64,000 nucleotides of DNA from Bacillota bacterium. Lineage in GTDB: Bacteria > Bacillota > Clostridia > Christensenellales > SZUA-584. The notes beneath the pieces were generated by a model that worked only from the letters and a program-made list of their open reading frames with translations, was not told the DNA's origin and searched no databases. This document shows, in pieces, positions 1-64,000 of the stretch. Position 1 is the first letter of the stretch, and each line of letters begins with the position of its first letter. A program made the position numbers and the translations under genes. Where the stretch lies: positions 6,634-70,633 of the forward strand of contig JAEWWC010000100.1 of assembly GCA_023396555.1 (NCBI GenBank), read 5' to 3'.

Positions 1-660
1 GTTTTGTTTGGTTACGAACAAATGTATACACCGACACAAGGTATGTGGACGATCAACGGATGCAGTGAGTTTATTAAGCATGTTTCTGCACGTGCTAACG
101 CGCCTATGTATCTTACCATTGACACTGCGCATCAGGTTGGACAGCATATGTTTATAAAACCTACCGTAGAAGACATTGAAGCGATGCAATCGAATAGAAG
201 TCTCCGAATGAGTTATCTACCAGCGGCAATACAAGAGCCTATTTTAAATAAGGAAAATGCTAAACAAATCCATCTAATGCTGGATAAATTCGATTATTGG
301 TTTGCAGAACCAAAGGATAGTGACGTTTATCAATGGTTTTCGCGGTTAGGATGCTATTCGCCCATTGTACATTTGCAGCAAACCGACGGCACTTACTCTT
401 CGCATAAACCATTTACTGCGCAATATAACAAGAACGGTATAATCAGACCAAAGGAAGTTTTTGCTGCCATCAAGGCATCGTATGATAATGAAGAGGAAGC
501 AGGAATGCCCCCACGTGTGAATGATATTTATCTTGCTTTTGAGGTGTTTTTTAGTGTAATGGATGCAACGGACAAAATTATTAGCGACCTGAGAGAATCA
601 GTTGAATATTGGCGAAAAGACATGCCGCGAGACGGAATGCGGCTGGATGAACTGGTATAA
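1..660 (+). CDS. Sugar phosphate isomerase/epimerase-like (xylose-isomerase-like TIM barrel) protein, C-terminal part; 5' end outside window
   Basis: The frame is open from base 1 to the TAA at 658-660 (track ORF 4..660). The family call rests only on motif-level recognition (TIDTAHQ, HLQQTDG..SHKPF) and is weak. Confidence 0.45.
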   Translation, partial: VLFGYEQMYTPTQGMWTINGCSEFIKHVSARANAPMYLTIDTAHQVGQHMFIKPTVEDIEAMQSNRSLRMSYLPAAIQEPILNKENAKQIHLMLDKFDYWFAEPKDSDVYQWFSRLGCYSPIVHLQQTDGTYSSHKPFTAQYNKNGIIRPKEVFAAIKASYDNEEEAGMPPRVNDIYLAFEVFFSVMDATDKIISDLRESVEYWRKDMPRDGMRLDELV

Positions 661-663
661 AGA

Positions 664-1112
664 TATATATCTCGCACTGAAAGGACGAGATATTTGGAGC
701 TGTGTGACCGAATCACGATCATGAAATGCGGTAAGGTGGTCGAAACCGTCGATACCAAGCTACAACTATAGATAATGTGATCGCGTCCATGATCGGCAAG
801 AGCATTCCGCGATGTTCTCCAAAAGGACCTATCAGTCCAACGGAGACGTTGTGCTGAGCGTTAAAGGGATAGCAACGGGAGCAGGACAGAGTATATTTTT
901 GAACAAATCCCTGCTACACTTGACGTTTCAATCTCGATAGAAAGAATCGTCCGAGAAGGAAAGGCTCTTTTCACATTATTCAAGGATCAAAGGTGAAAAC
1001 CTATAATTACTTTATTAGATTCAGTGATGTGTTTATTCAGGGAGCTTCCGTGATGACCATTACTATGATTTACCTTGTTGTTGAAGACAAAGCAATGGGA
1101 ATAATCCCCTAA
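664..1112 (+). pseudogene. Decayed CUT2-type sugar ABC transporter ATPase (multiple stops and frameshifts)
   Basis: Typical ABC ATPase peptides are recognisable but scattered over different frames with stops between them: ISH*KDEIF / ELCDRITIMKCGKVVETVDTK, MIGKSIP..FSKRTYQSNGDVVLSVKGIATGAG, and GASVMTITMIYLVVEDKAMG. Confidence 0.55.
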
Positions 1113-1116
1113 ATTT

Positions 1117-2871
1117 TTAATTTTGAATTGAAGGGATTTTTATTATTATCTTTGTTCCTTTATTGGGCGAAGACAAAACTTTTAGGCCATAATTCCCGCC
1201 GTAGTATAACGTAATCCGCTTTTTAACATTGTGAATGCCAATGCCGGTATGCATCGTGCTTTTTTTGACTGTATTAACGGGCTGTGTAACATCAAAACCT
1301 TGGCCGTTGTCAATCACGCTGATGAATAGCTTGCCATTTTTCTCCCGTGCTTTTATGACGATGGAGCATTTCTCATTATCCGGATTAGTTGCGTATAGTA
1401 TAGCATTTTCGATAAACGGCTGCAGAATAAACTTCAATGTCTGATATTGAAAAATGGTCTTTGGTATATCGTATTGAATATCAAAGGTGTCACCAAAACG
1501 GTATTTCTGGAGAAAGGCGTAATTCTGAATGCTTTCGATTTCTTCGCTGAGGGAGACTTCTTCCTGGTCGGAAGACGAGATATTATAGCGCAACAGCCTG
1601 ATCAACGCATTGGTCATATCCGCAACAACGTCATTGTTGTGGATCAGCGCGACCCAACGGATGGAGTCCAGCGTATTATACAAGAAGTGCGGGTTGATCT
1701 GCGATTGCAGTATTTCAAATTGGAGGGCAGATTTTGTTTTCTCATCTGCTATCAGCTGGTCGATGTTCCGTTTGAGCGTGGCGGTCATGCTGTTAAATGA
1801 TTCGGTCAACTGCCCGATTTCATCCGTGCGCTCGATGGGCAGCTGGATATCATATTGTCCGCGGTTAATCTGAGCGACTGAGCTGTTCAGGCGGAGGATT
1901 GGCCGGATGAACGTTTCGGACAGCCGCAGTATCATCGGAATTGTTACCAGTATGAAGCCCACGAGCACGGCCAGTGACAGCAACATTTGACTGATTAACG
2001 ATGCTGTGAGGGCTTCGAGGGATATTACCCGGATGATCTTCCAGTCGCTGTAGCGGACAGTATCGAATATAACGACGACATTTTCGCCGTTCACCTGTGT
2101 TTCGATCTGGTTGCTCTCAGTAGAGAACAGGTCGCTATTTTGCAGCAGCTGAAAATCGCTGGCATCAAAGGAATTGGAAAAAAACTCTCGTCGCTGGTTA
2201 TCTATTATCAATATTTTTTCTTTGGACGTTTTGGCAAAAGACTTGAAAAGGGATTTCATATAAGAATAGTCGATATCCACAATGATGCGCCCAATGGGGA
2301 TGTCGGTATTGGGATTTAAAATAGGCTGCGTGTAGGATATGACCGATTGATTGTTATATGCCTGATAGCTTTGTGAATGTATACCGGAATAAAAAACATC
2401 GTGTCTCAAATCCTTAAGTATAAACAGCTCATATTCCGTTATCAGGCGGATCTCCTGCAGTGTATCCGAGCTGCTGAAGATATTCTCGCTATCGCCGATT
2501 ACATATAATCCCAATATAAAATTCGAGGAAATTTCCAGATTGTGCAGCTGTTCGTCTATTTTTTCTTTTGATTGCCTGAATGCCGCCCTTTCCTCGGAGG
2601 TGCTGGCTGAATATAACAACAGGCTGGGATCTATGTCGATGCTGTCGGCAATGCCATGCACCATAGCGAGAATCAACTCAAGGCTCACTTTGAGCTCGCT
2701 GGTGGACTTTTGGATATTCTCCAGCTCACGCGTTTTCTGGCTGTCGTAGAACACAAAATTCAATACCGCTGTGAGCACAATCATGGCGGCAAAGATTAGC
2801 GTGATGATGCTGAAAGTCAGGCGTTTTTTGATTGTGTTGTTTAGTGAAAACCCTTTCAAACCTCGGCTCAT
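1117..2871 (-). CDS. Sensor histidine kinase, YesM-like (TM-sensor-TM, HAMP, His_kinase, HATPase_c)
   Basis: 584-aa ORF with an N-terminal TM helix and a HAMP-like segment (RTDEIGQLTESFNSM). It has the phosphoacceptor block INPHFLYNTLDSIRWVA and a C-terminal ATPase block (DNGQGF..GIGIHNV). Its start overlaps the upstream regulator's stop by 4 nt. Confidence 0.9.
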   Translation of the reverse strand: MSRGLKGFSLNNTIKKRLTFSIITLIFAAMIVLTAVLNFVFYDSQKTRELENIQKSTSELKVSLELILAMVHGIADSIDIDPSLLLYSASTSEERAAFRQSKEKIDEQLHNLEISSNFILGLYVIGDSENIFSSSDTLQEIRLITEYELFILKDLRHDVFYSGIHSQSYQAYNNQSVISYTQPILNPNTDIPIGRIIVDIDYSYMKSLFKSFAKTSKEKILIIDNQRREFFSNSFDASDFQLLQNSDLFSTESNQIETQVNGENVVVIFDTVRYSDWKIIRVISLEALTASLISQMLLSLAVLVGFILVTIPMILRLSETFIRPILRLNSSVAQINRGQYDIQLPIERTDEIGQLTESFNSMTATLKRNIDQLIADEKTKSALQFEILQSQINPHFLYNTLDSIRWVALIHNNDVVADMTNALIRLLRYNISSSDQEEVSLSEEIESIQNYAFLQKYRFGDTFDIQYDIPKTIFQYQTLKFILQPFIENAILYATNPDNEKCSIVIKAREKNGKLFISVIDNGQGFDVTQPVNTVKKSTMHTGIGIHNVKKRITLYYGGNYGLKVLSSPNKGTKIIIKIPSIQN

Positions 2872-4409
2872 GAATGCTTCTGCCTGCCTTTGCGATATTC
2901 CGAGCAGGTTTTCCCTGTAATCTTGTTGAATATCTTGCTGAAATAATATGGGCTGTCGTATCCCACAGCATGAGCAATCTCATATATCTTTTTGTCAGTG
3001 TCTCTGAGTAACGCTTTGGCGTGGTCTATTCGTACATTGTTGATATAATTGTGCATTTTCTGCTTGGTTTCCTTAACAAAAAGATAACTCAAATAGCTGT
3101 ACGAGATACCAAATTCATCTGAGATGGAGGCTAGTGATATGGGGCTCGCGTAATGTGCGTGGATATAATCAATGCACTTTTGCACCACGTAGGAGGATTT
3201 TGGAGTATAGATAGCCTGCGAATAGACTGTTTCACAAAAGGAAAGTATGCGGGTGCGGTATGCCGAGAAAACAGGCATATCGGAAAGGCTGAACGGAAAT
3301 TCTTCCAGCAATAGCGATATTGTAGCGTCGTCCATGCTTTGCCCGAGGGTTTTGATGATTTGCTGCCTGAACTGGTCGAGGCTGCGCCTAGCCACCTGGA
3401 TGCTCCCCGACGCATGGATTTGGTTCAGAATATCCGTGATACGGAGAAAAAACTCATTCCGGTCGACGATGGGGCTGCTGATTTTGGACATGTCGATGCG
3501 GGCGGCAGGGCTGCAGACTTGACTGGGGTCATACTGTATGCAGGCGGCATCGCTGAAATAAGCGGTGTTTTTTGCTATCACGGCCTGTTTGTGCGCAGCG
3601 AAAGCTCGTTGAAAGCCGGTTATCTGGGCGCTAATGCCTGTCAATGTTTTCATGTTGAAGTATTGGTTCAGATTACTGCAAATCATATTGCATAGCTTCG
3701 CGACTGGTATGGCGCCCGACGCTCCGATGAACAATATCAGAGAAGCCTGTTCGGTGAGAAAAAGCATAGGTACGTTATCTGGCAGTACATCTGTGACCAT
3801 ATTTTCTATCACGCTGGTGGAGTACTTTTTATCAAATTCTATCACGTTGGACGCCGTCTTGGGGTGTTTGTAGAGCATCTCGATTTCCAACGCGTAATAG
3901 TCTGCCAAGTGAAAGCCGGCATTTATAAAAACAGTATCCAATTGGGACGTGCTCAGCGCGTTTTCGCCCCGCAGATAGGCGCTGAGAGTTTGGCGGGACA
4001 TCGCAGGCGGGCCCGTCTGAGGTGCAAGGGACGTTCTGTCGTTGACCTCGATGCCTTTTAAAATATTCAGTATATTGTCTTTATTGGCTTCGGATTTAAG
4101 AAGGTATTCGGCCACGCCCAGCTTAATGGCTCCTTTGGCGTATTCAAAGCTTTGATAATGCGTCAGGACGATGAAATGAGTTGTTTCATCGATCTCTTTA
4201 ATCTGTTTGATTAGCGTCAGACCATCCGTTTCCGGCATCGCGATATCGGTGATGACAATGTGGGGGTGATGTTTTTTGAACAAATCCATGGCTTCGACTG
4301 CGTTTTTTGCGGTGCCAACAAGATGATACCCGCTGTCCTCCCAGGGGATCGTGGACTGCAGGCCGACTCTTATCAAGAACTCATCATCGACAATCAAAAC
4401 TTTTTTCAC
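2868..4409 (-). CDS. Response regulator with receiver domain and C-terminal AraC-type HTH (YesN-like)
   Basis: 513-aa ORF. The N-terminus MKKVLIVDDEF..DIAMPETDG is a receiver domain. The C-terminus (IYEIAHAVGYDSPYYFSKIFNKITGKT) is an AraC HTH. It is translationally coupled to the kinase. Confidence 0.9.
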   Translation of the reverse strand: MKKVLIVDDEFLIRVGLQSTIPWEDSGYHLVGTAKNAVEAMDLFKKHHPHIVITDIAMPETDGLTLIKQIKEIDETTHFIVLTHYQSFEYAKGAIKLGVAEYLLKSEANKDNILNILKGIEVNDRTSLAPQTGPPAMSRQTLSAYLRGENALSTSQLDTVFINAGFHLADYYALEIEMLYKHPKTASNVIEFDKKYSTSVIENMVTDVLPDNVPMLFLTEQASLILFIGASGAIPVAKLCNMICSNLNQYFNMKTLTGISAQITGFQRAFAAHKQAVIAKNTAYFSDAACIQYDPSQVCSPAARIDMSKISSPIVDRNEFFLRITDILNQIHASGSIQVARRSLDQFRQQIIKTLGQSMDDATISLLLEEFPFSLSDMPVFSAYRTRILSFCETVYSQAIYTPKSSYVVQKCIDYIHAHYASPISLASISDEFGISYSYLSYLFVKETKQKMHNYINNVRIDHAKALLRDTDKKIYEIAHAVGYDSPYYFSKIFNKITGKTCSEYRKGRQKHS

Positions 4410-4729
4410 GGATTATCAGGGTCGACGGGTCAAGAAAACTAGTGATTCCCCCAAGGCCCTTTTTTACTCCTTTGTAAAATGATCAGCAAAAAAATGAAGA
4501 ATAAAACTGATAACAACATTATATTATGGCGGTTACGGCGTGTCCACATGAAAGTCTTGAATGGCCTGCGGAACGTGAAAGAATGCAAAAAATAAAAACA
4601 ATTATTGTTTAGAACTTAAGAATCATTAAAGAGAACAATAAAATACTGTAACTAAACTCCGTGAATACAAAAAATGAGTGCATTTACTTGATCGACGTGG
4701 AAACGTAAAATGGGCACCGAGGTGACAAA

Positions 4730-6214
4730 ATGAAATGTCTGCTTGGCATAGATGTAGGGACATCGGGCGTAAAAGCACTGCTGCTTAATGTAAACGGAAA
4801 GATCGTGGCGAGCGCATACAGGGAGTATGGGGTGGATATACCGGCTCTGGGTCGGGCGGAACAGGATCCGGAAACCTGGTGGAAAGCAACGCAGGATATA
4901 TTGCTAGAGCTTAAGACAAAACAGGGTGATAGCTATAAGAGTATTGCATGCATCGGATTCTCGGGACAAATGCATGGCCTAGTTATGGTGGATAAGGATA
5001 TGAAACCGATTCGTCCAGCGATCGTTTGGCTGGATCAGCGGGCCAAACGTGAAGTTGAGCACATATATGGCGTTATTCCGTCGGAGTCCTTTCACAAGAT
5101 AACACTCAATAGGGCGTCCAGTGGTTTTGCACTACCGTCGCTGCTTTGGATCAAGCAGCATGAGCCGGGAGAATTTGAGAAAATTTTCAAGGTGATGCTG
5201 CCAAAGGATTATGTGAGAATGAGGATGACTGGGCAGATTGCGATTGACATGTCGGATGCGTCCAGCACGGTGGCCTTTGATACGAAGAAGCGGGAATGGG
5301 CAGGCGAGATACTCTGGGCGCTTGGTCTACGCCGGGAACTGTTCCCGGAATGCTATGAAGGTGACATGATAGCTGGCACGGTGCGGGAGAACATTTGCGA
5401 AGATCTGGGGTTGCCCAAGGGCGTGCCGGTAGTGTTTGGCGGAGGGGATCAACCCGTGCAGGGCGTGGGCAATGGTGTTATCCGGAGCGGTCTGATGTAC
5501 ACCAATATCGGCACGAGCGGACAGGTATCCATATATTCTGATAAGCCCATGTTTGACAGCCAACACAGGACGCACACCTTCTGCCACGCAATAAAGAACG
5601 GATGGAGCATATTTGGGGCGACGCTGTCGAGCGGGCTCGCGCTCAAGTGGCTAAAAAATAACATACTCGAGCTGGAGGATTATAACAGTATGTGCAACGC
5701 GGCCGCAGAAGTGCCTGCGGGCAGCGACGGCGTCATGTTCCTGCCATACCTAGCGGGCGAACGGACACCGCACTTTGACAACAGCGCCAAGGCGATATTC
5801 TTCGGGCTGAGGCTGGGGCACGACCAGAGGCATATGATACGGTCGGTAATGGAAGGTGTGGTTTATTCGCTAAAAGAGTCATTGGTGCTGTTTGAGGAGA
5901 TGGGCGTTGAGGTCAGCAGCATCATCGCAGCGGGTGGTGGCAGCCGAAATCCAGTTTGGGTCCAAATGCAAGCGGATGTCTTCGGTAAGCCGGTCCGTGT
6001 GATCAACGTATCGGAGCAGGCATGCCTGGGGGCTGCGATGCTGGCCGGTGTGGGGTGCGGGCTGTTCGAATCGTACGAACAGGCAACTGACACGTATGTC
6101 AGATTCAGCGACAGAGTATATGAGCCGGACCCGAGGACTCAGGAGGCCTATCTGCAAGGCTTTGACAGATATAAAAAGCTCTATAACAACAACAAGATAC
6201 TGTATAAGGAGTAA
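4730..6214 (+). CDS. xylB: Xylulokinase-like FGGY family carbohydrate kinase
   Basis: 494-aa ORF with FGGY motifs GIDVGTSGVKALL, FSGQMHGLVMVD and RPAIVWLDQRA. The C-terminal domain has GGGSRNPVWVQMQADVFG. Confidence 0.75.
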   Translation: MKCLLGIDVGTSGVKALLLNVNGKIVASAYREYGVDIPALGRAEQDPETWWKATQDILLELKTKQGDSYKSIACIGFSGQMHGLVMVDKDMKPIRPAIVWLDQRAKREVEHIYGVIPSESFHKITLNRASSGFALPSLLWIKQHEPGEFEKIFKVMLPKDYVRMRMTGQIAIDMSDASSTVAFDTKKREWAGEILWALGLRRELFPECYEGDMIAGTVRENICEDLGLPKGVPVVFGGGDQPVQGVGNGVIRSGLMYTNIGTSGQVSIYSDKPMFDSQHRTHTFCHAIKNGWSIFGATLSSGLALKWLKNNILELEDYNSMCNAAAEVPAGSDGVMFLPYLAGERTPHFDNSAKAIFFGLRLGHDQRHMIRSVMEGVVYSLKESLVLFEEMGVEVSSIIAAGGGSRNPVWVQMQADVFGKPVRVINVSEQACLGAAMLAGVGCGLFESYEQATDTYVRFSDRVYEPDPRTQEAYLQGFDRYKKLYNNNKILYKE

Positions 6215-6217
6215 CGT

Positions 6218-7237
6218 ATGAAGGCAGCTGTTTTTTGTGGCAAAGGCAATATCGAGATACAGGACATTGCAGTGAGGGAGCCAAAAAGCGATGAAGTCAT
6301 CATTCGGATTGCCTATTGCGGCATCTGCGGCACTGACGTGCACATCTATGCAGGCAGCGACGGATCCGTCAAGGTAACGCCGCCCGTAATACTGGGTCAT
6401 GAGTATTCCGGTACCGTATATCAGGTGGGCAGCGGCGTCACGCGGTTTAGTCCCGGCCAGCGCGTTGTGGTGGATCCCAACTTGAGTTGCGGCGAGTGCC
6501 AGTTCTGCCTGGGCGGCAAACGGCATCTTTGTGAGAAGCTGGTGGGTATCGGCACGGCGGCGGATGGTGGTTTTGCCGAGTACGCCTACGCGAAGCAGGA
6601 ACTGGTGTATGCAATTCCCAATAACGTGACGTTTGAAGACGCAGCGTTTGCGGAGCCTGTTGCCTGTTGCCTTCACGGCATAGACCTGTGCAACATCCGT
6701 CAGGGTGATAATGTGGCGATCATCGGCGGCGGCACCATCGGCATGATCATGCTGCAGCTCGCCAGAAATGCAGGTGCAGCCAATATTACGGTGGTTGAGC
6801 CAGTGGCCTCGAAACGCGAAACAGCTTTGAAACTGGGCGCGATGCTATGCATAGACCCGGTGAACGCGGACGTAAAACAGGAGATCAAAAAAGCGGGAAT
6901 CCACAACGTGGATGTGGTGATCGAATGCGTCGGCAAGGCACAGACGGTGGAATCCGCTGTGCACATCGCCGGCAAGGGTGCGACGGTGATGTGGTTTGGC
7001 CTCACCAAGGCTGGCGTCGCCAGTCGGATCTATCAATATGAGGTGTTCTTAAAGGAGCTGACGTTGCGGGCATCGTTCGTCAACCCCCACACGATGCAGC
7101 GGAGCATCAACTTACTGGCAGCGGGGCAGCTGTCTTTGGCGCCTCTGGTGGCCAAGGTGCTCACGCTGGACGATCTACGTACCGTTTTTGACGACAAGGC
7201 GCTGGTCAGCCAAGGAAAGCTTCTGGTGAAAGCGTAA
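6218..7237 (+). CDS. Zn-dependent medium-chain polyol dehydrogenase (sorbitol/xylitol/threonine dehydrogenase family)
   Basis: 339-aa ORF with catalytic Zn motif CGICGTDVH..GHEYSG, a structural Zn Cys cluster (CGECQFCLGGKRHLC) and Rossmann motif IIGGGTIG. It starts 4 nt after the kinase stop. Confidence 0.85.
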   Translation: MKAAVFCGKGNIEIQDIAVREPKSDEVIIRIAYCGICGTDVHIYAGSDGSVKVTPPVILGHEYSGTVYQVGSGVTRFSPGQRVVVDPNLSCGECQFCLGGKRHLCEKLVGIGTAADGGFAEYAYAKQELVYAIPNNVTFEDAAFAEPVACCLHGIDLCNIRQGDNVAIIGGGTIGMIMLQLARNAGAANITVVEPVASKRETALKLGAMLCIDPVNADVKQEIKKAGIHNVDVVIECVGKAQTVESAVHIAGKGATVMWFGLTKAGVASRIYQYEVFLKELTLRASFVNPHTMQRSINLLAAGQLSLAPLVAKVLTLDDLRTVFDDKALVSQGKLLVKA

Positions 7238-7280
7238 ATAATCAATCAATTTCCCGATAAAACAATGAAGGAGGAAGAAG

Positions 7281-8315
7281 ATGAAGAAAATACTGATTAT
7301 GGTGTTGCTGGTTGCGGTGAGCGTCATGATGATGGTCGGCTGTAGCCTGGGCGGAGATGCGGCAACGGGTGCGCCCGCCGACAGTAATTCCGCTGCGCCA
7401 GAGGAAATCGATGTTTCCCAGCTGGTCATCGGCGTTTCGATGCTAACCCAGGACGCACCGTATTATGTGGCGCAGGTGGAAGCAATCCAGGAAAAGGGCG
7501 CTGAGCTGGGCGTGAAGGAAGTCATCATGACGGACGCGCAGGGCGACATGAACAAACAGGTGTCGGACGTGGAAGACCTGCTGTCCAAGGGTATCGACAT
7601 ACTGATCCTGAACCCGAAAGATCCGCTGGCGTTGGTTTCGGCCACCAAGAAAGCGATGAGTCAGGGTATCCCGGTCATTGTGATCGACAGCGCGATCGAC
7701 GAATCCGCGGACATCGTGGCGGCGATCTCGTCTGACAACGATGCGAACGGCAAGCTGGTCGGCGAGTGGTTCGTGGGTCAGATGGGTGGCAAGGATATCA
7801 AGCTGGCTGTGATGAGCGGTTCTCAGGGCAGCGTGGTGGGACAGATCAGAAGGCTTTCCACGATCAGCGGTATTGTTGAGACTATGCTGCAGCAGAAGAA
7901 CTCCACCCAAGGTTTTGAAATTGTGACACAAGGTTGGGGTGGCTGGAACCAGGAAGGCGGCCTGGATGCGATGCAGGATATACTTGTGGCGCATTCGGAT
8001 ATCAACGCGCTGCTGGCTGAAAACGACAGCATGGCGCTGGGTGCTCTGAAAGCAATACAGGAAGCCGGACTGGAAGATCAGATACTGGTGTTTGCTGCTG
8101 CTGACGGCCAGAAGGAAGCTTATGCCCTGATCAAAGAGGGCAAATACGGCGCGACAGGCCTCAACGATCCGGCGCTGATCGGCGAGACTGCTGTGGACGT
8201 GGCCTTGAGGTATCTCGGCGGCGAGAGAGGCTTCCCCCGCAACTACTACACACCGCCGGCCTGTATCACCATCGACAACGTGGACGAATACTACGATCCG
8301 AACTCTACATTCTAG
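7281..8315 (+). CDS. Sugar ABC transporter substrate-binding lipoprotein (RbsB-like, CUT2)
   Basis: 344-aa ORF with a lipoprotein signal (VMMMVGC SLGG) and a periplasmic-binding-protein type I pattern. An RBS (GGAGGAAG) lies upstream. Confidence 0.85.
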   Translation: MKKILIMVLLVAVSVMMMVGCSLGGDAATGAPADSNSAAPEEIDVSQLVIGVSMLTQDAPYYVAQVEAIQEKGAELGVKEVIMTDAQGDMNKQVSDVEDLLSKGIDILILNPKDPLALVSATKKAMSQGIPVIVIDSAIDESADIVAAISSDNDANGKLVGEWFVGQMGGKDIKLAVMSGSQGSVVGQIRRLSTISGIVETMLQQKNSTQGFEIVTQGWGGWNQEGGLDAMQDILVAHSDINALLAENDSMALGALKAIQEAGLEDQILVFAAADGQKEAYALIKEGKYGATGLNDPALIGETAVDVALRYLGGERGFPRNYYTPPACITIDNVDEYYDPNSTF

Positions 8316-8327
8316 TGGCAGGCATTG

Positions 8328-8365
8328 ATAAGCAGTGCGTACGGCCTTCCGTACGCACTGCTTAT
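8328..8365 (+). promoter_or_regulatory. Intercistronic perfect 17-bp stem-loop after the binding-protein gene
   Basis: ATAAGCAGTGCGTACGG-CCTT-CCGTACGCACTGCTTAT with no following U-run. This is the position where ABC operons often carry an mRNA-stabilising or attenuating hairpin. Confidence 0.6.
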
Positions 8366-8396
8366 GTAGGGCGACGGACGGGAAGAGAGGTGCTGT

Positions 8397-9878
8397 ATGG
8401 GCAACGAATACTGTGTGGAAGCACGAAATATCTATAAGACTTTTGGCGGCGTGCATGCGCTCAAAGATGTGACACTGCGGATCAAAAAGGGCGAGATACT
8501 TGGGCTGGTCGGGGAGAATGGCGCCGGAAAATCCACGCTGATGAAGATACTGTCGGGTGTGTACACCCGGGACAACGGCGAGCTGCTGGTGGACGGTGAG
8601 CATGTTGAATTCTACAGTCCGCACGATAGCCAGAGCAAAGGCATTGGCATCATATATCAGGAGTTTGCGTTGGCTCCGCATCTGACGGTGGCTGAGAATA
8701 TATACCTGGGCAACCTGGGCGAGGGAAAATCACTGGTCAACTGGAGAAAGTTGAACACAAAAGCGCAAAAGCTGATCTCGGACCTGGGGTTTGATATCAA
8801 CCCGCTGAGCACAGTGGAGGAGCTGAGTGTGGCGTATCAGCAGGTGGTGGAAATCGCCAAAGCGCTGACCCGGGAGGTGAAGCTGCTGATACTGGATGAG
8901 CCCACAGCGGTGCTGGCGCCCACCGAGGTGATCAAGCTTTTTGAGGTGCTGAACAACCTGCGTCAAAAGGGAGTCAGTATCGTCTATATATCGCACCGAT
9001 TGGAGGAAGTGCTGGAGATATGCGACCGCATCACGGTGCTCAAGGACGGTACGTATGTGGATACGCTGATTACGAAGGATACAACAAAGGACGAACTGAT
9101 CATAAAGATGATAGGCAGGTCCCTGCTGGATATATTTCCGCCCAAGTCAAGGACGTTTGGATGTGAGATATTCAGGGTTGAGCATATCACCGGTAAAAAG
9201 ATCACGGATGTGTCCTTTGATATCAAAGAAGGAGAAATTATCGGAATCGCCGGGCTTATTGGCAGCGGGCGGACGGAATTGGTCCGTGCAATGTTCGGTG
9301 CGGATATGCGTTACGGCGGCAATATGTATTTTAAAGGTGAGCGGATTCGCGTTAAGGGGATACGCAATGCCGTAAAGCAAGGGATCGGGCTGTTGCCCGA
9401 AAGCCGCAAGGAGCAGGGCGTGATACTTGATATGGCGGTGAAGTCCAATATATCCATGACCTGCATAAGCAAGGTGGCCAGCGCGCTGGGGATCATCCGT
9501 CGAACCAAAGAGGATGATATGGCCAAGTCTCAGGTGGATGCGCTGAATATCAAGACGGACAGTATCAATATTGAAGTGAACAGCCTGAGCGGAGGCAATC
9601 AGCAGAAAGTGTCGCTGGCGAAATGGCTGAGCGCTGATTGTAAGATCATCTTTCTGGATGAGCCGACGCGCGGCGTGGATATCGGGGCAAAAGTTGAGAT
9701 ATATAGCATCATCGACCAGTTGGCTCGTGCAGGCATTGCTGTTGTGGTCATCTCGTCGGAGATGCTTGAGGTGATTGGTCTTTGCGACAAGGTGATGGTG
9801 ATGAAACGAGGCGAGGTTTCCGGCTTTCTGGAAGGCTCAGAAATCTGCGAAGTGAACATCATGAAGTTTGCCGTATAA
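8397..9878 (+). CDS. Sugar ABC transporter ATP-binding protein (two fused ATPase domains, RbsA/MglA-like)
   Basis: 493-aa ORF with Walker [10 protein letters not shown] and GLIGSGRT, signature LSGGNQQK, and Walker B ILDEPT / FLDEPT. Confidence 0.9.
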   Translation: MGNEYCVEARNIYKTFGGVHALKDVTLRIKKGEILGLVGENGAGKSTLMKILSGVYTRDNGELLVDGEHVEFYSPHDSQSKGIGIIYQEFALAPHLTVAENIYLGNLGEGKSLVNWRKLNTKAQKLISDLGFDINPLSTVEELSVAYQQVVEIAKALTREVKLLILDEPTAVLAPTEVIKLFEVLNNLRQKGVSIVYISHRLEEVLEICDRITVLKDGTYVDTLITKDTTKDELIIKMIGRSLLDIFPPKSRTFGCEIFRVEHITGKKITDVSFDIKEGEIIGIAGLIGSGRTELVRAMFGADMRYGGNMYFKGERIRVKGIRNAVKQGIGLLPESRKEQGVILDMAVKSNISMTCISKVASALGIIRRTKEDDMAKSQVDALNIKTDSINIEVNSLSGGNQQKVSLAKWLSADCKIIFLDEPTRGVDIGAKVEIYSIIDQLARAGIAVVVISSEMLEVIGLCDKVMVMKRGEVSGFLEGSEICEVNIMKFAV

Positions 9879-9914
9879 ATGGTGCAGACTTTAGGATGAC
9901 ATATGAGGTGAAAT

Positions 9915-10913
9915 ATGAAAAAGAAACATAACGGGCTGAAAGCCAATCTGAAGACATTTCTGAAAAAGTATAATGTGGTACTGGTGCTGCTGATAATGTT
10001 GGTGTTTGCGTCCGTAGCCACAGATAAGTTTTTCACAACGCAGAACATGTTCAATCTTTTCCGGCAGATATCTGCGCTCGGCGTTGTCAGCATGGGCATG
10101 CTGCTGGTGATATTGACAGGCGGCATCGACCTGTCGGTGGGGTCCATTATGGCGCTGATCAGTGTGCTGTTTGCCTTGATGATGCAGCGTATGTCCATCA
10201 TACCTGCTACACTACTTTCGCTGGTAATCGGTATTGCGGTCGGCAGCATTGCGGGTCTTCTCGTTTCGGCATTCAATATGGCTCCCTTTGTGGCGACGCT
10301 GTCGATGATGACCATTGCGAGAGGGTTTGCGCTGGTATTCTCTAACGGATCACCCATTATGATTACGGACAAGGCGCTGGACGCATTTGCCCAAGGGTAT
10401 TTTCTGTATATTCCGTTTCCGGTATTTGTGATGCTGATCGTCTTTGGTATCTGCTTCTTTTTGTTGCGAAAAAGCGTTTTTGGACGCATGATCATTGCGG
10501 TGGGCAGCAATGAGGAAGCGGTCAAGCTCTCGGGTGTGCGGGTTAAAAAGTATAAGTTTATGGTATACACGATATCTGGCCTATTCTGCGCAATTGGCGG
10601 TATGATCAGCACATCGCGTACATCGGTTGGGTCGCCTATCATAGCCGAGGGTTTTGAACTGGATGCTATCGCATCGGTGGTTATCGGCGGAGCCAGTCTT
10701 TCGGGCGGCAAGGGTTTTGCGCTCAACACACTGATTGGTGCGTTCATACTTGGCATGATCGCCAACGTGATGAACCTGATGAACATACCTGGTTACAACC
10801 AGAACATTGTTAAGGGTATCATCATTGTGATCGCGGTGATCTCCCAGAATATGAGACTGCAGCGCGGGTTCAAGTTTGCAAACAAGGTACAGGAAACCAA
10901 GAGCCTTTCGTGA
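9915..10913 (+). CDS. Sugar ABC transporter permease (RbsC-like)
   Basis: 332-aa polytopic hydrophobic ORF with the typical CUT2 permease blocks (GGIDLSVGS, TSRTSVGSP..G.ELDAIASVVIGG.SL.GG). Confidence 0.85.
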   Translation: MKKKHNGLKANLKTFLKKYNVVLVLLIMLVFASVATDKFFTTQNMFNLFRQISALGVVSMGMLLVILTGGIDLSVGSIMALISVLFALMMQRMSIIPATLLSLVIGIAVGSIAGLLVSAFNMAPFVATLSMMTIARGFALVFSNGSPIMITDKALDAFAQGYFLYIPFPVFVMLIVFGICFFLLRKSVFGRMIIAVGSNEEAVKLSGVRVKKYKFMVYTISGLFCAIGGMISTSRTSVGSPIIAEGFELDAIASVVIGGASLSGGKGFALNTLIGAFILGMIANVMNLMNIPGYNQNIVKGIIIVIAVISQNMRLQRGFKFANKVQETKSLS

Positions 10914-10935
10914 TCATAGGAAAGGATGGGAGACA

Positions 10936-12067
10936 ATGGCGCGACTAACAAAGACAACGAGGGGCTGGAGTTCGCCGCCCCGTTATATACAGGGGCCGGG
11001 AGAATTCGGTAACTTTAAATTATATGCGGATAAACTGGGGAGCAACGTAGCAGCGATTATCGACGCCTACCTGTACGAACCGCTGTCAGAGCGGCTCGAT
11101 CATCTTTACCGCAACCATAGTGCGTTCATACGTTTGTTTTCCAAGGCGAAGTTAGCATCCCCCACATTGAGGAGAGGACAAAAGAGGTGCTGGCGGTTCA
11201 GCCCGCCGTGATCGCGGGGATTGGCGGCGGTAAAACCATCGATGTCGCGAAAGCGGTGGCGAACAGGCTGAACCTGCCCCTGATCATTGTGCCCACTGCC
11301 GCGTCCACCGACGCCCCGACGAGTTCATTGTCGGTAGTTTATACAGAGAGCGGCGAGCGTGTTGGGAGTTATTTTTTGAAAGGAGCCCGGACCTACTGAT
11401 TGTGGACAGCGAGATCATCAAGGATGCGCCGGTACGGTTTTTGGTTTCCGACATGGGGGATGCGCTGGCCACGCTGATTGAAGCGAACGCCAACAGGCGA
11501 TCGGATTCACCCAACCTGGTTTACCACAAGGACGGGGGATTCAAAAGAACGATCGCGGCATCAGCGGTGGCGCAGGCCTGCTACGATACGCTGATGAAAA
11601 AGGGCGCGCTCGCCAAAACAGCGTGCGAAAACCGTATGGTCACCGAGGCGTTGGAGGATATTATCGAAACCAACATACTGCTGAGTGGTCTCGGGTTTGA
11701 AAACAACGCCACAGCAGGCGCACATTCAATAGCGGACGGCATCACGGCGTTGCCGGGAGAAGGCAGGACGCTGCATGGCGAGAAGGTGGCTTTCGGATGT
11801 CTGGTGCAGTTGGTCATCGAGAACGCCAGCCGTGAAGAGATCGATGAAGTGCTGGATTTCTGCCTGGAAGTGGGACTGCCGGTGTGCTTTGCCGACCTGG
11901 GTATACAGAGAACGGACGAAGTGGTGCGCCGGGTTGCGGAAGCTTCCATGCATTCATGCTGGGGCAACATGCCGTTTCATGTTACGGCGGACATGGTGGC
12001 GGGGGCTATCGCTACAGCGGATATGCTGGGTGCACGGCGCAGGCAGGCGGCCGGCGGGGGTCAGTAA
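10936..12067 (+). pseudogene. gldA: Glycerol dehydrogenase (iron-containing ADH family) split into three frames by two single-base frame changes
   Basis: Three consecutive track ORFs together align collinearly with GldA: YIQGPGE.., then AGIGGGKTIDVAKA..PTAASTDAPTS, then VDSEII..GDALAT..HGEKVAFG. The frame breaks are at the T-run 11137-11140 and at T6/A3 11372-11381. Confidence 0.75.
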
Positions 12068-12084
12068 AGATATAAGGAGAATAC

Positions 12085-12960
12085 ATGCTGAAACTAGACA
12101 AGATCCTGGAGATGAAGCGCTTTGCGCTGGAAATCAGACGTAACATACTAAAGAGCATCGCGGCAATCGGCAGCGGACATGTAGGCGGGTCTCTGTCAAT
12201 TGCGGACGCGTTCGCCGTGCTATACAGCGGCGTGATGAATGTAGACCCAAAGCGTCCGCGGTGGCCTGACAGAGATTATATTGTGATGTCCAAAGGGCAC
12301 GCGGGCCCTGTGATGTACGCGACGCTGGCGCTCAAAGGTTATTTTCCTATTGAGATGCTGGAAACGCTGAACCAGAACGGTACAATGCTGCCCAGCCACA
12401 CGGACCGCAACAAAACATCGGGCGTGGATATGACGACGGGTTCGCTGGGGCAGGGCGCCTCCACTGCTGCTGGACTCGCCTTCGCTGATAAGCTGGACGG
12501 CAAGGACCGCCGGACGTATCTGATACTGGGGGACGGTGAACTGGACGAAGGGCAGGTGTGGGAGTCGTTCCTCTTTGTATCGCACCGGCAACTGACTAAT
12601 CTTATTACGATGGTGGATGTTAACCAAAAACAGCTAGATGGTACAACGGATATGGTATGCAGTCTGGGGGACATTGCTGCCAAGTTTGAGGCGTTTGGCT
12701 ATCGTGTGATTGATATTGAAAACGGTAATGATGTGGCGCAGGTGTTTGAGGCGCTGCAGCAGGCGCAAAAAAGCGTAGACAAGCCTCCGGTGATACTATT
12801 GAGGACCAGCAAAGGCGCAGGGGTTTCGCTGTATGCCAACATGGCAAACTGCCATTCCTGCACGGTAGGGGACGAGGACCTGAACAGTGTGCTGACGGAA
12901 CTCGACAAAACGGAACAACAATTAAATGAGCGGAGGGCCTATGATCGCAAAGCAACTTGA
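12085..12960 (+). CDS. Transketolase, N-terminal (thiamine-diphosphate-binding) subunit
   Basis: 291-aa ORF with GSGHVGGSLS, SKGHAGP and GSLGQG..GDGELDEGQVWE motifs of split transketolases. Confidence 0.9.
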   Translation: MLKLDKILEMKRFALEIRRNILKSIAAIGSGHVGGSLSIADAFAVLYSGVMNVDPKRPRWPDRDYIVMSKGHAGPVMYATLALKGYFPIEMLETLNQNGTMLPSHTDRNKTSGVDMTTGSLGQGASTAAGLAFADKLDGKDRRTYLILGDGELDEGQVWESFLFVSHRQLTNLITMVDVNQKQLDGTTDMVCSLGDIAAKFEAFGYRVIDIENGNDVAQVFEALQQAQKSVDKPPVILLRTSKGAGVSLYANMANCHSCTVGDEDLNSVLTELDKTEQQLNERRAYDRKAT

Positions 12961-13912
12961 ACAGCCGCGCCAGACCGAGATGCGCACTGTGTTAATGGAT
13001 ACGCTGCTGGCGTCGATGCAGCAAAACAAGGATGTCGTCTATCTGGATGCCGACCTTGCGGGTGCTATTGGCTCGACCAAGCTATTGTCTGCCCTGCCTG
13101 CACAGGCATTCAACGTGGGCATTATGGAAGCCAACATGGCAGGGGTGGCGGCGGGTATGTCGGTGAATGGCAAGATACCGTTTATCCATTCCTTTGGCGT
13201 GTTTGCCACTAGGCGTGTTGCCGATCAGGTCTTTATTTCGGGCTGCTATAACCGCGCGAATGTAAAAATACTGGGCAGCGACTGCGGTGTTGCCGCCGAG
13301 ACAAACGGGGGCACCCACATGCCGCTGGAAGATGTTTCGATATTCCGTTCATATCCCGATATGACGATATTGGATATTGCGGATACCACGCTGATGAGAA
13401 GGATGATACCCGCTGTGATCGAACATGATGGCATGGTGTATATGCGTTTCCCCAGAAAGAAAGTTGCCGACTATTACAGCGAGGATAATAGCTTTGCCAT
13501 TGGAAAAGGCATGATGTTGCGCGAAGGCCGGGATGTGACGATCATCGCTGCCGGCTTGGAAGTGGATGAAGCGCTACAGGCTTCGGCAATACTAAAAGGC
13601 ATGAACATTTCGACGCGGGTAGTGGACATGTTTACTTTAAAGCCGGTAGACACGGAGCTGATCGTGGACTGTGCCAAAAGGACCGGCGCTGTGGTAACGG
13701 CGGAAAACCACAACGTGATCGGCGGGCTGGGGTCGGCTGTGGCGGAAGTGCTGGTGGAAAATGCACCTGTGCCGATGCAGCGTGTGGGCGTAAATGAACA
13801 GTTCGGCGAGGTGGGTACAAGGCAGTATCTTGCTCAGAAATTCAGATTGACTAAGGATGACATCGTAAATGCTGCTCTGGAAGCGGTCAAAAGAAAGCAT
13901 TATAATGCATAA
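12926..13912 (+). CDS. Transketolase, C-terminal (pyrimidine-binding/C-terminal domain) subunit
   Basis: 328-aa ORF overlapping the N-subunit gene (alternative ATG at 12941). It carries the EANMAGVAAG block and a C-terminal TK domain pattern. Confidence 0.9.
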   Translation: MSGGPMIAKQLEQPRQTEMRTVLMDTLLASMQQNKDVVYLDADLAGAIGSTKLLSALPAQAFNVGIMEANMAGVAAGMSVNGKIPFIHSFGVFATRRVADQVFISGCYNRANVKILGSDCGVAAETNGGTHMPLEDVSIFRSYPDMTILDIADTTLMRRMIPAVIEHDGMVYMRFPRKKVADYYSEDNSFAIGKGMMLREGRDVTIIAAGLEVDEALQASAILKGMNISTRVVDMFTLKPVDTELIVDCAKRTGAVVTAENHNVIGGLGSAVAEVLVENAPVPMQRVGVNEQFGEVGTRQYLAQKFRLTKDDIVNAALEAVKRKHYNA

Positions 13913-13989
13913 CATGGTTAGGCGGAGTTTTCTCCGGGATATACTGAGGGTAGAACATCTGTTTTGTTTCATTGAAATCCGTACTGCTA

Positions 13990-14324
13990 TATGAGCAGCA
14001 CGGAGACATGACGCATAATGCTGAAAGGCGGTGTGCCTATAACGAAACTATTACGCTCGCGGAGGCTACACCGGTTTACGAAGCGATGCGCCTTGAGGAG
14101 GACTTGAAGTGAGCGAGAATTGCGACAAAATGGGGGTGATATCGGCTTGGTTGGGGCATAAGAGTGTCTCAACGACAGCCAACATCTATGCCCATGTGAC
14201 CGACGACTTGCGCGACGGCGCGGCAACATGGATGGATGCCAGCTACAGGCCAAAGCATGACAAAGCAAACTTTAAGATGACACTCGACGAAGCTATACAG
14301 AAATTATTCGAGCATGTTCTGTAA
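13990..14324 (+). pseudogene. Tyrosine recombinase (phage integrase family) C-terminal remnant
   Basis: The ORF 14109..14324 contains WLGHKSVSTTANIYAHV, the block around the catalytic Tyr. An upstream out-of-frame piece reads MLKGGVPI. No N-terminal or core-binding part is present. Confidence 0.7.
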
Positions 14325-14602
14325 GAAGCAGCAGAGAGCGGAGTTGGGCCTGAAGAAACGAACAACGAACATGAAGAGCCGGTTAAGCTCGATAAACACG
14401 CAGATGAACTTCATTACCATCAGAAGAACCAATATTGACAAGGACGATATCTGGAGGAAATCGAAGGAAAACCGAGATTACGAGCGATTCGCGGAAAGTT
14501 AGCATAGGTTTACCATCAGTTCCACCATCAGTTACTAATAAATGGTAGAGAAAAGGAATTAACTGTAATGAGCGTAAGCAGACTGTGAGGAAAGTATCGC
14601 AT

Positions 14603-14638
14603 AAAAAAATCCCCTGAAACAGCCATTTCAAGGGATTT
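14603..14638 (-). terminator. Intrinsic terminator downstream of tRNA-Gly
   Basis: On the minus strand there is a 13-bp stem (AAATCCCTTGAAA / TTTCAGGGGATTT, including one G-U pair) with loop TGGCTG, followed by T7. Confidence 0.7.
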
Positions 14639-14667
14639 GGGTGCCTTTGCAGGCTACCATAAGTGCA

Positions 14668-14741
14668 TGGAGCGGGTGATGGGAATCGAACCCACGTAAC
14701 CAGCTTGGGAAGCTGGCACTCTGCCATTGAGTTACACCCGC
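14668..14741 (-). tRNA. tRNA-Gly (anticodon CCC), CCA encoded
   Basis: The minus-strand sequence is GCGGGTGTAACTCAATGGCAGAGTGCCAGCTTCCCAAGCTGGTTACGTGGGTTCGATTCCCATCACCCGCTCCA. It folds as a cloverleaf with a 7-bp acceptor stem, anticodon loop TTCCCAA and a GTTCGATTC T-loop. Confidence 0.9.
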
Positions 14742-14802
14742 TTGACGCAAAAAACATTATAGCATATGCTGTGTCTTTTGCAAATATCAAAAACCGAAAA
14801 TA

Positions 14803-15960
14803 TCATTTGTTGCTCAGTGCTTTATAGGCAGCTACGATGCGCGCCGTCAGGCCATCGTCCGTTTCGCAGTAATGGCGCACCGCGCTTTCAATACCGTTTA
14901 CCCTGATGTGGTTCTGTACCTCCATCGCGGCTTCATCGTCCGGATTGTCGAAACGGAAAGCGGCAGCAATAGCTGGTACGATATGAACGGGGGCGATTCC
15001 CTGCTCGATGCAGTAGAGCGCGGCGCCTGTCAGACGGTCGTTGCGTTTCAGCTTGCGGATGGGGTCCTTGCCGACACGCGGAATGGAGTCCTTCAGCTCG
15101 CGATTGCCAAAACGCTCCAGCAGATCATATACGTTGGCGTCGATCTCTTCCTTCGGTATTCCGTAACCGCGGTGCAGCGCGGCGGATACGTCCAGCATCG
15201 CCGCTTTGGCCATGCCGAGTATATCCGTATCGGCGGCGGCTTCGGAGACCAGCTCATAGCCCTTCAGCCAGCCAAAGTAGGCGCACAGCGCATGACCCAT
15301 GTTATGCACGAACAGCTTGCGGCGTATATAGAAACCGAACGGGGAGAACGGCACCAGCGTTTTGATGGGCGGTATCTCGCCGCGGAACGCGTCCTTGTCC
15401 ACCGGCAGCTCTTCATACGGCTCCACCCAGACGCGCAGCGGATTGTCGCCGCGCATCTCCTCCGTCATCACGGGCACCATGCGGCCGATGGACGCTTCCA
15501 CCAGTCCCACTCTGGTATCCAGATAGGTGCGCGTGTCGGCGCTCACCGCTTGCTCCAGCAGACTGCGCAGATACTTATCGGCATCGATCAGGTTTTCGCA
15601 GATGATAATATCCAGCGGGCGTCCGGAAGCGGCGCGCTTATCGATTCCCGTGGCAAGGTTGGGGATGATGCGGGGTAGCACGTTGACGCCGACCGCGGTC
15701 GCCATGATGTCCGCATCGGCGATGGCCGCAGCGACGGCGTCCGAGCCCAAGCCGTTCACCGCACTGACGTTCGTTACCATAACTTCGCTCATGCCCTCGT
15801 TGGAAACCAGCCGGACGGGGTAGGCATGGTCCGCATTGAGCTTGTCCACCACGGGGGTGGCCACATCAACGAATATCACATGGAACCCCGCCTCGGAAAA
15901 CACTTTGCCGATAAACCCTCTGCCGATATTGCCTGCGCCGTACATGACTGCTGTTTTCAT
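14803..15960 (-). CDS. mtlD: Mannitol-1-phosphate 5-dehydrogenase
   Basis: 385-aa ORF. The N-terminus MKTAVMYGAGNIGRGFIG matches the MtlD dinucleotide-binding motif, and the mannitol dehydrogenase family pattern continues throughout. Confidence 0.8.
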   Translation of the reverse strand: MKTAVMYGAGNIGRGFIGKVFSEAGFHVIFVDVATPVVDKLNADHAYPVRLVSNEGMSEVMVTNVSAVNGLGSDAVAAAIADADIMATAVGVNVLPRIIPNLATGIDKRAASGRPLDIIICENLIDADKYLRSLLEQAVSADTRTYLDTRVGLVEASIGRMVPVMTEEMRGDNPLRVWVEPYEELPVDKDAFRGEIPPIKTLVPFSPFGFYIRRKLFVHNMGHALCAYFGWLKGYELVSEAAADTDILGMAKAAMLDVSAALHRGYGIPKEEIDANVYDLLERFGNRELKDSIPRVGKDPIRKLKRNDRLTGAALYCIEQGIAPVHIVPAIAAAFRFDNPDDEAAMEVQNHIRVNGIESAVRHYCETDDGLTARIVAAYKALSNK

Positions 15961-16109
15961 GGTATGAACGTCATCTCCTTATGTTGATTGCAGCCTATAT
16001 GATATCACCCGCTTTTGCAGTGTGTCAATGCGCCGCACACCGTTGGCTTCGGGCGCATAAGTTATTATTGGCACATCCATGCCAAATCCAAAAAAGGAAG
16101 GTTCATAGT

Positions 16110-17060
16110 ATGGGCGAAGAGAGAAAACTGGTAATGGAGGGCTTCGCTTTCGAACTGACGGGCTTTTTCAGCGCCGAAGGTGTGACCACTGTGACACTCA
16201 GCATAAACGGTACCGGAGAAAGTCCGGCCGATTTAAAAGGCTGGGCTATGGAGGTTTGCCCAGGTGACCCACAGTTTTTTGACGGCGAGGTGAGCATTGT
16301 CAGCTGCGAGAAAAGAAGGCGGCATGGCGCGTGGCTGCCCGCGGTCGCACAGAAAACATCGTTTGAACTGACAGGCGATATCGGATTTTCTGGCGTGGTG
16401 GTTACTGACTGGGTGGGCCGTTACGCGGAAGACCCGGACGTAGAGTACCGGATCGTGCTGGACAAAGAACTAAAGTTTGAACCTTTTGCCGTCGCGATGA
16501 TGACGGGGGACAGCATCCGGCGTTCGGAAGCGCGCATCAGCATCGGGCTTGCCGCATCGCTGGCGCTGAACCGCGTCTGGACGACGCCGATGGAAAAAAG
16601 CTTCTGCCTGTTTGTGGTGGTGCCGGAAGGATACCGGCCGGAAGGTGCCTGCAAGGTTGCGGTATCGGCGACAAAGCGCGCGGCGCATATACTGCACTAT
16701 AAGGGCGAATATGTGGTGGACGATGCTCTGGCGCCGGAAGGCAAGGCGTTGAAGTCGGTGCGCGCAGAGCTGTTGTGCAGCGTGCGTATACTGGCCGATA
16801 TACCGCTGAAAAGTGCGACAGCCTGCGGCGATAATGTGCAGGTTAGCGCCGTGGACTGCTTCGAGGTATGTGAAACCATCGGCTATGCGGACGACGAGCA
16901 GTCGTTTGAGCTGCGTGACATATCTGTCTGCCCCAAGAAAAAGAGCTATGACTTAACGCTGCTCAACGCGCATTGCGGCCGTTCCGTTTACCGTCTGGAC
17001 GGCAAGTTCACCATCGACTGCAAGCGCTGCAACAGGGCTGAAAAGCCGGAAGAACAGTAA
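16110..17060 (+). CDS. Hypothetical cytoplasmic protein, Cys-rich C-terminal half
   Basis: The start was chosen at the ATG preceded by AAAAAGGAAGG, inside track ORF 15981..17060. There is no signal peptide and I recognise no motif. Confidence 0.55.
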   Translation: MGEERKLVMEGFAFELTGFFSAEGVTTVTLSINGTGESPADLKGWAMEVCPGDPQFFDGEVSIVSCEKRRRHGAWLPAVAQKTSFELTGDIGFSGVVVTDWVGRYAEDPDVEYRIVLDKELKFEPFAVAMMTGDSIRRSEARISIGLAASLALNRVWTTPMEKSFCLFVVVPEGYRPEGACKVAVSATKRAAHILHYKGEYVVDDALAPEGKALKSVRAELLCSVRILADIPLKSATACGDNVQVSAVDCFEVCETIGYADDEQSFELRDISVCPKKKSYDLTLLNAHCGRSVYRLDGKFTIDCKRCNRAEKPEEQ

Positions 17061-17098
17061 ATACATATCAGTTGCCGGAGAAAGGTGTATTCCGGCAC

Positions 17099-17124
17099 CA
17101 AAAAAAGGCCGTGAGGCCTTTTTC
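17099..17124. terminator. Bidirectional intrinsic terminator between convergent genes
   Basis: AAAAAAGGCC-GTGA-GGCCTTTTTC has an A-run and a T-run flanking a GC hairpin. A second hairpin GCCGGA..TCCGGC lies just upstream at 17074-17096. Confidence 0.7.
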
Positions 17125-17177
17125 TTGTGTTGAGACTAAGGGACAGTTACCATAACCCGCAAGGGGAAAACGTAATT

Positions 17178-17417
<240 letters not shown>

Positions 17418-17451
17418 TTATAACAAATTTATTTAAGCGTAATGGGGAACG

Positions 17452-18333
17452 CTAGTCCTCCAGAAGGGACTTGATCTCTTCGTCCAGATCCGGCTCAGGC
17501 TCGGGCTCTCTGGATTGTTGGCCTCCTCTGAACTTGATCTCGTCCAGCCTGAATGTTCTCACATCGATGCTTTCGTCAGGCAGCGTGATCTTGATGCGCA
17601 CCGTTTCCGTGACGGCGTTGTTCTCCAGTACCACGCCCTCACCATCCGGCGAGGTGACTGTGCTGCCCGGTTTGGGCATGCGCTTGCGCGTCTGCACGTA
17701 ATGCTCCTGCTCGTAGTTGAGGCAGCACATCAGGCGGCCGCACAGGCCGCTGATCTTAGTGGGCGAGAGCGACAGGTTCTGCTCCTTAGCCATCTTGATG
17801 GACACGGGGGAGAAATCTCCGAGGAAGCACGAACAACAGCAGGGCCGCCCGCAAGGGCCCAGGCCGCCAAGCATCTTGGCTTCGTCCCGAACCCCGATCT
17901 GGCGCAGCTCGATGCGCGTTTTGAATACGCCGGCCAGGTCTTTGACCAGGTCTCGGAAGTCCACGCGCCCATCGGCGGTGAAGTAAAATATGATCTTGGA
18001 ATTGTCAAACGTGTATTCGACGTCCACGAGCTTCATATCCAGTTTGTGCTTTTCAATCTTGTTCTGGCAGGTTTCCAGCGCTTCCTTCTCTTTGCGCTTG
18101 TTTTCCTCCACGCGTTTGTCGTCCTTGGGGGTGGCGCGCCGGAGCACCGTTTTCAGCGGCGCGACGAGATCCTTCTCGGATACCTCTTTTTCGGCGATTA
18201 CGACCTCGCCGTATTCCATGCCGCGCGCGGTTTCCACGATGGCATGATCTCCCTCGGCAAACTTAAGATCGCCGGGCAGGAAATAGTAGACCTTGCCAAC
18301 GCGCTTAAACCGCACGCCTATGACTTTTTCCAT
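17452..18333 (-). CDS. yaaT: PSP1-domain protein YaaT/RicT family
   Basis: 293-aa ORF. It has VIGVRFKRVGKVYYF..GD..IVETARG at the N-terminus and the Cys cluster GPCGRPCCCS..LCGRLMCCL typical of YaaT. It sits downstream of holB, as in Bacillus. Confidence 0.85.
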   Translation of the reverse strand: MEKVIGVRFKRVGKVYYFLPGDLKFAEGDHAIVETARGMEYGEVVIAEKEVSEKDLVAPLKTVLRRATPKDDKRVEENKRKEKEALETCQNKIEKHKLDMKLVDVEYTFDNSKIIFYFTADGRVDFRDLVKDLAGVFKTRIELRQIGVRDEAKMLGGLGPCGRPCCCSCFLGDFSPVSIKMAKEQNLSLSPTKISGLCGRLMCCLNYEQEHYVQTRKRMPKPGSTVTSPDGEGVVLENNAVTETVRIKITLPDESIDVRTFRLDEIKFRGGQQSREPEPEPDLDEEIKSLLED

Positions 18334-19268
18334 TTGTTCTTTTCCTCCAATATGCCAAAAAGCATCTTTTCCGCGGCCAACCGAAAGTTGACCGGGAACA
18401 GGAATCGCCTTTCTGTTTCCAGTATGACATTTATCATATTACTTATCGCGCCGCTTGTAAAGCGGGAAGCCGCATCGCGGATATCGTCCGCAAAATCAGC
18501 GTTGACGATCAGACCGAGATCTTGTGTTTTCTGATACATCAGTATGTCCCGAAAGTAAGACTGCATCATGGTGAGCAGCGGAATTATCTGTTCCTTACTG
18601 CTTTCAAGAAAATCGGCAAAAGCGCTGATGGCCATGTTCTTTTGCAGCAGCAGCTTGCGGCACTGGACAATCAGTTCCTCCCTTTTGCTCAGAAGCCCCG
18701 CGTCTTCGCGGATGCGGCGCGCTTCGTCCAGAAAGCCGCCCGACAGATCGGTCAGTATACCGGCGGTGACATCGTCAACGGACAGCACGCGGGCGATGAG
18801 GCGGGAAGAGTCCGGCTCGGGGCTCACGGGCACCAGAGCGCAGCGGGACGCAATGGTGGGCAGTACGCCGCTGACGCTGCGGGCAGAGAGCAGGAATACC
18901 GTGCCTGCGGGCGGTTCCTCCAGCGTTTTTAACAGGCTGTTGGCGGCGGCATCCGTCATGTCGTCGGCGGATTCGATGACTATCGCCTTGCAGCGCGCTT
19001 CATACGGTTTCTGAGCCGCAAAGCTGAGGGCGTCGCGCAGCTCGGCGACCTTGGGAGCGCTGAGGCGCAGTATGTCCACATGGCCTTCCAGCACCTTACG
19101 GCACTCGGCGCAGACGCCGCAGCCTCCCTGATGACAGCAGAGCCGCTGTAAAAAAGAGTCGGCCAGCCGCCGCGCGACAAGCGGACGGCTGCAGACCAGC
19201 AGGTACGCGCCGAGCATTCGGCTGCTGCCTGCCGCATCCAGAAACAGCTGGCGCGCCGTATCGCTCAC
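18318..19268 (-). CDS. holB: DNA polymerase III delta' subunit
   Basis: 316-aa ORF with a Zn-module-like CCHQGGCGVCAECRKV and the clamp-loader box LLKTLEEPP. It lies between tmk and yaaT. Confidence 0.8.
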   Translation of the reverse strand: MSDTARQLFLDAAGSSRMLGAYLLVCSRPLVARRLADSFLQRLCCHQGGCGVCAECRKVLEGHVDILRLSAPKVAELRDALSFAAQKPYEARCKAIVIESADDMTDAAANSLLKTLEEPPAGTVFLLSARSVSGVLPTIASRCALVPVSPEPDSSRLIARVLSVDDVTAGILTDLSGGFLDEARRIREDAGLLSKREELIVQCRKLLLQKNMAISAFADFLESSKEQIIPLLTMMQSYFRDILMYQKTQDLGLIVNADFADDIRDAASRFTSGAISNMINVILETERRFLFPVNFRLAAEKMLFGILEEKNKWKKS

Positions 19269-19891
19269 AGGAGCCCCGCGCTCTTAAAGAGCGGCGTCAG
19301 GCTTTGGAGTATGAGCGCGTGCGTCTCCTGCTTGGTGCCCAATGCGTCAACGGAGATGATGCCAGGGCCGCGGGAGAGGCTGGTAAAACCGTCGAATACG
19401 CGCTGATGAAAAGCCATATCCTCGCTTTCCAGCCTGTCGTGCACCTTGTGCTCATTCATGCGCGCGAAGGCCCGCTCGGGCGGTATGTTGATGAACAGGG
19501 TCACGTCGGGCATGCACCCGGCTACCGCAGGAGCGTTTATCTGCTGAACCAGTTCCACGCCCAGTTCGCGGCCGTAGCCCTGATATGCCAGCGACGAATG
19601 GATAAAGCGGTCGCACAGCACGACGCTACCAGCGTCCAGCGCCGGGCGTATGACCTGGCGCACATGCGCGGCCCGCGCGGCAGCATATAGCATCGCCTCG
19701 GTGATAGCGTCTATTTCATTGTCTTTATCCAGCAGTACCTCTCTGATCTTCTCTGCAACGGGGCAGCCGCCGGGCTCACGCGTGCGCACCACGGCTACGC
19801 CCTGCTCCTCGAGGTATTCCGCGAGGAAACGCAGCTGCGTGGATTTGCCGCTGCCGTCCGCCCCTTCAAATGTGATGAACAGTCCGCTCAT
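19265..19891 (-). CDS. tmk: Thymidylate kinase
   Basis: 208-aa ORF with P-loop FITFEGADGSGKSTQ, the DRF motif (LCDRFIHSSLAYQG) and 4-nt overlaps with both neighbours. Confidence 0.9.
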   Translation of the reverse strand: MSGLFITFEGADGSGKSTQLRFLAEYLEEQGVAVVRTREPGGCPVAEKIREVLLDKDNEIDAITEAMLYAAARAAHVRQVIRPALDAGSVVLCDRFIHSSLAYQGYGRELGVELVQQINAPAVAGCMPDVTLFINIPPERAFARMNEHKVHDRLESEDMAFHQRVFDGFTSLSRGPGIISVDALGTKQETHALILQSLTPLFKSAGLL

Positions 19892-20571
19892 TTTGTTTCT
19901 CCCAGCATGTCGGACAGGTCCGTCACGCTGTCTATGATGAAATCCGGGCCCGCTTCCAGCAGTTCCTTTCGGTCGCCGTAACCGTAGAGCACGCCGATAG
20001 TGTCGAACCCGACCGACCGCCCGCCGATGATATCATGACAGCGGTCGCCCACCATCACAGCGTTCCCAGGCGCTGCGCCCAGACGGCTGACGCCGTGCTG
20101 AAGCACCTGTGTCTTATCGTATATGCCCTCTTCATGCCGCGCACCGAACACCTCGTCGAACAGCGGCAGCAGGCCGTAGCGCTCGAGTATCGGCAGCGCC
20201 ATGGCTTCCGGCTTGGACGTAGCGATGTAAAGCGCCTTGCCGGATGCCTTGATGGCACGGAGAGCCTCCTCAATACCGTCGTACAGCCAGCTTTCATGCA
20301 TGCCCTTGTCCAGATAGTATTCCCGGTAATAAGCGTATGTTGCCGCCGCGCGCTCCTCCGAAAAACCGAATGCTTCCATCAGATGCTTTTTGATGGGTGG
20401 CCCCACAAACGATCGTATGCGCGTTTCGTCGTTTTCCTCATAACCGACCTTGTCGAACATATAACGCACTGCGTTCATGCACCCCTGGCCCGATTCGGTG
20501 ATTGTGCCGTCCAGATCAATGAATACTGCCTTGTAGCCTCTGTAGTCTTTCCCTGTGATGTTGTCGATCAT
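19888..20571 (-). CDS. HAD-IA family hydrolase (phosphoglycolate phosphatase-like)
   Basis: 227-aa ORF with motif I FIDLDGT, motif II ATSK and motif IV MVGDRCHD. Confidence 0.8.
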   Translation of the reverse strand: MIDNITGKDYRGYKAVFIDLDGTITESGQGCMNAVRYMFDKVGYEENDETRIRSFVGPPIKKHLMEAFGFSEERAAATYAYYREYYLDKGMHESWLYDGIEEALRAIKASGKALYIATSKPEAMALPILERYGLLPLFDEVFGARHEEGIYDKTQVLQHGVSRLGAAPGNAVMVGDRCHDIIGGRSVGFDTIGVLYGYGDRKELLEAGPDFIIDSVTDLSDMLGETK

Positions 20572-21965
20572 GTCCTCTCCTTATAAACCCAAATGCTGTC
20601 ACCGTCGATGCCGAAAACCTCAAAGCCCTGCCTTTTGGCTTCCAGCAGATAACCGGCGATTTCAAACGTGATTTGCTGGCCCCGCGAGACCACCACTTCG
20701 GCTGGCGGATACACGCCCGCGGCGGACGCCGAGATGAGGCCTGCGGCGCGCTCGAGGCGCACTTTTTCTATATTACCCCAAAACCGCGAATTTTGCGAAT
20801 ACTTTGTGGGCTTGGGCATGGTGTACGGTGAAAAATACACATGGTTCTTCTGTGTGCGTTCAATACCCTTGAGCGCTTCATACAGCCTGTCCAGGTGGTC
20901 GGCGGTGGTCCCTGCCGATAGCATCAGAAGTATATTCTTCATGTCAGCCGCCTCAGCGTGGATGCCCTGCCGCGCAAGCATGCTTTTCACCATGAGGCCT
21001 GTATATCCCGAGCCGGAAACGTCGATGATGATTTTCAAGGGATCCTTGTCCGTCATATCAGGCACGCGGATCTCGGGGCAGCGGAAGCCGGGCACCAACC
21101 CCACTAATTCTTCGAACCGGCGGGCCAGGCTGATGACGCGGAACAGCTCCTGTTCGCCCTTGTCGCGCATGTAGGCGTGGGCATAGTCCATCGAGCCCAG
21201 CAGCACATACGACGGGCTGGTGGACTGGAAGCAGGACATGGCGCGTACCGCCTCCTCCTTGTTGACACGGGCTTTGCGGCCCACGCACAGACAGGCGCAC
21301 TGGTTCATGGCGGGCAGCATCTTATGGGCGCTTTCCACCCAGATGTCCGCACCGGCGATGGCGGGCGATTTGGGCAGCATGGATGAATACGCGAAATGCG
21401 CGCCGTGAGCGGCGTCCACCAGCAGCGGAATGCCTGCCCGGTGTGCGATGCCGGCGATCTCCTCAATGTCCGCGCAGAGCCCGAAATAATTGGGGTAGGT
21501 GATAAACACGGCTGCCGCGTCGCGGTGAGTTTTAAGCGCGTTGCGGATGTCCTCCGGCCGGGCTACGCAGGGGTAATCGCTGGGGGAGGATTCCAGATAA
21601 ACGGGGATCAGTCCGTGAGTGAATACGGCGTTGGCCGCGCTCACATGCACCCCGCGCGGAAATATCACCTTTTTGCCGCGGAACAGCGACAGCATGGCCG
21701 TGATGCCGGCGGTGGAGCCTCCGGTGGTGTAGACGACCGCTTCCGCACCGATGAATTCGGCATGCAGCGCCTGGCTCTCACGTATGGCGCCGGTAGGCGC
21801 AAGCAGGTTGTCCGCCCCCGGCAGCTCGGTGATATCGCACCAGAGCAGTTCGCCGCCGAAGTAGCCGGTATCGCCCTTGTGTCCGGGCATGCAGAGCCGG
21901 ACAGGCGCGTTTTCGCAGACGGTGGACATGGCATCCATAATGGGCGTCTGTCTGTTCATATTCAT
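20568..21965 (-). CDS. PLP-dependent Orn/Lys/Arg decarboxylase family protein (YaaO-like)
   Basis: 465-aa ORF with the PLP-lysine block SAHKMLPA. Its position upstream of tmk matches the Bacillus yaaO-tmk arrangement. Confidence 0.75.
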   Translation of the reverse strand: MNMNRQTPIMDAMSTVCENAPVRLCMPGHKGDTGYFGGELLWCDITELPGADNLLAPTGAIRESQALHAEFIGAEAVVYTTGGSTAGITAMLSLFRGKKVIFPRGVHVSAANAVFTHGLIPVYLESSPSDYPCVARPEDIRNALKTHRDAAAVFITYPNYFGLCADIEEIAGIAHRAGIPLLVDAAHGAHFAYSSMLPKSPAIAGADIWVESAHKMLPAMNQCACLCVGRKARVNKEEAVRAMSCFQSTSPSYVLLGSMDYAHAYMRDKGEQELFRVISLARRFEELVGLVPGFRCPEIRVPDMTDKDPLKIIIDVSGSGYTGLMVKSMLARQGIHAEAADMKNILLMLSAGTTADHLDRLYEALKGIERTQKNHVYFSPYTMPKPTKYSQNSRFWGNIEKVRLERAAGLISASAAGVYPPAEVVVSRGQQITFEIAGYLLEAKRQGFEVFGIDGDSIWVYKERT

Positions 21966-22064
21966 CGCTCACCCCTTTAAGCGTTATTGGCAAAGGTTAC
22001 ATAGGCCTTTTCTATTTGGGCAAAGTATGAGATAATAACTGTGCCCAAAGCGAAAGGAGGCGTT

Positions 22065-22862
22065 ATGAAAAAGACGGAGCGCGAAAACATGCTGCTGTTT
22101 TCCAAGGAGTCTGTGGCCGGCCTGCACAGATACAGGCTATATTTTACGCCCTTATCGTCGCTGCGTGACGAGACGCCGCGGGTGTTCCGGCTGCTCGTCA
22201 GAACGCCGTTTTCTTTCAGCCAATTTCAGCTGGGCCGCGTTTACACGCTGACCTACAACAATGTCCATATACTTTCCAGCGTGCCCAAGGAGGAGTTTAA
22301 CCTGCAGGAGGAGGATTTCTCTAAGCTGCTGCAGACCCGGGACCTCAAGTTCATGGACAAGAAGACGTCGGCGGCGCTGCGCTCAGTCGACATGCCATAT
22401 TTCTCCAAGAATCGCTATTATTCCTTTACTGAAATGAAGGAAATCGTCAATTATCGGCCTGATTTTTTGACGCGTGTCGCCATCACGACCTTTTCCACCG
22501 TGATGACCGGCGTGGCGCTGCTGGGCCCGTTCTGCCTCTACGCCTGGATGCTCTACCTGCTCATCCGGGGGCAGCTGAATCTGGTCGGGTTTACGACGCG
22601 CTCGCTCGTTCTGCCCATCATGGGCATTGGAGCGCTGCCCGCGGCGCTGTTCATCATGTCGGTGCTGTTCGCTTTGAGTGAACTGGCCCTGCTCCGGATC
22701 GACTTCACCAAGGGCAACATACTTAAAAAATACACGCTGGCCTGGGGCGGCATACGCAAAAGCATTTTTTTCGAGGTCAGCGACATAAACTACATTAAAA
22801 AGTTCGGCATCGCGGCAGGCATAACGCTTGTGGTGTCGATACTCCTGTCACTGCTTGTCTGA
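22065..22862 (+). CDS. Hypothetical membrane protein (soluble N-terminal half, 3-4 C-terminal TM helices)
   Basis: The start was chosen at the ATG after AAAGGAGG, inside track ORF 22041..22862. Hydrophobic segments run from about residue 150 to the end. No motif recognised. Confidence 0.55.
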   Translation: MKKTERENMLLFSKESVAGLHRYRLYFTPLSSLRDETPRVFRLLVRTPFSFSQFQLGRVYTLTYNNVHILSSVPKEEFNLQEEDFSKLLQTRDLKFMDKKTSAALRSVDMPYFSKNRYYSFTEMKEIVNYRPDFLTRVAITTFSTVMTGVALLGPFCLYAWMLYLLIRGQLNLVGFTTRSLVLPIMGIGALPAALFIMSVLFALSELALLRIDFTKGNILKKYTLAWGGIRKSIFFEVSDINYIKKFGIAAGITLVVSILLSLLV

Positions 22863-23389
22863 CGCATCCGGGCGCTGTTCGATCAGCTCCCGAAGAACGC
22901 CACTCGGTTCAAAAAACGCCGTATTTTCCTGGTTCATGTTTATTGACGCCATACTACCCCTGCGACAAAGGGATGCTACTGAGTTGCCGGTTTTTTTGCG
23001 TTTTCAGACTAACGTTCCAATATCAGTTCGCCGTCGCTCCGCCATGTGCTTACTCGGTGAGCCACTGCCGGACAACGCCTAATACCACCAGTTGCCAGTG
23101 GCTCGGACAGTTTTTTCGACTCAATCTTTCTTTCATGAAACATCTTTGCATACACATGTTATAAGAACATGCATAAGGCTATTATAAGGCACATGCTCCC
23201 TGGAGCGCAACGCTGTTTCGACGAAAATCGCAGTTTGTGTACTCTGTATCATTCGAGCTCAGTGGGTGGAGGACGGCATGCTGGCGTTGAGAGCCGGACG
23301 AGTGACCTGCAGCGGCGATTTTCCGTCCGATGACGGCGGGCTGGCTGCGGCGATACGGTGGTATACCGCATAAATAAGGAGGAGCCGCC

Positions 23390-24721
23390 ATGAAACACGG
23401 CATACCCCGATTGATCGGGGCGGCGGTACAGGATACAGAGGATAAGCGGCGGAAACGCCGCATCTATATGTGGGTCGCGGCAGGCGGCGTACTGGTTGTG
23501 GCATTGTGTGCGGTGGGCATCGCGCTGCTGCGCGAACCGCCAAAGCCGCCGGTGAACCTCGGCGTGGTGGCGGCAGAGCAGTACATCAGCGAATACAAGA
23601 TGGAGCGCGAGGCGCTGATGAGTGTGCCGCAGAAGGAACTGGGGGAACGCCTGCTGTCGGAGCCATTTGAAATAGAAGCGGACGTCACAGCGAGCGCGGA
23701 CAATCTGGCAGCGACGCTGGGGCTGCCGGTAAGCAAGCTCGTTCTGGGGTTGGACGCCAAGTACGATTTGAACGACCTCGGCATAAAGCTCCGGATGATG
23801 GGTATGGAGTACGCCAGCGCGTACCTGATCGGCGACGACGTGGTGCTGAGCGTGATGGGCAACGCCTATAGCACACCGCTCTCTCTGTCAGCGCAGGGGC
23901 TGGAAGGGAGTATGGGCTTGAGTGACCGGCTGAATCGTTTCGTGCCGCTGTTGTCGAAAGACCTGGCTTTTTATACCCGACTGGCGGATATCGCGGCGCA
24001 GAGCGTGCCAGATGAATACACGACGGTCTATGACGACGACGCGTTCAGTCCGCTGGACGGGGCGGACGCCGGAATGACCGTCATCGAGACGACGCTGGAC
24101 GAGGCGGCGATACAGGTGGTGCTGGCCAACATGGACGCACGACTGCAGCGGGACACAGCGCTGCGTGAACAGGCGGAGGGGATACTGCTGGACGCGGCGG
24201 CGCTCTACGGCTTCGAGGCGGACAGCCTGGACGAATGGCTGGCGGCAGTGGCGGACGGTTCGGCGATCGCGGACGATTTCGAACTGCGCTGGCAGGTGTA
24301 TGAGAGGAACGGGCGCTATGTTGGGCTGGCCGTGCAAACATCACAGGGCGGGAAGGCCACCGAATGGAAGCTGCTGAGCGAGCTGGACGGGCGCGAGAGC
24401 CACGAAGCGTTTGCGATGTCGGTGAACGGCGAGGTGTTGCAGAGCACGGACTACACCGTGGTATACGACGGGAACATCGTTAAGCTGGAGGGAACGTTCC
24501 GTCCGGACGCGGCCAGCGTATTCAGCTTCACGGCGGACCTGACGTTTGACAAGAACGGCGACGCGTATAAGCTGGCGGGAACTGTGGACATAGACGGGCC
24601 GGTGATCAGCGCGGAGGCGCAGCCGGTGAGCCTCGTCATAGACGCGGACATACGCGCGGGCGAAGGCCTTGATACGCTGAAGGAAAGCCGCGACTGGCAG
24701 GACGTCTACGCCGAGAAGTGA
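23390..24721 (+). CDS. Hypothetical N-terminally membrane-anchored extracytoplasmic protein
   Basis: 443-aa ORF with a strong RBS (AAGGAGGAG) and a basic stretch followed by one TM helix (IYMWVAAGGVLVVALCAVGIALL). No motif recognised. Confidence 0.6.
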   Translation: MKHGIPRLIGAAVQDTEDKRRKRRIYMWVAAGGVLVVALCAVGIALLREPPKPPVNLGVVAAEQYISEYKMEREALMSVPQKELGERLLSEPFEIEADVTASADNLAATLGLPVSKLVLGLDAKYDLNDLGIKLRMMGMEYASAYLIGDDVVLSVMGNAYSTPLSLSAQGLEGSMGLSDRLNRFVPLLSKDLAFYTRLADIAAQSVPDEYTTVYDDDAFSPLDGADAGMTVIETTLDEAAIQVVLANMDARLQRDTALREQAEGILLDAAALYGFEADSLDEWLAAVADGSAIADDFELRWQVYERNGRYVGLAVQTSQGGKATEWKLLSELDGRESHEAFAMSVNGEVLQSTDYTVVYDGNIVKLEGTFRPDAASVFSFTADLTFDKNGDAYKLAGTVDIDGPVISAEAQPVSLVIDADIRAGEGLDTLKESRDWQDVYAEK

Positions 24722-24853
24722 AACAGCCTGACGGAGCCGTGGCAGAATCTGATATTGCCATAGGTGGACCGAAAACACGAATGAAGAGGCTTTTTACGGT
24801 GGATTTAAAAAGGTGTTTAACGATGTGATGACGGGGACGCGGCGACACTTGTG

Positions 24854-25232
24854 ATGGAGCGGCAGAATGCTACGGGACGGATTGGCGAAGTCGCGCCGCT
24901 GCTGGATGCGGCGTATGCGTCGATTACCTGCTGGCGGGGCTGGCGATAAAGGGGCGTGCCGTCGCTGGTCAGCCGTTTGCGCGACAAGACGGCGGCGGTG
25001 CTGGCCGTGTCGGTGCTGACCATCGCTAACGCGCTGCTGGGGTCCATGCTGGTGAGGCTGCCCGGCGGCGGGCGCGTTCTCGCTGGTTACGTATCTGCTG
25101 CCCGCGCGGTGGCTGTCCGCTTTGGACGTGCTGTGCGCACCGCTGTGCATCGCGGGGTTCGCGGTTTACGCGGCTGTTGTCAACGTGCTGCCGTTTTTGC
25201 TGCGGCGCAAGAGGGGGAATAATAGGGCTTAA
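24854..25232 (+). pseudogene. Possible frameshifted small membrane-protein gene
   Basis: Hydrophobic peptides are spread over three frames: MERQNATGRIGEVAPLLDAAYA.., ..AAVLAVSVLTIANALLGSML.., and ..LVTYLLPARWLSALDVLCAPLCIAGFAVYAAVVNVLPFLLRRKRG*. GC-rich DNA makes spurious ORFs easy, so this call is tentative. Confidence 0.3.
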
Positions 25233-25299
25233 GGAAAGACCGTGGAGGCGCTGCCTCCACACCACCGCTCAAGGGACTTGTCCCTTGGGAATCCCATCG

Positions 25300-25324
25300 A
25301 AAAAATGCCTGACGGCATTTTTTG
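25300..25324. terminator. Bidirectional intrinsic terminator
   Basis: AAAAAATGCC-TGAC-GGCATTTTTT. It is preceded by two further hairpins: GTGGAGGC..GCCTCCAC at 25242-25260 and CAAGGGAC..GTCCCTTG at 25270-25287. Confidence 0.7.
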
Positions 25325-25385
25325 TATTATTTTTTAAGTTGGAATAAGTAAGGTATCCCAATTGGGTTTATTATATATAATTTTT

Positions 25386-26063
25386 CTACAACAACAGCGC
25401 TTTTTGCGCCAGCTTCTTCATTCGTTCACTGCCAAACGATATATCGATCAGACCCTCATGGGCACGACGGCGCAAATACTCAAACGAGTACGTGATGGAC
25501 TCGGCGTGGTCGAACGCGAGGCCGCCGCTCTGCAGCGGGGAGATTTTCTGCATCTGTCCAACGGGCCATGTGACAATTGGGTATAATGTTTCCGTGCTGG
25601 TCAGTGTGTATGATGTCTCCACCAAGCCATCCTTTTCTTTAGTTACGTAATCGGATAGCTGGAACCACTCCGCTTCTGCCGCGTCGTCGCCCGCGCAGGC
25701 CTGTACCTGACTGCGGTCGACCAGCCCAGCAAAGCTGACGGTGATCACGCGGTCGCGCGGATCGCGGTCCGGTTCGCCCCAGACAAAAACCTGCTCGATG
25801 TATGGGCTGATCAGACCCGTTTCTTCTTCCAGCTCACGCATCGCGCTGTCCAATATGTCCTCGTCCAGATTCACGAAGCCACCCGGCAGCGCCCAACGGC
25901 CTTTGTACGGGTAGCCGCCCCGTTTGATCAGCAGTATGGAGAGGCCGTTCTCGTCTACGGCGAACAGCGCGGTGTCCGCCGCAACGCCGGGATTGCGGTA
26001 CTTGGTAGGGTCATAGTTTTTCAGGAACTGCTCTTCCTCGGGGGAAGACGGGATATATGGCAT
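25386..26063 (-). CDS. NUDIX hydrolase with C-terminal winged-helix-like extension (NrtR-like)
   Basis: The start is at the ATG preceded by AGGAGG. The Nudix box is GGFVNLDEDILDSAMRELEEETG. The C-terminal LAFDHAESITYSFEYLRRR resembles the NrtR DNA-binding domain. Confidence 0.75.
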   Translation of the reverse strand: MPYIPSSPEEEQFLKNYDPTKYRNPGVAADTALFAVDENGLSILLIKRGGYPYKGRWALPGGFVNLDEDILDSAMRELEEETGLISPYIEQVFVWGEPDRDPRDRVITVSFAGLVDRSQVQACAGDDAAEAEWFQLSDYVTKEKDGLVETSYTLTSTETLYPIVTWPVGQMQKISPLQSGGLAFDHAESITYSFEYLRRRAHEGLIDISFGSERMKKLAQKALLL

Positions 26064-26074
26064 GGATGTACCTC

Positions 26075-27163
26075 CTAACGGCACACGGCGTCGATCACGC
26101 CGCCGCCGATGCATTCGTCCCCGATGTACAGCGCAATGTACTGGCCAGGCGTTACCGCACGCTGGCGCTGTTCGAATTCCACGCGCGCACCGTCGTCCAT
26201 CAGCGTTACGCGCGCCTGCTGGTCCGGCTGGCGGTAGCGCACCTTGGCGGTGCAGTCGAATGAACGGCCCTCCGGTTTGTTGATGAAGCTTAAGCCCGTC
26301 GCCAGCAGCGCCTCAGAATACAGCGCATCCGGTTCACCCTGCTCCACATAGAGTATGTTCTTTGTAACGTCCTTGTCCACCACGAACCAGCGCGCGTCAG
26401 AAGCGTCTGTTTTCCCGCCGATGCCTAGTCCGCGCCGCTGCCCCAACGTATAATACATCACGCCTTCGTGCCGCCCCACGACTTTTCCCGCCGACGTCAT
26501 GATGTCGCCGGGCTTTCCGGGCAGGAAGCCGGACAGGAAATCGCGGAACTTGCGTTCGCCGATGAAGCAGATGCCGGTGGAATCCTTCTTTTCTGCGACG
26601 CGCAGGCCGAGCTGAGCCGCCACGGCGCGCACCTCCGTCTTTTGCATATCGCCGATGGGGAACATGGCCGCGCCCACCTGCTGCTGCGACAGCATGCACA
26701 AAAAATATGTCTGGTCCTTGGAAACGTCGGCGGCGCGCAGCAGATGCGGCCCGTTTGAGCGGGCGTAATGGCCGGTGGCAAGCTTCTCCGCGCCCAGCTT
26801 ACGCGCATGTTCCAGAAACGCCGCGAATTTAATCTCCGAGTTGCAAAGCACGTCCGGATTGGGAGTGCGCCCGCGCTGGTATTCGCCGAGGAAGTATGTG
26901 AACACGCGGTCGTAATATTCCTGCTCGAAGTTGACCGTATAGTAGGGGATGTCCAGCGTCAGGCAGACGGATTTGACGTCGTCGTAGTCCTGCGCGGCGT
27001 TGCAGCCCTGGCCGTCGTCCTGCCAGTTCTTCATGAACACGCCCACCACGTCATAACCCTGCTGCTTCAATATATGCGCCGCCACGGCGGAATCTACGCC
27101 GCCCGACATGCCGCAGACGATGCGCGTCTTTTTGTTCTCTCTCAAGGCCAGTCCTCGTTCCAA
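26075..27163 (-). CDS. mnmA: tRNA 2-thiouridine(34) synthase
   Basis: 362-aa ORF with PP-loop CGMSGGVDSAV, then VGVFMKNW and a conserved Cys (STGICFIGE). Confidence 0.9.
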   Translation of the reverse strand: MERGLALRENKKTRIVCGMSGGVDSAVAAHILKQQGYDVVGVFMKNWQDDGQGCNAAQDYDDVKSVCLTLDIPYYTVNFEQEYYDRVFTYFLGEYQRGRTPNPDVLCNSEIKFAAFLEHARKLGAEKLATGHYARSNGPHLLRAADVSKDQTYFLCMLSQQQVGAAMFPIGDMQKTEVRAVAAQLGLRVAEKKDSTGICFIGERKFRDFLSGFLPGKPGDIMTSAGKVVGRHEGVMYYTLGQRRGLGIGGKTDASDARWFVVDKDVTKNILYVEQGEPDALYSEALLATGLSFINKPEGRSFDCTAKVRYRQPDQQARVTLMDDGARVEFEQRQRAVTPGQYIALYIGDECIGGGVIDAVCR

Positions 27164-27278
27164 GTTTCTTTACTCATTATACGTTTTTGCGCTCAGGCCG
27201 TCAACGAACGCGGCGGACGGTGGAATGCGGCGGATAAAGATGATATAGTGGGGACAATACAGGAAGGAGGCTTGCGGC

Positions 27279-28112
27279 ATGAAAGGTACGCACAAAAAGC
27301 CCGGCAGGGCGGGCGTTATCAGATGGATCGTCGCCGGAATGGTGATCGCGGCGGATCTGTTTGTGTTCGTCTGGCTGTATCCGTTGCTGCAAAGCCATGT
27401 GGTGATGGGCGTGTACTCGGCGCAGCAGATGAACGCCAGCGTGATGCGCGAATGCGGCATGGGCGTGGATATACCGCGCGCGGACGGCTGGTATCAGCAG
27501 ATGCTGGTGTTCAATGCGGACAGCTTTTCGGCATGGTCGGGCATCGATGCCGACATGTCGATACTGTACAGCTTCGGCGCGTTTGATCTGGCGCGGCGCA
27601 CGTCGTCGCTGTACGACCCCCCCAGCGATAAGTACTCCGCGTTTTACGGCGCGTACGTGGTGAAGAAGGACGGCGGCGCTTTCGGCTTCGATGAGGGTGG
27701 CGCACTCGATATGGATGAGGTAACGGTGGCGGTGGAATACGACTATACGCAGCTGGTGATGGCGAATTTCGGCTGCAAGGAGCCGGTGTTCGAGGTCCGG
27801 GATATGACAACGCTGGAGAACGCCGTGTGCGCGGGCAGCGGCGGCTGGGCGCGCATCGACGCGGAAATGCGTGTCAACGGCGCGGCTCACACATACAAGG
27901 AGAATAAGCTGGCCTATCTGCAATACGGTAAGCCGATGCGGATATCCAGTCCGGACTTTACTGAGGTTGATATGGTGGGGCGGGTATACGCTAAATACTT
28001 CCCCTCATCCGGCTGCACAGTGATGATATACTGCATCGCGCCGGACACGGAAACGGTGGACGAATGCGACGCGGGCGCACTGCAGCGGTCGGTGATCGGG
28101 GCTTCAAATTAG
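27279..28112 (+). CDS. Hypothetical N-terminally membrane-anchored protein
   Basis: 277-aa ORF with a basic N-terminus followed by one TM helix (WIVAGMVIAADLFVFVWLY). No motif recognised. Confidence 0.55.
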   Translation: MKGTHKKPGRAGVIRWIVAGMVIAADLFVFVWLYPLLQSHVVMGVYSAQQMNASVMRECGMGVDIPRADGWYQQMLVFNADSFSAWSGIDADMSILYSFGAFDLARRTSSLYDPPSDKYSAFYGAYVVKKDGGAFGFDEGGALDMDEVTVAVEYDYTQLVMANFGCKEPVFEVRDMTTLENAVCAGSGGWARIDAEMRVNGAAHTYKENKLAYLQYGKPMRISSPDFTEVDMVGRVYAKYFPSSGCTVMIYCIAPDTETVDECDAGALQRSVIGASN

Positions 28113-28514
28113 GTCGGCGATAGCCTGCGCCGCCAGCTCGATGAGTTCCTTGGCGGGCATGTCGGTTGTACCGGGGATGATGAAGTTGCATCGGGATATG
28201 GGGATCAGCACCTTTTTGGCGGGGCTTTCGGCGATGGCACGCGCCATGCGCGGCGTGATTTCGCCCAGCATGCCGCTGGCCGCGATGATGCCGAGACCAC
28301 CGACGACGACGTCCGCGCTGCGCGCGCCCATACAGACCGCGTTTTCTCCGGTGGCGCATTCATGCGCACCACCCTTTTTCATGGCGGCGGTGGCGGCTAT
28401 GTTGGTGCCGACCGCGGTCAGGCGTATGCGCTCGCCGCACTTTTCGGTCAGCTTCTTTACGATGGATGCGCCAAGTCCCCCGCCCTGGGCGTCCACAACA
28501 ACGACATGCAGCAT
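28104..28514 (-). CDS. DUF3842-like protein
   Basis: The start was chosen at MLHVVVVDAQGGGLG, which has an RBS GGGGGA 7 nt upstream. The track ORF extends to 28664. The family name is from memory of the M..AVIDGQGGGIG pattern. Confidence 0.55.
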   Translation of the reverse strand: MLHVVVVDAQGGGLGASIVKKLTEKCGERIRLTAVGTNIAATAAMKKGGAHECATGENAVCMGARSADVVVGGLGIIAASGMLGEITPRMARAIAESPAKKVLIPISRCNFIIPGTTDMPAKELIELAAQAIADLI

Positions 28515-28799
28515 AACAGTTCCCCCGTCGCTCATTATATACCGCCTGGCTATGCCGGACAAGCATGATATAGTAGCGGATATTTGTTTAAGCCGATATT
28601 CTGCAATGCAGTGAGGAATGAGGGCGCTATAATACAGATGGAACGTTGTCCGGGTTCTTAACAAAAGTGCAGAATGTGTTTGGCAATAATTTCGCCGCCA
28701 GTTATATTTTTTTCTTTAAAAGGATGGTAATATAATATATAATACGCTACTGAGGGGTATATCGATTTTTATTATCGATTTAAATAAGGAGGAAATACA

Positions 28800-29729
28800 A
28801 TGCCATTAGTAACCACAACCGAAATGTTTAAGAAGGCGTACGAAGGCGGCTATGCCATCGGTGCGTTCAACGTGAACAACATGGAGATCGTTCAGGGTAT
28901 CACTGAGGCGGCCAAAGAGCTGAACGCCCCGCTGATCCTTCAGGTTTCCAAGGGCGCGCGCGCCTATGCCAACCCGATCTACCTGCGCAAGCTGGTGGAA
29001 GCGGCGCTGGAAGACACCGGCCTGCCGATCTGCCTGCACCTCGACCACGGCGATACGTTCGAGACCTGCAAAGACTGCATCGATGGCGGCTTTACGTCCG
29101 TTATGATCGACGGCTCGCACCATTCGTTTGAGGAAAACATCGCGCTGACCAAGAAGGTCGTTGAGTACGCGCACGACCGCGGTGTGGTGGTGGAAGCGGA
29201 GCTGGGACGTCTGGCCGGCGTGGAAGATGAGGTCAACGTATCGGCTGAGGATTCATCCTACACCCATCCCGGAGAGGTGGAAGAGTTCGTCAGCAAGACG
29301 GGCGTGGATTCTCTGGCTATCGCCATCGGGACAAGCCACGGCGCGTTCAAGTTCAAAGGCGAGCCCAAGCTGCGTTTTGACATTCTGGCCGAGATCGAAA
29401 GGAAGATTCCCGGCTTCCCGATCGTGCTGCACGGCGCTTCGTCCGTTATACCGGAATACGTCGAGATGATCAACAAATACGGCGGCAGCATGCCGGGCGC
29501 ACAGGGCGTTCCGGAGGAGATGTTGCGTCAGGCGGCCAAGAGCGCGGTCTGTAAAATCAACATCGACTCCGACTTGCGTCTGGCTATGACGGGCACGCTG
29601 CGCAAATACTTTGCGGAGAATCCGTCTCACTTTGACCCCCGGCAGTATCTGAAGCCGGCACGCTCCGCCATCAAAGAGATGGTCAAGCACAAGATCGAAG
29701 TGGTGCTGGGCTGCGCGGGCAAAGCGTGA
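28800..29729 (+). CDS. fba: Class II fructose-1,6-bisphosphate aldolase
   Basis: 309-aa ORF with a strong RBS (AAGGAGG). It carries YAIGAFNVNN, HLDHG and the LHGASS/INIDSD blocks of class II FBA. Confidence 0.9.
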   Translation: MPLVTTTEMFKKAYEGGYAIGAFNVNNMEIVQGITEAAKELNAPLILQVSKGARAYANPIYLRKLVEAALEDTGLPICLHLDHGDTFETCKDCIDGGFTSVMIDGSHHSFEENIALTKKVVEYAHDRGVVVEAELGRLAGVEDEVNVSAEDSSYTHPGEVEEFVSKTGVDSLAIAIGTSHGAFKFKGEPKLRFDILAEIERKIPGFPIVLHGASSVIPEYVEMINKYGGSMPGAQGVPEEMLRQAAKSAVCKINIDSDLRLAMTGTLRKYFAENPSHFDPRQYLKPARSAIKEMVKHKIEVVLGCAGKA

Positions 29730-29745
29730 AATCAGTATGACAATG

Positions 29746-29781
29746 ATCCGGCGTTTGGATGACAGGCGCCGGATTTTTTTC
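29746..29781 (+). terminator. Intrinsic terminator after fba
   Basis: The stem ATCCGGCG...CGCCGGAT is followed by T7. Confidence 0.75.
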
Positions 29782-29895
29782 ATTTTGCAGCTCGGGAGTG
29801 GAGCGTGCAATACTCCATGGAATTTTACATAGCACGGAAGTTTTCTTCCGCGTGCTGATGTATAATAGATAAAAAGCGGCATTGCGGAGGATACA

Positions 29896-30870
29896 TTGCA
29901 CAACGGTTTTTGGAGCTTATTGAAATACAGAATGGGCTCAAACGCAAAGCATGCGCTTAAGAGAACTGCGGCGCTGGCGCTGCTGTCTTTGGTGATGCTG
30001 GCGGCGGGCTGTACGTCGCTGTCGGACATGTTCGGCCTCGGGGGCGGGGAGGAACAGCCGGAGCCATTGGTGAATGGCACCACGACGGGCAATACACTCA
30101 ACGGTGGCTTTGCGGTTAAGGACGGCAACGACCTGCTTGTGTATTATACGAGCGGCAATGCATATCCCAAAGGCAGCCTTGTCCGGTCCAATCCGGAAAC
30201 GGGGGAGAATAGCCTGGTAATGGATGAAGCCGGGCTGTACATGAATCTGAAGGATGGCGTGCTGTATTATTGTCTAGGGGACGGCATATATCGCGCAAGG
30301 CTGGATGCGCCACAGCCGGAACGCCTGCTGGAAGGGGAGTATACGCTGCTCCAGATTTCCGGCAGCAAGATGTATTATATCAGCGGCGGTGCGGTGGGAT
30401 GCGCGTCTTTGGACGGCGAACCGGCGGAGCTGTCTGCGATTGACAACGCGTCATGCCTTAACGTCTATGGCGACAGGCTGTATTGGACCGACACCGAAAG
30501 CGGACAGATATGTCGTTCTGATCTGGACGGTGGCGATCGGAACGTGCTATACGACAAACCGGTGGATATGTTCTATATCATCGACGATGTGATCTATTTC
30601 ATCGACGGGGCGGATGGATTACTGAAACGTATAGCGCTGGAGATAGATCCGGAAACGCTGGAAACGCTGACGGCAGAGGCCTGCAGCGGCTTCAATATAA
30701 ACCGCAGTGGGCTATATTATACGCTGAGTAACGACGGGTTGTGCTACAACGCGGGTGTGGATGGACTGCAGGCGCGCGCGATTGAAGATTTGGGCAGCAG
30801 CGCATGGCATCGGGTGTGCATGTTCGGTGAGGGGGCAATGATCGTCAGACAGGAGGACCTTCCGTCATAG
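29896..30870 (+). CDS. Putative lipoprotein with repeated beta-propeller-like blades (DUF5050-like)
   Basis: TTG start with a GGAGGA RBS. The lipobox is LAAGC. LYY/IYF-type blade motifs recur (LLVYYTS, VLYYCLGDGIYRA, KMYYISG, RLYWTD, VIYFID, GLYYTL). Confidence 0.6.
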   Translation: MHNGFWSLLKYRMGSNAKHALKRTAALALLSLVMLAAGCTSLSDMFGLGGGEEQPEPLVNGTTTGNTLNGGFAVKDGNDLLVYYTSGNAYPKGSLVRSNPETGENSLVMDEAGLYMNLKDGVLYYCLGDGIYRARLDAPQPERLLEGEYTLLQISGSKMYYISGGAVGCASLDGEPAELSAIDNASCLNVYGDRLYWTDTESGQICRSDLDGGDRNVLYDKPVDMFYIIDDVIYFIDGADGLLKRIALEIDPETLETLTAEACSGFNINRSGLYYTLSNDGLCYNAGVDGLQARAIEDLGSSAWHRVCMFGEGAMIVRQEDLPS

Positions 30871-30929
30871 AGACGCTGGCCGCCGCATAATTATGAAATA
30901 TACCATGCGGCTTTAAGGGGGCGTCTCGA

Positions 30930-31205
30930 ATGGGGCTGGGCATTGATTTCCAGGTTGTACTGTTCTTCGCACTCGGCCTCATACTTCTGTATTTTACCGG
31001 GTGGCTGCTGCTTGCCCCCTTAAAGTTTATCATGAAGCTACTGGTAAGCGGGCTGCTGGGCGGCCTGATGCTGGTGATCATCAATCTGGTCGGCGGCATT
31101 TTTTCTGTCACCATTGCCATCAACCCTTTGAGCGCTGTGATAGCCGGCTATTTCGGCATGCCCGGTATCATATTGCTGCTGCTGCTGAAGCTGATACTCG
31201 TATAG
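30930..31205 (+). CDS. bofA: Pro-sigmaK processing inhibitor BofA family protein
   Basis: 91-aa two-TM protein. The segment ..PLKFIMKLLVSGLLGGLMLVIINLVGG..INPLSAVIAGYFGMPGI.. is collinear with B. subtilis BofA as I remember it. Confidence 0.75.
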   Translation: MGLGIDFQVVLFFALGLILLYFTGWLLLAPLKFIMKLLVSGLLGGLMLVIINLVGGIFSVTIAINPLSAVIAGYFGMPGIILLLLLKLILV

Positions 31206-31316
31206 CTAGTATTCTCAACGGCGGGCTTAACTACGGAATATGGACCACAATAAAAGCCCCTTCAAGGGGCCTTTACTTTGGATGTATACATATGACAGTG
31301 AGGAACTAAAAACTGA

Positions 31317-31478
31317 TCAGTGACGCTGAGCATCTTTGGACGACGGGCATGATGCTGAGTGAGCACACCCGCTGCATCCGGCACAAGGAGATTCGCCTCT
31401 TTGCCTGCGGCGTATCAGCCGGAAAATCACAAATGCCACTGAGGCGGCGATGACAGCCAGAATGATATAGTCTACCAT
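31317..31478 (-). CDS. FeoB-associated Cys-rich small membrane protein (53 aa; below ORF-track cut-off)
   Basis: The minus-strand translation is MVDYIILAVIAASVAFVIFRLIRRRQRGESPCAGCSGCAHSASCPSSKDAQRH, with an RBS AGGAAGGA upstream. It has a TM helix, a basic stretch and CxGCxGC. Confidence 0.7.
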   Translation of the reverse strand: MVDYIILAVIAASVAFVIFRLIRRRQRGESPCAGCSGCAHSASCPSSKDAQRH

Positions 31479-31566
31479 GGGAATCATCCTTCCTAATATT
31501 AGCGAGGGCTAACTATTTGACTTAAATATATGGATGCTGTATGCATCCAATTCGCGGGCGGCTGTA

Positions 31567-31776
31567 TCAGACAGCGATACGGTTGGCCAGAGATTTATCC
31601 AGCGCCACCCGTGTATCCTTCACGTTGACGATCAGGTTGCCGGCTACGCGAGATACGATGGAAATCTGTTCACCTTCCACAAAACCGAGACGGTTCAGAA
31701 AACGAATTGTTTCATCCTTGCCGGATATCTTTTTGATGTTGACCTGCTCCCCTTCATTGACCAGAGTCAGCGGCAT
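31567..31776 (-). CDS. feoA: FeoA family iron-transport accessory protein
   Basis: 69-aa ORF with an SH3-like FeoA pattern (L..G..V.I..I.G....FLNRLGF.EG..I.....V.GNLIV.V...R.AL....A..I.V). Confidence 0.8.
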   Translation of the reverse strand: MPLTLVNEGEQVNIKKISGKDETIRFLNRLGFVEGEQISIVSRVAGNLIVNVKDTRVALDKSLANRIAV

Positions 31777-31808
31777 TTGAATTTCCTCCTTTAAGCAAAC
31801 CCGATGAT

Positions 31809-31860
31809 GTTAGCCATTTCTAACTAATAAAAGTTTATCATGGCTAACTCTCGTTGTCAA
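31809..31860 (-). promoter_or_regulatory. Candidate feoA promoter overlapped by a 9-bp inverted repeat (possible metalloregulator operator)
   Basis: On the minus strand, TTGACA (31860-31855) is followed by a 17-nt spacer and TAAACT (31837-31832). GTTAGCCAT (31809-31817) and ATGGCTAAC (31840-31848) bracket the -10 region. Confidence 0.45.
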
Positions 31861-31990
31861 CATCTCTTTTTATGATAATATAAAAATATAAAATTCAATG
31901 GAAAAGGCCGTTGTTAAGCCAATTATTTTGCTTGCTTTTTAATATGCAGCGTGTTAAAATACCCCTGCTGTAGATTTTTTGGAGGTTGAA

Positions 31991-32380
31991 ATGGCCGCTG
32001 TAGTGCTTGTCATCGAAATTGTCCTTTGTCTGTTCTCATTGTTTATGATCGCCGTTGTGCTGCTTCAGTCGGGCAAGAGCGCCGGGCTGACGGGCGATAT
32101 CGGCGGCGCTGCTGAATCTTTCCTTGGAAAGAGCAAGGCAAAAACATATGAGGGAACGCTGAAGAAACTCACGAAGATTGCGGCTGTGGGCATCATGGTG
32201 CTCGCAATCGCGCTGGTGCTTATCCAGGTGTATGTGATGCCCAATGTGTCAAACACTGAGGCGCCGCAAGCCACGCCCACGGCAACGGTGAGCGCACAAG
32301 CCACGGATGAAGCTGCCGCGGACGTATCGCCTGAGGTTTCTCCCGCTGCGACACAGACCGCCGGGACCGAATCTGAATGA
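31991..32380 (+). CDS. secG: Preprotein translocase subunit SecG with an extended Ala/Thr/Pro-rich tail
   Basis: ATG after a GGAGG RBS. The sequence LLQSGKSAGLTGDIGGAAESFLGK followed by a second TM helix is typical SecG. The tail of about 50 aa is unusual but low-complexity. Confidence 0.85.
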   Translation: MAAVVLVIEIVLCLFSLFMIAVVLLQSGKSAGLTGDIGGAAESFLGKSKAKTYEGTLKKLTKIAAVGIMVLAIALVLIQVYVMPNVSNTEAPQATPTATVSAQATDEAAADVSPEVSPAATQTAGTESE

Positions 32381-32403
32381 TTTAAAGGGACAACCAGCTG
32401 TTG

Positions 32404-32436
32404 ACGCCTTTCCGAATTTACGGGAAGGCGTTTTTG
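32404..32436 (+). terminator. Intrinsic terminator after secG
   Basis: ACGCCTTTCC-GAATTTAC-GGGAAGGCGT followed by TTTTT. Confidence 0.75.
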
Positions 32437-32536
32437 GTTTGCATGGCAGTTTTTAAAGTGAGTTGATAGCTATTGGAAGGAAAGCGGCGCTATTGCATAA
32501 CATAAACATATTGACGGATATAAAGAGGAGAAGAAA

Positions 32537-34609
32537 TTGGACATAGGAGAATGGATCATCAACGAGCTGGGCTCGCATGATAAGAAGATGGAATTTGACG
32601 AACTGCTACGCGGATTGGGACCGGAGGAAAACCCGGCTGAGGTGCGTGAGGCGGTTCAGCAACTGATTGCGCAGGGTAAGGTGCTGCGCTCGAAGAAGGG
32701 CAAGCTGTTTCTGCCCGGGCGATTCGGGCTGTTTACGGGTCGGCTGGACGTAAAGCGTTCCGGCTTCGGGTTTCTGCTGGACGACGACGGCGATATATTC
32801 ATATCCGCGGACAACAAGGGTGGCGCGATGCACGGCGATCTGGTGGTGGTGCGGCAGCTTACGGAAGCGGAGACGGACCGCCGCCGGGAAGGCGAAGTCG
32901 TCGATATACTGGAGGAGAAGCAGACGCGGTTGGTGGGCACGCTGATGGGGCGCTATGTGCGTCCGGATGACGAGCGGCTGGACGAGGTGCGCGTATCCAA
33001 AAAGGGAGTGGAAGGCGCGAGGGACGGCGTCAAAGTGGTCGTGGATATTAAAAAGCGTGCCAGAAACGGAGAGAGTGCCGAAGGCCATATCGTGGAGGTA
33101 CTGGGAAAAGCGGGGCTGGCGCAGGTGGAACTTAAGAGCCTGATACGCCAGTTCGAGCTGCCGGAGGACTTCCCGGAAGAGGTGAAGGCAGAGGCGCAGC
33201 GCGCGGCGTCACGCCGCATCACATCACAGGGCCGTGAGGACTGGCGCGGGCGCACCGTGTTCACCATCGACGGAGCGGATGCGAAGGATCTGGACGATGC
33301 TGTTTCGATAACGCGTCTGGACAACGGCTGGGAACTGGGCGTACATATCGCGGATGTGGCTCAGTATGTGACAGAGGGCAGCAAGCTGGACAAGGAGGCG
33401 CTGAAGCGCGGCACCTCCGTTTATCTGGCGGATACCGTGATCCCGATGCTGCCCAAGGAGCTGTCCAACGGTGTGTGTTCGCTGTCCGAAGGGACGGACA
33501 AGCTGACGCTGTCCTGCATTATGACGCTGGACGAGCGCGGGCATATTATCGACTCGCGGCAGGCACAGAGCATCATCCGCTCCAAGCACCGTATGACATA
33601 TTCCGACGTGAACGCGATATTTGACGGCGAAGAGACGCTGCGCGAAAAGTATGCGGATATATTAGACGACCTGCTGAAAATGCGCGAACTGGCGCAGATA
33701 CTGCGGCAGCTGCGCGAGGATAAAGGCAGCATCGACTTCGATCTGGAGGAGTCGGCGTTCCAATACGACGAGAAGGGCCGCGTGACCGGCGTGGGGCCGC
33801 GCGACCGAGGCGAAGCCGAACGGCTGATTGAGGAATTTATGCTGGCGGCCAACAAGACGGTGGCTGAGACGTATTACTGGCGGCAGCTGCCGTTTGTATA
33901 CCGCGTCCACGAACAGCCGGCGGATGAGAAGATGGAGATTTTCCTCGCGTTCTATTCCAACTTCGGCAAGGTGAAGGGGAAGATGGAGACCGTGCATCCC
34001 AAGGCGCTGCAGAGCATACTGAACGACGTCAAGGGCACACCGCACGAGAACATCGTGAACCAGATACTGCTGCGCTCACTCAGAAAAGCGGAGTACAGCC
34101 CGGAGTGTAAGGGCCATTTCGGCCTGAGCTTCCAATATTACTGTCACTTCACGTCGCCCATCAGGCGGTATCCGGATCTGGCGGTTCATCGCGTGGTGAA
34201 GAGCGACCTGACCGGCCGGCTCACAAAGAAGGCAGTCGAAGCGCTGGAGGCGCGCGTGAGCGACATATCCCGTCAGTCCAGCATCAGAGAACGCGTGGCG
34301 ATGGAAGCCGAGCGCGCGGCGGACGACATGAAGAAGGCCGAATTCATGTACGGCAAGGAGGGGCAGGAGTTTGACGGCGTCGTGAGCGGCGTGTCCCGAA
34401 ACGTGTTCTTCGTCGAACTTGACAACACCGTCGAGGGTGTGATACCATTATCGTCCTTACAGGACGACTACTATGTTTACAACGAGAAAATGTACTGCGT
34501 TGTGGGAGAGCGTACGCGCCGCCGCATCAGTCTGGGCGATACCATGCGCGTGCGTCTGGCGAGCGTCAGCGTGTATCCGCCGCGGATCGAGTTCGAGCCG
34601 GTGCGCTGA
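32537..34609 (+). CDS. rnr: Ribonuclease R
   Basis: 690-aa ORF with a TTG start. It has cold-shock/OB domains, RNB catalytic blocks (FTIDGADAKDLDDAVS, YLADTVIPMLP) and a C-terminal S1 domain. Confidence 0.9.
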   Translation: MDIGEWIINELGSHDKKMEFDELLRGLGPEENPAEVREAVQQLIAQGKVLRSKKGKLFLPGRFGLFTGRLDVKRSGFGFLLDDDGDIFISADNKGGAMHGDLVVVRQLTEAETDRRREGEVVDILEEKQTRLVGTLMGRYVRPDDERLDEVRVSKKGVEGARDGVKVVVDIKKRARNGESAEGHIVEVLGKAGLAQVELKSLIRQFELPEDFPEEVKAEAQRAASRRITSQGREDWRGRTVFTIDGADAKDLDDAVSITRLDNGWELGVHIADVAQYVTEGSKLDKEALKRGTSVYLADTVIPMLPKELSNGVCSLSEGTDKLTLSCIMTLDERGHIIDSRQAQSIIRSKHRMTYSDVNAIFDGEETLREKYADILDDLLKMRELAQILRQLREDKGSIDFDLEESAFQYDEKGRVTGVGPRDRGEAERLIEEFMLAANKTVAETYYWRQLPFVYRVHEQPADEKMEIFLAFYSNFGKVKGKMETVHPKALQSILNDVKGTPHENIVNQILLRSLRKAEYSPECKGHFGLSFQYYCHFTSPIRRYPDLAVHRVVKSDLTGRLTKKAVEALEARVSDISRQSSIRERVAMEAERAADDMKKAEFMYGKEGQEFDGVVSGVSRNVFFVELDNTVEGVIPLSSLQDDYYVYNEKMYCVVGERTRRRISLGDTMRVRLASVSVYPPRIEFEPVR

Positions 34610-34662
34610 ACGCTATGTGAGGGTTGCGCCAATAGTGTTTGGCGGGATGAGGGGTTGATTTT

Positions 34663-35121
34663 GTGAGCGACGGCATCAAGGTGCTGATCAAGAACAAGAA
34701 GGCGTATCACGAGTTTTTTATCGACGAAACGGTGGAAGCGGGTATCGCGCTGGTGGGCAGCGAAGTGAAGTCGATACGCGGCGGCAAGGCGAACATCAAG
34801 GAAGCGTTCGTGCGTATCATTAATAATGAAGCGTTTATCGTGGGGATGCATGTGAGTCCGTATGAGAAGGGCAGCTACTTCAACCAGGATCCGCTTCGCC
34901 AGAGAAAGCTGCTGCTGCACAAGCGCGAGATCGTGAAACTTTACAGTTTGGCCACACAGAAAGGCTTGACGTTGGTACCGCTCGCGGTATACTTAAAGCA
35001 GGGCAAAGTGAAGCTCGAGATCGGCGTGGCGCGCGGCAAAAAGTTGTATGACAAACGGCAAAGCATTGCCGAGCGCGATGCGCAAAGAGCCAAGGAGATC
35101 GCCACGAAGATGGCGAGATAG
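34663..35121 (+). CDS. smpB: SsrA-binding protein
   Basis: 152-aa ORF with a GTG start and the blocks [20 protein letters not shown] and LLLHKREI. It lies immediately upstream of the tmRNA. Confidence 0.9.
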
Positions 35122-35144
35122 AATTTTGGCATAGCAACTAACGT

Positions 35145-35508
35145 GGGGGCGTGTTTGGCTTTCGACGGGGGTTGGCCAGGGCCGGATAAGCGGGTCGCAG
35201 TCCCGGAGTGCTGCGTTAAAAAGCCGGAACTTAAATTTAGTTGCAGACAAAACTGAACTAGCTTACGCTGCTTAAGGCAGTGTAATGCCCTGCCGGTGGC
35301 ACCCTAATCGCCGGGGACAGGGTATCATTAACTAGGGGAACCTCTTCCGCAAAGCTTTGAGCGGAGGAGAGGATTATGAAGCTACCGCAAATATGCCCCT
35401 GAGCGCGGGGGTGTATGGAGGGAAACGGTTTAAATACACGTTCTGCACCCGGAGAAAGTCTGACTTTGGAACCTTCGGACAGGGGTTCGACTCCCCTCGC
35501 CTCCACCA
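35145..35508 (+). ncRNA. ssrA: tmRNA (transfer-messenger RNA)
   Basis: The 5' GGGGGCG pairs with the 3' CGCCTCC, followed by ACCA. A T-arm GGGGTTCGACTCCCC is present. The tag reading frame at 35243-35275 is GCA GAC AAA ACT GAA CTA GCT TAC GCT GCT TAA, giving ADKTELAYAA*. It follows smpB. Confidence 0.9.
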
Positions 35509-35519
35509 CTAAAAACCAC

Positions 35520-35554
35520 AATCGCCTAATACTTGGATAGAGTATTGGGCGATT
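35520..35554 (+). terminator. Hairpin currently following ssrA (weak U-tract)
   Basis: A 14-bp stem AATCGCCTAATACT / AGTATTGGGCGATT with loop TGGATAG, followed by TGTATTTAT. Confidence 0.55.
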
Positions 35555-35661
35555 TGTATTTATATATTGACATTGGATAAATCATAAAACATGTTTATTT
35601 TCTTGATACATTTTAATAAGGGCTATATAATGATAGTGGATATTAATGTAACTTATTTAAC

Positions 35662-38600
35662 ATGTGTAGTAAGGGTATTTTAATGGAAGTGATTGATAAT
35701 CTAAATAAAACACTTCGAGATGATCTTCAGGTACGAATTGATAAAAAAAGCAAGATATCTATTGCGGCATCGTGCTTTTCAATATACGCTTTCCAAGAAC
35801 TGAAAAAGCAATTAAACGATATTGAAGCTTTACGCTTTATATTTACATCTCCGGCGTTCACAACCGAAAAAGCTAGCAAAGAACGCCGTGAATTTTATAT
35901 ACCACGCCTTCAGCGAGAAAAGAGCCTATATGGCTCCGACTTTGAAATTAAGCTTCGAAATGAATTAACGCAAAAAGCCATTGCGAAAGAATGTGCCGAA
36001 TGGATTAAGCGCAAGGTTACTTTTAAATCTAATATAAGCAACAACAGGATGAGTGGTTTTTTAAACCTTGATGATAACCGGGATAAATGGACTTATCTCC
36101 CGATAGACGGTTTTACTACGGTTGACCTTGGTTGCGATAGAGGCAATAATATGTACAACATTATTAACCGCTTTGAGGCTCCCGTCAGCAATGAATACTT
36201 CCGTGTATTTGAAGAAGTCTGGAATGATAAAGCCAAGCTGCAAGATGTAACCGATGAAGTATTGGAGAATATAACAGCAGCATACAAGGAAAACTCTCCA
36301 GAGTTTATATATTTCGTGACACTGTATAATGTCTTCAGCGAGTTTCTTGAAGACATTTCTGAAGATATCCTGCCTAACGAAGCAACTGGCTTCAAGCAGA
36401 GTAAGATATGGAATATGCTTTATAACTTCCAGCAGGACGCGGCTCTGGCTATTATAAACAAGCTGGAGAAATATAACGGCTGTATATTAGCGGATAGTGT
36501 TGGCCTTGGCAAGACGTTTACAGCACTGGCGGTAATAAAATACTATGAAAACCGTAATAAGTCAGTACTTGTTCTTTGTCCAAAGAAGTTGTCCGATAAC
36601 TGGAATACCTTCAAGATGAACCTGTTAAATAACCCGATTGCAAAGGACAGGCTTAATTACGATGTTTTATTTCATACTGACCTGTCTCGCAATAGTGGGT
36701 ATACAAATGGTATGCCACTTGATCGTGTTAACTGGGGCAATTACGACCTTGTAGTAATTGATGAGTCGCATAACTTTAGAAACGGCGGCGATGTGTTTGA
36801 CGAAAATCGGACACAGGAAAACCGCTATGTAAGGCTTATGAATAGGGTTATCCGCAGCGGTGTAAAAACAAAAGTATTGATGCTTTCTGCGACTCCGGTA
36901 AACAACCGCTTCTCAGACTTAAAGAATCAGATTGCGCTTGCTTATGAAGGCGAGAGCGATAACATAAAAGATAAGCTGGATATAAATCGTAGCATAGAAG
37001 ATGTATTTAATCGGGCGCAGCGTTCCTATAACTCTTGGTGCAAATTAAATACTGCGGAGCGTACAACTGAACAGTTATTATCAATGCTGGACTTTGAGTT
37101 CTTTGAAGTCCTCGATAGCGTTACTATCGCACGATCCCGTAAGCATATACAAAATTATTATGATACGGCGGATATAGGTACATTCCCTGAAAGAAAAAAA
37201 CCGTTGTCTTTACCGTGTAAATTAACTGATTTGAGCGGTTGCCTAACATATAATGATATTTATAACGAGCTTTCAAAGCTGACGTTGTCTATTTACACGC
37301 CATCAGCATATATATTGGCAAGCAAAGTTGAAGAATACGAGCAGTTATATGATACGAAGATTGGCAGTTCATCATTTAAACAAATTGACCGCGAGCAAAG
37401 CCTTCTGATACTCATGCGAGTAAACCTTCTGAAACGCCTTGAAAGTTCCGTCCATTCATTCCGGCTAACAATAAGCAGAATCCTTGCTTTAATAAATGAG
37501 ACTATAGAAAACATCGGGCACTACGATAAAACTAGAGGGACATTCTCATTTAACGACATGGCGGATATAGAAGACTTTGATATCGACGATGAGAACAACG
37601 ACAGCTTTACTTTTGGCAAAAAGGTTCAGATTGAGCTTGAAGATATGGATTATACCGGATGGCTTAACGACTTGGAATGGGACAGAGATATTCTGACCGC
37701 CCTTTATAACGAGATGGCTCGGATAACGCCATTGTATGATAATAAGCTGCATGTGCTTTTTAACACGATACGAAATAAGATTAACAATCCTATTAACGAA
37801 GGAAACAAGAAGATACTTATATTCTCCGCTTTCTCCGATACTGTTGATTACTTATACGAAAACGTTAGCCGAATGGTTAAAGCAGAGTTTGATTTAGAAA
37901 CGGCTATGGTAACAGGCGGCGTTGACGGGCGGACTTCAATTCCGAGACTTAGGGCTGATCTGAATACCGTGCTTACCTGCTTCTCCCCTGTTTCGAAGGA
38001 AAAGCAATTAATAATGCCGAACCAGCAAGCTGAAATAGATATTCTTATAGGCACAGACTGTATTTCGGAAGGCCAGAATCTACAGGACTGTGACTATCTT
38101 ATAAATTACGATATACACTGGAACCCCGTGCGGATCATTCAGCGTTTCGGCAGAATCGATAGAATAGGTAGCAAGAACTCCGTTATACAACTCGTCAACT
38201 TCTGGCCTGATATCTCGCTCGATGAGTATATTAACCTTAAATCAAGGGTTGAGACCCGTATGAAGATATCCGTTATGACTTCAACGGGCGACGATAACCC
38301 CATTGATCAAAATGACGGTGACTTGGAATATAGAAGAAAGCAGCTTGAACGACTACAGAATGACGTTGTTGATATAGAAGAGATCTCTGGCGGAATCTCG
38401 ATAATGGACTTAGGCCTTAACGAATTCCGCATGGATTTAATCAGCTATATAAAACAAAACCCTGACCTCGATAAAGTGCCGCACGGCATGAACACAGTCG
38501 TACGTTCGTCTGAAAGCACACCCTCAGGCATAATATATGTGCTGCGGAATATAAACGACGGTGTAAATATCAACCGAACAAACCGGCTGCATCCTTTCTA

Positions 38601-38922
38601 TATCGTATACATAACCGACGAAGGTGAGGTTTATTGCGACCATCTGCATCCGAAAGATACACTAGACCTATTGCGGCATCTGTGCAAGGGGAAAGCTGAA
38701 CCTATAAAAGAACTATGCCAGAGCTTTAACGAGGAAACAAAAGACGGTAAAAAGATGGACAAGTATTCACAGCTTCTGGAAGACACAATATCGTCTATTA
38801 TCAAAGTGGGTACAGAAAGCGATATCGATAGTCTCTTCAAGCCGGGCGGAACGTCTGCTCTGACTACCCGGATATCGGGACTTAATGACTTTGAGCTGAT
38901 AACGTTTGTGGTTGTAAAATAG
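35662..38922 (+). CDS. SNF2-family (SF2) helicase-related protein with an unassigned ~240-aa N-terminal domain
   Basis: 1086-aa ORF (alternative ATG at 35683). Motifs seen are I LADSVGLGKTFTA, II VVIDESHNFRN, III MLSATPVNN, and V/VI GTDCISEGQNLQD..NYDIHWNPVRIIQRFGRIDRIGS. The codon usage is AT-rich. Confidence 0.85.
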   Translation: MCSKGILMEVIDNLNKTLRDDLQVRIDKKSKISIAASCFSIYAFQELKKQLNDIEALRFIFTSPAFTTEKASKERREFYIPRLQREKSLYGSDFEIKLRNELTQKAIAKECAEWIKRKVTFKSNISNNRMSGFLNLDDNRDKWTYLPIDGFTTVDLGCDRGNNMYNIINRFEAPVSNEYFRVFEEVWNDKAKLQDVTDEVLENITAAYKENSPEFIYFVTLYNVFSEFLEDISEDILPNEATGFKQSKIWNMLYNFQQDAALAIINKLEKYNGCILADSVGLGKTFTALAVIKYYENRNKSVLVLCPKKLSDNWNTFKMNLLNNPIAKDRLNYDVLFHTDLSRNSGYTNGMPLDRVNWGNYDLVVIDESHNFRNGGDVFDENRTQENRYVRLMNRVIRSGVKTKVLMLSATPVNNRFSDLKNQIALAYEGESDNIKDKLDINRSIEDVFNRAQRSYNSWCKLNTAERTTEQLLSMLDFEFFEVLDSVTIARSRKHIQNYYDTADIGTFPERKKPLSLPCKLTDLSGCLTYNDIYNELSKLTLSIYTPSAYILASKVEEYEQLYDTKIGSSSFKQIDREQSLLILMRVNLLKRLESSVHSFRLTISRILALINETIENIGHYDKTRGTFSFNDMADIEDFDIDDENNDSFTFGKKVQIELEDMDYTGWLNDLEWDRDILTALYNEMARITPLYDNKLHVLFNTIRNKINNPINEGNKKILIFSAFSDTVDYLYENVSRMVKAEFDLETAMVTGGVDGRTSIPRLRADLNTVLTCFSPVSKEKQLIMPNQQAEIDILIGTDCISEGQNLQDCDYLINYDIHWNPVRIIQRFGRIDRIGSKNSVIQLVNFWPDISLDEYINLKSRVETRMKISVMTSTGDDNPIDQNDGDLEYRRKQLERLQNDVVDIEEISGGISIMDLGLNEFRMDLISYIKQNPDLDKVPHGMNTVVRSSESTPSGIIYVLRNINDGVNINRTNRLHPFYIVYITDEGEVYCDHLHPKDTLDLLRHLCKGKAEPIKELCQSFNEETKDGKKMDKYSQLLEDTISSIIKVGTESDIDSLFKPGGTSALTTRISGLNDFELITFVVVK

Positions 38923-38941
38923 CCTCAATAAGGAGGATGGA

Positions 38942-39610
38942 ATGCTAGGGTTACCGGCCTCTACGGAATTCAATCAGCGTATACCGAAAACCAAGTTCTA
39001 CGCGAACCTCGGCATGACGCCTGCGGTCAAGCGCCTGTTTACTGATCAGTTAGATACGATTATATGGCGCAACAAAATATGCCCGGATACGGTCAATATA
39101 GCCCCAGCAGATAACGTTGCGGAAATCGAAGTTATTGAAACAAGCCTAAAATATAAGAAACTAGATAAACGGGTACTCGAAATAATTGACCGCGAGGTGC
39201 CGTACCATATCGTATTTGTACTGTCGTTTGAAGGCATGGAACAGCTGGCTATCGGTTACAAGCAGGAGAGTGGTAACCGTGAAGATCAATACAAAGTAGA
39301 TTCCTATTATTTCTCCGACTGGAGACCGAAGGGGCAGCTGGCATTGGAGCTAAAGGCTCTGAATCTTGGCAGCCTGTACGAAGGCTGGCTAAAAAGCCTA
39401 TTACCAACACATGCAGTAAAAACAGGTGATATAGCCGAGGCTGTAAGCAAACATAAAGAAATTGAGCGTCTGGAAAAGCAAATTGCCTCTCTTGAGAAGA
39501 AAATCGGACAGGAGAAACAGTTTAATATAAGAGTCAAGCTCAATACGGAGCTTAGATTAGTCAATCATGAATTAGAGGTATTAAATGAGGAGTTTCCTTC
39601 GGCGTTATAA
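38942..39610 (+). CDS. DUF4391-like protein
   Basis: 222-aa ORF starting 19 nt after the helicase stop, with a strong RBS (AAGGAGGA). The family assignment is from memory of the size, the N-terminal pattern (..KTKFY....T...K..F...ID.I.W..KI......I) and its usual helicase/methylase neighbourhood. It needs an HMM check. Confidence 0.55.
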   Translation: MLGLPASTEFNQRIPKTKFYANLGMTPAVKRLFTDQLDTIIWRNKICPDTVNIAPADNVAEIEVIETSLKYKKLDKRVLEIIDREVPYHIVFVLSFEGMEQLAIGYKQESGNREDQYKVDSYYFSDWRPKGQLALELKALNLGSLYEGWLKSLLPTHAVKTGDIAEAVSKHKEIERLEKQIASLEKKIGQEKQFNIRVKLNTELRLVNHELEVLNEEFPSAL

Positions 39611-39748
39611 AAAGCATATCATTTTGATCCTACTTTTGAGTATATTTGTTATACCTTTTTTGATTAATATTGCTTTTAAAATATCAAGCCCGTTTCGTAT
39701 TCTAGTAGCTGAATGGGAAGCAGGAGACGCCCTTGGTTTTATATCGGC

Positions 39749-40147
39749 TTCCGTGTACTGAAGGTGGATAGTACAAACATGAAGGATGTTTACTATTCCG
39801 CTGATGAGTACGACCAGACTATGCTGAGCGCGCTGGAATCGAACATCAAGGAAGGCCGTACGGATATGGATTTGTTGTATCAGGTGCTGCTGGATTGGGG
39901 TCTGCCGCTTAGCCTGAAACACGTTACCGAAAAGCTGGATAGCGTGAATGTACATACCGTTGATGATGGGGCGCTGATGGCCTGCTTTGACGCAAACGTT
40001 CCCGAGAGCGTTATCCGTGAGATGGCGAAGCGTAAGCCGTTGCGCGTGGTGTTCCGTGACAGCAGCTTTACAGACAGTCCGAGCAAGATCAATGTGGAAG
40101 AGATATTCAAACTAAATGCGCCGGGGACGGATGTAAGAGTGATATAA
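39749..40147 (+). pseudogene. DNA methyltransferase (Type III Mod-like, N6/N4 class), C-terminal ~130 aa only
   Basis: FRVLKVDSTNMKDVYY...MDLLYQVLLDWGLPLSL...ACFD...RVVFRDSSF..KINVEEIFK matches the conserved non-catalytic tail of these methylases. No catalytic DPPY or AdoMet motifs occur upstream. A 58-aa chimeric ORF (39585-39761) occupies the junction. Confidence 0.6.
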
Positions 40148-40159
40148 GGATCGTGTTCT

Positions 40160-40363
40160 ATGAGTTTAACAATTGATTTCTTTATGTTGGATGTAAAAAT
40201 CTATATCAGTCAAATTGAATCCATCAGCACTTATTATAACGAAATTTATAATAGGGTAATACTTTCAAATGAAAAGAAACTTGAAGAGGAGATTTTTAAA
40301 AGTATTGCTGATGTTGAAAGGAAATACGGAAAATGTCATGCTACCATGGCTCCTCCCCGATAG
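40160..40363 (+). CDS. Hypothetical small protein (67 aa)
   Basis: AT-rich ORF followed by a hairpin and T-run at about 40346-40380. No motif and no obvious RBS. Confidence 0.3.
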   Translation: MSLTIDFFMLDVKIYISQIESISTYYNEIYNRVILSNEKKLEEEIFKSIADVERKYGKCHATMAPPR

Positions 40364-40454
40364 GGAGAGGCTTTTTTTATCTATTTACTAATTGCTCTTA
40401 TTTGTATTTGATTTCAGTAAAATTCAAGAGGTAGGATTAATATCAGATTAACGA

Positions 40455-41948
40455 TTATTCCTCTTTGCTGGTGGACAGTTCCATGACCTTTTCCACGGTG
40501 ATATCCTTGGTGGAAACATTGCATACCAGCGTGCGGTCTGCAAGCACGGCCACTCGGTCACAGATGCCGAGTATCTCTTCGATGTCGGATGAAATAAAGA
40601 TGATGCCGGCTTTTTTCTTAATCAGGTCGTTGATTGAATTGTAAATGTCAATTTTGCTGGCGATATCAAGACCTCTTGTGGGCTCATCCAGTATAAATAT
40701 TTTAGCACGGCTCATGATCCATTTGGCGAATATCGCCTTTTGCTGGTTGCCGCCGCTGTATTCCAGTATGTTGTTGTTGGGGCTCTGCAGTATGTTCAGC
40801 TTTGTTACGTAATCGGCCACCGCCTGCTCCAAAAAGGTGGTGTTGATCATACTGTAGTTGGCGAATCGCTTAAGCGCTGCCACCGCAACGTTGTTTTTAA
40901 CGTCCAGCGCACCGAAAATAGAATCGTTCAGGCGGTTCTCGGGTATCAACGCAATACCGTTGTATATTGCCTTGTAAGGGCTGTCCAGCACCACCTTGCT
41001 ACCGTTGATCAGAATATCGCCCTTTACGTTGTCCACTGCGCCGAACAGGCAGTTGGCCAGCAGCGTCCGGCCGGAGCCGGCCAGCCCTGTGATGCCAAGT
41101 ATGTCGCCCTCGTACACATCGAAATTGATGTTCTTAAGCTTGTCGGCAAAGCCCAGATTCCGTGCGGAGAATATGTTTTTACCTTTACGTATCACCATTT
41201 TGGGATATCTGTTCTTAATGTAGTGCCCGCTGAGCATCCGGATGATCTCTTCCTGGGGGCACTCGGCGGCGATTTTCGTCCCCATGATCTTTCCGTTCTT
41301 GATGATGGTGACGCGGTCGCCCAGCAGCGAAACATCTTCCAGACAGTGTGTAATGTAGAACACGCCCGCGCCGCGCTCCTTGATCTTGTTGACGATACGG
41401 TAGAGCAGCTCGCGCTCACTGGGGGTGAGGGCGGACGACGGTTCGTCCAGTATCACAATCTTGGCATCCGAAATGTAAGCCCGGCAGAATTCGATGATCT
41501 GCCGCTGTGCGAACCCCAGCGACGATACCTTGTCATATACGGACACAGGCAGGCTCAGTTCCTCGATCAGCTGCTGGCACATGTAGTTGAGCTTATCGTA
41601 ATCGATACTCCTGAAGAGCTTGTTTTTGTATGGCAGGTTGTGAAAGAACAGATTCTCGGCGACGGAAAGCTGTGTAAGCATCGCCGCGTCCTGACGGATA
41701 TATATGACATCATCGAACAGAGCGGAAGAGAATGCCTTGTTTTTGACCGGCTTGTCCTGAATATATATTTGTCCGGAATGCGGCACAATAAAGCCGCTGA
41801 TCACCTGCATCAGCAGACTCTTCCCCGAGCCGTTTTCTCCCATCACCACATGGATCTCTTTTTCATACAGATCGATATTGATATCGCTGAGACGGAAGTT
41901 CTCCAGAGACAAACTGACATTCTCAAGCTGCAGAAGCTTAGAGGGCAT
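40455..41948 (-). CDS. Sugar ABC transporter ATP-binding protein (fused double ATPase) without cognate permease or binding protein in its operon
   Basis: 497-aa ORF with Walker A GENGSGKS and GLAGSGRT, signature YSGGNQQK and Walker B ILDEPS / ILDEPT. Confidence 0.85.
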   Translation of the reverse strand: MPSKLLQLENVSLSLENFRLSDINIDLYEKEIHVVMGENGSGKSLLMQVISGFIVPHSGQIYIQDKPVKNKAFSSALFDDVIYIRQDAAMLTQLSVAENLFFHNLPYKNKLFRSIDYDKLNYMCQQLIEELSLPVSVYDKVSSLGFAQRQIIEFCRAYISDAKIVILDEPSSALTPSERELLYRIVNKIKERGAGVFYITHCLEDVSLLGDRVTIIKNGKIMGTKIAAECPQEEIIRMLSGHYIKNRYPKMVIRKGKNIFSARNLGFADKLKNINFDVYEGDILGITGLAGSGRTLLANCLFGAVDNVKGDILINGSKVVLDSPYKAIYNGIALIPENRLNDSIFGALDVKNNVAVAALKRFANYSMINTTFLEQAVADYVTKLNILQSPNNNILEYSGGNQQKAIFAKWIMSRAKIFILDEPTRGLDIASKIDIYNSINDLIKKKAGIIFISSDIEEILGICDRVAVLADRTLVCNVSTKDITVEKVMELSTSKEE

Positions 41949-41978
41949 CTCTTCAATACTCCTTCGCGTTTATAGGAC

Positions 41979-42755
41979 CTATTCTTCGTAAATATCGACT
42001 GAAGTATATAGTTGTATGTTCAGGTCAAAGAGGAAATCCTTATATGAATCATCAAGCGTTGAGTTTGTGATGATCTTGTTGGCAATTTCCAGCCCGCCGA
42101 CACGATAAAATGATTTTTCTCCAAAATGATCGGCCAGACAAACAACCGATACGGTTTGAGCCATGTTGCATGCCTGCTGTATTAAGGACGCTTTGCTGAT
42201 GCTAGACACGGTGATGCCAGTCTTTTTGCAGATGCCGTCTACTTCAACGATCAGATGGTTAAGCGAGAAGTTCTGCATGTTGTTGATAGCCAGTTGGCCG
42301 TATACGGCGTATTCATCCAGATCGCCTCCCAGCAGTATCATCTTGTTGCCGGGAGATGAGGAGAACTCCAGCGCTATTTTCAAATCGTTGGTGAGTACCG
42401 TCAATCCGTTTTTTTGTGTCAGTCTTTTTGCAATTTGCTGGTTGGTCAGACCATCAGTGAGCATGATGATGTCGTTATCCGATATGATGTGAAACACGGT
42501 ATCCGCTATTTCAATACGCTGCATTGTATGCGTATCTTCCTGGGGTATGTCTACGATGTATGAATCATCCAGATACTCGTTAAGGACTGCGCCGCCATGC
42601 GCACGTTTCAAGAAACCTTCATTTTCGAGTTTTTCAAGATCGCGGCGTATGGTGACTTCGGTGACATTGAGCAGGCTGCTCAGTTTGGCAACAGAAACAT
42701 GTTTGTCTTTATGCAGGTAATCTTTAATTATGTTCATGCGTTCGATTGCAAACAT
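41979..42755 (-). CDS. DeoR family transcriptional regulator
   Basis: 258-aa ORF with an N-terminal HTH (VSVAKLSSLLNVTEVTIRRDLEKLENEGFLKRAHGGA) and a DeoR C-terminal sugar-phosphate-binding domain pattern. Confidence 0.85.
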   Translation of the reverse strand: MFAIERMNIIKDYLHKDKHVSVAKLSSLLNVTEVTIRRDLEKLENEGFLKRAHGGAVLNEYLDDSYIVDIPQEDTHTMQRIEIADTVFHIISDNDIIMLTDGLTNQQIAKRLTQKNGLTVLTNDLKIALEFSSSPGNKMILLGGDLDEYAVYGQLAINNMQNFSLNHLIVEVDGICKKTGITVSSISKASLIQQACNMAQTVSVVCLADHFGEKSFYRVGGLEIANKIITNSTLDDSYKDFLFDLNIQLYTSVDIYEE

Positions 42756-42884
42756 ATGTGTGCACCTAAGCCCTTTTCAGGTTATACATTAAATAATAAA
42801 ATAAACATGCGATTTTGACAATACGTAAGAATAGATTAAAATTCGAACACGAAACAAACATAAAAATTAACTTGTACGTAAGTG

Positions 42885-42913
42885 TTGACAGAATAATAAC
42901 GCGATGATACAAT
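42885..42913 (+). promoter_or_regulatory. Candidate sigma-A promoter for the arabinose-type ABC operon
   Basis: TTGACA (42885-42890), a 17-nt spacer, then TACAAT (42908-42913). This would leave a leader of about 250 nt that is A/C-rich. A second TTGACA lies at 42815. Confidence 0.5.
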
Positions 42914-43164
42914 ATGAAACGAACAAAAACAAAAAAAACCAATCTGTAACGATAAGACTAATAAACAATAGCACAAATGATTAAAGGATTGGGAACAAAA
43001 ACGTTCACGCCACACAGAAAAGAAACCAGAATCTTAATCCGACCCATATAATGTTGCAATAATAATCAAGGCAGGCTTAAATTGATGCTGACTTTTGAAT
43101 TTTAAGAGTTGCTAGGTAAGTCCGGTTACCAAAGCAATAGACTATATATTTAAGGAGTAAGAAC

Positions 43165-44316
43165 ATGAAGAGAATCGTATTATTCACGCTTGTGCTTTCT
43201 TTGGTATTTGCACTGGTTGCCTGCGGCGGAACAACACCTGCCCCGGCGGAGACATCTGAAGCTCCGGCTGCGACGGATGCACCGGCTGCTGCGACGGAAG
43301 CGGTTGAGTCTGTAGTGCCGGCTGACGGCGGTTACATTGGTATCTCGATGCCCACTCAGTCCAGCGAACGTTGGATCAAAGATGGCAACACGATGAAAGA
43401 GATACTTGAGGAAAGAGGATACACCGTTGACCTGCAGTACGCGGAAGACGATATCCCGACTCAGAAGTCCCAGATCGAGAACATGATCACCAAGGGTGCG
43501 AAGGCGCTCGTGATCGCGGCTGTTGACGGCTCCACGCTGTCCGCAACGCTGGATCAGGCTGGCAAAGACGGCGTGAAAATCATCTCCTACGACCGTCTGC
43601 TGGTTGACACCGATGCTGTTTCCTACTATGCGACATTCGACAACAGAGGCGTTGGCAAACTGCAGGCTGAGTCTCTCGTTGAAGGCCTGAAGGCCACCAA
43701 GGGCGATGGCCCCTACAACATCGAGCTGTTTGCCGGTTCTCCGGACGACACGAACTCCTTCTACTTCTACTCGGGCGCTATGGATGTTCTCCAGCCGCTG
43801 ATCGATGCCGGCACCGTCGTGATTCCCTCCGGTCAGACGGCTCAGGCTGACATCGGAACGCTCCGTTGGGACGGCGCTGTGGCTCAGGCCCGTATGGACG
43901 CGATCCTTGCTGCCAACTACACCAGCGGCGCTAAGCTGGACGGCGTGCTGTCTCCCTATGACGGTCTGTCCAGAGGCATCATCTCCTCGCTGACCTCCTT
44001 CGGTTACCAGCCCGGAACGGAAGACTGGCCGGTTGTGACGGGTCAGGATGCCGAAGCTGCTTCCATCAAGCTGATCATTTCCGGTGAGCAGTATTCGACG
44101 ATACTGAAAGACACCAGAGACCTTGCCAAGGTTGCGGCTGACATGGTTGATGCGGTGCTTGCAGGCAAAGAACCGGAGATCAACGATACCACCACGTATG
44201 ACAACAACGTGAAGATCGTTCCTTCGTATTTGCTCATTCCGTACACCGTAACAGTTGCAAATTATCAGGAACTTGTTATGGATTCCGGTTATCTGACAGC
44301 AGACGACATCAAATAA
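43165..44316 (+). CDS. Sugar ABC transporter substrate-binding lipoprotein (ChvE/arabinose-galactose-xylose type)
   Basis: 383-aa ORF with lipobox LVAC GG and an Ala/Pro/Thr/Glu linker, followed by a PBP type I pattern ([12 protein letters not shown]..). Confidence 0.8.
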
Positions 44317-44347
44317 TACGCTAAACTGATCATTTGAAGGGGCCAGA

Positions 44348-44381
44348 AATCGGCTAGCGGCAGAAATGCCGCTAGCCGATT
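44348..44381 (+). promoter_or_regulatory. Intercistronic perfect 14-bp stem-loop after the binding-protein gene
   Basis: AATCGGCTAGCGGC-AGAAAT-GCCGCTAGCCGATT, with no U-run. Confidence 0.6.
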
Positions 44382-44436
44382 GAGGCTATAAAGAAGTATA
44401 ATATAAATGGTTTTGGGCAGATAAAGGAGTCAGACT

Positions 44437-45981
44437 ATGGAAAAGTATATTTTAGAGATGAGGAACATTACAAAGACATTTCCGGGAGTCAAAGCTCTTG
44501 ATAATGTTAACTTGCGGGTTAAACCTCACAATATCCATGCGTTGGTTGGTGAAAACGGCGCCGGAAAGTCAACGCTGATGAATATTTTGAGTGGCGTGTA
44601 TCCTCACGGATCGTATGAGGGAGATATCGTTGTTGAGGGGGAAGTCTGCGTATTCAAGTTCATCAACGACAGTGAAGCCAAAGGTATAGCAATCATTCAT
44701 CAGGAACTTGCTCTCATTCCCAGCCTGTCTATCGCTGAGAATGTTTTTTTAGGAAATGAGCAGTCTAAAAATAAACTCGTCATCAATTGGGACAAAACAC
44801 GGCAAAAAACTATAGAGATGCTGAAAAAGGTCGGTCTGGACGAACATACCGATACACAGGTGAAAGACATCGGCCTTGGCAAGCAGCAGTTAGTCGAAAT
44901 CGTAAAGGCGCTTGCCAAGGACGTCAAGATATTGATATTGGATGAACCGACAGCTGCGCTGAATGATGAGGACTCAGATCATCTGCTTGATCTGCTTGTG
45001 GAGCTCAAATCACAGGGCATTACCAGCATCATCATATCCCACAAGCTCAACGAGGTTACAAAGGTTGCGGACGAGATTACAATACTACGTGACGGTATGA
45101 CAATCCAAACGCTCGTTAAAGAGGTGGACGATATCACCGAGGAGCGCATCATCAAAGCGATGGTGGGCCGCGAGTTGACGGACCGCTTCCCCAAACGCAC
45201 CTGCAAACCCGGCGAGGTCTGCTTTGAGGTGGAAAACTGGAATGTGTACAGCCCGTTGGACGACCAGAAGCAGGTAATCAGGGACGTCAGCTTAAATGTG
45301 CGCAGAGGCGAGGTGCTGGGTATCGCAGGTCTGATGGGCGCAGGCCGCACAGAACTGGCGATGAGCTTGTTCGGTAAGGCTTATGGCGCCAAAATTTCGG
45401 GCACAGTCCGCAAGGACGGCAAAACACTGGTGATGCACGATATCAGCGATGCGATTAAAAACGGTATTGCATATGCGACGGAGGACAGAAAATCGGCCGG
45501 CCTGATATTGATCGACGACATCAAGCGGAATATCACGCTGTCGTCTCTGGGTACGCTAAAACGGGGCCTGGTGATCGACGACAACAGGGAGATACAGGTT
45601 GGCGAGGACTACAGGTCCAAACTCAACATCAAATCATCGAGCATTCTGCAAAAGACGGGAAACCTTTCAGGCGGAAATCAGCAGAAGGTGGTTTTCAGCA
45701 AATGGATCTTTGCGGACCCGGATATTCTTTTCCTGGATGAACCGACGCGCGGCATCGACGTCGGTGCCAAGTATGAGATATACACGATCATCAACGACCT
45801 GGTTTCACGGGGGAAATCCATTGTGATGATATCGTCCGAGCTGCCTGAGCTGTTGGGCATGAGCGACCGGATATATGTCATGAACCGGGGAACGATCGTG
45901 GGAGAACTTGAGGCGAGCGAAGCGTCCCAGGAGAGAATCATGCAATGCATTATGCAGAGCAACAAGGAGGTAGTAAAATGA
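44437..45981 (+). CDS. Sugar ABC transporter ATP-binding protein (GguA/AraG-like double ATPase)
   Basis: 514-aa ORF with GENGAGKST and [16 protein letters not shown], and ILDEPT / FLDEPT. Confidence 0.9.
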
Positions 45982-47147
45982 AAAGCATAAAATCTGTTCT
46001 GAGAGGGAATATCCGTCAGTATGCAATGATCATCGCGCTGGTTGTCGTTGTGATCATTTTCGAAGTACTGACCAAAGGCATATTGTTGCAGCCTCTCAAT
46101 ATATCTAACCTCATACAGCAGAACGCCTACGTGCTGATACTGGCCATCGGTATGCTGCTGTGCATACTGACCATCGGTAACATCGATCTGTCGGTCGGCT
46201 CGGTCGTGGGCTTCGTGGGCGCGCTGTCCGCCATATTCATACTGAAGATGGATATGCCTGTATGGATCGCGATGATTCTGTCGCTCATTATCGGGTTTAT
46301 CATCGGCGCATGGCAGGGCCTTTGGATCGCGTACATCGGCGTACCGGCGTTCATCGTGACGCTGGGCGGCCAGCTGATATTCAGAGGGCTCACCATGGTG
46401 GTGCTGCAGGGCACGAGTTTAGCGCCGCTGCCGGGAACGTATACGTTCATCGCAGCCGGCTTTATCCCGGACTTTGCGAGCATCGAAGGCATCAACCTCT
46501 TGACTCTTGTTGCGGGTGCGGTTGCGAGCGTGATATTCATATTCAATGAGATCAGCAAGCGTGCCAATCGGAAAAAATATAACTTTGACGTATCCCATCC
46601 GCTCACATTTATCGCCAAGCTCGTGCTGATTACGGTAGTGATTATGGCATTCTGTTACGCTCTGGCGCTGTACAGAGGCATACCGATGGTGCTGTTGATC
46701 GTGGTGGTGCTGGTGCTGTTGTACACCTTCGTCACCGAGAAGACCATCCCTGGACGTCACATATACGCTTTTGGAGGCAACCCCAAGGCGGCGCGGCTGT
46801 CGGGTATCAAGACCAAGCGCGTGCTGTTCTGGGTGTATGTGAACATGGGCGTGCTGACGGCGCTGGCGGGCATCGTGTTCACGGGCCGTCTCAACTCGGC
46901 AACGCCCAAGGGCGGCTACGGCTTTGAGCTGGATGCGATCTCCGCGTGCTTCATCGGCGGCGCTTCCACCACGGGTGGCATCGGCACCGTTATCGGCGCG
47001 ATCGTCGGCGGCCTGCTGATGGGCGTGCTAAACAACGGCATGTCGATCATGGGAGTCAGCATCGACTGGCAGCAGGCCATCAAGGGCTTTGTTCTGCTGG
47101 TGGCGGTGGGCTTCGACGTGCTGTCCAAATCCAGGTCTAAGACCTGA
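45978..47147 (+). CDS. Sugar ABC transporter permease (GguB/AraH-like)
   Basis: The start is at the ATG after AAGGAGG and overlaps the ATPase stop (ATGA). It is about 389 aa, polytopic, and has the blocks GNIDLSVGS and [25 protein letters not shown]. Confidence 0.85.
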
Positions 47148-47177
47148 TAACGGCGCGGCGGGAAAAGGAGGAGCAAC

Positions 47178-48644
47178 TTGATCAGTAAATATCAGTTCTG
47201 GTTTGTGGTCGGCAGTCAAAACCTGTACGGGCCGGAGGTACTCAAGGAGGTGGCGGAGCATGCCGCCCTGATGACGGCGGGCTTCAACGCCGACGGGCGT
47301 ATCCCCTTTGAGGTGGTTTTCAAAGGGGTAATGACTACCCCGGATGATATCACCGCTGTCTGTGTTGCGGCCAATGGTGACTCAAGCTGCGCGGGCGTAA
47401 TCACATGGATGCACACGTTTTCGCCCAGCAAGATGTGGATAAGCGGGCTGACTGTGCTGAACAAGCCGTATCTGCACCTCAACACGCAGTTCAACAAACG
47501 GCTGCCATACGACACGATTGACATGAATTTTATGAACACCAATCAGTCGGCGCACGGTGACAGGGAACACGGGTTTATTACCGCCCGTCTGCGCATGAAA
47601 AGAAAGGTGATCTGCGGGCACTGGGAGGACGGCGCTTTCCGGACGCGTATCGGCAGTTGGATGCGCAGCGCGGTGGGCGCAGTGTTCAGCCGGCGCGTCA
47701 AGGTGATGCGGCTGGGGGATAACATGCGCTACGTGGCGGTGACCGAGGGCGACAAGATACAGGCGGAGAAGGACCTTGGCTGGAGCGTGAATACGTATGC
47801 CGTGGGCGCGCTGACCGAGCGCGTGATGGCAGTGACCGACGCGCAGGCGCAGGCCAAGCTGGCGGAATACAAAGAGAAGTATGCCATCGATACGAACAAC
47901 CTGGACGCGGTGGTGTATCAGGCGAAGCTGGAGATTGCGCTGGAGCAGATGCTGTCCGAAGGCGGGTTTGCCGCGTATACTGACTGCTTTGAAGACCTGT
48001 ACGGTCTGGAACAGCTGCCGGGATTGGCCACGCAGAACCTGATGAACAATGGCTACGGCTTCGGCGCCGAGGGCGACTGGAAGACATCCGCGCTCAAGGC
48101 GGTTATGTCCGAGATGTCCCTGGGGCTAGGGCAGAACCTCTCGTTTATCGAGGACTATACTTATGACTTCGAGGACGGTGACGAGACGGTATTGGGTGCG
48201 CACATGCTGGAGATATCGCCCGCGATTGCGGCAGATAGGCCGCGCATTGAGGTGCACCCGCTGGGTATCGGCGGTAAAAACGATCCCGCACGGTTGGTAT
48301 TTGAGGGCAAGACGGGCGATGCGATACTGGTCACCATCATCGACATGGGCGGGCGGTTCCGCATGATCGCACATGATGTCAGCGCAGTGGAGCCCAAGGC
48401 CAAGATGCCGCTGCTGCCGGTGGCGAGCGTGATGTGGAAGCCCCAGCCCGATATGATCACTGGCAACGAAGCATGGATACTGTCAGGTGGCACGCACCAC
48501 AGCGTGATATCCTACGACCTGACGGCAGACATGATGCGCGACTTTGCCGAGATCATGGGCATTGAGTTCATCCATATCGGCAAGGATACCACCATCGCCG
48601 AATTAGCGGCCAAACTTGCAGTGGGGGATATTCTCTGGGGATAA
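47178..48644 (+). CDS. araA: L-arabinose isomerase
   Basis: 488-aa ORF with a TTG start after AAAAGGAGG. The N-terminal FWFVVGSQNLYGPEVLKEV matches the AraA signature, and the sequence is collinear throughout (FMNTNQSAHGDREHGF, EGDWKT). Confidence 0.9.
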   Translation: MISKYQFWFVVGSQNLYGPEVLKEVAEHAALMTAGFNADGRIPFEVVFKGVMTTPDDITAVCVAANGDSSCAGVITWMHTFSPSKMWISGLTVLNKPYLHLNTQFNKRLPYDTIDMNFMNTNQSAHGDREHGFITARLRMKRKVICGHWEDGAFRTRIGSWMRSAVGAVFSRRVKVMRLGDNMRYVAVTEGDKIQAEKDLGWSVNTYAVGALTERVMAVTDAQAQAKLAEYKEKYAIDTNNLDAVVYQAKLEIALEQMLSEGGFAAYTDCFEDLYGLEQLPGLATQNLMNNGYGFGAEGDWKTSALKAVMSEMSLGLGQNLSFIEDYTYDFEDGDETVLGAHMLEISPAIAADRPRIEVHPLGIGGKNDPARLVFEGKTGDAILVTIIDMGGRFRMIAHDVSAVEPKAKMPLLPVASVMWKPQPDMITGNEAWILSGGTHHSVISYDLTADMMRDFAEIMGIEFIHIGKDTTIAELAAKLAVGDILWG

Positions 48645-49454
48645 TATAATATCACAGTGAATTGTCATTAAACATAAGAAGTTGACCCTGTAGCGGTAGG
48701 CGTATATTATACACAGGTTAATTGGGATACGCCTTTAAATATCTGGCTTTCTCAATAAGCAGAGAGCGCTTCATCGAGCAGGTCGCTGGTGGCGATGATT
48801 GACTAGCTGGAACAACGCAGCACCACATTGAAGAGGCGGATAAGCTTGCCTAGGCGGTCGATGTGACTAAAGAAGATATACGATACCGCTATGGGAGAGC
48901 TCGGGAGTTGTTAAACTTCGATCAATTGCCGGAGATATGGCAGTTGATAAACCTATATGCTGAGCGGATGATGTTTATTAGGGGCATGTGGAGATTTTCC
49001 TCCATGTGCTTCCTTCACTTTACGGGGTGAATCATGATATGTTTGAAAATAGGTTCATCCGAAAAACTAAGGCTCTGTCTATGTAGAATATCGAGATAAT
49101 AAAAAAAGTTAATTAATAATTATTATATTATTTATTTACCATTATCGGTTATTTATTATTGGTTTAATTGTATTATGTAAGATTTAATGATAAAATAATA
49201 CAAAAGTATGTTTATATAATTTCTCTCATATATAGAGAGAAAGGTGGGCTCTATGCCAAATTACAATTCCAAATATACAACCGCAAAGCTAATCAAACTA
49301 TATAAAACGATGAAACAATGAACAAGAGATGAAAATCCCCTCGCAATACATTACTCCAGCCAATCCGGGAAAGATCAATAAATGGTGTGGCGATAGATGA
49401 TTAGTGGAAATGAAGTACCGCATAAAGTAGTTGTGATTTTTAAATGAGCTGCGG

Positions 49455-49467
49455 CTCGCCTCCACCA
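49455..49467 (+). repeat. Exact 13-nt direct repeat of the tmRNA 3' end (candidate distal att site)
   Basis: CTCGCCTCCACCA is identical to 35496-35508 and on the same strand. Confidence 0.6.
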
Positions 49468-49474
49468 AGATTTT

Positions 49475-49509
49475 AAAACCCTTGAATTATCAAGGGTTTT
49501 ATGCTTTTT
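49475..49509 (+). terminator. Orphan intrinsic terminator (candidate ancestral ssrA terminator)
   Basis: AAAACCCTTGA-ATTA-TCAAGGGTTTT followed by ATGCTTTTT. There is no coding gene upstream to terminate. It lies 7 nt after the tmRNA-end repeat. Confidence 0.55.
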
Positions 49510-50305
49510 AAGGAGTTCTTACATGTTTTTTACACGATTGATGTTTGCACTTGAATGATATCGCACCTTCGTACAAAAAGCTACAATTTTTGCAGATATA
49601 ATCTATGTCAAAGAAACCTCTTGTATTTCATTAAATAAACTATAACTGATATGTAATATATCCTAATTTTTTGATATCCAATGGGGAATTTTTTGTACCA
49701 TTAGAAGCTACTTGGAATCATATATACTCGGAAGTTTGCCTGCAAATTTCGGTACAAACATGGGTCTTCCAAGGCACAAATGGTATGAGTTTAAAGAAGG
49801 CTTTGGTTCTTCTTTAGTCAATAGGGAAATAGAAGAAACTAAGAAATACAATCCAACAGGGTTGAGGTCGGTCGGCTTTTTTACAAAGATTTTTAATAAA
49901 TGGGTTTTAATACTTCATATTCTCTTTCAGTAGCATATTATTAAATAGCCACAATGGTGTTGATTATATACAGAATATCGAGGCGCAAGAGGCCAAAAAT
50001 CCAAATTGCTTTGAAATAATTGAAACCACTTCGTTACGCCCTTTGGAGTTGGCCATATGGTAAATACGGTAATCGGTACCGGTATCAGTATCAGCATTAT
50101 AATTGCGGCTATACCGGATAATCTATATAAAATCTACATTTCGTCAGCCTCGACAAATGCAGCGTGTTGGGGCATAATCCCATACCTCTATACGCTCTTC
50201 GGGGAGCATCTTTGAAAGGAACAGAAAGATGGCAGTAAAAACCATCGGGTTCACATCTGAATGACGAAAAACAGTTTGTAAACCTTAAAAAGAAAAGCGA
50301 TAATT

Positions 50306-50932
50306 CTATTGTTTTTTGATACCCATAAGCAAAAGGTCAAAGTGTTGGAGAACCTGATCCTTTAAATCGAAATCAGGGTATCGGATACACCATTCATAAG
50401 TCAAGCCTCTTATGGACATAATACAGTGATTCACAACGGAATCGGTGTTTATTTCTGTTTTAAATTCTCCCTGTTCTTTTCCTTGTTTAATAATTTTACC
50501 AAATATTTTATAAAGGTCCCTATTATAATTCAATAACGCGTCTGCGTTTACAACTCTTGATATATAAACTTCATATATAATCTTAATAATGTCATATCCT
50601 ATACTGCCGGTTATCGTATCCGCAATGCTCCCTGCAAACAAATTCAGCTTATCAGAAGCAGACAAACCCGCAGGTAAAGATTCCATTGCCAATCTGTATC
50701 CTATATCTATTTGGCTGACGTTATCAAAGAGCAAGGCGGCAATCATCGCATCCTTTGAATGGTAATGTACGTAGAACGAACCTTTGGCGACGCCTGCCTC
50801 TTTGACTATAGAGTCAACACTGACACGTTCAAAACCAAACTGCCTGAAAAGTTTCTCTGCGCTTTTATAGATCTTTTTTTGGGTTTCAAGAGCTTTTTGT
50901 TTTCTTATACCTATCTTCTTATTATCCAACAA
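50306..50932 (-). CDS. TetR/AcrR family transcriptional regulator
   Basis: The HTH block is SVDSIVKEAGVAKGSFYVHYHSKD. The start was chosen at the TTG preceded by AAAGGAG. The track ORF extends to 50986 but has no RBS there. Confidence 0.8.
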   Translation of the reverse strand: MLDNKKIGIRKQKALETQKKIYKSAEKLFRQFGFERVSVDSIVKEAGVAKGSFYVHYHSKDAMIAALLFDNVSQIDIGYRLAMESLPAGLSASDKLNLFAGSIADTITGSIGYDIIKIIYEVYISRVVNADALLNYNRDLYKIFGKIIKQGKEQGEFKTEINTDSVVNHCIMSIRGLTYEWCIRYPDFDLKDQVLQHFDLLLMGIKKQ

Positions 50933-51168
50933 AATAACTCCTTTATTGACACTAAAATCAGCCTGTCTTATAATGACTGTAGTCATTGAGCTTATATGTT
51001 AATTATATCATAGAAGAAATAATTATTATAGCCGTTAAAATGCGATTAGCAACTTTTGTTATAAAGCGTTGGTAAACTAAAAACAGAATGCGATTTCCCG
51101 TATATATTGTAACCGGTTGCGCACTTCAAACACTTTTGCCAGGAGCGGGATGAAAGGATTGGGCGATA

Positions 51169-54100
51169 ATGAAAAAGAAATTTTCGTTAAAGGCATTAAT
51201 ATATATTTCTTTTTCACTGGCAATCTTAACGCTTATTGTTTTTTTGGCTCCAACCGTTGCGCATGCGTATATATCAGAATTTCCGACCGTTACAGTCTCA
51301 GGCGCTGAAGATGATGAATTGAACGGAATATATTACCCATCCCAATACTATGGCAGCACATATGAACACCCCAGTGGCGCCAGATTGAGATTAGTGGGTT
51401 TTACCTGGTGCCTGAACCCCCACACGGGCGGTTTAGCCTATTTTAGCGATGTATATACGAGCAGTACAATACCTCCAAAAACAGGATGGCTGAAATATTT
51501 ATATACCGACGATTACGGCTACAAAGTAGGCAGTGTTGACTCGGATTTTACTGTAACGTATCCTGTTGCTTCATTAACGCAAACGGCAGTAACCGTGAAT
51601 GAGGCGGCCGGAAGCGTTTCGGTAACTGTGCAGCTATCCGAGGCGACTCCTTACGAGACTTACGTGAAATACAGAACGGATGACGGCACCGCACAAACCG
51701 GCACGGATTTTACAGGCGTCAGTCAGGCGGAGAACAAAACGGTATATATTCCCCCTTGGCAAACATCCGCAACGATAAACATTCCCATTAAAAATGATGA
51801 TACATATGAAAATTCGGAGAACTTCACCATATCGATCTACGGCATTTCCGGCGGCGCCCGGATTCAGACAGGATCTGTGACTGTGACTATTGATAACGAC
51901 GATCCGTTTCCCACGGTCGGATTTGCTTCGGATTCGTTTTTGGCGGATGAAGAAGGCGGCAGCGCAGACATCAGGCTTGGATTATCCAACCCCTCCTGCA
52001 ATGATGTCACGGTAAATTATCAAACCTTCGGTATGGGCGAGACTGGAGCGGTTTACACTCCCGAATCCGGAGCGGTCACAATTCCGGCAGGAGCCACGTC
52101 CGCATCCTTTGCTGTGCATGGGCTGGGCGGGCTTCCCGCAACCGTCGCCGTAAGCTTATCTTCCCCTTCGGGCGCAACGCTGGGCGCATATCCTTCCGCG
52201 ACCGTCTCCATCCTGAAAACAAAGGCGTATTTTGCACAGACGGCTGTTTCCGCAAATGAAACAGCAGCCAGCGTTGCGCTGGAGGTATGCCTTTCCGAAC
52301 CGGCAGGAGGCGACGTAAAAATAGATTATTCCACTGCCGATGGCAGCGCCGCGGCAGTGGAAGACTATATTGCCGTCGCAGGTACGCTTACCATTCCCTC
52401 GGGGGAAGTGTCCGGCATCATCGAAATACCTTTGGTAAACGACATTGTTTATGAAGGGGAGGAAACATTCACCGTCAGCCTCTCCAACCCAATCGGGACG
52501 TCGCTGGAAGACCAGACCACGGCTACGGTATCCATCGTAAGCGATGACCCCATGCCCGCTGTGCAATTTTCGGCGGGAACGGCCTCCGCCAATGAGAATA
52601 GCGGCAGTGTATCGCTTTCCGTCACGCTTTCAAGGCCTTCCGCGTTTGACCTGACTGTAAATTATGCGACGGCAAACGGCACCGCCAAGGCAGGACAGGA
52701 TTATACAGCGCAATCCGGTACGCTTACCATTCCAAAAGGGGCGACCGAGCGTTATGTAACCATACCTATAATCAATAATAACATATACGATAGTAACAGG
52801 TCTTTTACCGTTACCCTCTCAAGCCCTTCGGGCGCTGCTCTTGGAACGCCTTCATCCGCCGCGATAACGATTATAAACGACGATCCGGTTCCAACGGTAC
52901 AATTTGCCGAGAGCGCCATCAGGGTAGATGAAACCGCCGGAGAAGTGGTCGTCCCCGTTCAATTCTCCCATTCGTCTGCCTCTTTAATGCAGGTACAGGT
53001 CAGAACTTCAAACGGGACCGCAACGGCGGGCCAGGATTATACATCGCTCTCCTCGGGCTATGCCGTGGGCAGCGGCAGTACAGGCTTCAACCTCCGTATC
53101 CCGATATTGAATGATGATATGTATGAAGCGGACGAGACTTTTAACATTACGCTGTCTTCACCATCCGGCTGCACTTTGGGGGCTAAATCAGTCTGCACTG
53201 TGACGATCGTAAGCGACGAGCTGGCGTACGAGATAGAATTTTCCTCAAATAGTTTTACGGTTAATGAGGATGCGGGAAACACCGACTTGACCGTGCAGTT
53301 GTCCCGAGTTTCCAGCACGAATACAACGGTGCATTACCAAACAGCTGATAATACCGCGCAGGCGGGGGAGGACTATACATCAAAAACCGGCGTGCTGACT
53401 ATTCCGGCAGGCGGTACTTCGGGTACCATCAGTATCCCGGTATTGAATGACAATATCTATGAGGCGAATGAAGACTTTGCGGTCACCCTTACCGAGCCTG
53501 GCGGGGCTGTCGGGACTATTCTTGGCGCAGCGGCAACAGCCACCGTGACTATCGTGAGCGAGGATGCAAAGCCCAGCATACAATTTTCCACAGACAGCAC
53601 TACGGTATCGGAGACTGTCGGCGCGGTGTTTCTGACGCTTCAGTTATCCCGTCCATTCTACCAAGACCTGTGGATAACCTGTGAGACGCCGATATCCGGA
53701 AGCGCCGCTGCGGGACAGGATTACGGCTATTTCGATTCTCCGGTTCTCATCCCAAAAGGAAATACTTCCGCCTCATTTGCAGTGCTTATCAACGATGACA
53801 ACATCTATGAAGGAGACGAGAGCTTCAGTGTGGTTATCTCTTCTCTTGATGACGAGGGGCCTTCGCCGGGATCAATATTAACACAGGCTATTATCATCGT
53901 GAGCGATGATCCGCTTCCCGCCGTAGAGTTTAATTCCGCTTCCGCCTCCGTGAACGAGGACGAAGGTTACGCGGCGCTCAATGTACGGTTGTCCCATCCA
54001 TCCGCCTTTGACATAACGGTGGATTACGCGACTGCGGACGGCAGCGCCCTGGCGGGAGATGACTACACCGCAAAATCCGGCACGCTTACCATTTCGAAAG

Positions 54101-56616
54101 GAGATACCGAAGGTCTTATCAGCATACCCATACTGAATGATACGATTTATGAGGGAAACGAAGCGTTTACCGTTGCCCTCTCCAACCCTTCGGGCGCTTC
54201 TCTGGGAGCGCAAGTCTTGGCTACGGTAACCATTGTGAGCGATGAGCCTCTTCCGCGCGTGGAATTCAGCGCCAGTACGGAAAACGTAAATGAAAATAAC
54301 GGCAGTGTCATTATCAGTATTTTGCTTTCTCATCCATCCGCGTTTAACTTGACGGTGGATTACGCGACTGCGGACGGAACCGCCGCGGCAGGGGCGGACT
54401 ATACCGCCAAAACCGGTACGCTCGTTATTTTAAAAGACGGTACCGCCGGTACCGTCAGTATTCCTGTTTTAAACGATAATCTCTATGAGCTAAACGAAAC
54501 TTTCACCGTTACCCTGTCCAGTCCTTCGGGGGCGGTATTGGGGGGCAGGTCTGTCTGCACGGTGACGATTGCAAGCGAGGATGCACAGCCCGTCCTGCAA
54601 TTTTCTGCAGACAGCCTTACGGCAGCCGAGGACATCGGCACCGTTGATCTTGATATACAATTGTCCCATCCATCCGCTTTTGACATAACGGTAAATTACG
54701 CAACCGCGGACAGCAGTGCTCAAGCGGGAGAAGATTATGCAGCGCAGGCAGGCGTATTAACAATACCAAAGGGGGTTACTTCCGGTTCTATCAGCATTCC
54801 CATATTAGATGACAATACCTATGAAGGGGATGAAACCTTTACAGTCACCCTTTCCACACCTTCGGGCGCCGCTATTGGAGAAACAAAGACTGCAACCGTA
54901 ACTATTGTGAATGAGGATTCAATGCCTATAGTGGAATTTACTGCGGATCAGGCCGCCATAGGGGAGGATGACGGCAGCGTTACGCTTTTCGTGCGGTTGT
55001 CCAACCCGTCTTCATTTGATGTGAAAGTGGATTATGAGACGACGGACGGCAATGCCCAGGCAGCGGATGACTATACCGCAAAATCCGGCACGCTGACCAT
55101 CCCCAAAGGGACGACTGTGGGTTCCGTTACTGTTCCCATATTGGAGGATACCGTATACGAGGGGGATGAGGCCTTTACGGTAACTCTTTCCTCTCCCTCA
55201 AGCGCAACGCTGGGGATAACGGACAGGACTGCTGTGACCATAGTGGATGCAGAAATTATTCCTTCACTGGAATTTTCCGCGGGAGCCGTTTCCGTGGGAG
55301 AGGACGACGGCAGCATTGAGCTTTCTATGCAATTATCCCACCCTTCGGCATTTGATATATCGGTGAATTACGCGACAATGGACGGCAGCGCCCTGACTGG
55401 AGAAGACTATACCTCTGCGTCCGATACGTTGACGATACCGAAAGGTGCTACTGCGGGCTCCGTTACTGTTTCCATATTAGAGGATGACGTATATGAAGGG
55501 GATGAGGACTTTATGCTTGCTCTGTCCTCTCCCTTAGGCGCAGTACTGGGGCCGAAAGCCAATTCGACAGTCACAATCGTCAATGAAGACGCTGAACCTT
55601 CCCTGGAATTCTATCAGGATGCACATTCTGTAAATGAAGATAACGGCAGCATTTGGCTGTGCGTGCTAATTTCCCATCCTTCGGCATTTGATATAACCGT
55701 GAACTTTAAAACAGAGGATGGTAGCGCAACAGCCGGAGAAGACTATACCGACAAAACGGATACATTGACGATACCGAAAGGAGATGTCTCCGGCCTGATT
55801 GAGATCCCCATATTACAGGATACCGTTTATGAGGAAGATGAGACCTTTATTGTAACGCTCGGTGAGCCGTCAGGCGCGGAATTGGGGTCAAAGAATACTG
55901 CAACAGTGACTATTGTGAGCGATGAAAAAGAACCCGTTATAGAATTTTATGCTCCAGCCTTATCGATAAGCGAGGATGCCGGTTCAGTGGAGATCCCTGT
56001 GAATTTATCTCATTTATCCGCATTTGATGTAGAGGCCGATTATAAAACAATTGATGCGAGCGGAAAAGCCGGAGAGGATTATTCTGCTGCTTCAGGCACA
56101 CTTATAATACCCGCCGGTTCTATCTCACGTTCCATATCGATTTCAATATTGCCTGATTCCGTCTATGAGGGAAACGAAAATTTTAATGTGATACTTTCTG
56201 ATGCGTCAGGTGCAATTCTGGGAGCATATAGTATAACTACTGTAACGATTGAAGAGGATGACAAGCCAACGATAACGGGCGTGGAGGAAGAATACAGAAT
56301 ATATGACGGAAGCCGGATTATATTGAACCCGCAGCCACCAGGTGGTATATGGGACTGGGATAAAACATTTTTCTCGGCTACATTCAACAGCCCTGCTACG
56401 TTTACGGCGCTGAAGACGGGTACTTCCACCATCACCTATACGGTCGGGGGAGCGACGCAAAGTATCACAGTTACCATATTGCCGGCGGAGTTACCTGCCA
56501 CGGGGCAGGATTTTACCTGGGTTTATATGCTCCTCGGACTTAAGGCATGTGCTCTGGCTGGAGTGGTGTTTTGCGCGAAAGTCAGCGGCATAAAGAAAGA
56601 GGTTTTTACTAAATAA
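51169..56616 (+). CDS. Giant cell-wall-anchored surface protein: signal peptide, unique N-domain, ~14 Calx-beta domains, Ig-like (Big_2-like) domain, LPXTG anchor
   Basis: 1815-aa ORF. The signal peptide ends at VAHA. There is a repeated motif of about 112 aa: G.DY....G.L.IP.G.....I.IPIL.D..YEG.E.F.V.LS.PSGA.LG....A.V.IV.DD. The C-terminus has LPATG, a hydrophobic stretch and a basic tail. Confidence 0.85.
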   Translation: MKKKFSLKALIYISFSLAILTLIVFLAPTVAHAYISEFPTVTVSGAEDDELNGIYYPSQYYGSTYEHPSGARLRLVGFTWCLNPHTGGLAYFSDVYTSSTIPPKTGWLKYLYTDDYGYKVGSVDSDFTVTYPVASLTQTAVTVNEAAGSVSVTVQLSEATPYETYVKYRTDDGTAQTGTDFTGVSQAENKTVYIPPWQTSATINIPIKNDDTYENSENFTISIYGISGGARIQTGSVTVTIDNDDPFPTVGFASDSFLADEEGGSADIRLGLSNPSCNDVTVNYQTFGMGETGAVYTPESGAVTIPAGATSASFAVHGLGGLPATVAVSLSSPSGATLGAYPSATVSILKTKAYFAQTAVSANETAASVALEVCLSEPAGGDVKIDYSTADGSAAAVEDYIAVAGTLTIPSGEVSGIIEIPLVNDIVYEGEETFTVSLSNPIGTSLEDQTTATVSIVSDDPMPAVQFSAGTASANENSGSVSLSVTLSRPSAFDLTVNYATANGTAKAGQDYTAQSGTLTIPKGATERYVTIPIINNNIYDSNRSFTVTLSSPSGAALGTPSSAAITIINDDPVPTVQFAESAIRVDETAGEVVVPVQFSHSSASLMQVQVRTSNGTATAGQDYTSLSSGYAVGSGSTGFNLRIPILNDDMYEADETFNITLSSPSGCTLGAKSVCTVTIVSDELAYEIEFSSNSFTVNEDAGNTDLTVQLSRVSSTNTTVHYQTADNTAQAGEDYTSKTGVLTIPAGGTSGTISIPVLNDNIYEANEDFAVTLTEPGGAVGTILGAAATATVTIVSEDAKPSIQFSTDSTTVSETVGAVFLTLQLSRPFYQDLWITCETPISGSAAAGQDYGYFDSPVLIPKGNTSASFAVLINDDNIYEGDESFSVVISSLDDEGPSPGSILTQAIIIVSDDPLPAVEFNSASASVNEDEGYAALNVRLSHPSAFDITVDYATADGSALAGDDYTAKSGTLTISKGDTEGLISIPILNDTIYEGNEAFTVALSNPSGASLGAQVLATVTIVSDEPLPRVEFSASTENVNENNGSVIISILLSHPSAFNLTVDYATADGTAAAGADYTAKTGTLVILKDGTAGTVSIPVLNDNLYELNETFTVTLSSPSGAVLGGRSVCTVTIASEDAQPVLQFSADSLTAAEDIGTVDLDIQLSHPSAFDITVNYATADSSAQAGEDYAAQAGVLTIPKGVTSGSISIPILDDNTYEGDETFTVTLSTPSGAAIGETKTATVTIVNEDSMPIVEFTADQAAIGEDDGSVTLFVRLSNPSSFDVKVDYETTDGNAQAADDYTAKSGTLTIPKGTTVGSVTVPILEDTVYEGDEAFTVTLSSPSSATLGITDRTAVTIVDAEIIPSLEFSAGAVSVGEDDGSIELSMQLSHPSAFDISVNYATMDGSALTGEDYTSASDTLTIPKGATAGSVTVSILEDDVYEGDEDFMLALSSPLGAVLGPKANSTVTIVNEDAEPSLEFYQDAHSVNEDNGSIWLCVLISHPSAFDITVNFKTEDGSATAGEDYTDKTDTLTIPKGDVSGLIEIPILQDTVYEEDETFIVTLGEPSGAELGSKNTATVTIVSDEKEPVIEFYAPALSISEDAGSVEIPVNLSHLSAFDVEADYKTIDASGKAGEDYSAASGTLIIPAGSISRSISISILPDSVYEGNENFNVILSDASGAILGAYSITTVTIEEDDKPTITGVEEEYRIYDGSRIILNPQPPGGIWDWDKTFFSATFNSPATFTALKTGTSTITYTVGGATQSITVTILPAELPATGQDFTWVYMLLGLKACALAGVVFCAKVSGIKKEVFTK
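51571..56262 (+). repeat. In-frame tandem array of ~14 Calx-beta domain-coding units (~330 bp each)
   Basis: Units 8-13 share long near-identical DNA stretches. For example, CATCCATCCGC.TTTGACATAACGGT..ATTACGC.AC.GCGGAC occurs at about 53996, 54332 and 54667. Confidence 0.85.
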
Positions 56617-56849
56617 GAAGCATATACATATAATTTTGATCGGATTGGCAGGTGCATTATTGCCTAGCTACCGTCTCTTGATTTATGGTCAAAGGTATGA
56701 GGGTAAACAGGTCGGACAAAATGCTTGAGTACTGCTTTATCAAGCGGTATTTCGCCGCTTTTATCCAATGAAGGTTGTATGTTTTGAAGAGTTCCAACGA
56801 TCACACAGAGATAATATGCATCAGATCCAACTCGGATATAAGTTATATC

Positions 56850-56993
56850 TCTGGGATTGTTCTTTTCCTTCTTGTAGCCATAGGGTGCTCTTGTCGCCAT
56901 GCGCTCGCCTCGTTCCACCTTGGATTTCACGACGGCTCGGATTTTCCGGCTAATATCTTTGGCATAGAAATCGTTGAACAAGTTCTTGAATTA
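56850..56993 (-). pseudogene. Large serine recombinase fragment (~48 codons)
   Basis: FKNLFNDFYAKDISRKIRAVVKSKVERGERMATRAPYGYKKEKNNPRD matches the junction between the resolvase and recombinase domains. A stop lies upstream and the sequence downstream is unrelated. Confidence 0.65.
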
Positions 56994-57065
56994 AGTAAAA
57001 TTATTGTCTCCGTTTTATGGTGGAGCTATAGCTAAAGATTTATTTGACCACCTTGGAGATAATGA

Positions 57066-57262
57066 TATCCAAGAAATAGTCCCTTCTATGGAGGAAAAAA
57101 ATTCGCCAACAAAAGCACAGGAAAGGAGGAATTATTAAAAGAAGCCCGGATAATAAGGACGAACGGATATTTAATTAGCTTTGAGGAGGTGGATATAGGC
57201 GTCCTGACAATTGGCGCTCCCATATTTAACTTTAAGGGTGAAGCAATCGGCGGAATGGCAAC
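57066..57262 (+). pseudogene. IclR-family regulator fragment (part of the effector-binding domain)
   Basis: ..KEELLKEARIIRTNGYLISFEEVDIGVLTIGAPIFNFKGEAIGGMA is collinear with IclR C-terminal domains. It is cut off exactly where the tandem repeat begins. Confidence 0.6.
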
Positions 57263-57842
57263 AGATTTAAAAAAATCCAACATTCCTTTTCAACATAAGT
57301 TGCTTTCCCTTTAATGAAACTACAAAAAAATAATCTTACCTTTCTCAAAAATAATTGCATTGTTAGGTCATGTGCTGCGTTTTATAATAAAATGCGAAGA
57401 TTATTACGAGGAAGGAGTGGTCTCGCCTTTTGGGTATCATGGTTGGGATGCGATTTCGGAGAGCATATCTCAACATATCCTGCCCAGTTACATTCCCAAA
57501 AAAATCAACAGATTTTAAAAAAATCCAACATAAGTTGCTTTCCCTTCAGGTGAAACTACAAAAATAATCTTACCGTTCTCAAAAATAATTGCATTGTTAG
57601 GTCATTTGCTGCGTTTTATAATAAAATACGAAGATTGTTAAGAGGAAGGAGTGGCTTCGCCTTTTGGGATCAGGGTGGGATGCGATTTCGGAAAGCACAT
57701 CTCAACATATCCTGCCCACCCATTCTTAATAAACAACAGATTTGAAAAAATTCAACTTAAGTTCGCTTTAATGAAACTACAAAAATAATCTTACCTTTCT
57801 TAAAAGTAATTGCATTGTTAGGTCATTTTGCTACGTTTTATA
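57259..57842 (+). repeat. Tandem repeat, ~2.5 copies of a 220-250-bp noncoding unit (putative promoter plus leader of the GH43 gene)
   Basis: The anchor CAACAGATTT occurs at 57259, 57506 and 57734. The anchor GAAACTACAAAAA occurs at 57316, 57552 and 57773. The copies differ by scattered substitutions and small indels. The third, more diverged copy runs into the GH43 RBS. Confidence 0.85.
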
Positions 57843-57917
57843 GTGGCCTGGCCTTATGGGTAACGGGGAAGAGTATCCGACAATTGTAACTATTAAGATT
57901 GATGGGAGGAGTTTAAG

Positions 57918-60131
57918 GTGAAAAAACGATTTTTTTCACTTCTATTGGTAGTTTCAATGATGGCGAGCATATTTCTTTTCACCACAGGGACAGTATCAGC
58001 TGATAGTGAAGGGGCCTATCTTTTGGCTTATACCAAAGAATTAGGTACAACAGCGTCAAATTTAAATTACATGAGTTTTTATGACGACAGCCTTCACCTG
58101 GCATACAGTAAAGATGGAGAAAACTGGACTGAACTGAATGACAACAAAGGGATCCTGTTTTATAGCCATAGCAGTGCTTATACTAACGCTAATGCCAAGC
58201 AGTACCGTCATCCGTTTATCTTCCAAAAAAAAGATGGAACATATGGATTATTAGCTACAACTGTCAGATATAACGGCAATGTTCAAGACACAACTATTAA
58301 TTACTGGGATTCTACCGACCTTTTAAACTGGGAAAACCAGAGATTGATTACGCTGTCAACCAGTGGTATATATCCCCAGTACCCACAGGCCAAATATGAC
58401 CCCGACAATGACAACTATATGATCATATGGAAGCACGACGGGAAGGTATACTATAATACCATTGATGACACCTTTACAACAGCAGGAGCATCAAAGCATG
58501 CTGAATATTCCGGAACCGATTATCCTTTAGCAATTCCTTCAGATGTGAATATCAATAATGCTCCACCAAATTCACTCCTTGGAAGTGTTATTAAAGTAAC
58601 CGAAGCCGAGTTGGATTATTTGATTGCACATATTGGAACACCAAGGATTCCTCAAGGTACAAAAGAAGTTAATGTGACGACAATTGTCGGACAAGCTCCT
58701 GAGTTGCCAGATATGGGTACTATCTATCTCAGTGACGGCACCTCGGAAGAAAGGGATGTCAACTGGGAGCCCATCGACCCTGAGAGCTATTCACGCCCGG
58801 GTACTTATACCGTGACGGGATTGCTTGATGGTGCTCCGAATTATCAAAATCCAATTAACAAGAATGGTGCTGACCCATGTATTTATAGAGGCCCGGACAA
58901 ATCTTACTATTATACATCTTCATATATGGACTATGAAAATAATGGGATAGGTGCCTATCAATATGACCGGATAATCATCAGAAAAGCAGAAACAATCCAA
59001 GGACTTGCAACCGCCGAGGAAAGAACAGTCTTCTGGAGGAATGAGTCTGGACCTGCATCATACCATATCTGGGCTCCTGAAATCCACTATGTGCAATTTA
59101 ATGGTGAAGAGGAAGGAACGTGGGTAATCTATTTTGCCGGTTCAAGAGCGGACTCCATTTGGGCCTTGCGTGTTTTTGCGCTGGTATGTGACTCTCAGGA
59201 TCCTATGACAGGAAACTGGGCTTTGCACAAGATTGAAGGTATAGATAATGAAACCTTTGATCTTGATGCAACAGTATTTAAGCACAACAATGAGTGGTAC
59301 ATGGCCTGGGCACACAAACCTGGTGCCGATTCCAATATTACTATTGCAAAAATGAATGACTTAACAACTCTTGGTGCTAATTCAACAATTGCTGTTCCCG
59401 AATATACGTGGGAACGCAGAAGAGACCGTGTCCTTGAAGGACTTACCGTAATGAAGAAAAATGGTAAAATATTCATGTCCTTTGCAGCTGGCTCTACTGA
59501 TACAACCTATGTTTTAGGTATGCTGACAGCAGAGGATTCTCCTGATACCCATCTTTTAGACCCTTCTTCATGGACGAAGACAGCTTATCCATTAATGATT
59601 GCGGATTCTGAAAACCAGCAGTTTGGAACGGGTCACGCTACCTTTACAGTTGCTGAGGACGGAGAAACAATTCTTTTATCCTATCATGCGCGTCCTAATG
59701 AAAGATATTCGGGAGTAGGCGGATACAATCCTTTATATGATGCAACAAGATATGCACGCGTAGCGGTTGTTTACTGGCACGAGGCTGGAACACCATATTT
59801 CGGAATTCCTTCAAAGGATGGATATCTTCCCGGGTCAGCGGTAACTGCAACTGTTACTGTAGTAGAAGACCCTATTGAACAGATTACCGGCCTTAAACAA
59901 TCTGTAGCAGGTCTGGATGTTGTCCGCGGCATCAAAAACAGTTCGACGGTAAAACTGGACCAGGCACTTGAATTGTTTCAGACAAATAAGCACAACTCAG
60001 TTAATGTGTTAAATGCTTTTATCAATCAGGTCAGTTCGTTGAGAGACGAAGGCGTACTGACGGAGGAACAGGCTGCGGAACTCATTAAAGCAGCAGAAGA
60101 GGTGATTTTGAACATAACCTCTTTAAGCTAG
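57918..60131 (+). CDS. Secreted multidomain glycoside hydrolase family 43 (arabinofuranosidase/xylosidase-type) with Big_4-like Ig domain and C-terminal helical module
   Basis: 737-aa ORF with a GTG start after GGGAGGAG and a signal peptide. It has a Big_4-like block (RDVNWEPIDPESYSRPGTYTVTG), a GH43 core (GADPCIY..YYYTSS, IWAPEIH, LEGLTVMKKNGKIFMSF, GTGHATF) and a helical tail. Confidence 0.8.
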   Translation: MKKRFFSLLLVVSMMASIFLFTTGTVSADSEGAYLLAYTKELGTTASNLNYMSFYDDSLHLAYSKDGENWTELNDNKGILFYSHSSAYTNANAKQYRHPFIFQKKDGTYGLLATTVRYNGNVQDTTINYWDSTDLLNWENQRLITLSTSGIYPQYPQAKYDPDNDNYMIIWKHDGKVYYNTIDDTFTTAGASKHAEYSGTDYPLAIPSDVNINNAPPNSLLGSVIKVTEAELDYLIAHIGTPRIPQGTKEVNVTTIVGQAPELPDMGTIYLSDGTSEERDVNWEPIDPESYSRPGTYTVTGLLDGAPNYQNPINKNGADPCIYRGPDKSYYYTSSYMDYENNGIGAYQYDRIIIRKAETIQGLATAEERTVFWRNESGPASYHIWAPEIHYVQFNGEEEGTWVIYFAGSRADSIWALRVFALVCDSQDPMTGNWALHKIEGIDNETFDLDATVFKHNNEWYMAWAHKPGADSNITIAKMNDLTTLGANSTIAVPEYTWERRRDRVLEGLTVMKKNGKIFMSFAAGSTDTTYVLGMLTAEDSPDTHLLDPSSWTKTAYPLMIADSENQQFGTGHATFTVAEDGETILLSYHARPNERYSGVGGYNPLYDATRYARVAVVYWHEAGTPYFGIPSKDGYLPGSAVTATVTVVEDPIEQITGLKQSVAGLDVVRGIKNSSTVKLDQALELFQTNKHNSVNVLNAFINQVSSLRDEGVLTEEQAAELIKAAEEVILNITSLS
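59874..60046 (+). repeat. 173-nt module, ~94% identical to 63828-64000
   Basis: I count 10 mismatches in 173 nt. The module encodes IEQITGLKQSVAGLD.VRGIKNS.TVKLDQAL.LFQT.KHNSVNVLNAF.NQVSSLR in both genes. Confidence 0.9.
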
Positions 60132-60263
60132 CACATAGGGTGCTAAAAAAGCAGGAGGTGAAGACTTTATGTAAATGGATTTAGTAGGCTGAGATTACTT
60201 CCCCTAGGTAAGGTAAGGTAACGAACCGAGTAGAATTTTTGAATAAATCAGGGAGGAAGAATA

Positions 60264-63200
60264 ATGAAAACACGTGCAATATTTATTAAACTGCTTGTTG
60301 GGTTACTTGTAATCGCAATGTTTGGCGCATCGTTTCCAACGGATGCTTTTGCAAATCCCGTTTCCACAAACGTCGCGCCGCTAGCCACGGCAGTCGTGCC
60401 GTACTCAAACGGCGGCGTGGCTAACAACATAAACACAGGCAATATTTCCACATCCTCTAACGCCTCGACGACATGGAATACATGGGGAGCAACCCAGGGC
60501 ACGGAGGCAAATCCGTTCTACGTCACCCTGAAATGGAACGAACCGTACGCGCTGGAAAAAATGAGGGTATTGTGGTGGGTTTACACCGACAACGGCGTGC
60601 ATTGGCCAAGGTCCTGCAGCGTTGAGTATCTGAAGGACGGCGCGTGGGTAGATCTCGGCCCTGTCGGAATCGATCATAAAGGCAACCCCAACCTGGGATC
60701 CAATTGGGTATACAACGACGTATGGAACGAAGTTGTATTCGCCTCACCAATCAAGACGGACTCGATACGCCTGAAAGTAGTCGCGAATAAGAACAGCGGT
60801 ACCTCTCCCGGTTTCGGTATAAACAAATGGGAAGTATATGGCTGGGAAACCGATCCCGAGCTTATTTCCGTAAGCGTTTCGGGCAAAGGCTCGCTGGCGG
60901 TAGGAACTCAAGAGGAATATGAGGCCGGCGTTGTCTCCCCAAGACTTGAGGGAGTCACCTACGAATGGTCTGTTAACAACAATAACGCCAAAATAGTGGG
61001 CAGCACAACCGGCGACAAGGTTTTGCTGGAAGGCGTGACCGAGGGCGCCGCAACGCTGTCGGTAACAGCGAGGCATGCAACCGGCGTACAAGAAACAGTC
61101 GGTACGTTTGACATAAAAGTCAAGGAAATAAAAGCGCTGACGTATAAGACTGCCACCGCGGCGGGCAAAGCGCCCATTCTTCCAAAGAGAGTGGTCATGC
61201 AGGGCGTTCAGTTCGATACCCCGACGGCGTCTGCCATAGGCAACAATGGCTACGACTTTGGCGAGGAATTCCCCGACAGCTTGATTGCGGTCGAAAGATG
61301 GGATGCGGTTCCGGAGTCGGCATACGCCGCAGACCAGATCGGTAAAACATTTACGGTAAACGGCAATGTCAAGTATGGCGGAAAGGATTATCCCGTAAAG
61401 GCAGAGATAACGGTTAACGCTCCATTGGAGGCGCCAACCTCGAACAATTCCGTTACTTCCGAGCATGTTCAGCTGACCGACGTGTTCTGGAGTCCCAAAC
61501 AGAGGACAAACGCGCTGGCTTCTCTGGACAAGGCAATCGAAAGACTGGCGTACACTTCCGGCACCGGCGGCGGAGAATCCAACTTCACAGGCGCTATCGC
61601 GAGGTTGAACGGTGAAACTCCTGCGGTTGGCTACATCGGATATGTTTTCCAGGACACGGATGTTTACAAAACACTTGAGGCAATGTCTTATACCCTTTTC
61701 GCGATCGATAAGGATACCGATCCCGAAATGGTGGCGCAGAGGGAAAAGCTGAAAGCCAAGATTGAACAATGGATCGGCTACATTGAGGCCATTCAGTACT
61801 CCGACGGTTATATAAACACGTGCTTCTCGATGCGGTCTACCACGTCCTCTGGCGGGTCCGGAACGGGTTTATGGCGTTGGAGATACTTGGCAAGGCATGA
61901 GATGTACAACATAGGGCATTTCCTTGAAGCGGCGGTCGCTTACACGCGTTACGCGGAAGGCACGGGCCTGAATGATTACAGGCTGTATGAAGTGGGCAAG
62001 AGAGCCGCGGACCATATTGTTAATATGTTCGGACCTGGGGGGAAACGCAACGAGGTTCCCGGACATGAGGAAATTGAGCTTGCCCTTATGAAATTTGCCA
62101 CACTGGTTGAAGAATTCGAGGGCCAGGAGATGGGGCAGAAATACAGAGATACCGCCAAGCTGCTTATTGACAGGCGCGGAACCGGCGGACCAAACGGTAT
62201 AAACAGGGAAAGCGGATATAACGCCGGAACATATTCTCAGGACGCAACGCGTCTCGTTGATGAAGTTCAGGCTGTGGGTCACGCGGTTCGCGCTTCGTAT
62301 TTTTACACGGGAGCGACGGACGTAGCGGCGACGCTGGACGAGAACGATCCAGACAGAATCGCTTACCTTAAAGTTCTGGATAGTATCAATGAAAGGCTTG
62401 TCAACCGCAATACGTACATCACTGGAGGCGTCGGATCAAGCCAGCCCGGGTCCAGCTCTGAGGGCTTCGGCTCCGAATACGCCCTTTCCAACTCACGGTC
62501 ATATTGCGAGACTTGCGCGGCCATCGCGACTGCCAACTGGAACCAGAGGATGAACCTTGTTCACGAGGACGCCAAATACGCAGACGCCTATGAAAAAGCT
62601 CTGTATAACGGCGTCTTGGTAGGCGTAAACCTTAGCGGCGGCCTCTTCTACTATTCAACCCTTCTGAATGTTCCCGGCGGGTCGAACGGAACATCCACCA
62701 GCAACCGCTCCTCGTGGTTCTCATGCGCCTGCTGTCCTCCGAACATTATGAGGACAATCGCCAATATCAGCGGCTATATGTATACGGTTAATAAAAATAA
62801 TGTTTTCGTTAACATGTACGCGGGAAGCACCGGCGAAGTGAACGTGGAAGGCACAAATGTACACGTTGACCAGGTAACAAACTATCCTTGGGAAGGAGCT
62901 GTAAAACTCACGGTTAAGCCCGATACCCAGAAAACATTCACAATGAATATCCGTATCCCCGGCTGGATAAAGGCACAGAAGCATCAGCAGGTAACGATTA
63001 AGGTGGACGGGCAGTCGATTGACGCCACCCCCAACGCCAAGGGTTATGTTCCGATAACAAGGACTTGGTCCACGGAGGGCACCGACATCGAAATCAACAT
63101 GCCTATGGAGGTAAGATTTACCGAGCCGGACAACAATGTTCACAACACCACTGCCACCATTGGCAGCAACCGGAACAGGGTGGCCATCGAGAGAGGGCCT

Positions 63201-64000
63201 ATCGTTTATTGCCTTGAGACGCCCGGGCTTGGAGCGGGGACTGGCACCAATGCAACAGAGATCCGCATCCCCAGAAACATTGAGCTTACCCCTAATTGGA
63301 GGTCTGATCTGTTAAGAGGCGTTGTTGAATTAAAGGGAACGGCGCTGTATGGCAGCAACTTAGCAGAGCGCGAAATCCAGATGACACCGTATTACGCATG
63401 GAACAACAGGGGCAGCGATCCGGCGAACCTGGGAAGCACCGGTGCGACGAACAACTGTTCCTCGATGGTCATTTGGGCAAATGCCACGGAAGAAACCGTC
63501 CAGATCAGGGGCGAGAAGGACAGTATCTCAATTACCGGAACAACCAACTTAACGGCTGTGCCCCACATTAACTACAGCGCGACGAATAAGCCCGCCTCTT
63601 ACGAGTGGAGCGTACAGGGTCCGGTCGAAATAACCAATACAACCGCGGGTCTGACAGCCACGACGGGTTACGCCAAAATCGGAGGCATAGGCTTCGAGCT
63701 TAATACCAGCATTGCCGCCATTAAAGCTACGGGCTACGGCACCGCCACAGTTACGGTTACCGCGAAGGACGAGAGTGGCGCTGTTATAGCTTCCGACACC
63801 TACGAAGTAACTGTTGAAGACGACGCTATTGAACAGATTACCGGCCTTAAACAATCCGTTGCAGGTCTGGATATTGTCCGAGGCATCAAAAACAGTTTGA
63901 CGGTAAAACTGGACCAGGCGCTTGGATTGTTCCAGACAGATAAGCACAACTCAGTTAATGTGTTAAATGCTTTTGTCAATCAGGTCAGTTCGTTGAGAGA
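60264..64000 (+). CDS. Secreted GH127-like beta-L-arabinofuranosidase (DUF1680 family) with N-terminal F5/8-type-C/CBM-like, Big_2-like and Big_4-like domains; 3' end beyond window
   Basis: The frame is open from the ATG at 60264 (RBS GGGAGGAAG) to the window end, so it is absent from the ORF track. It has a signal peptide (..TDAFA) and the Cys/Glu zinc-site blocks SYCETCAA and WFSCACCPPNIMR that I associate with GH127. The long antisense track ORFs here are shadows of this frame. Confidence 0.8.
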   Translation, partial: MKTRAIFIKLLVGLLVIAMFGASFPTDAFANPVSTNVAPLATAVVPYSNGGVANNINTGNISTSSNASTTWNTWGATQGTEANPFYVTLKWNEPYALEKMRVLWWVYTDNGVHWPRSCSVEYLKDGAWVDLGPVGIDHKGNPNLGSNWVYNDVWNEVVFASPIKTDSIRLKVVANKNSGTSPGFGINKWEVYGWETDPELISVSVSGKGSLAVGTQEEYEAGVVSPRLEGVTYEWSVNNNNAKIVGSTTGDKVLLEGVTEGAATLSVTARHATGVQETVGTFDIKVKEIKALTYKTATAAGKAPILPKRVVMQGVQFDTPTASAIGNNGYDFGEEFPDSLIAVERWDAVPESAYAADQIGKTFTVNGNVKYGGKDYPVKAEITVNAPLEAPTSNNSVTSEHVQLTDVFWSPKQRTNALASLDKAIERLAYTSGTGGGESNFTGAIARLNGETPAVGYIGYVFQDTDVYKTLEAMSYTLFAIDKDTDPEMVAQREKLKAKIEQWIGYIEAIQYSDGYINTCFSMRSTTSSGGSGTGLWRWRYLARHEMYNIGHFLEAAVAYTRYAEGTGLNDYRLYEVGKRAADHIVNMFGPGGKRNEVPGHEEIELALMKFATLVEEFEGQEMGQKYRDTAKLLIDRRGTGGPNGINRESGYNAGTYSQDATRLVDEVQAVGHAVRASYFYTGATDVAATLDENDPDRIAYLKVLDSINERLVNRNTYITGGVGSSQPGSSSEGFGSEYALSNSRSYCETCAAIATANWNQRMNLVHEDAKYADAYEKALYNGVLVGVNLSGGLFYYSTLLNVPGGSNGTSTSNRSSWFSCACCPPNIMRTIANISGYMYTVNKNNVFVNMYAGSTGEVNVEGTNVHVDQVTNYPWEGAVKLTVKPDTQKTFTMNIRIPGWIKAQKHQQVTIKVDGQSIDATPNAKGYVPITRTWSTEGTDIEINMPMEVRFTEPDNNVHNTTATIGSNRNRVAIERGPIVYCLETPGLGAGTGTNATEIRIPRNIELTPNWRSDLLRGVVELKGTALYGSNLAEREIQMTPYYAWNNRGSDPANLGSTGATNNCSSMVIWANATEETVQIRGEKDSISITGTTNLTAVPHINYSATNKPASYEWSVQGPVEITNTTAGLTATTGYAKIGGIGFELNTSIAAIKATGYGTATVTVTAKDESGAVIASDTYEVTVEDDAIEQITGLKQSVAGLDIVRGIKNSLTVKLDQALGLFQTDKHNSVNVLNAFVNQVSSLR
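63828..64000 (+). repeat. Second copy of the 173-nt C-terminal module
   Basis: See 59874-60046. Both copies are in frame in their genes. The second copy runs off the window. Confidence 0.9.

Follow-up and report, generated by a model that had tools for sequence, protein, structure and literature searches.

Classical tmRNA islands integrate into the ssrA 3' end: the element rebuilds the end of the gene and supplies the sequence downstream of it, the displaced 3' fragment remains as a direct repeat, and occupancy varies by strain. An integrase lies beside the intact gene, and attL and attR are clean. Such islands and prophages at tRNA and tmRNA genes, for example E. coli CP4-57 and Vibrio VPI, were reportedly treated by Williams in 2003 under the title 'Traffic at the tmRNA gene'. 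Tandem ssrA-specific genomic islands (ssrA-GI) were described in Dehalococcoides (McMurdie et al. 2011, PMC3146451), where attL is adjoined by a six-gene integration module with the DsiB serine recombinase, whose gene is on the reverse strand beside attL. A marine-fosmid homologue has the attL-position repeat within the serine recombinase gene, and some Dehalococcoides segments carry no integration module and are possibly cis-mobilizable or fixed (PMC3146451).

The window, i.e. the whole stretch of 64,000 nucleotides analysed here, contains ssrA in a conserved setting, with RNase R, smpB and ssrA collinear throughout loci L001-L027, and its features are collected in Table 1. The interval 35496-49509, bounded by the ssrA 3' end and by a hairpin that follows an exact distal copy of the last 13 nt of the gene, had been proposed in a sequence-only reading as a composite island integrated at ssrA. 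On the comparisons given below, it is probably a stack of unrelated layers at a repeatedly used hotspot and not a single island.

Table 1. Features of the ssrA locus and its right flank, with positions in the window
Feature	Position	Strand	Evidence or remark
smpB	34663-35121	+	Pfam SmpB, 1.8e-58; last gene syntenic with all relatives
ssrA (tmRNA gene)	35145-35508	+	CCA encoded; ARAGORN and Rfam RF00023, 167.7 bits
Proximal repeat copy, last 13 nt of ssrA	35496-35508	+	Pattern search
Junction brought by the insert (CTAAAAACC...), with replacement terminator hairpin at 35520-35554	35509-35565	+	Absent from L002, L102
Degraded, strain-variable defence island	35509-40335	+	Pfam, PADLOC; absent from L002, L102
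HKD+Snf2 helicase, intact	35662-38922	+	PADLOC model C3a139 'HKD+Snf2', E 4.7e-123
DUF4391, intact	38942-39610	+	Pfam, 6.8e-59
Type III methyltransferase (Mod), C-terminal stub	39713-40147	+	PADLOC MTase_III, 8.3e-38
67-aa fusion ORF	40160-40363	+	
Surviving 3' part of conserved ssrA trailer, with weak terminator-like hairpin T2 (40350-40367) and T-run	40336-40378	+	
ABC ATPase	40455-41948	-	Pfam
Native six-gene operon, relocated	40457-48595	.	Pfam; blastn against sister species
DeoR	41979-42755	-	Pfam
Sugar-binding protein	43165-44316		Pfam
ABC ATPase, second	44437-45981		Pfam
Permease	45945-47147		Pfam
L-arabinose isomerase (araA)	47178-48644	+	Pfam
Mosaic araA 3' tail	48596-48644	+	Last 16 codons not nt-homologous to sister-species araA
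AT-rich non-coding debris	48645-49454	.	GC 0.367; hairpin 48981-49012
Distal exact copy of ssrA 3' end, probable fossil attachment site	49455-49467	+	Pattern search and relatives' loci
Orphan terminator-like hairpin and T-run	49474-49509	+	Terminator scan and folding
AT-rich debris with IS3-family fragment (49871-49921)	49510-50305	.	GC 0.350
TetR regulator	50306-50986	-	Pfam
Calx-beta giant surface protein	51169-56616	+	Pfam
IS3 transposase fragment	56796-56849	-	tblastn, 83% over 18 aa to L012 transposase
Probable large-serine-recombinase fragment, fused to IS3 fragment	56850-56993	-	Tentative

The left part of the interval was compared with L002 and L102, two same-species loci from different samples that are 97.7-99.2% identical to the window over the arabinose block (L002 is 98.4% identical to the window backbone). 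The window diverges from both at the first base past the ssrA CCA, so that the defence island is joined exactly at the CCA of an intact gene, and 88 nt stand in them where the window has 35509-40335. Partial occupancy, which had been predicted, was thereby found: ssrA, the 88 nt and the arabinose block follow one another in L002 and L102, and the distal repeat is kept. Breaks of metagenome contigs fall on the CCA end of ssrA and near 40343, and no att repeat was found at the right end of the strain-variable unit (35509-40335). The unit has a GC content of 0.406 and a tetranucleotide distance beyond the backbone range. The Mod stub keeps the 132 C-terminal residues of some 621 (positions 490-621 of the 621 of the MTase_III profile), and no Res was detected in 35509-40335 by Pfam and PADLOC. 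In the intact relatives L108, L111 and L112, the Snf2-HKD, DUF4391 and Mod genes stand in the same order as in the window and Mod measures 623-631 aa; Res measures 1041 aa in L111 and L112, and the contig of L108 stops before the Res position. Compared with these intact Snf2(HKD)-DUF4391-type III Mod-Res clusters, the predicted defence system of the window is incomplete, since about 490 N-terminal Mod residues and all of Res are missing, and the first reading of the AT-rich left part as a defence remnant holds. One intact relative of the system lies within a conjugative element; relatives of DUF4391 in metagenome_contigs amounted to three distant loci, none at ssrA.

The hairpin now 3' of ssrA (-21.5 kcal/mol, z = -5.1) was attributed in the sequence-only reading to the insert, and this holds, because it is missing in L002 and L102 and recurs in another species, L014, before different DNA: 35509-35565 matches the first 57 nt past ssrA in L014 at 86% identity, and the DNA beyond differs. 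The conserved ssrA trailer survives in part at the other end of the defence remnant, where 40336-40378 is identical in L002 and L102 and homologous to the sequence directly after ssrA in L006. T2 was listed in the terminator scan, and with -13.6 kcal/mol, z = -1.5 and equal folds in 16 of 200 shuffles it is indistinguishable from shuffled sequence. The post-ssrA trailer common to L002, L102, L006 and L016 consists of a hairpin and terminator unlike the hairpin at 49474, and its place is between ssrA and the operon. A single simple integration would place this trailer after the 13-mer, and extra events are therefore needed.

The central block had been taken as inserted foreign DNA, and this is not supported. 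By blastn against L103, 85.3% nucleotide identity was obtained over exactly 40460-48595 and none outside. In two sister MAGs (ssrA loci L011 and L013), the same six genes lie beside acetyltransferase-argF-carB-argD, far from ssrA. The nucleotide identities of block and backbone were, respectively, 85.3% and 84.8% between the window and the L011 MAG, 82.0% and 81.9% between the window and the L013 MAG, and 82.8% and 82.6% between the two MAGs, so the block tracks the backbone phylogeny. Its GC content and tetranucleotide composition are host-like, atypical composition being confined to 35509-40335 and the debris. Since its divergence equals that of the backbone and it lies beside argF-carB in two sister species, the arabinose/ABC block is the host lineage's own operon, relocated, and not foreign cargo. 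Within 9.6 kb of ssrA no block of this kind was seen in the sister species L012 and L013, and comparisons with L011, L012 and L013 bear out that the arabinose block does not adjoin ssrA in sister species; the whole interval is absent from them.

On the distal side, the orphan hairpin has a 12-bp stem-loop (49474-49501) that runs into TGCTTTTT; it folds with -15.3 kcal/mol (z = -3.7), and an equal fold was reached in 0 of 200 shuffles. The closest + strand gene 5' of it is araA, and no ORF with a family match was found in the 810 nt between araA and the distal repeat, so that folding and the ORF and family search agree with the description of a clean hairpin plus T-run with no gene to terminate. 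The debris from 48645 to 50305 gave no plasmid similarity, no Rfam family and no Pfam match for nine small ORFs, and its sole recognisable piece is a 52-nt IS3 fragment (49871-49921), an 86.5% nucleotide match to the IS directly after ssrA in L012. The stretch at about 49177-49226 is strain-polymorphic, with an indel relative to L002 and L102. According to the GC and tetranucleotide profiles, the composition stays AT-rich and atypical up to about 51.1 kb, past the distal repeat; the 13-mer coincides with no compositional boundary, position 49467 is not the end of atypical DNA, and AT-rich mobile debris runs on to about 57 kb, with IS3 and probable recombinase fragments at 49.9 and 56.8-57.0 kb. 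For 56850-56993, identity to the ssrA-targeting serine recombinases of L117 and L120 was 29-32% over 34 aa in the conserved SR...G.R.PYG region; the match is weak (E about 1e-3 to 2e-2), and the assignment is tentative because the fragment is undetected by Pfam.

Taken literally, the first model holds that 35509-49454 was inserted stepwise, that 49455-49467 is the displaced ssrA end, and that 49468+ is the ancestral flank with the hairpin at 49474 as the original terminator. It is an unlikely account, even though it agrees with the exact and anchored repeat, the good terminator after it, the relatives without the arabinose block at ssrA and the existence of partial occupancy. The inherited operon and the differing trailer proximal to it both speak against it, as does the DNA right of the repeat, which is as AT-rich and atypical as that on the left and carries IS debris. 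The junction of ssrA with the flank that starts with AGATTTTAAAACCCTTGAATTATCAAGGG and leads to TetR and Calx-beta (ssrA followed by AGATTTT) was found in no relative examined and in no contig; exact scanning with CTCGCCTCCACCAAGATTTTAAAA returned 0 matches in the 241 M records of metagenome_contigs, a collection from which the species is absent, and 0 matches in viral contigs. For none of the layers did an empty site or an excision junction turn up, the L002-type state excepted. The TetR and Calx-beta pair, which is the right-hand neighbour, is ssrA-syntenic in no relative: in L097, the closest other species with the pair (79% nucleotide identity), the genes past TetR are a 175-aa ORF and one for an unrelated sugar-binding protein, with no ssrA, the short contig of the 83% homologue shows no ssrA, and the TetR protein-id look-up returned same-arrangement contigs only. 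The flank is weakly similar to the ssrA trailers of L015, L016 and L006 (nominal p 0.003-0.03), but this is generic terminator likeness, since an unrelated Fusibacter terminator scores equally. The hairpin as ancestral ssrA terminator is thus unsupported, because no relative has the junction and the trailer conserved in four contigs differs.

The ssrA 3' region is an insertion and rearrangement hotspot in repeated use, and the sequence past the CCA differs in every lineage compared. L011 and L012 carry an IS3 element at CCA+1; in L006 the trailer is followed by a TniQ element, and L017 encodes two serine recombinases 0.3-3 kb past ssrA. In the prophage contig L115/L117, the ssrA CCA is followed by CTAAAAACC as in the window; the neighbouring gene encodes a 510-aa Resolvase+Recombinase+Zn-ribbon protein whose last codons span the ssrA/prophage junction, so that the first 9 nt of the window's junction recur there as the terminal coding sequence of a large serine recombinase gene. 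Large serine recombinases that target ssrA are the likely agents; they adjoin ssrA in a relative and in prophages with the window's junction sequence. A search of viral contigs with the P-arm plus core 20-mer gave a single match inside a high-GC phage coding region, which was attributed to chance. Within 35509-49454, no integrase or recombinase domain was detected by Pfam and PADLOC among ORFs of at least 70 aa and the small debris ORFs, the weak possible relic at 56850-56993 lying outside; together with the composition, this bears out the earlier description of a heterogeneous interval with no integrase. Nothing in the interval looks self-mobile today. There is a small chance that ssrA and the 13-nt repeat are still a working att pair, the native arabinose operon sitting in an integrase-less, cis-mobilizable cassette that is moved in trans. 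If so, serine recombinases of the L017 and L117-L120 type supplied in trans could excise and spread the cassette, and a mobile platform at the tmRNA gene would naturally have captured a core metabolic operon out of its chromosomal place.

The repeat itself, which had been reported in the same orientation as the ssrA end, was confirmed by pattern search and shuffles. CTCGCCTCCACCA occurs exactly twice in the 64-kb window, both times on the + strand, with no further copy on either strand when one mismatch was allowed; at that stringency the shuffle control gave a mean of 0.07 matches, with two matches in 0 of 100 shuffles. A chance origin of the 13-mer match, with the hairpin as an unrelated intergenic terminator, e.g. 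for araA read-through or for tetR on the opposite strand, is highly unlikely. Chance would suit a repeat whose identity is exactly 13 nt, with the flanking bases differing at once on either side and no extended or degenerate similarity around the copies, and also the missing integrase and a hairpin that could act in both directions. The distal copy was the top match across the window in local alignment of the last 60 nt of ssrA, and without 3'-end anchoring it scored 26 against a background of 24, barely above it. About 0.002 occurrences are, however, expected for the anchored 13-mer in the window, and it is GC-rich within debris of 35-37% GC. In 114 fetched loci it was found at ssrA ends, at the same distal site of same-species contigs (repeat and hairpin being kept in L002, L102, L091, L099 and L100) and in two extra copies in L022, both downstream of ssrA, with no background copies besides a single one in L035 and another in L036, both about 1.8 kb 3' of smpB, which may be ssrA ends. 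When 47 tmRNA loci were scanned with the terminal 11-mer of their own ssrA (370 kb upstream and 257 kb downstream, both strands), recurrence was exclusively downstream and on the + strand, in the window, L002, L022 (twice) and L033 (twice). One L022 relic has a repeat extent of exactly 13 nt, as in the window, and L022 and L033 also hold longer ssrA-end repeats.

An inverted partial ssrA-end copy of the kind that L022 and L033 carry was sought before the distal repeat and was not significant in the window (p 0.26); the L026 10-mer GCCTCCACCA falls within a 578-aa ORF and was put down to chance; and the ORF between ssrA and its repeats in L022, where an integrase was expected, encodes a DapB-like dehydrogenase. 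Since the 13-mer is exact, 3'-anchored and in the same orientation, since relatives' repeats occur only downstream on the + strand, and since L022 has the same extent, it is most likely a fossil attachment site. Some IS families duplicate more than 10 bp, and those of the IS3 and Tn7 families duplicate 3-5 bp. That the 13 nt are a target-site duplication of a transposon inserted at the ssrA end is scarcely credible, for although IS3 and Tn7-like elements use this locus, their duplications are too short, no terminal inverted repeats stand beside the two copies, the conserved trailer stands on the side opposite to that expected, and the 13-nt extent in L022 and the longer L022 and L033 repeats suit fixed att identity blocks better.

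The layered history favoured here runs as follows. A mobile element with a Snf2-DUF4391-type III R-M system, found in some strains only, became joined to ssrA exactly at its CCA end and carried a terminator of its own; later it lost its recombinase, most of Mod, Res and its right junction, together with the first 88 nt of the native trailer. The native arabinose/ABC operon has come to lie here instead of, or besides, its ancestral argF-carB place; IS3-mediated translocation and gene conversion of an island-borne copy by the native operon are both plausible routes, and the mosaic araA tail would fit the latter. The 13-nt copy would be the scar of a past site-specific integration at the ssrA 3' end, either as attR or as the junction of two tandem elements, and the orphan hairpin either the flank of that time or an element-supplied terminator like the hairpin at 35520.

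A direct repeat of a tRNA or tmRNA end can thus bracket DNA that is not foreign, which calls for caution in island calling, and comparing block with backbone divergence in sister genomes tells imported cargo from relocated native genes. For this uncultured Christensenellales-like lineage of gut or digester, there is now a strain-level record of the ssrA 3' end as a common landing site, used by defence islands, IS3 elements, a TniQ-type transposon and serine-recombinase elements, and subject to at least one internal rearrangement. Like the Dehalococcoides islands, the locus has a region of high plasticity directly 3' of a single-copy tmRNA gene, direct ssrA-end repeats downstream only, and metabolic cargo between ssrA and the repeat; a serine recombinase gene at the ssrA junction, as in Dehalococcoides, is found here in the L115/L117 prophage, whose junction sequence is that of the window. 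It differs in phylum, in having one repeat of 13 rather than 20 bp, in the missing integration module of the interval (the DsiB module is absent from the window, and a comparable recombinase adjoins ssrA only in L017 and the prophage contigs L117-L120), and in a central cargo that is demonstrably the host's own relocated operon and not horizontally acquired. Classical islands share its atypical composition, in the defence part only; unlike them, the variable island here has lost its integrase and its right junction, and most of the DNA enclosed by the repeat is native. No new mechanism is opened by the finding: this is a known kind of locus, and a layered but ordinary example of a known phenomenon.

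The DNA downstream of ssrA is a classical tmRNA-gene insertion hotspot with decayed occupants, a feature that is real and was correctly located, and its layered character was regarded as nearly certain. The sequence-only reading, that of a composite island integrated at ssrA, stood for the layers, the defence remnant and the att-like repeat, and was not supported for the ancestral flank and terminator or for the arabinose block, which is native and not imported. The main correction is that the largest component of the hotspot is native DNA moved in. Nothing in the sequence suggests current mobility.

The smpB to ssrA spacing is 24 nt. The last 13 nt of ssrA (CTCGCCTCCACCA) were found once more in the 64-kb window, on the same strand (coordinates of all features are collected in the table), and no further copies with one mismatch or fewer were found on either strand of the window. 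The identity between both copies is exactly 13 nt and not longer; dinucleotide shuffles gave a mean of 0.07 matches to the 13-mer, with two matches in 0 of 100. Seven nt past the distal repeat lies a 12-bp hairpin with a free energy of -15.3 kcal/mol (z = -3.7), followed by TGCTTTTT. The nearest same-strand gene upstream of the repeat, araA, ends 810 nt before it, and no ORFs with a family match were found in these 810 nt. The repeat and the orphan hairpin first described were thereby borne out, the copy being exact and the hairpin strong and without a gene to terminate.

The tag peptide reported by ARAGORN for the window tmRNA (AGDRVSLTRGTSSAKL) probably reflects a mis-picked resume codon. 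A canonical-looking tag frame is present at 35243-35275 (GCA GAC AAA ACT GAA CTA GCT TAC GCT GCT TAA, ADKTELAYAA*), and for two relatives ARAGORN gives ADKTELAYAA (L014, another species) and the closely similar ADNTKLAYAA (L016, more distant).

Features of the ssrA region and its right-hand flank, in window positions
Feature	Position	Strand	Remarks
tmRNA gene (ssrA)	35145-35508	+	ARAGORN; Rfam RF00023, 167.7 bits
Hairpin now following ssrA	35520-35554
HKD+Snf2 helicase	35662-38922		PADLOC C3a139, 4.7e-123
DUF4391	38942-39610
Type III methyltransferase stub	39713-40147		Matches profile positions 490-621 only
Kept T2 part of the ssrA trailer	40336-40378
ABC ATPase	40455-41948	-
DeoR regulator	41979-42755	-
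Sugar-binding protein	43165-44316
ABC ATPase	44437-45981
Permease	45945-47147
L-arabinose isomerase (araA)	47178-48644
AT-rich non-coding DNA	48645-49454
Distal 13-nt repeat	49455-49467	+
Distal hairpin	49474-49501
IS3 fragment	49871-49921
Calx-beta protein	51169-56616
IS3 transposase fragment	56796-56849	-
Serine-recombinase-like stretch	56850-56993	-
Tandem 234-nt unit	57291-57842

By GC and tetranucleotide usage, the stretch from 35509 to 40335 (GC 0.41) falls outside the range of backbone chunks and the sugar block (GC 0.51) inside it. The AT-rich DNA flanking the distal repeat on either side has a GC of 0.35-0.37, and the atypical composition runs on through tetR to ~51.1 kb. No recombinase domains were found anywhere between ssrA and the distal repeat.

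Same-species contigs were found by exact SmpB protein look-up in public assemblies. L001 does not differ from the window, the 471-kb scaffold L002 has 98.4% identity over the backbone, and L102, from a different study, has 97.7% identity to the window across the arabinose block. In L002 and L102 the stretch 35509-40335 is missing; 88 nt follow the CCA end instead, the two forms diverging at the first base after CCA, and the sequence is then identical to the window from 40336 onward. Partial occupancy, proposed earlier as a check on the insertion, was thus observed. Several metagenome contigs stop at one of three places, the CCA end, ~40343 or ~49265-49289, as expected from assembler behaviour at population-level branch points. 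Intact relatives of the defence genes have the order Snf2, DUF4391, TIR or SduA_C, and Mod (623-631 aa); the two contigs that are long enough continue with Abi_C or PRTase and then a 1041-aa Res. One intact Snf2-DUF4391-Mod relative sits within a conjugative element. Measured against these relatives, the window copy is short of ~490 Mod residues and the entire Res. The left layer is read from these comparisons as a strain-variable, broken defence island.

The 57 nt directly after the window ssrA, including the hairpin, are missing from L002 and L102 and were found after ssrA in the other species L014 (86% identity), followed by unrelated AT-rich DNA; this hairpin belongs to the insert, as had been proposed. 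The first 9 nt after the window CCA (CTAAAAACC) are also present at the ssrA/prophage junction of a viral contig (L115/L117). The gene of a 510-aa large serine recombinase (Resolvase, Recombinase and Zn_ribbon_recom domains) reads across the junction there and takes its final codons from these 9 nt, an arrangement shared by three related prophage contigs. The evidence points to a putative serine-recombinase element as the original vehicle of the defence island, its recombinase gene being now gone from the window.

Sister operons of the arabinose block were found by a sugar-binding-protein search and subsequent genomic-context look-ups. Two MAGs carry all six genes in unchanged order (L103, contig 22 of JAEZHF01, and L106, contig 22 of JAEZJG01); they are the MAGs of the sister-species ssrA loci L011 and L013. 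In each, the block is flanked by sugar-isomerase/ABC genes on one side and by acetyltransferase-argF-carB-argD on the other. No ssrA was found within 7 kb of the block in either MAG, and no arabinose block within 9.6 kb of ssrA in L013 and the further sister-species locus L012. The window and L103 are homologous in DNA over 40460-48595 and no farther, a span that begins at the first gene's stop codon and ends ~50 nt short of the araA stop; the last 16 araA codons are alike in protein and not in DNA. The nucleotide identities of block and backbone were 85.3% and 84.8% for the window and the L011 MAG, 82.0% and 81.9% for the window and the L013 MAG, and 82.8% and 82.6% for the two MAGs, respectively. 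Because block identity tracks backbone identity, the block is orthologous and vertically inherited. Being common to the nearer and the farther sister, the argF-side position is taken as ancestral and the ssrA-side one as derived, and the middle layer is read as the host's own operon, moved. An IS3-mediated rearrangement would fit the pieces; an intact IS3-family element is present at CCA+1 in L011 and L012, and IS3 fragments are present in the window. By another route, gene conversion may have overwritten an island-borne copy of the same widespread operon, whose binding protein shows 80-99% identity across many Clostridia, with the native one, which would account for the sharp block edges and the mosaic araA tail.

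The distal hairpin had been taken as the ancestral ssrA terminator and the DNA from 49468 onward as the ancestral flank. Four results stand against this claim, and such an origin of the hairpin is now considered improbable. A common trailer, unlike 49468+ and consisting of hairpin H1 and the weak terminator-like T2, follows ssrA in L002, L102, L006 (from a sister strain, with 93% identity across the 1 kb of available backbone) and L016, and between ssrA and the operon the window keeps the T2 part of this trailer. The 49468+ sequence was found after ssrA in none of ~20 relatives, and the ssrA-CCA/AGATTTTAAAACCC junction had no match in the metagenome collection (without this species) or the viral collection; in the closest species with a TetR-Calx pair (79% nt), other genes lie beyond tetR. 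The DNA right of the distal repeat is as atypical as that left of it and carries IS debris and a probable serine-recombinase fragment, and the variable region evidently reaches past 49509. A likeness of the flank to some ssrA trailers was weak and was rejected, an unrelated Fusibacter terminator matching equally. Strain-level polymorphism is also found close to the distal repeat, where several contigs stop: in the debris to its left, ~50 nt of the window (49177-49226) are replaced by ~157 unrelated nt in L002 (19778-19934) and L102.

Farther right, an 18-aa piece of an IS3 transposase, with an 83% match to the L012 IS, adjoins a stretch of 48 aa that looks like the catalytic-domain end of the large serine recombinases beside ssrA in the loci L117 and L120. 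No Pfam support was obtained for this stretch, and a serine-recombinase fragment fused to the IS3 fragment is probable. The tetR and Calx-beta genes are bracketed by the two IS3 relics, in the same orientation. The Calx-beta protein (1815 aa, 13 Calx-beta repeats, C-terminal anchor-like region) is called as two genes (605 and 1209 aa) in L091 (99.9% identical DNA), which implies a frameshift or stop polymorphism between strains. The C-termini of the Calx-beta protein and of the 1001-aa VWA/DUF11 protein after ssrA in L013 are similar. A tandem repeat (234-nt unit, 2.4 copies, 86% matches) lies in AT-rich DNA between the Calx-beta and GH43 genes.

In every lineage examined, different DNA is present from the base after CCA onward: IS3 in L011 and L012, a VWA/DUF11 surface protein in L013, polysaccharide genes in L016, two serine recombinases in L017 and, after the trailer, a TniQ gene in L006. 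Directly past the trailer, the L006 locus (974-3016) has a reverse-strand TniQ-domain gene (419 aa), along with a 148-aa unknown ORF and a partial HATPase gene. It may represent a Tn7-like element that homes to the DNA after ssrA, with TnsA/B/C and the ends beyond this short contig. The two large serine recombinase homologues of L017 (5155-8027, reverse strand, from ~340 nt after ssrA; SmpB 85% identical) may represent an intact example of the element kind that left the window's scars, the far end being off the contig.

Among 114 fetched loci, the 13-mer was found at ssrA ends, at the same distal site in same-species contigs and in L022; L035 and L036 have one copy apiece, at possible ssrA ends. 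An orientation survey took the last 11 nt of ssrA from each of 47 tmRNA loci and searched both strands of that locus (370 kb upstream and 257 kb downstream in all). Every recurrence lay downstream and in the orientation of ssrA itself; the cases are the window, L002, L022 (repeats of 13 and 20 nt) and L033 (repeats of 14 and 24 nt), and the 13-nt relic of L022 ends at the same base as the window's distal copy. Duplication of the 13-mer by chance is unlikely.

The direct ssrA 3'-end copies in L022 (12304-12474; 20 nt) and L033 (10905-11027; 24 nt with 2 mismatches) have an inverted T-arm copy (GGGAGTCGAAC) 80-100 nt upstream (p 0.016 and <0.001, respectively) and form ~120-nt modules with a terminator after each. 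A similar module start follows ssrA in L018 (~1120). No Rfam family was found for the L022 and L033 modules, and between ssrA and the repeats in L022 there is no integrase, only a DapB-like gene.

Site-specific integration into tRNA and tmRNA genes is known to leave anchored, oriented gene-end duplications. On this ground, and on that of the repeat arrays known from Dehalococcoides, the distal copy is read as a fossil attachment site, and the 13-mer is considered a fairly likely att scar. The distal repeat may equally mark a junction between elements once arrayed in tandem, the terminator after it having come with an element as at 35520. In Dehalococcoides, some ssrA islands are without integration genes, and tandem islands are bounded by arrays of 20-bp ssrA repeats (PMC3146451).
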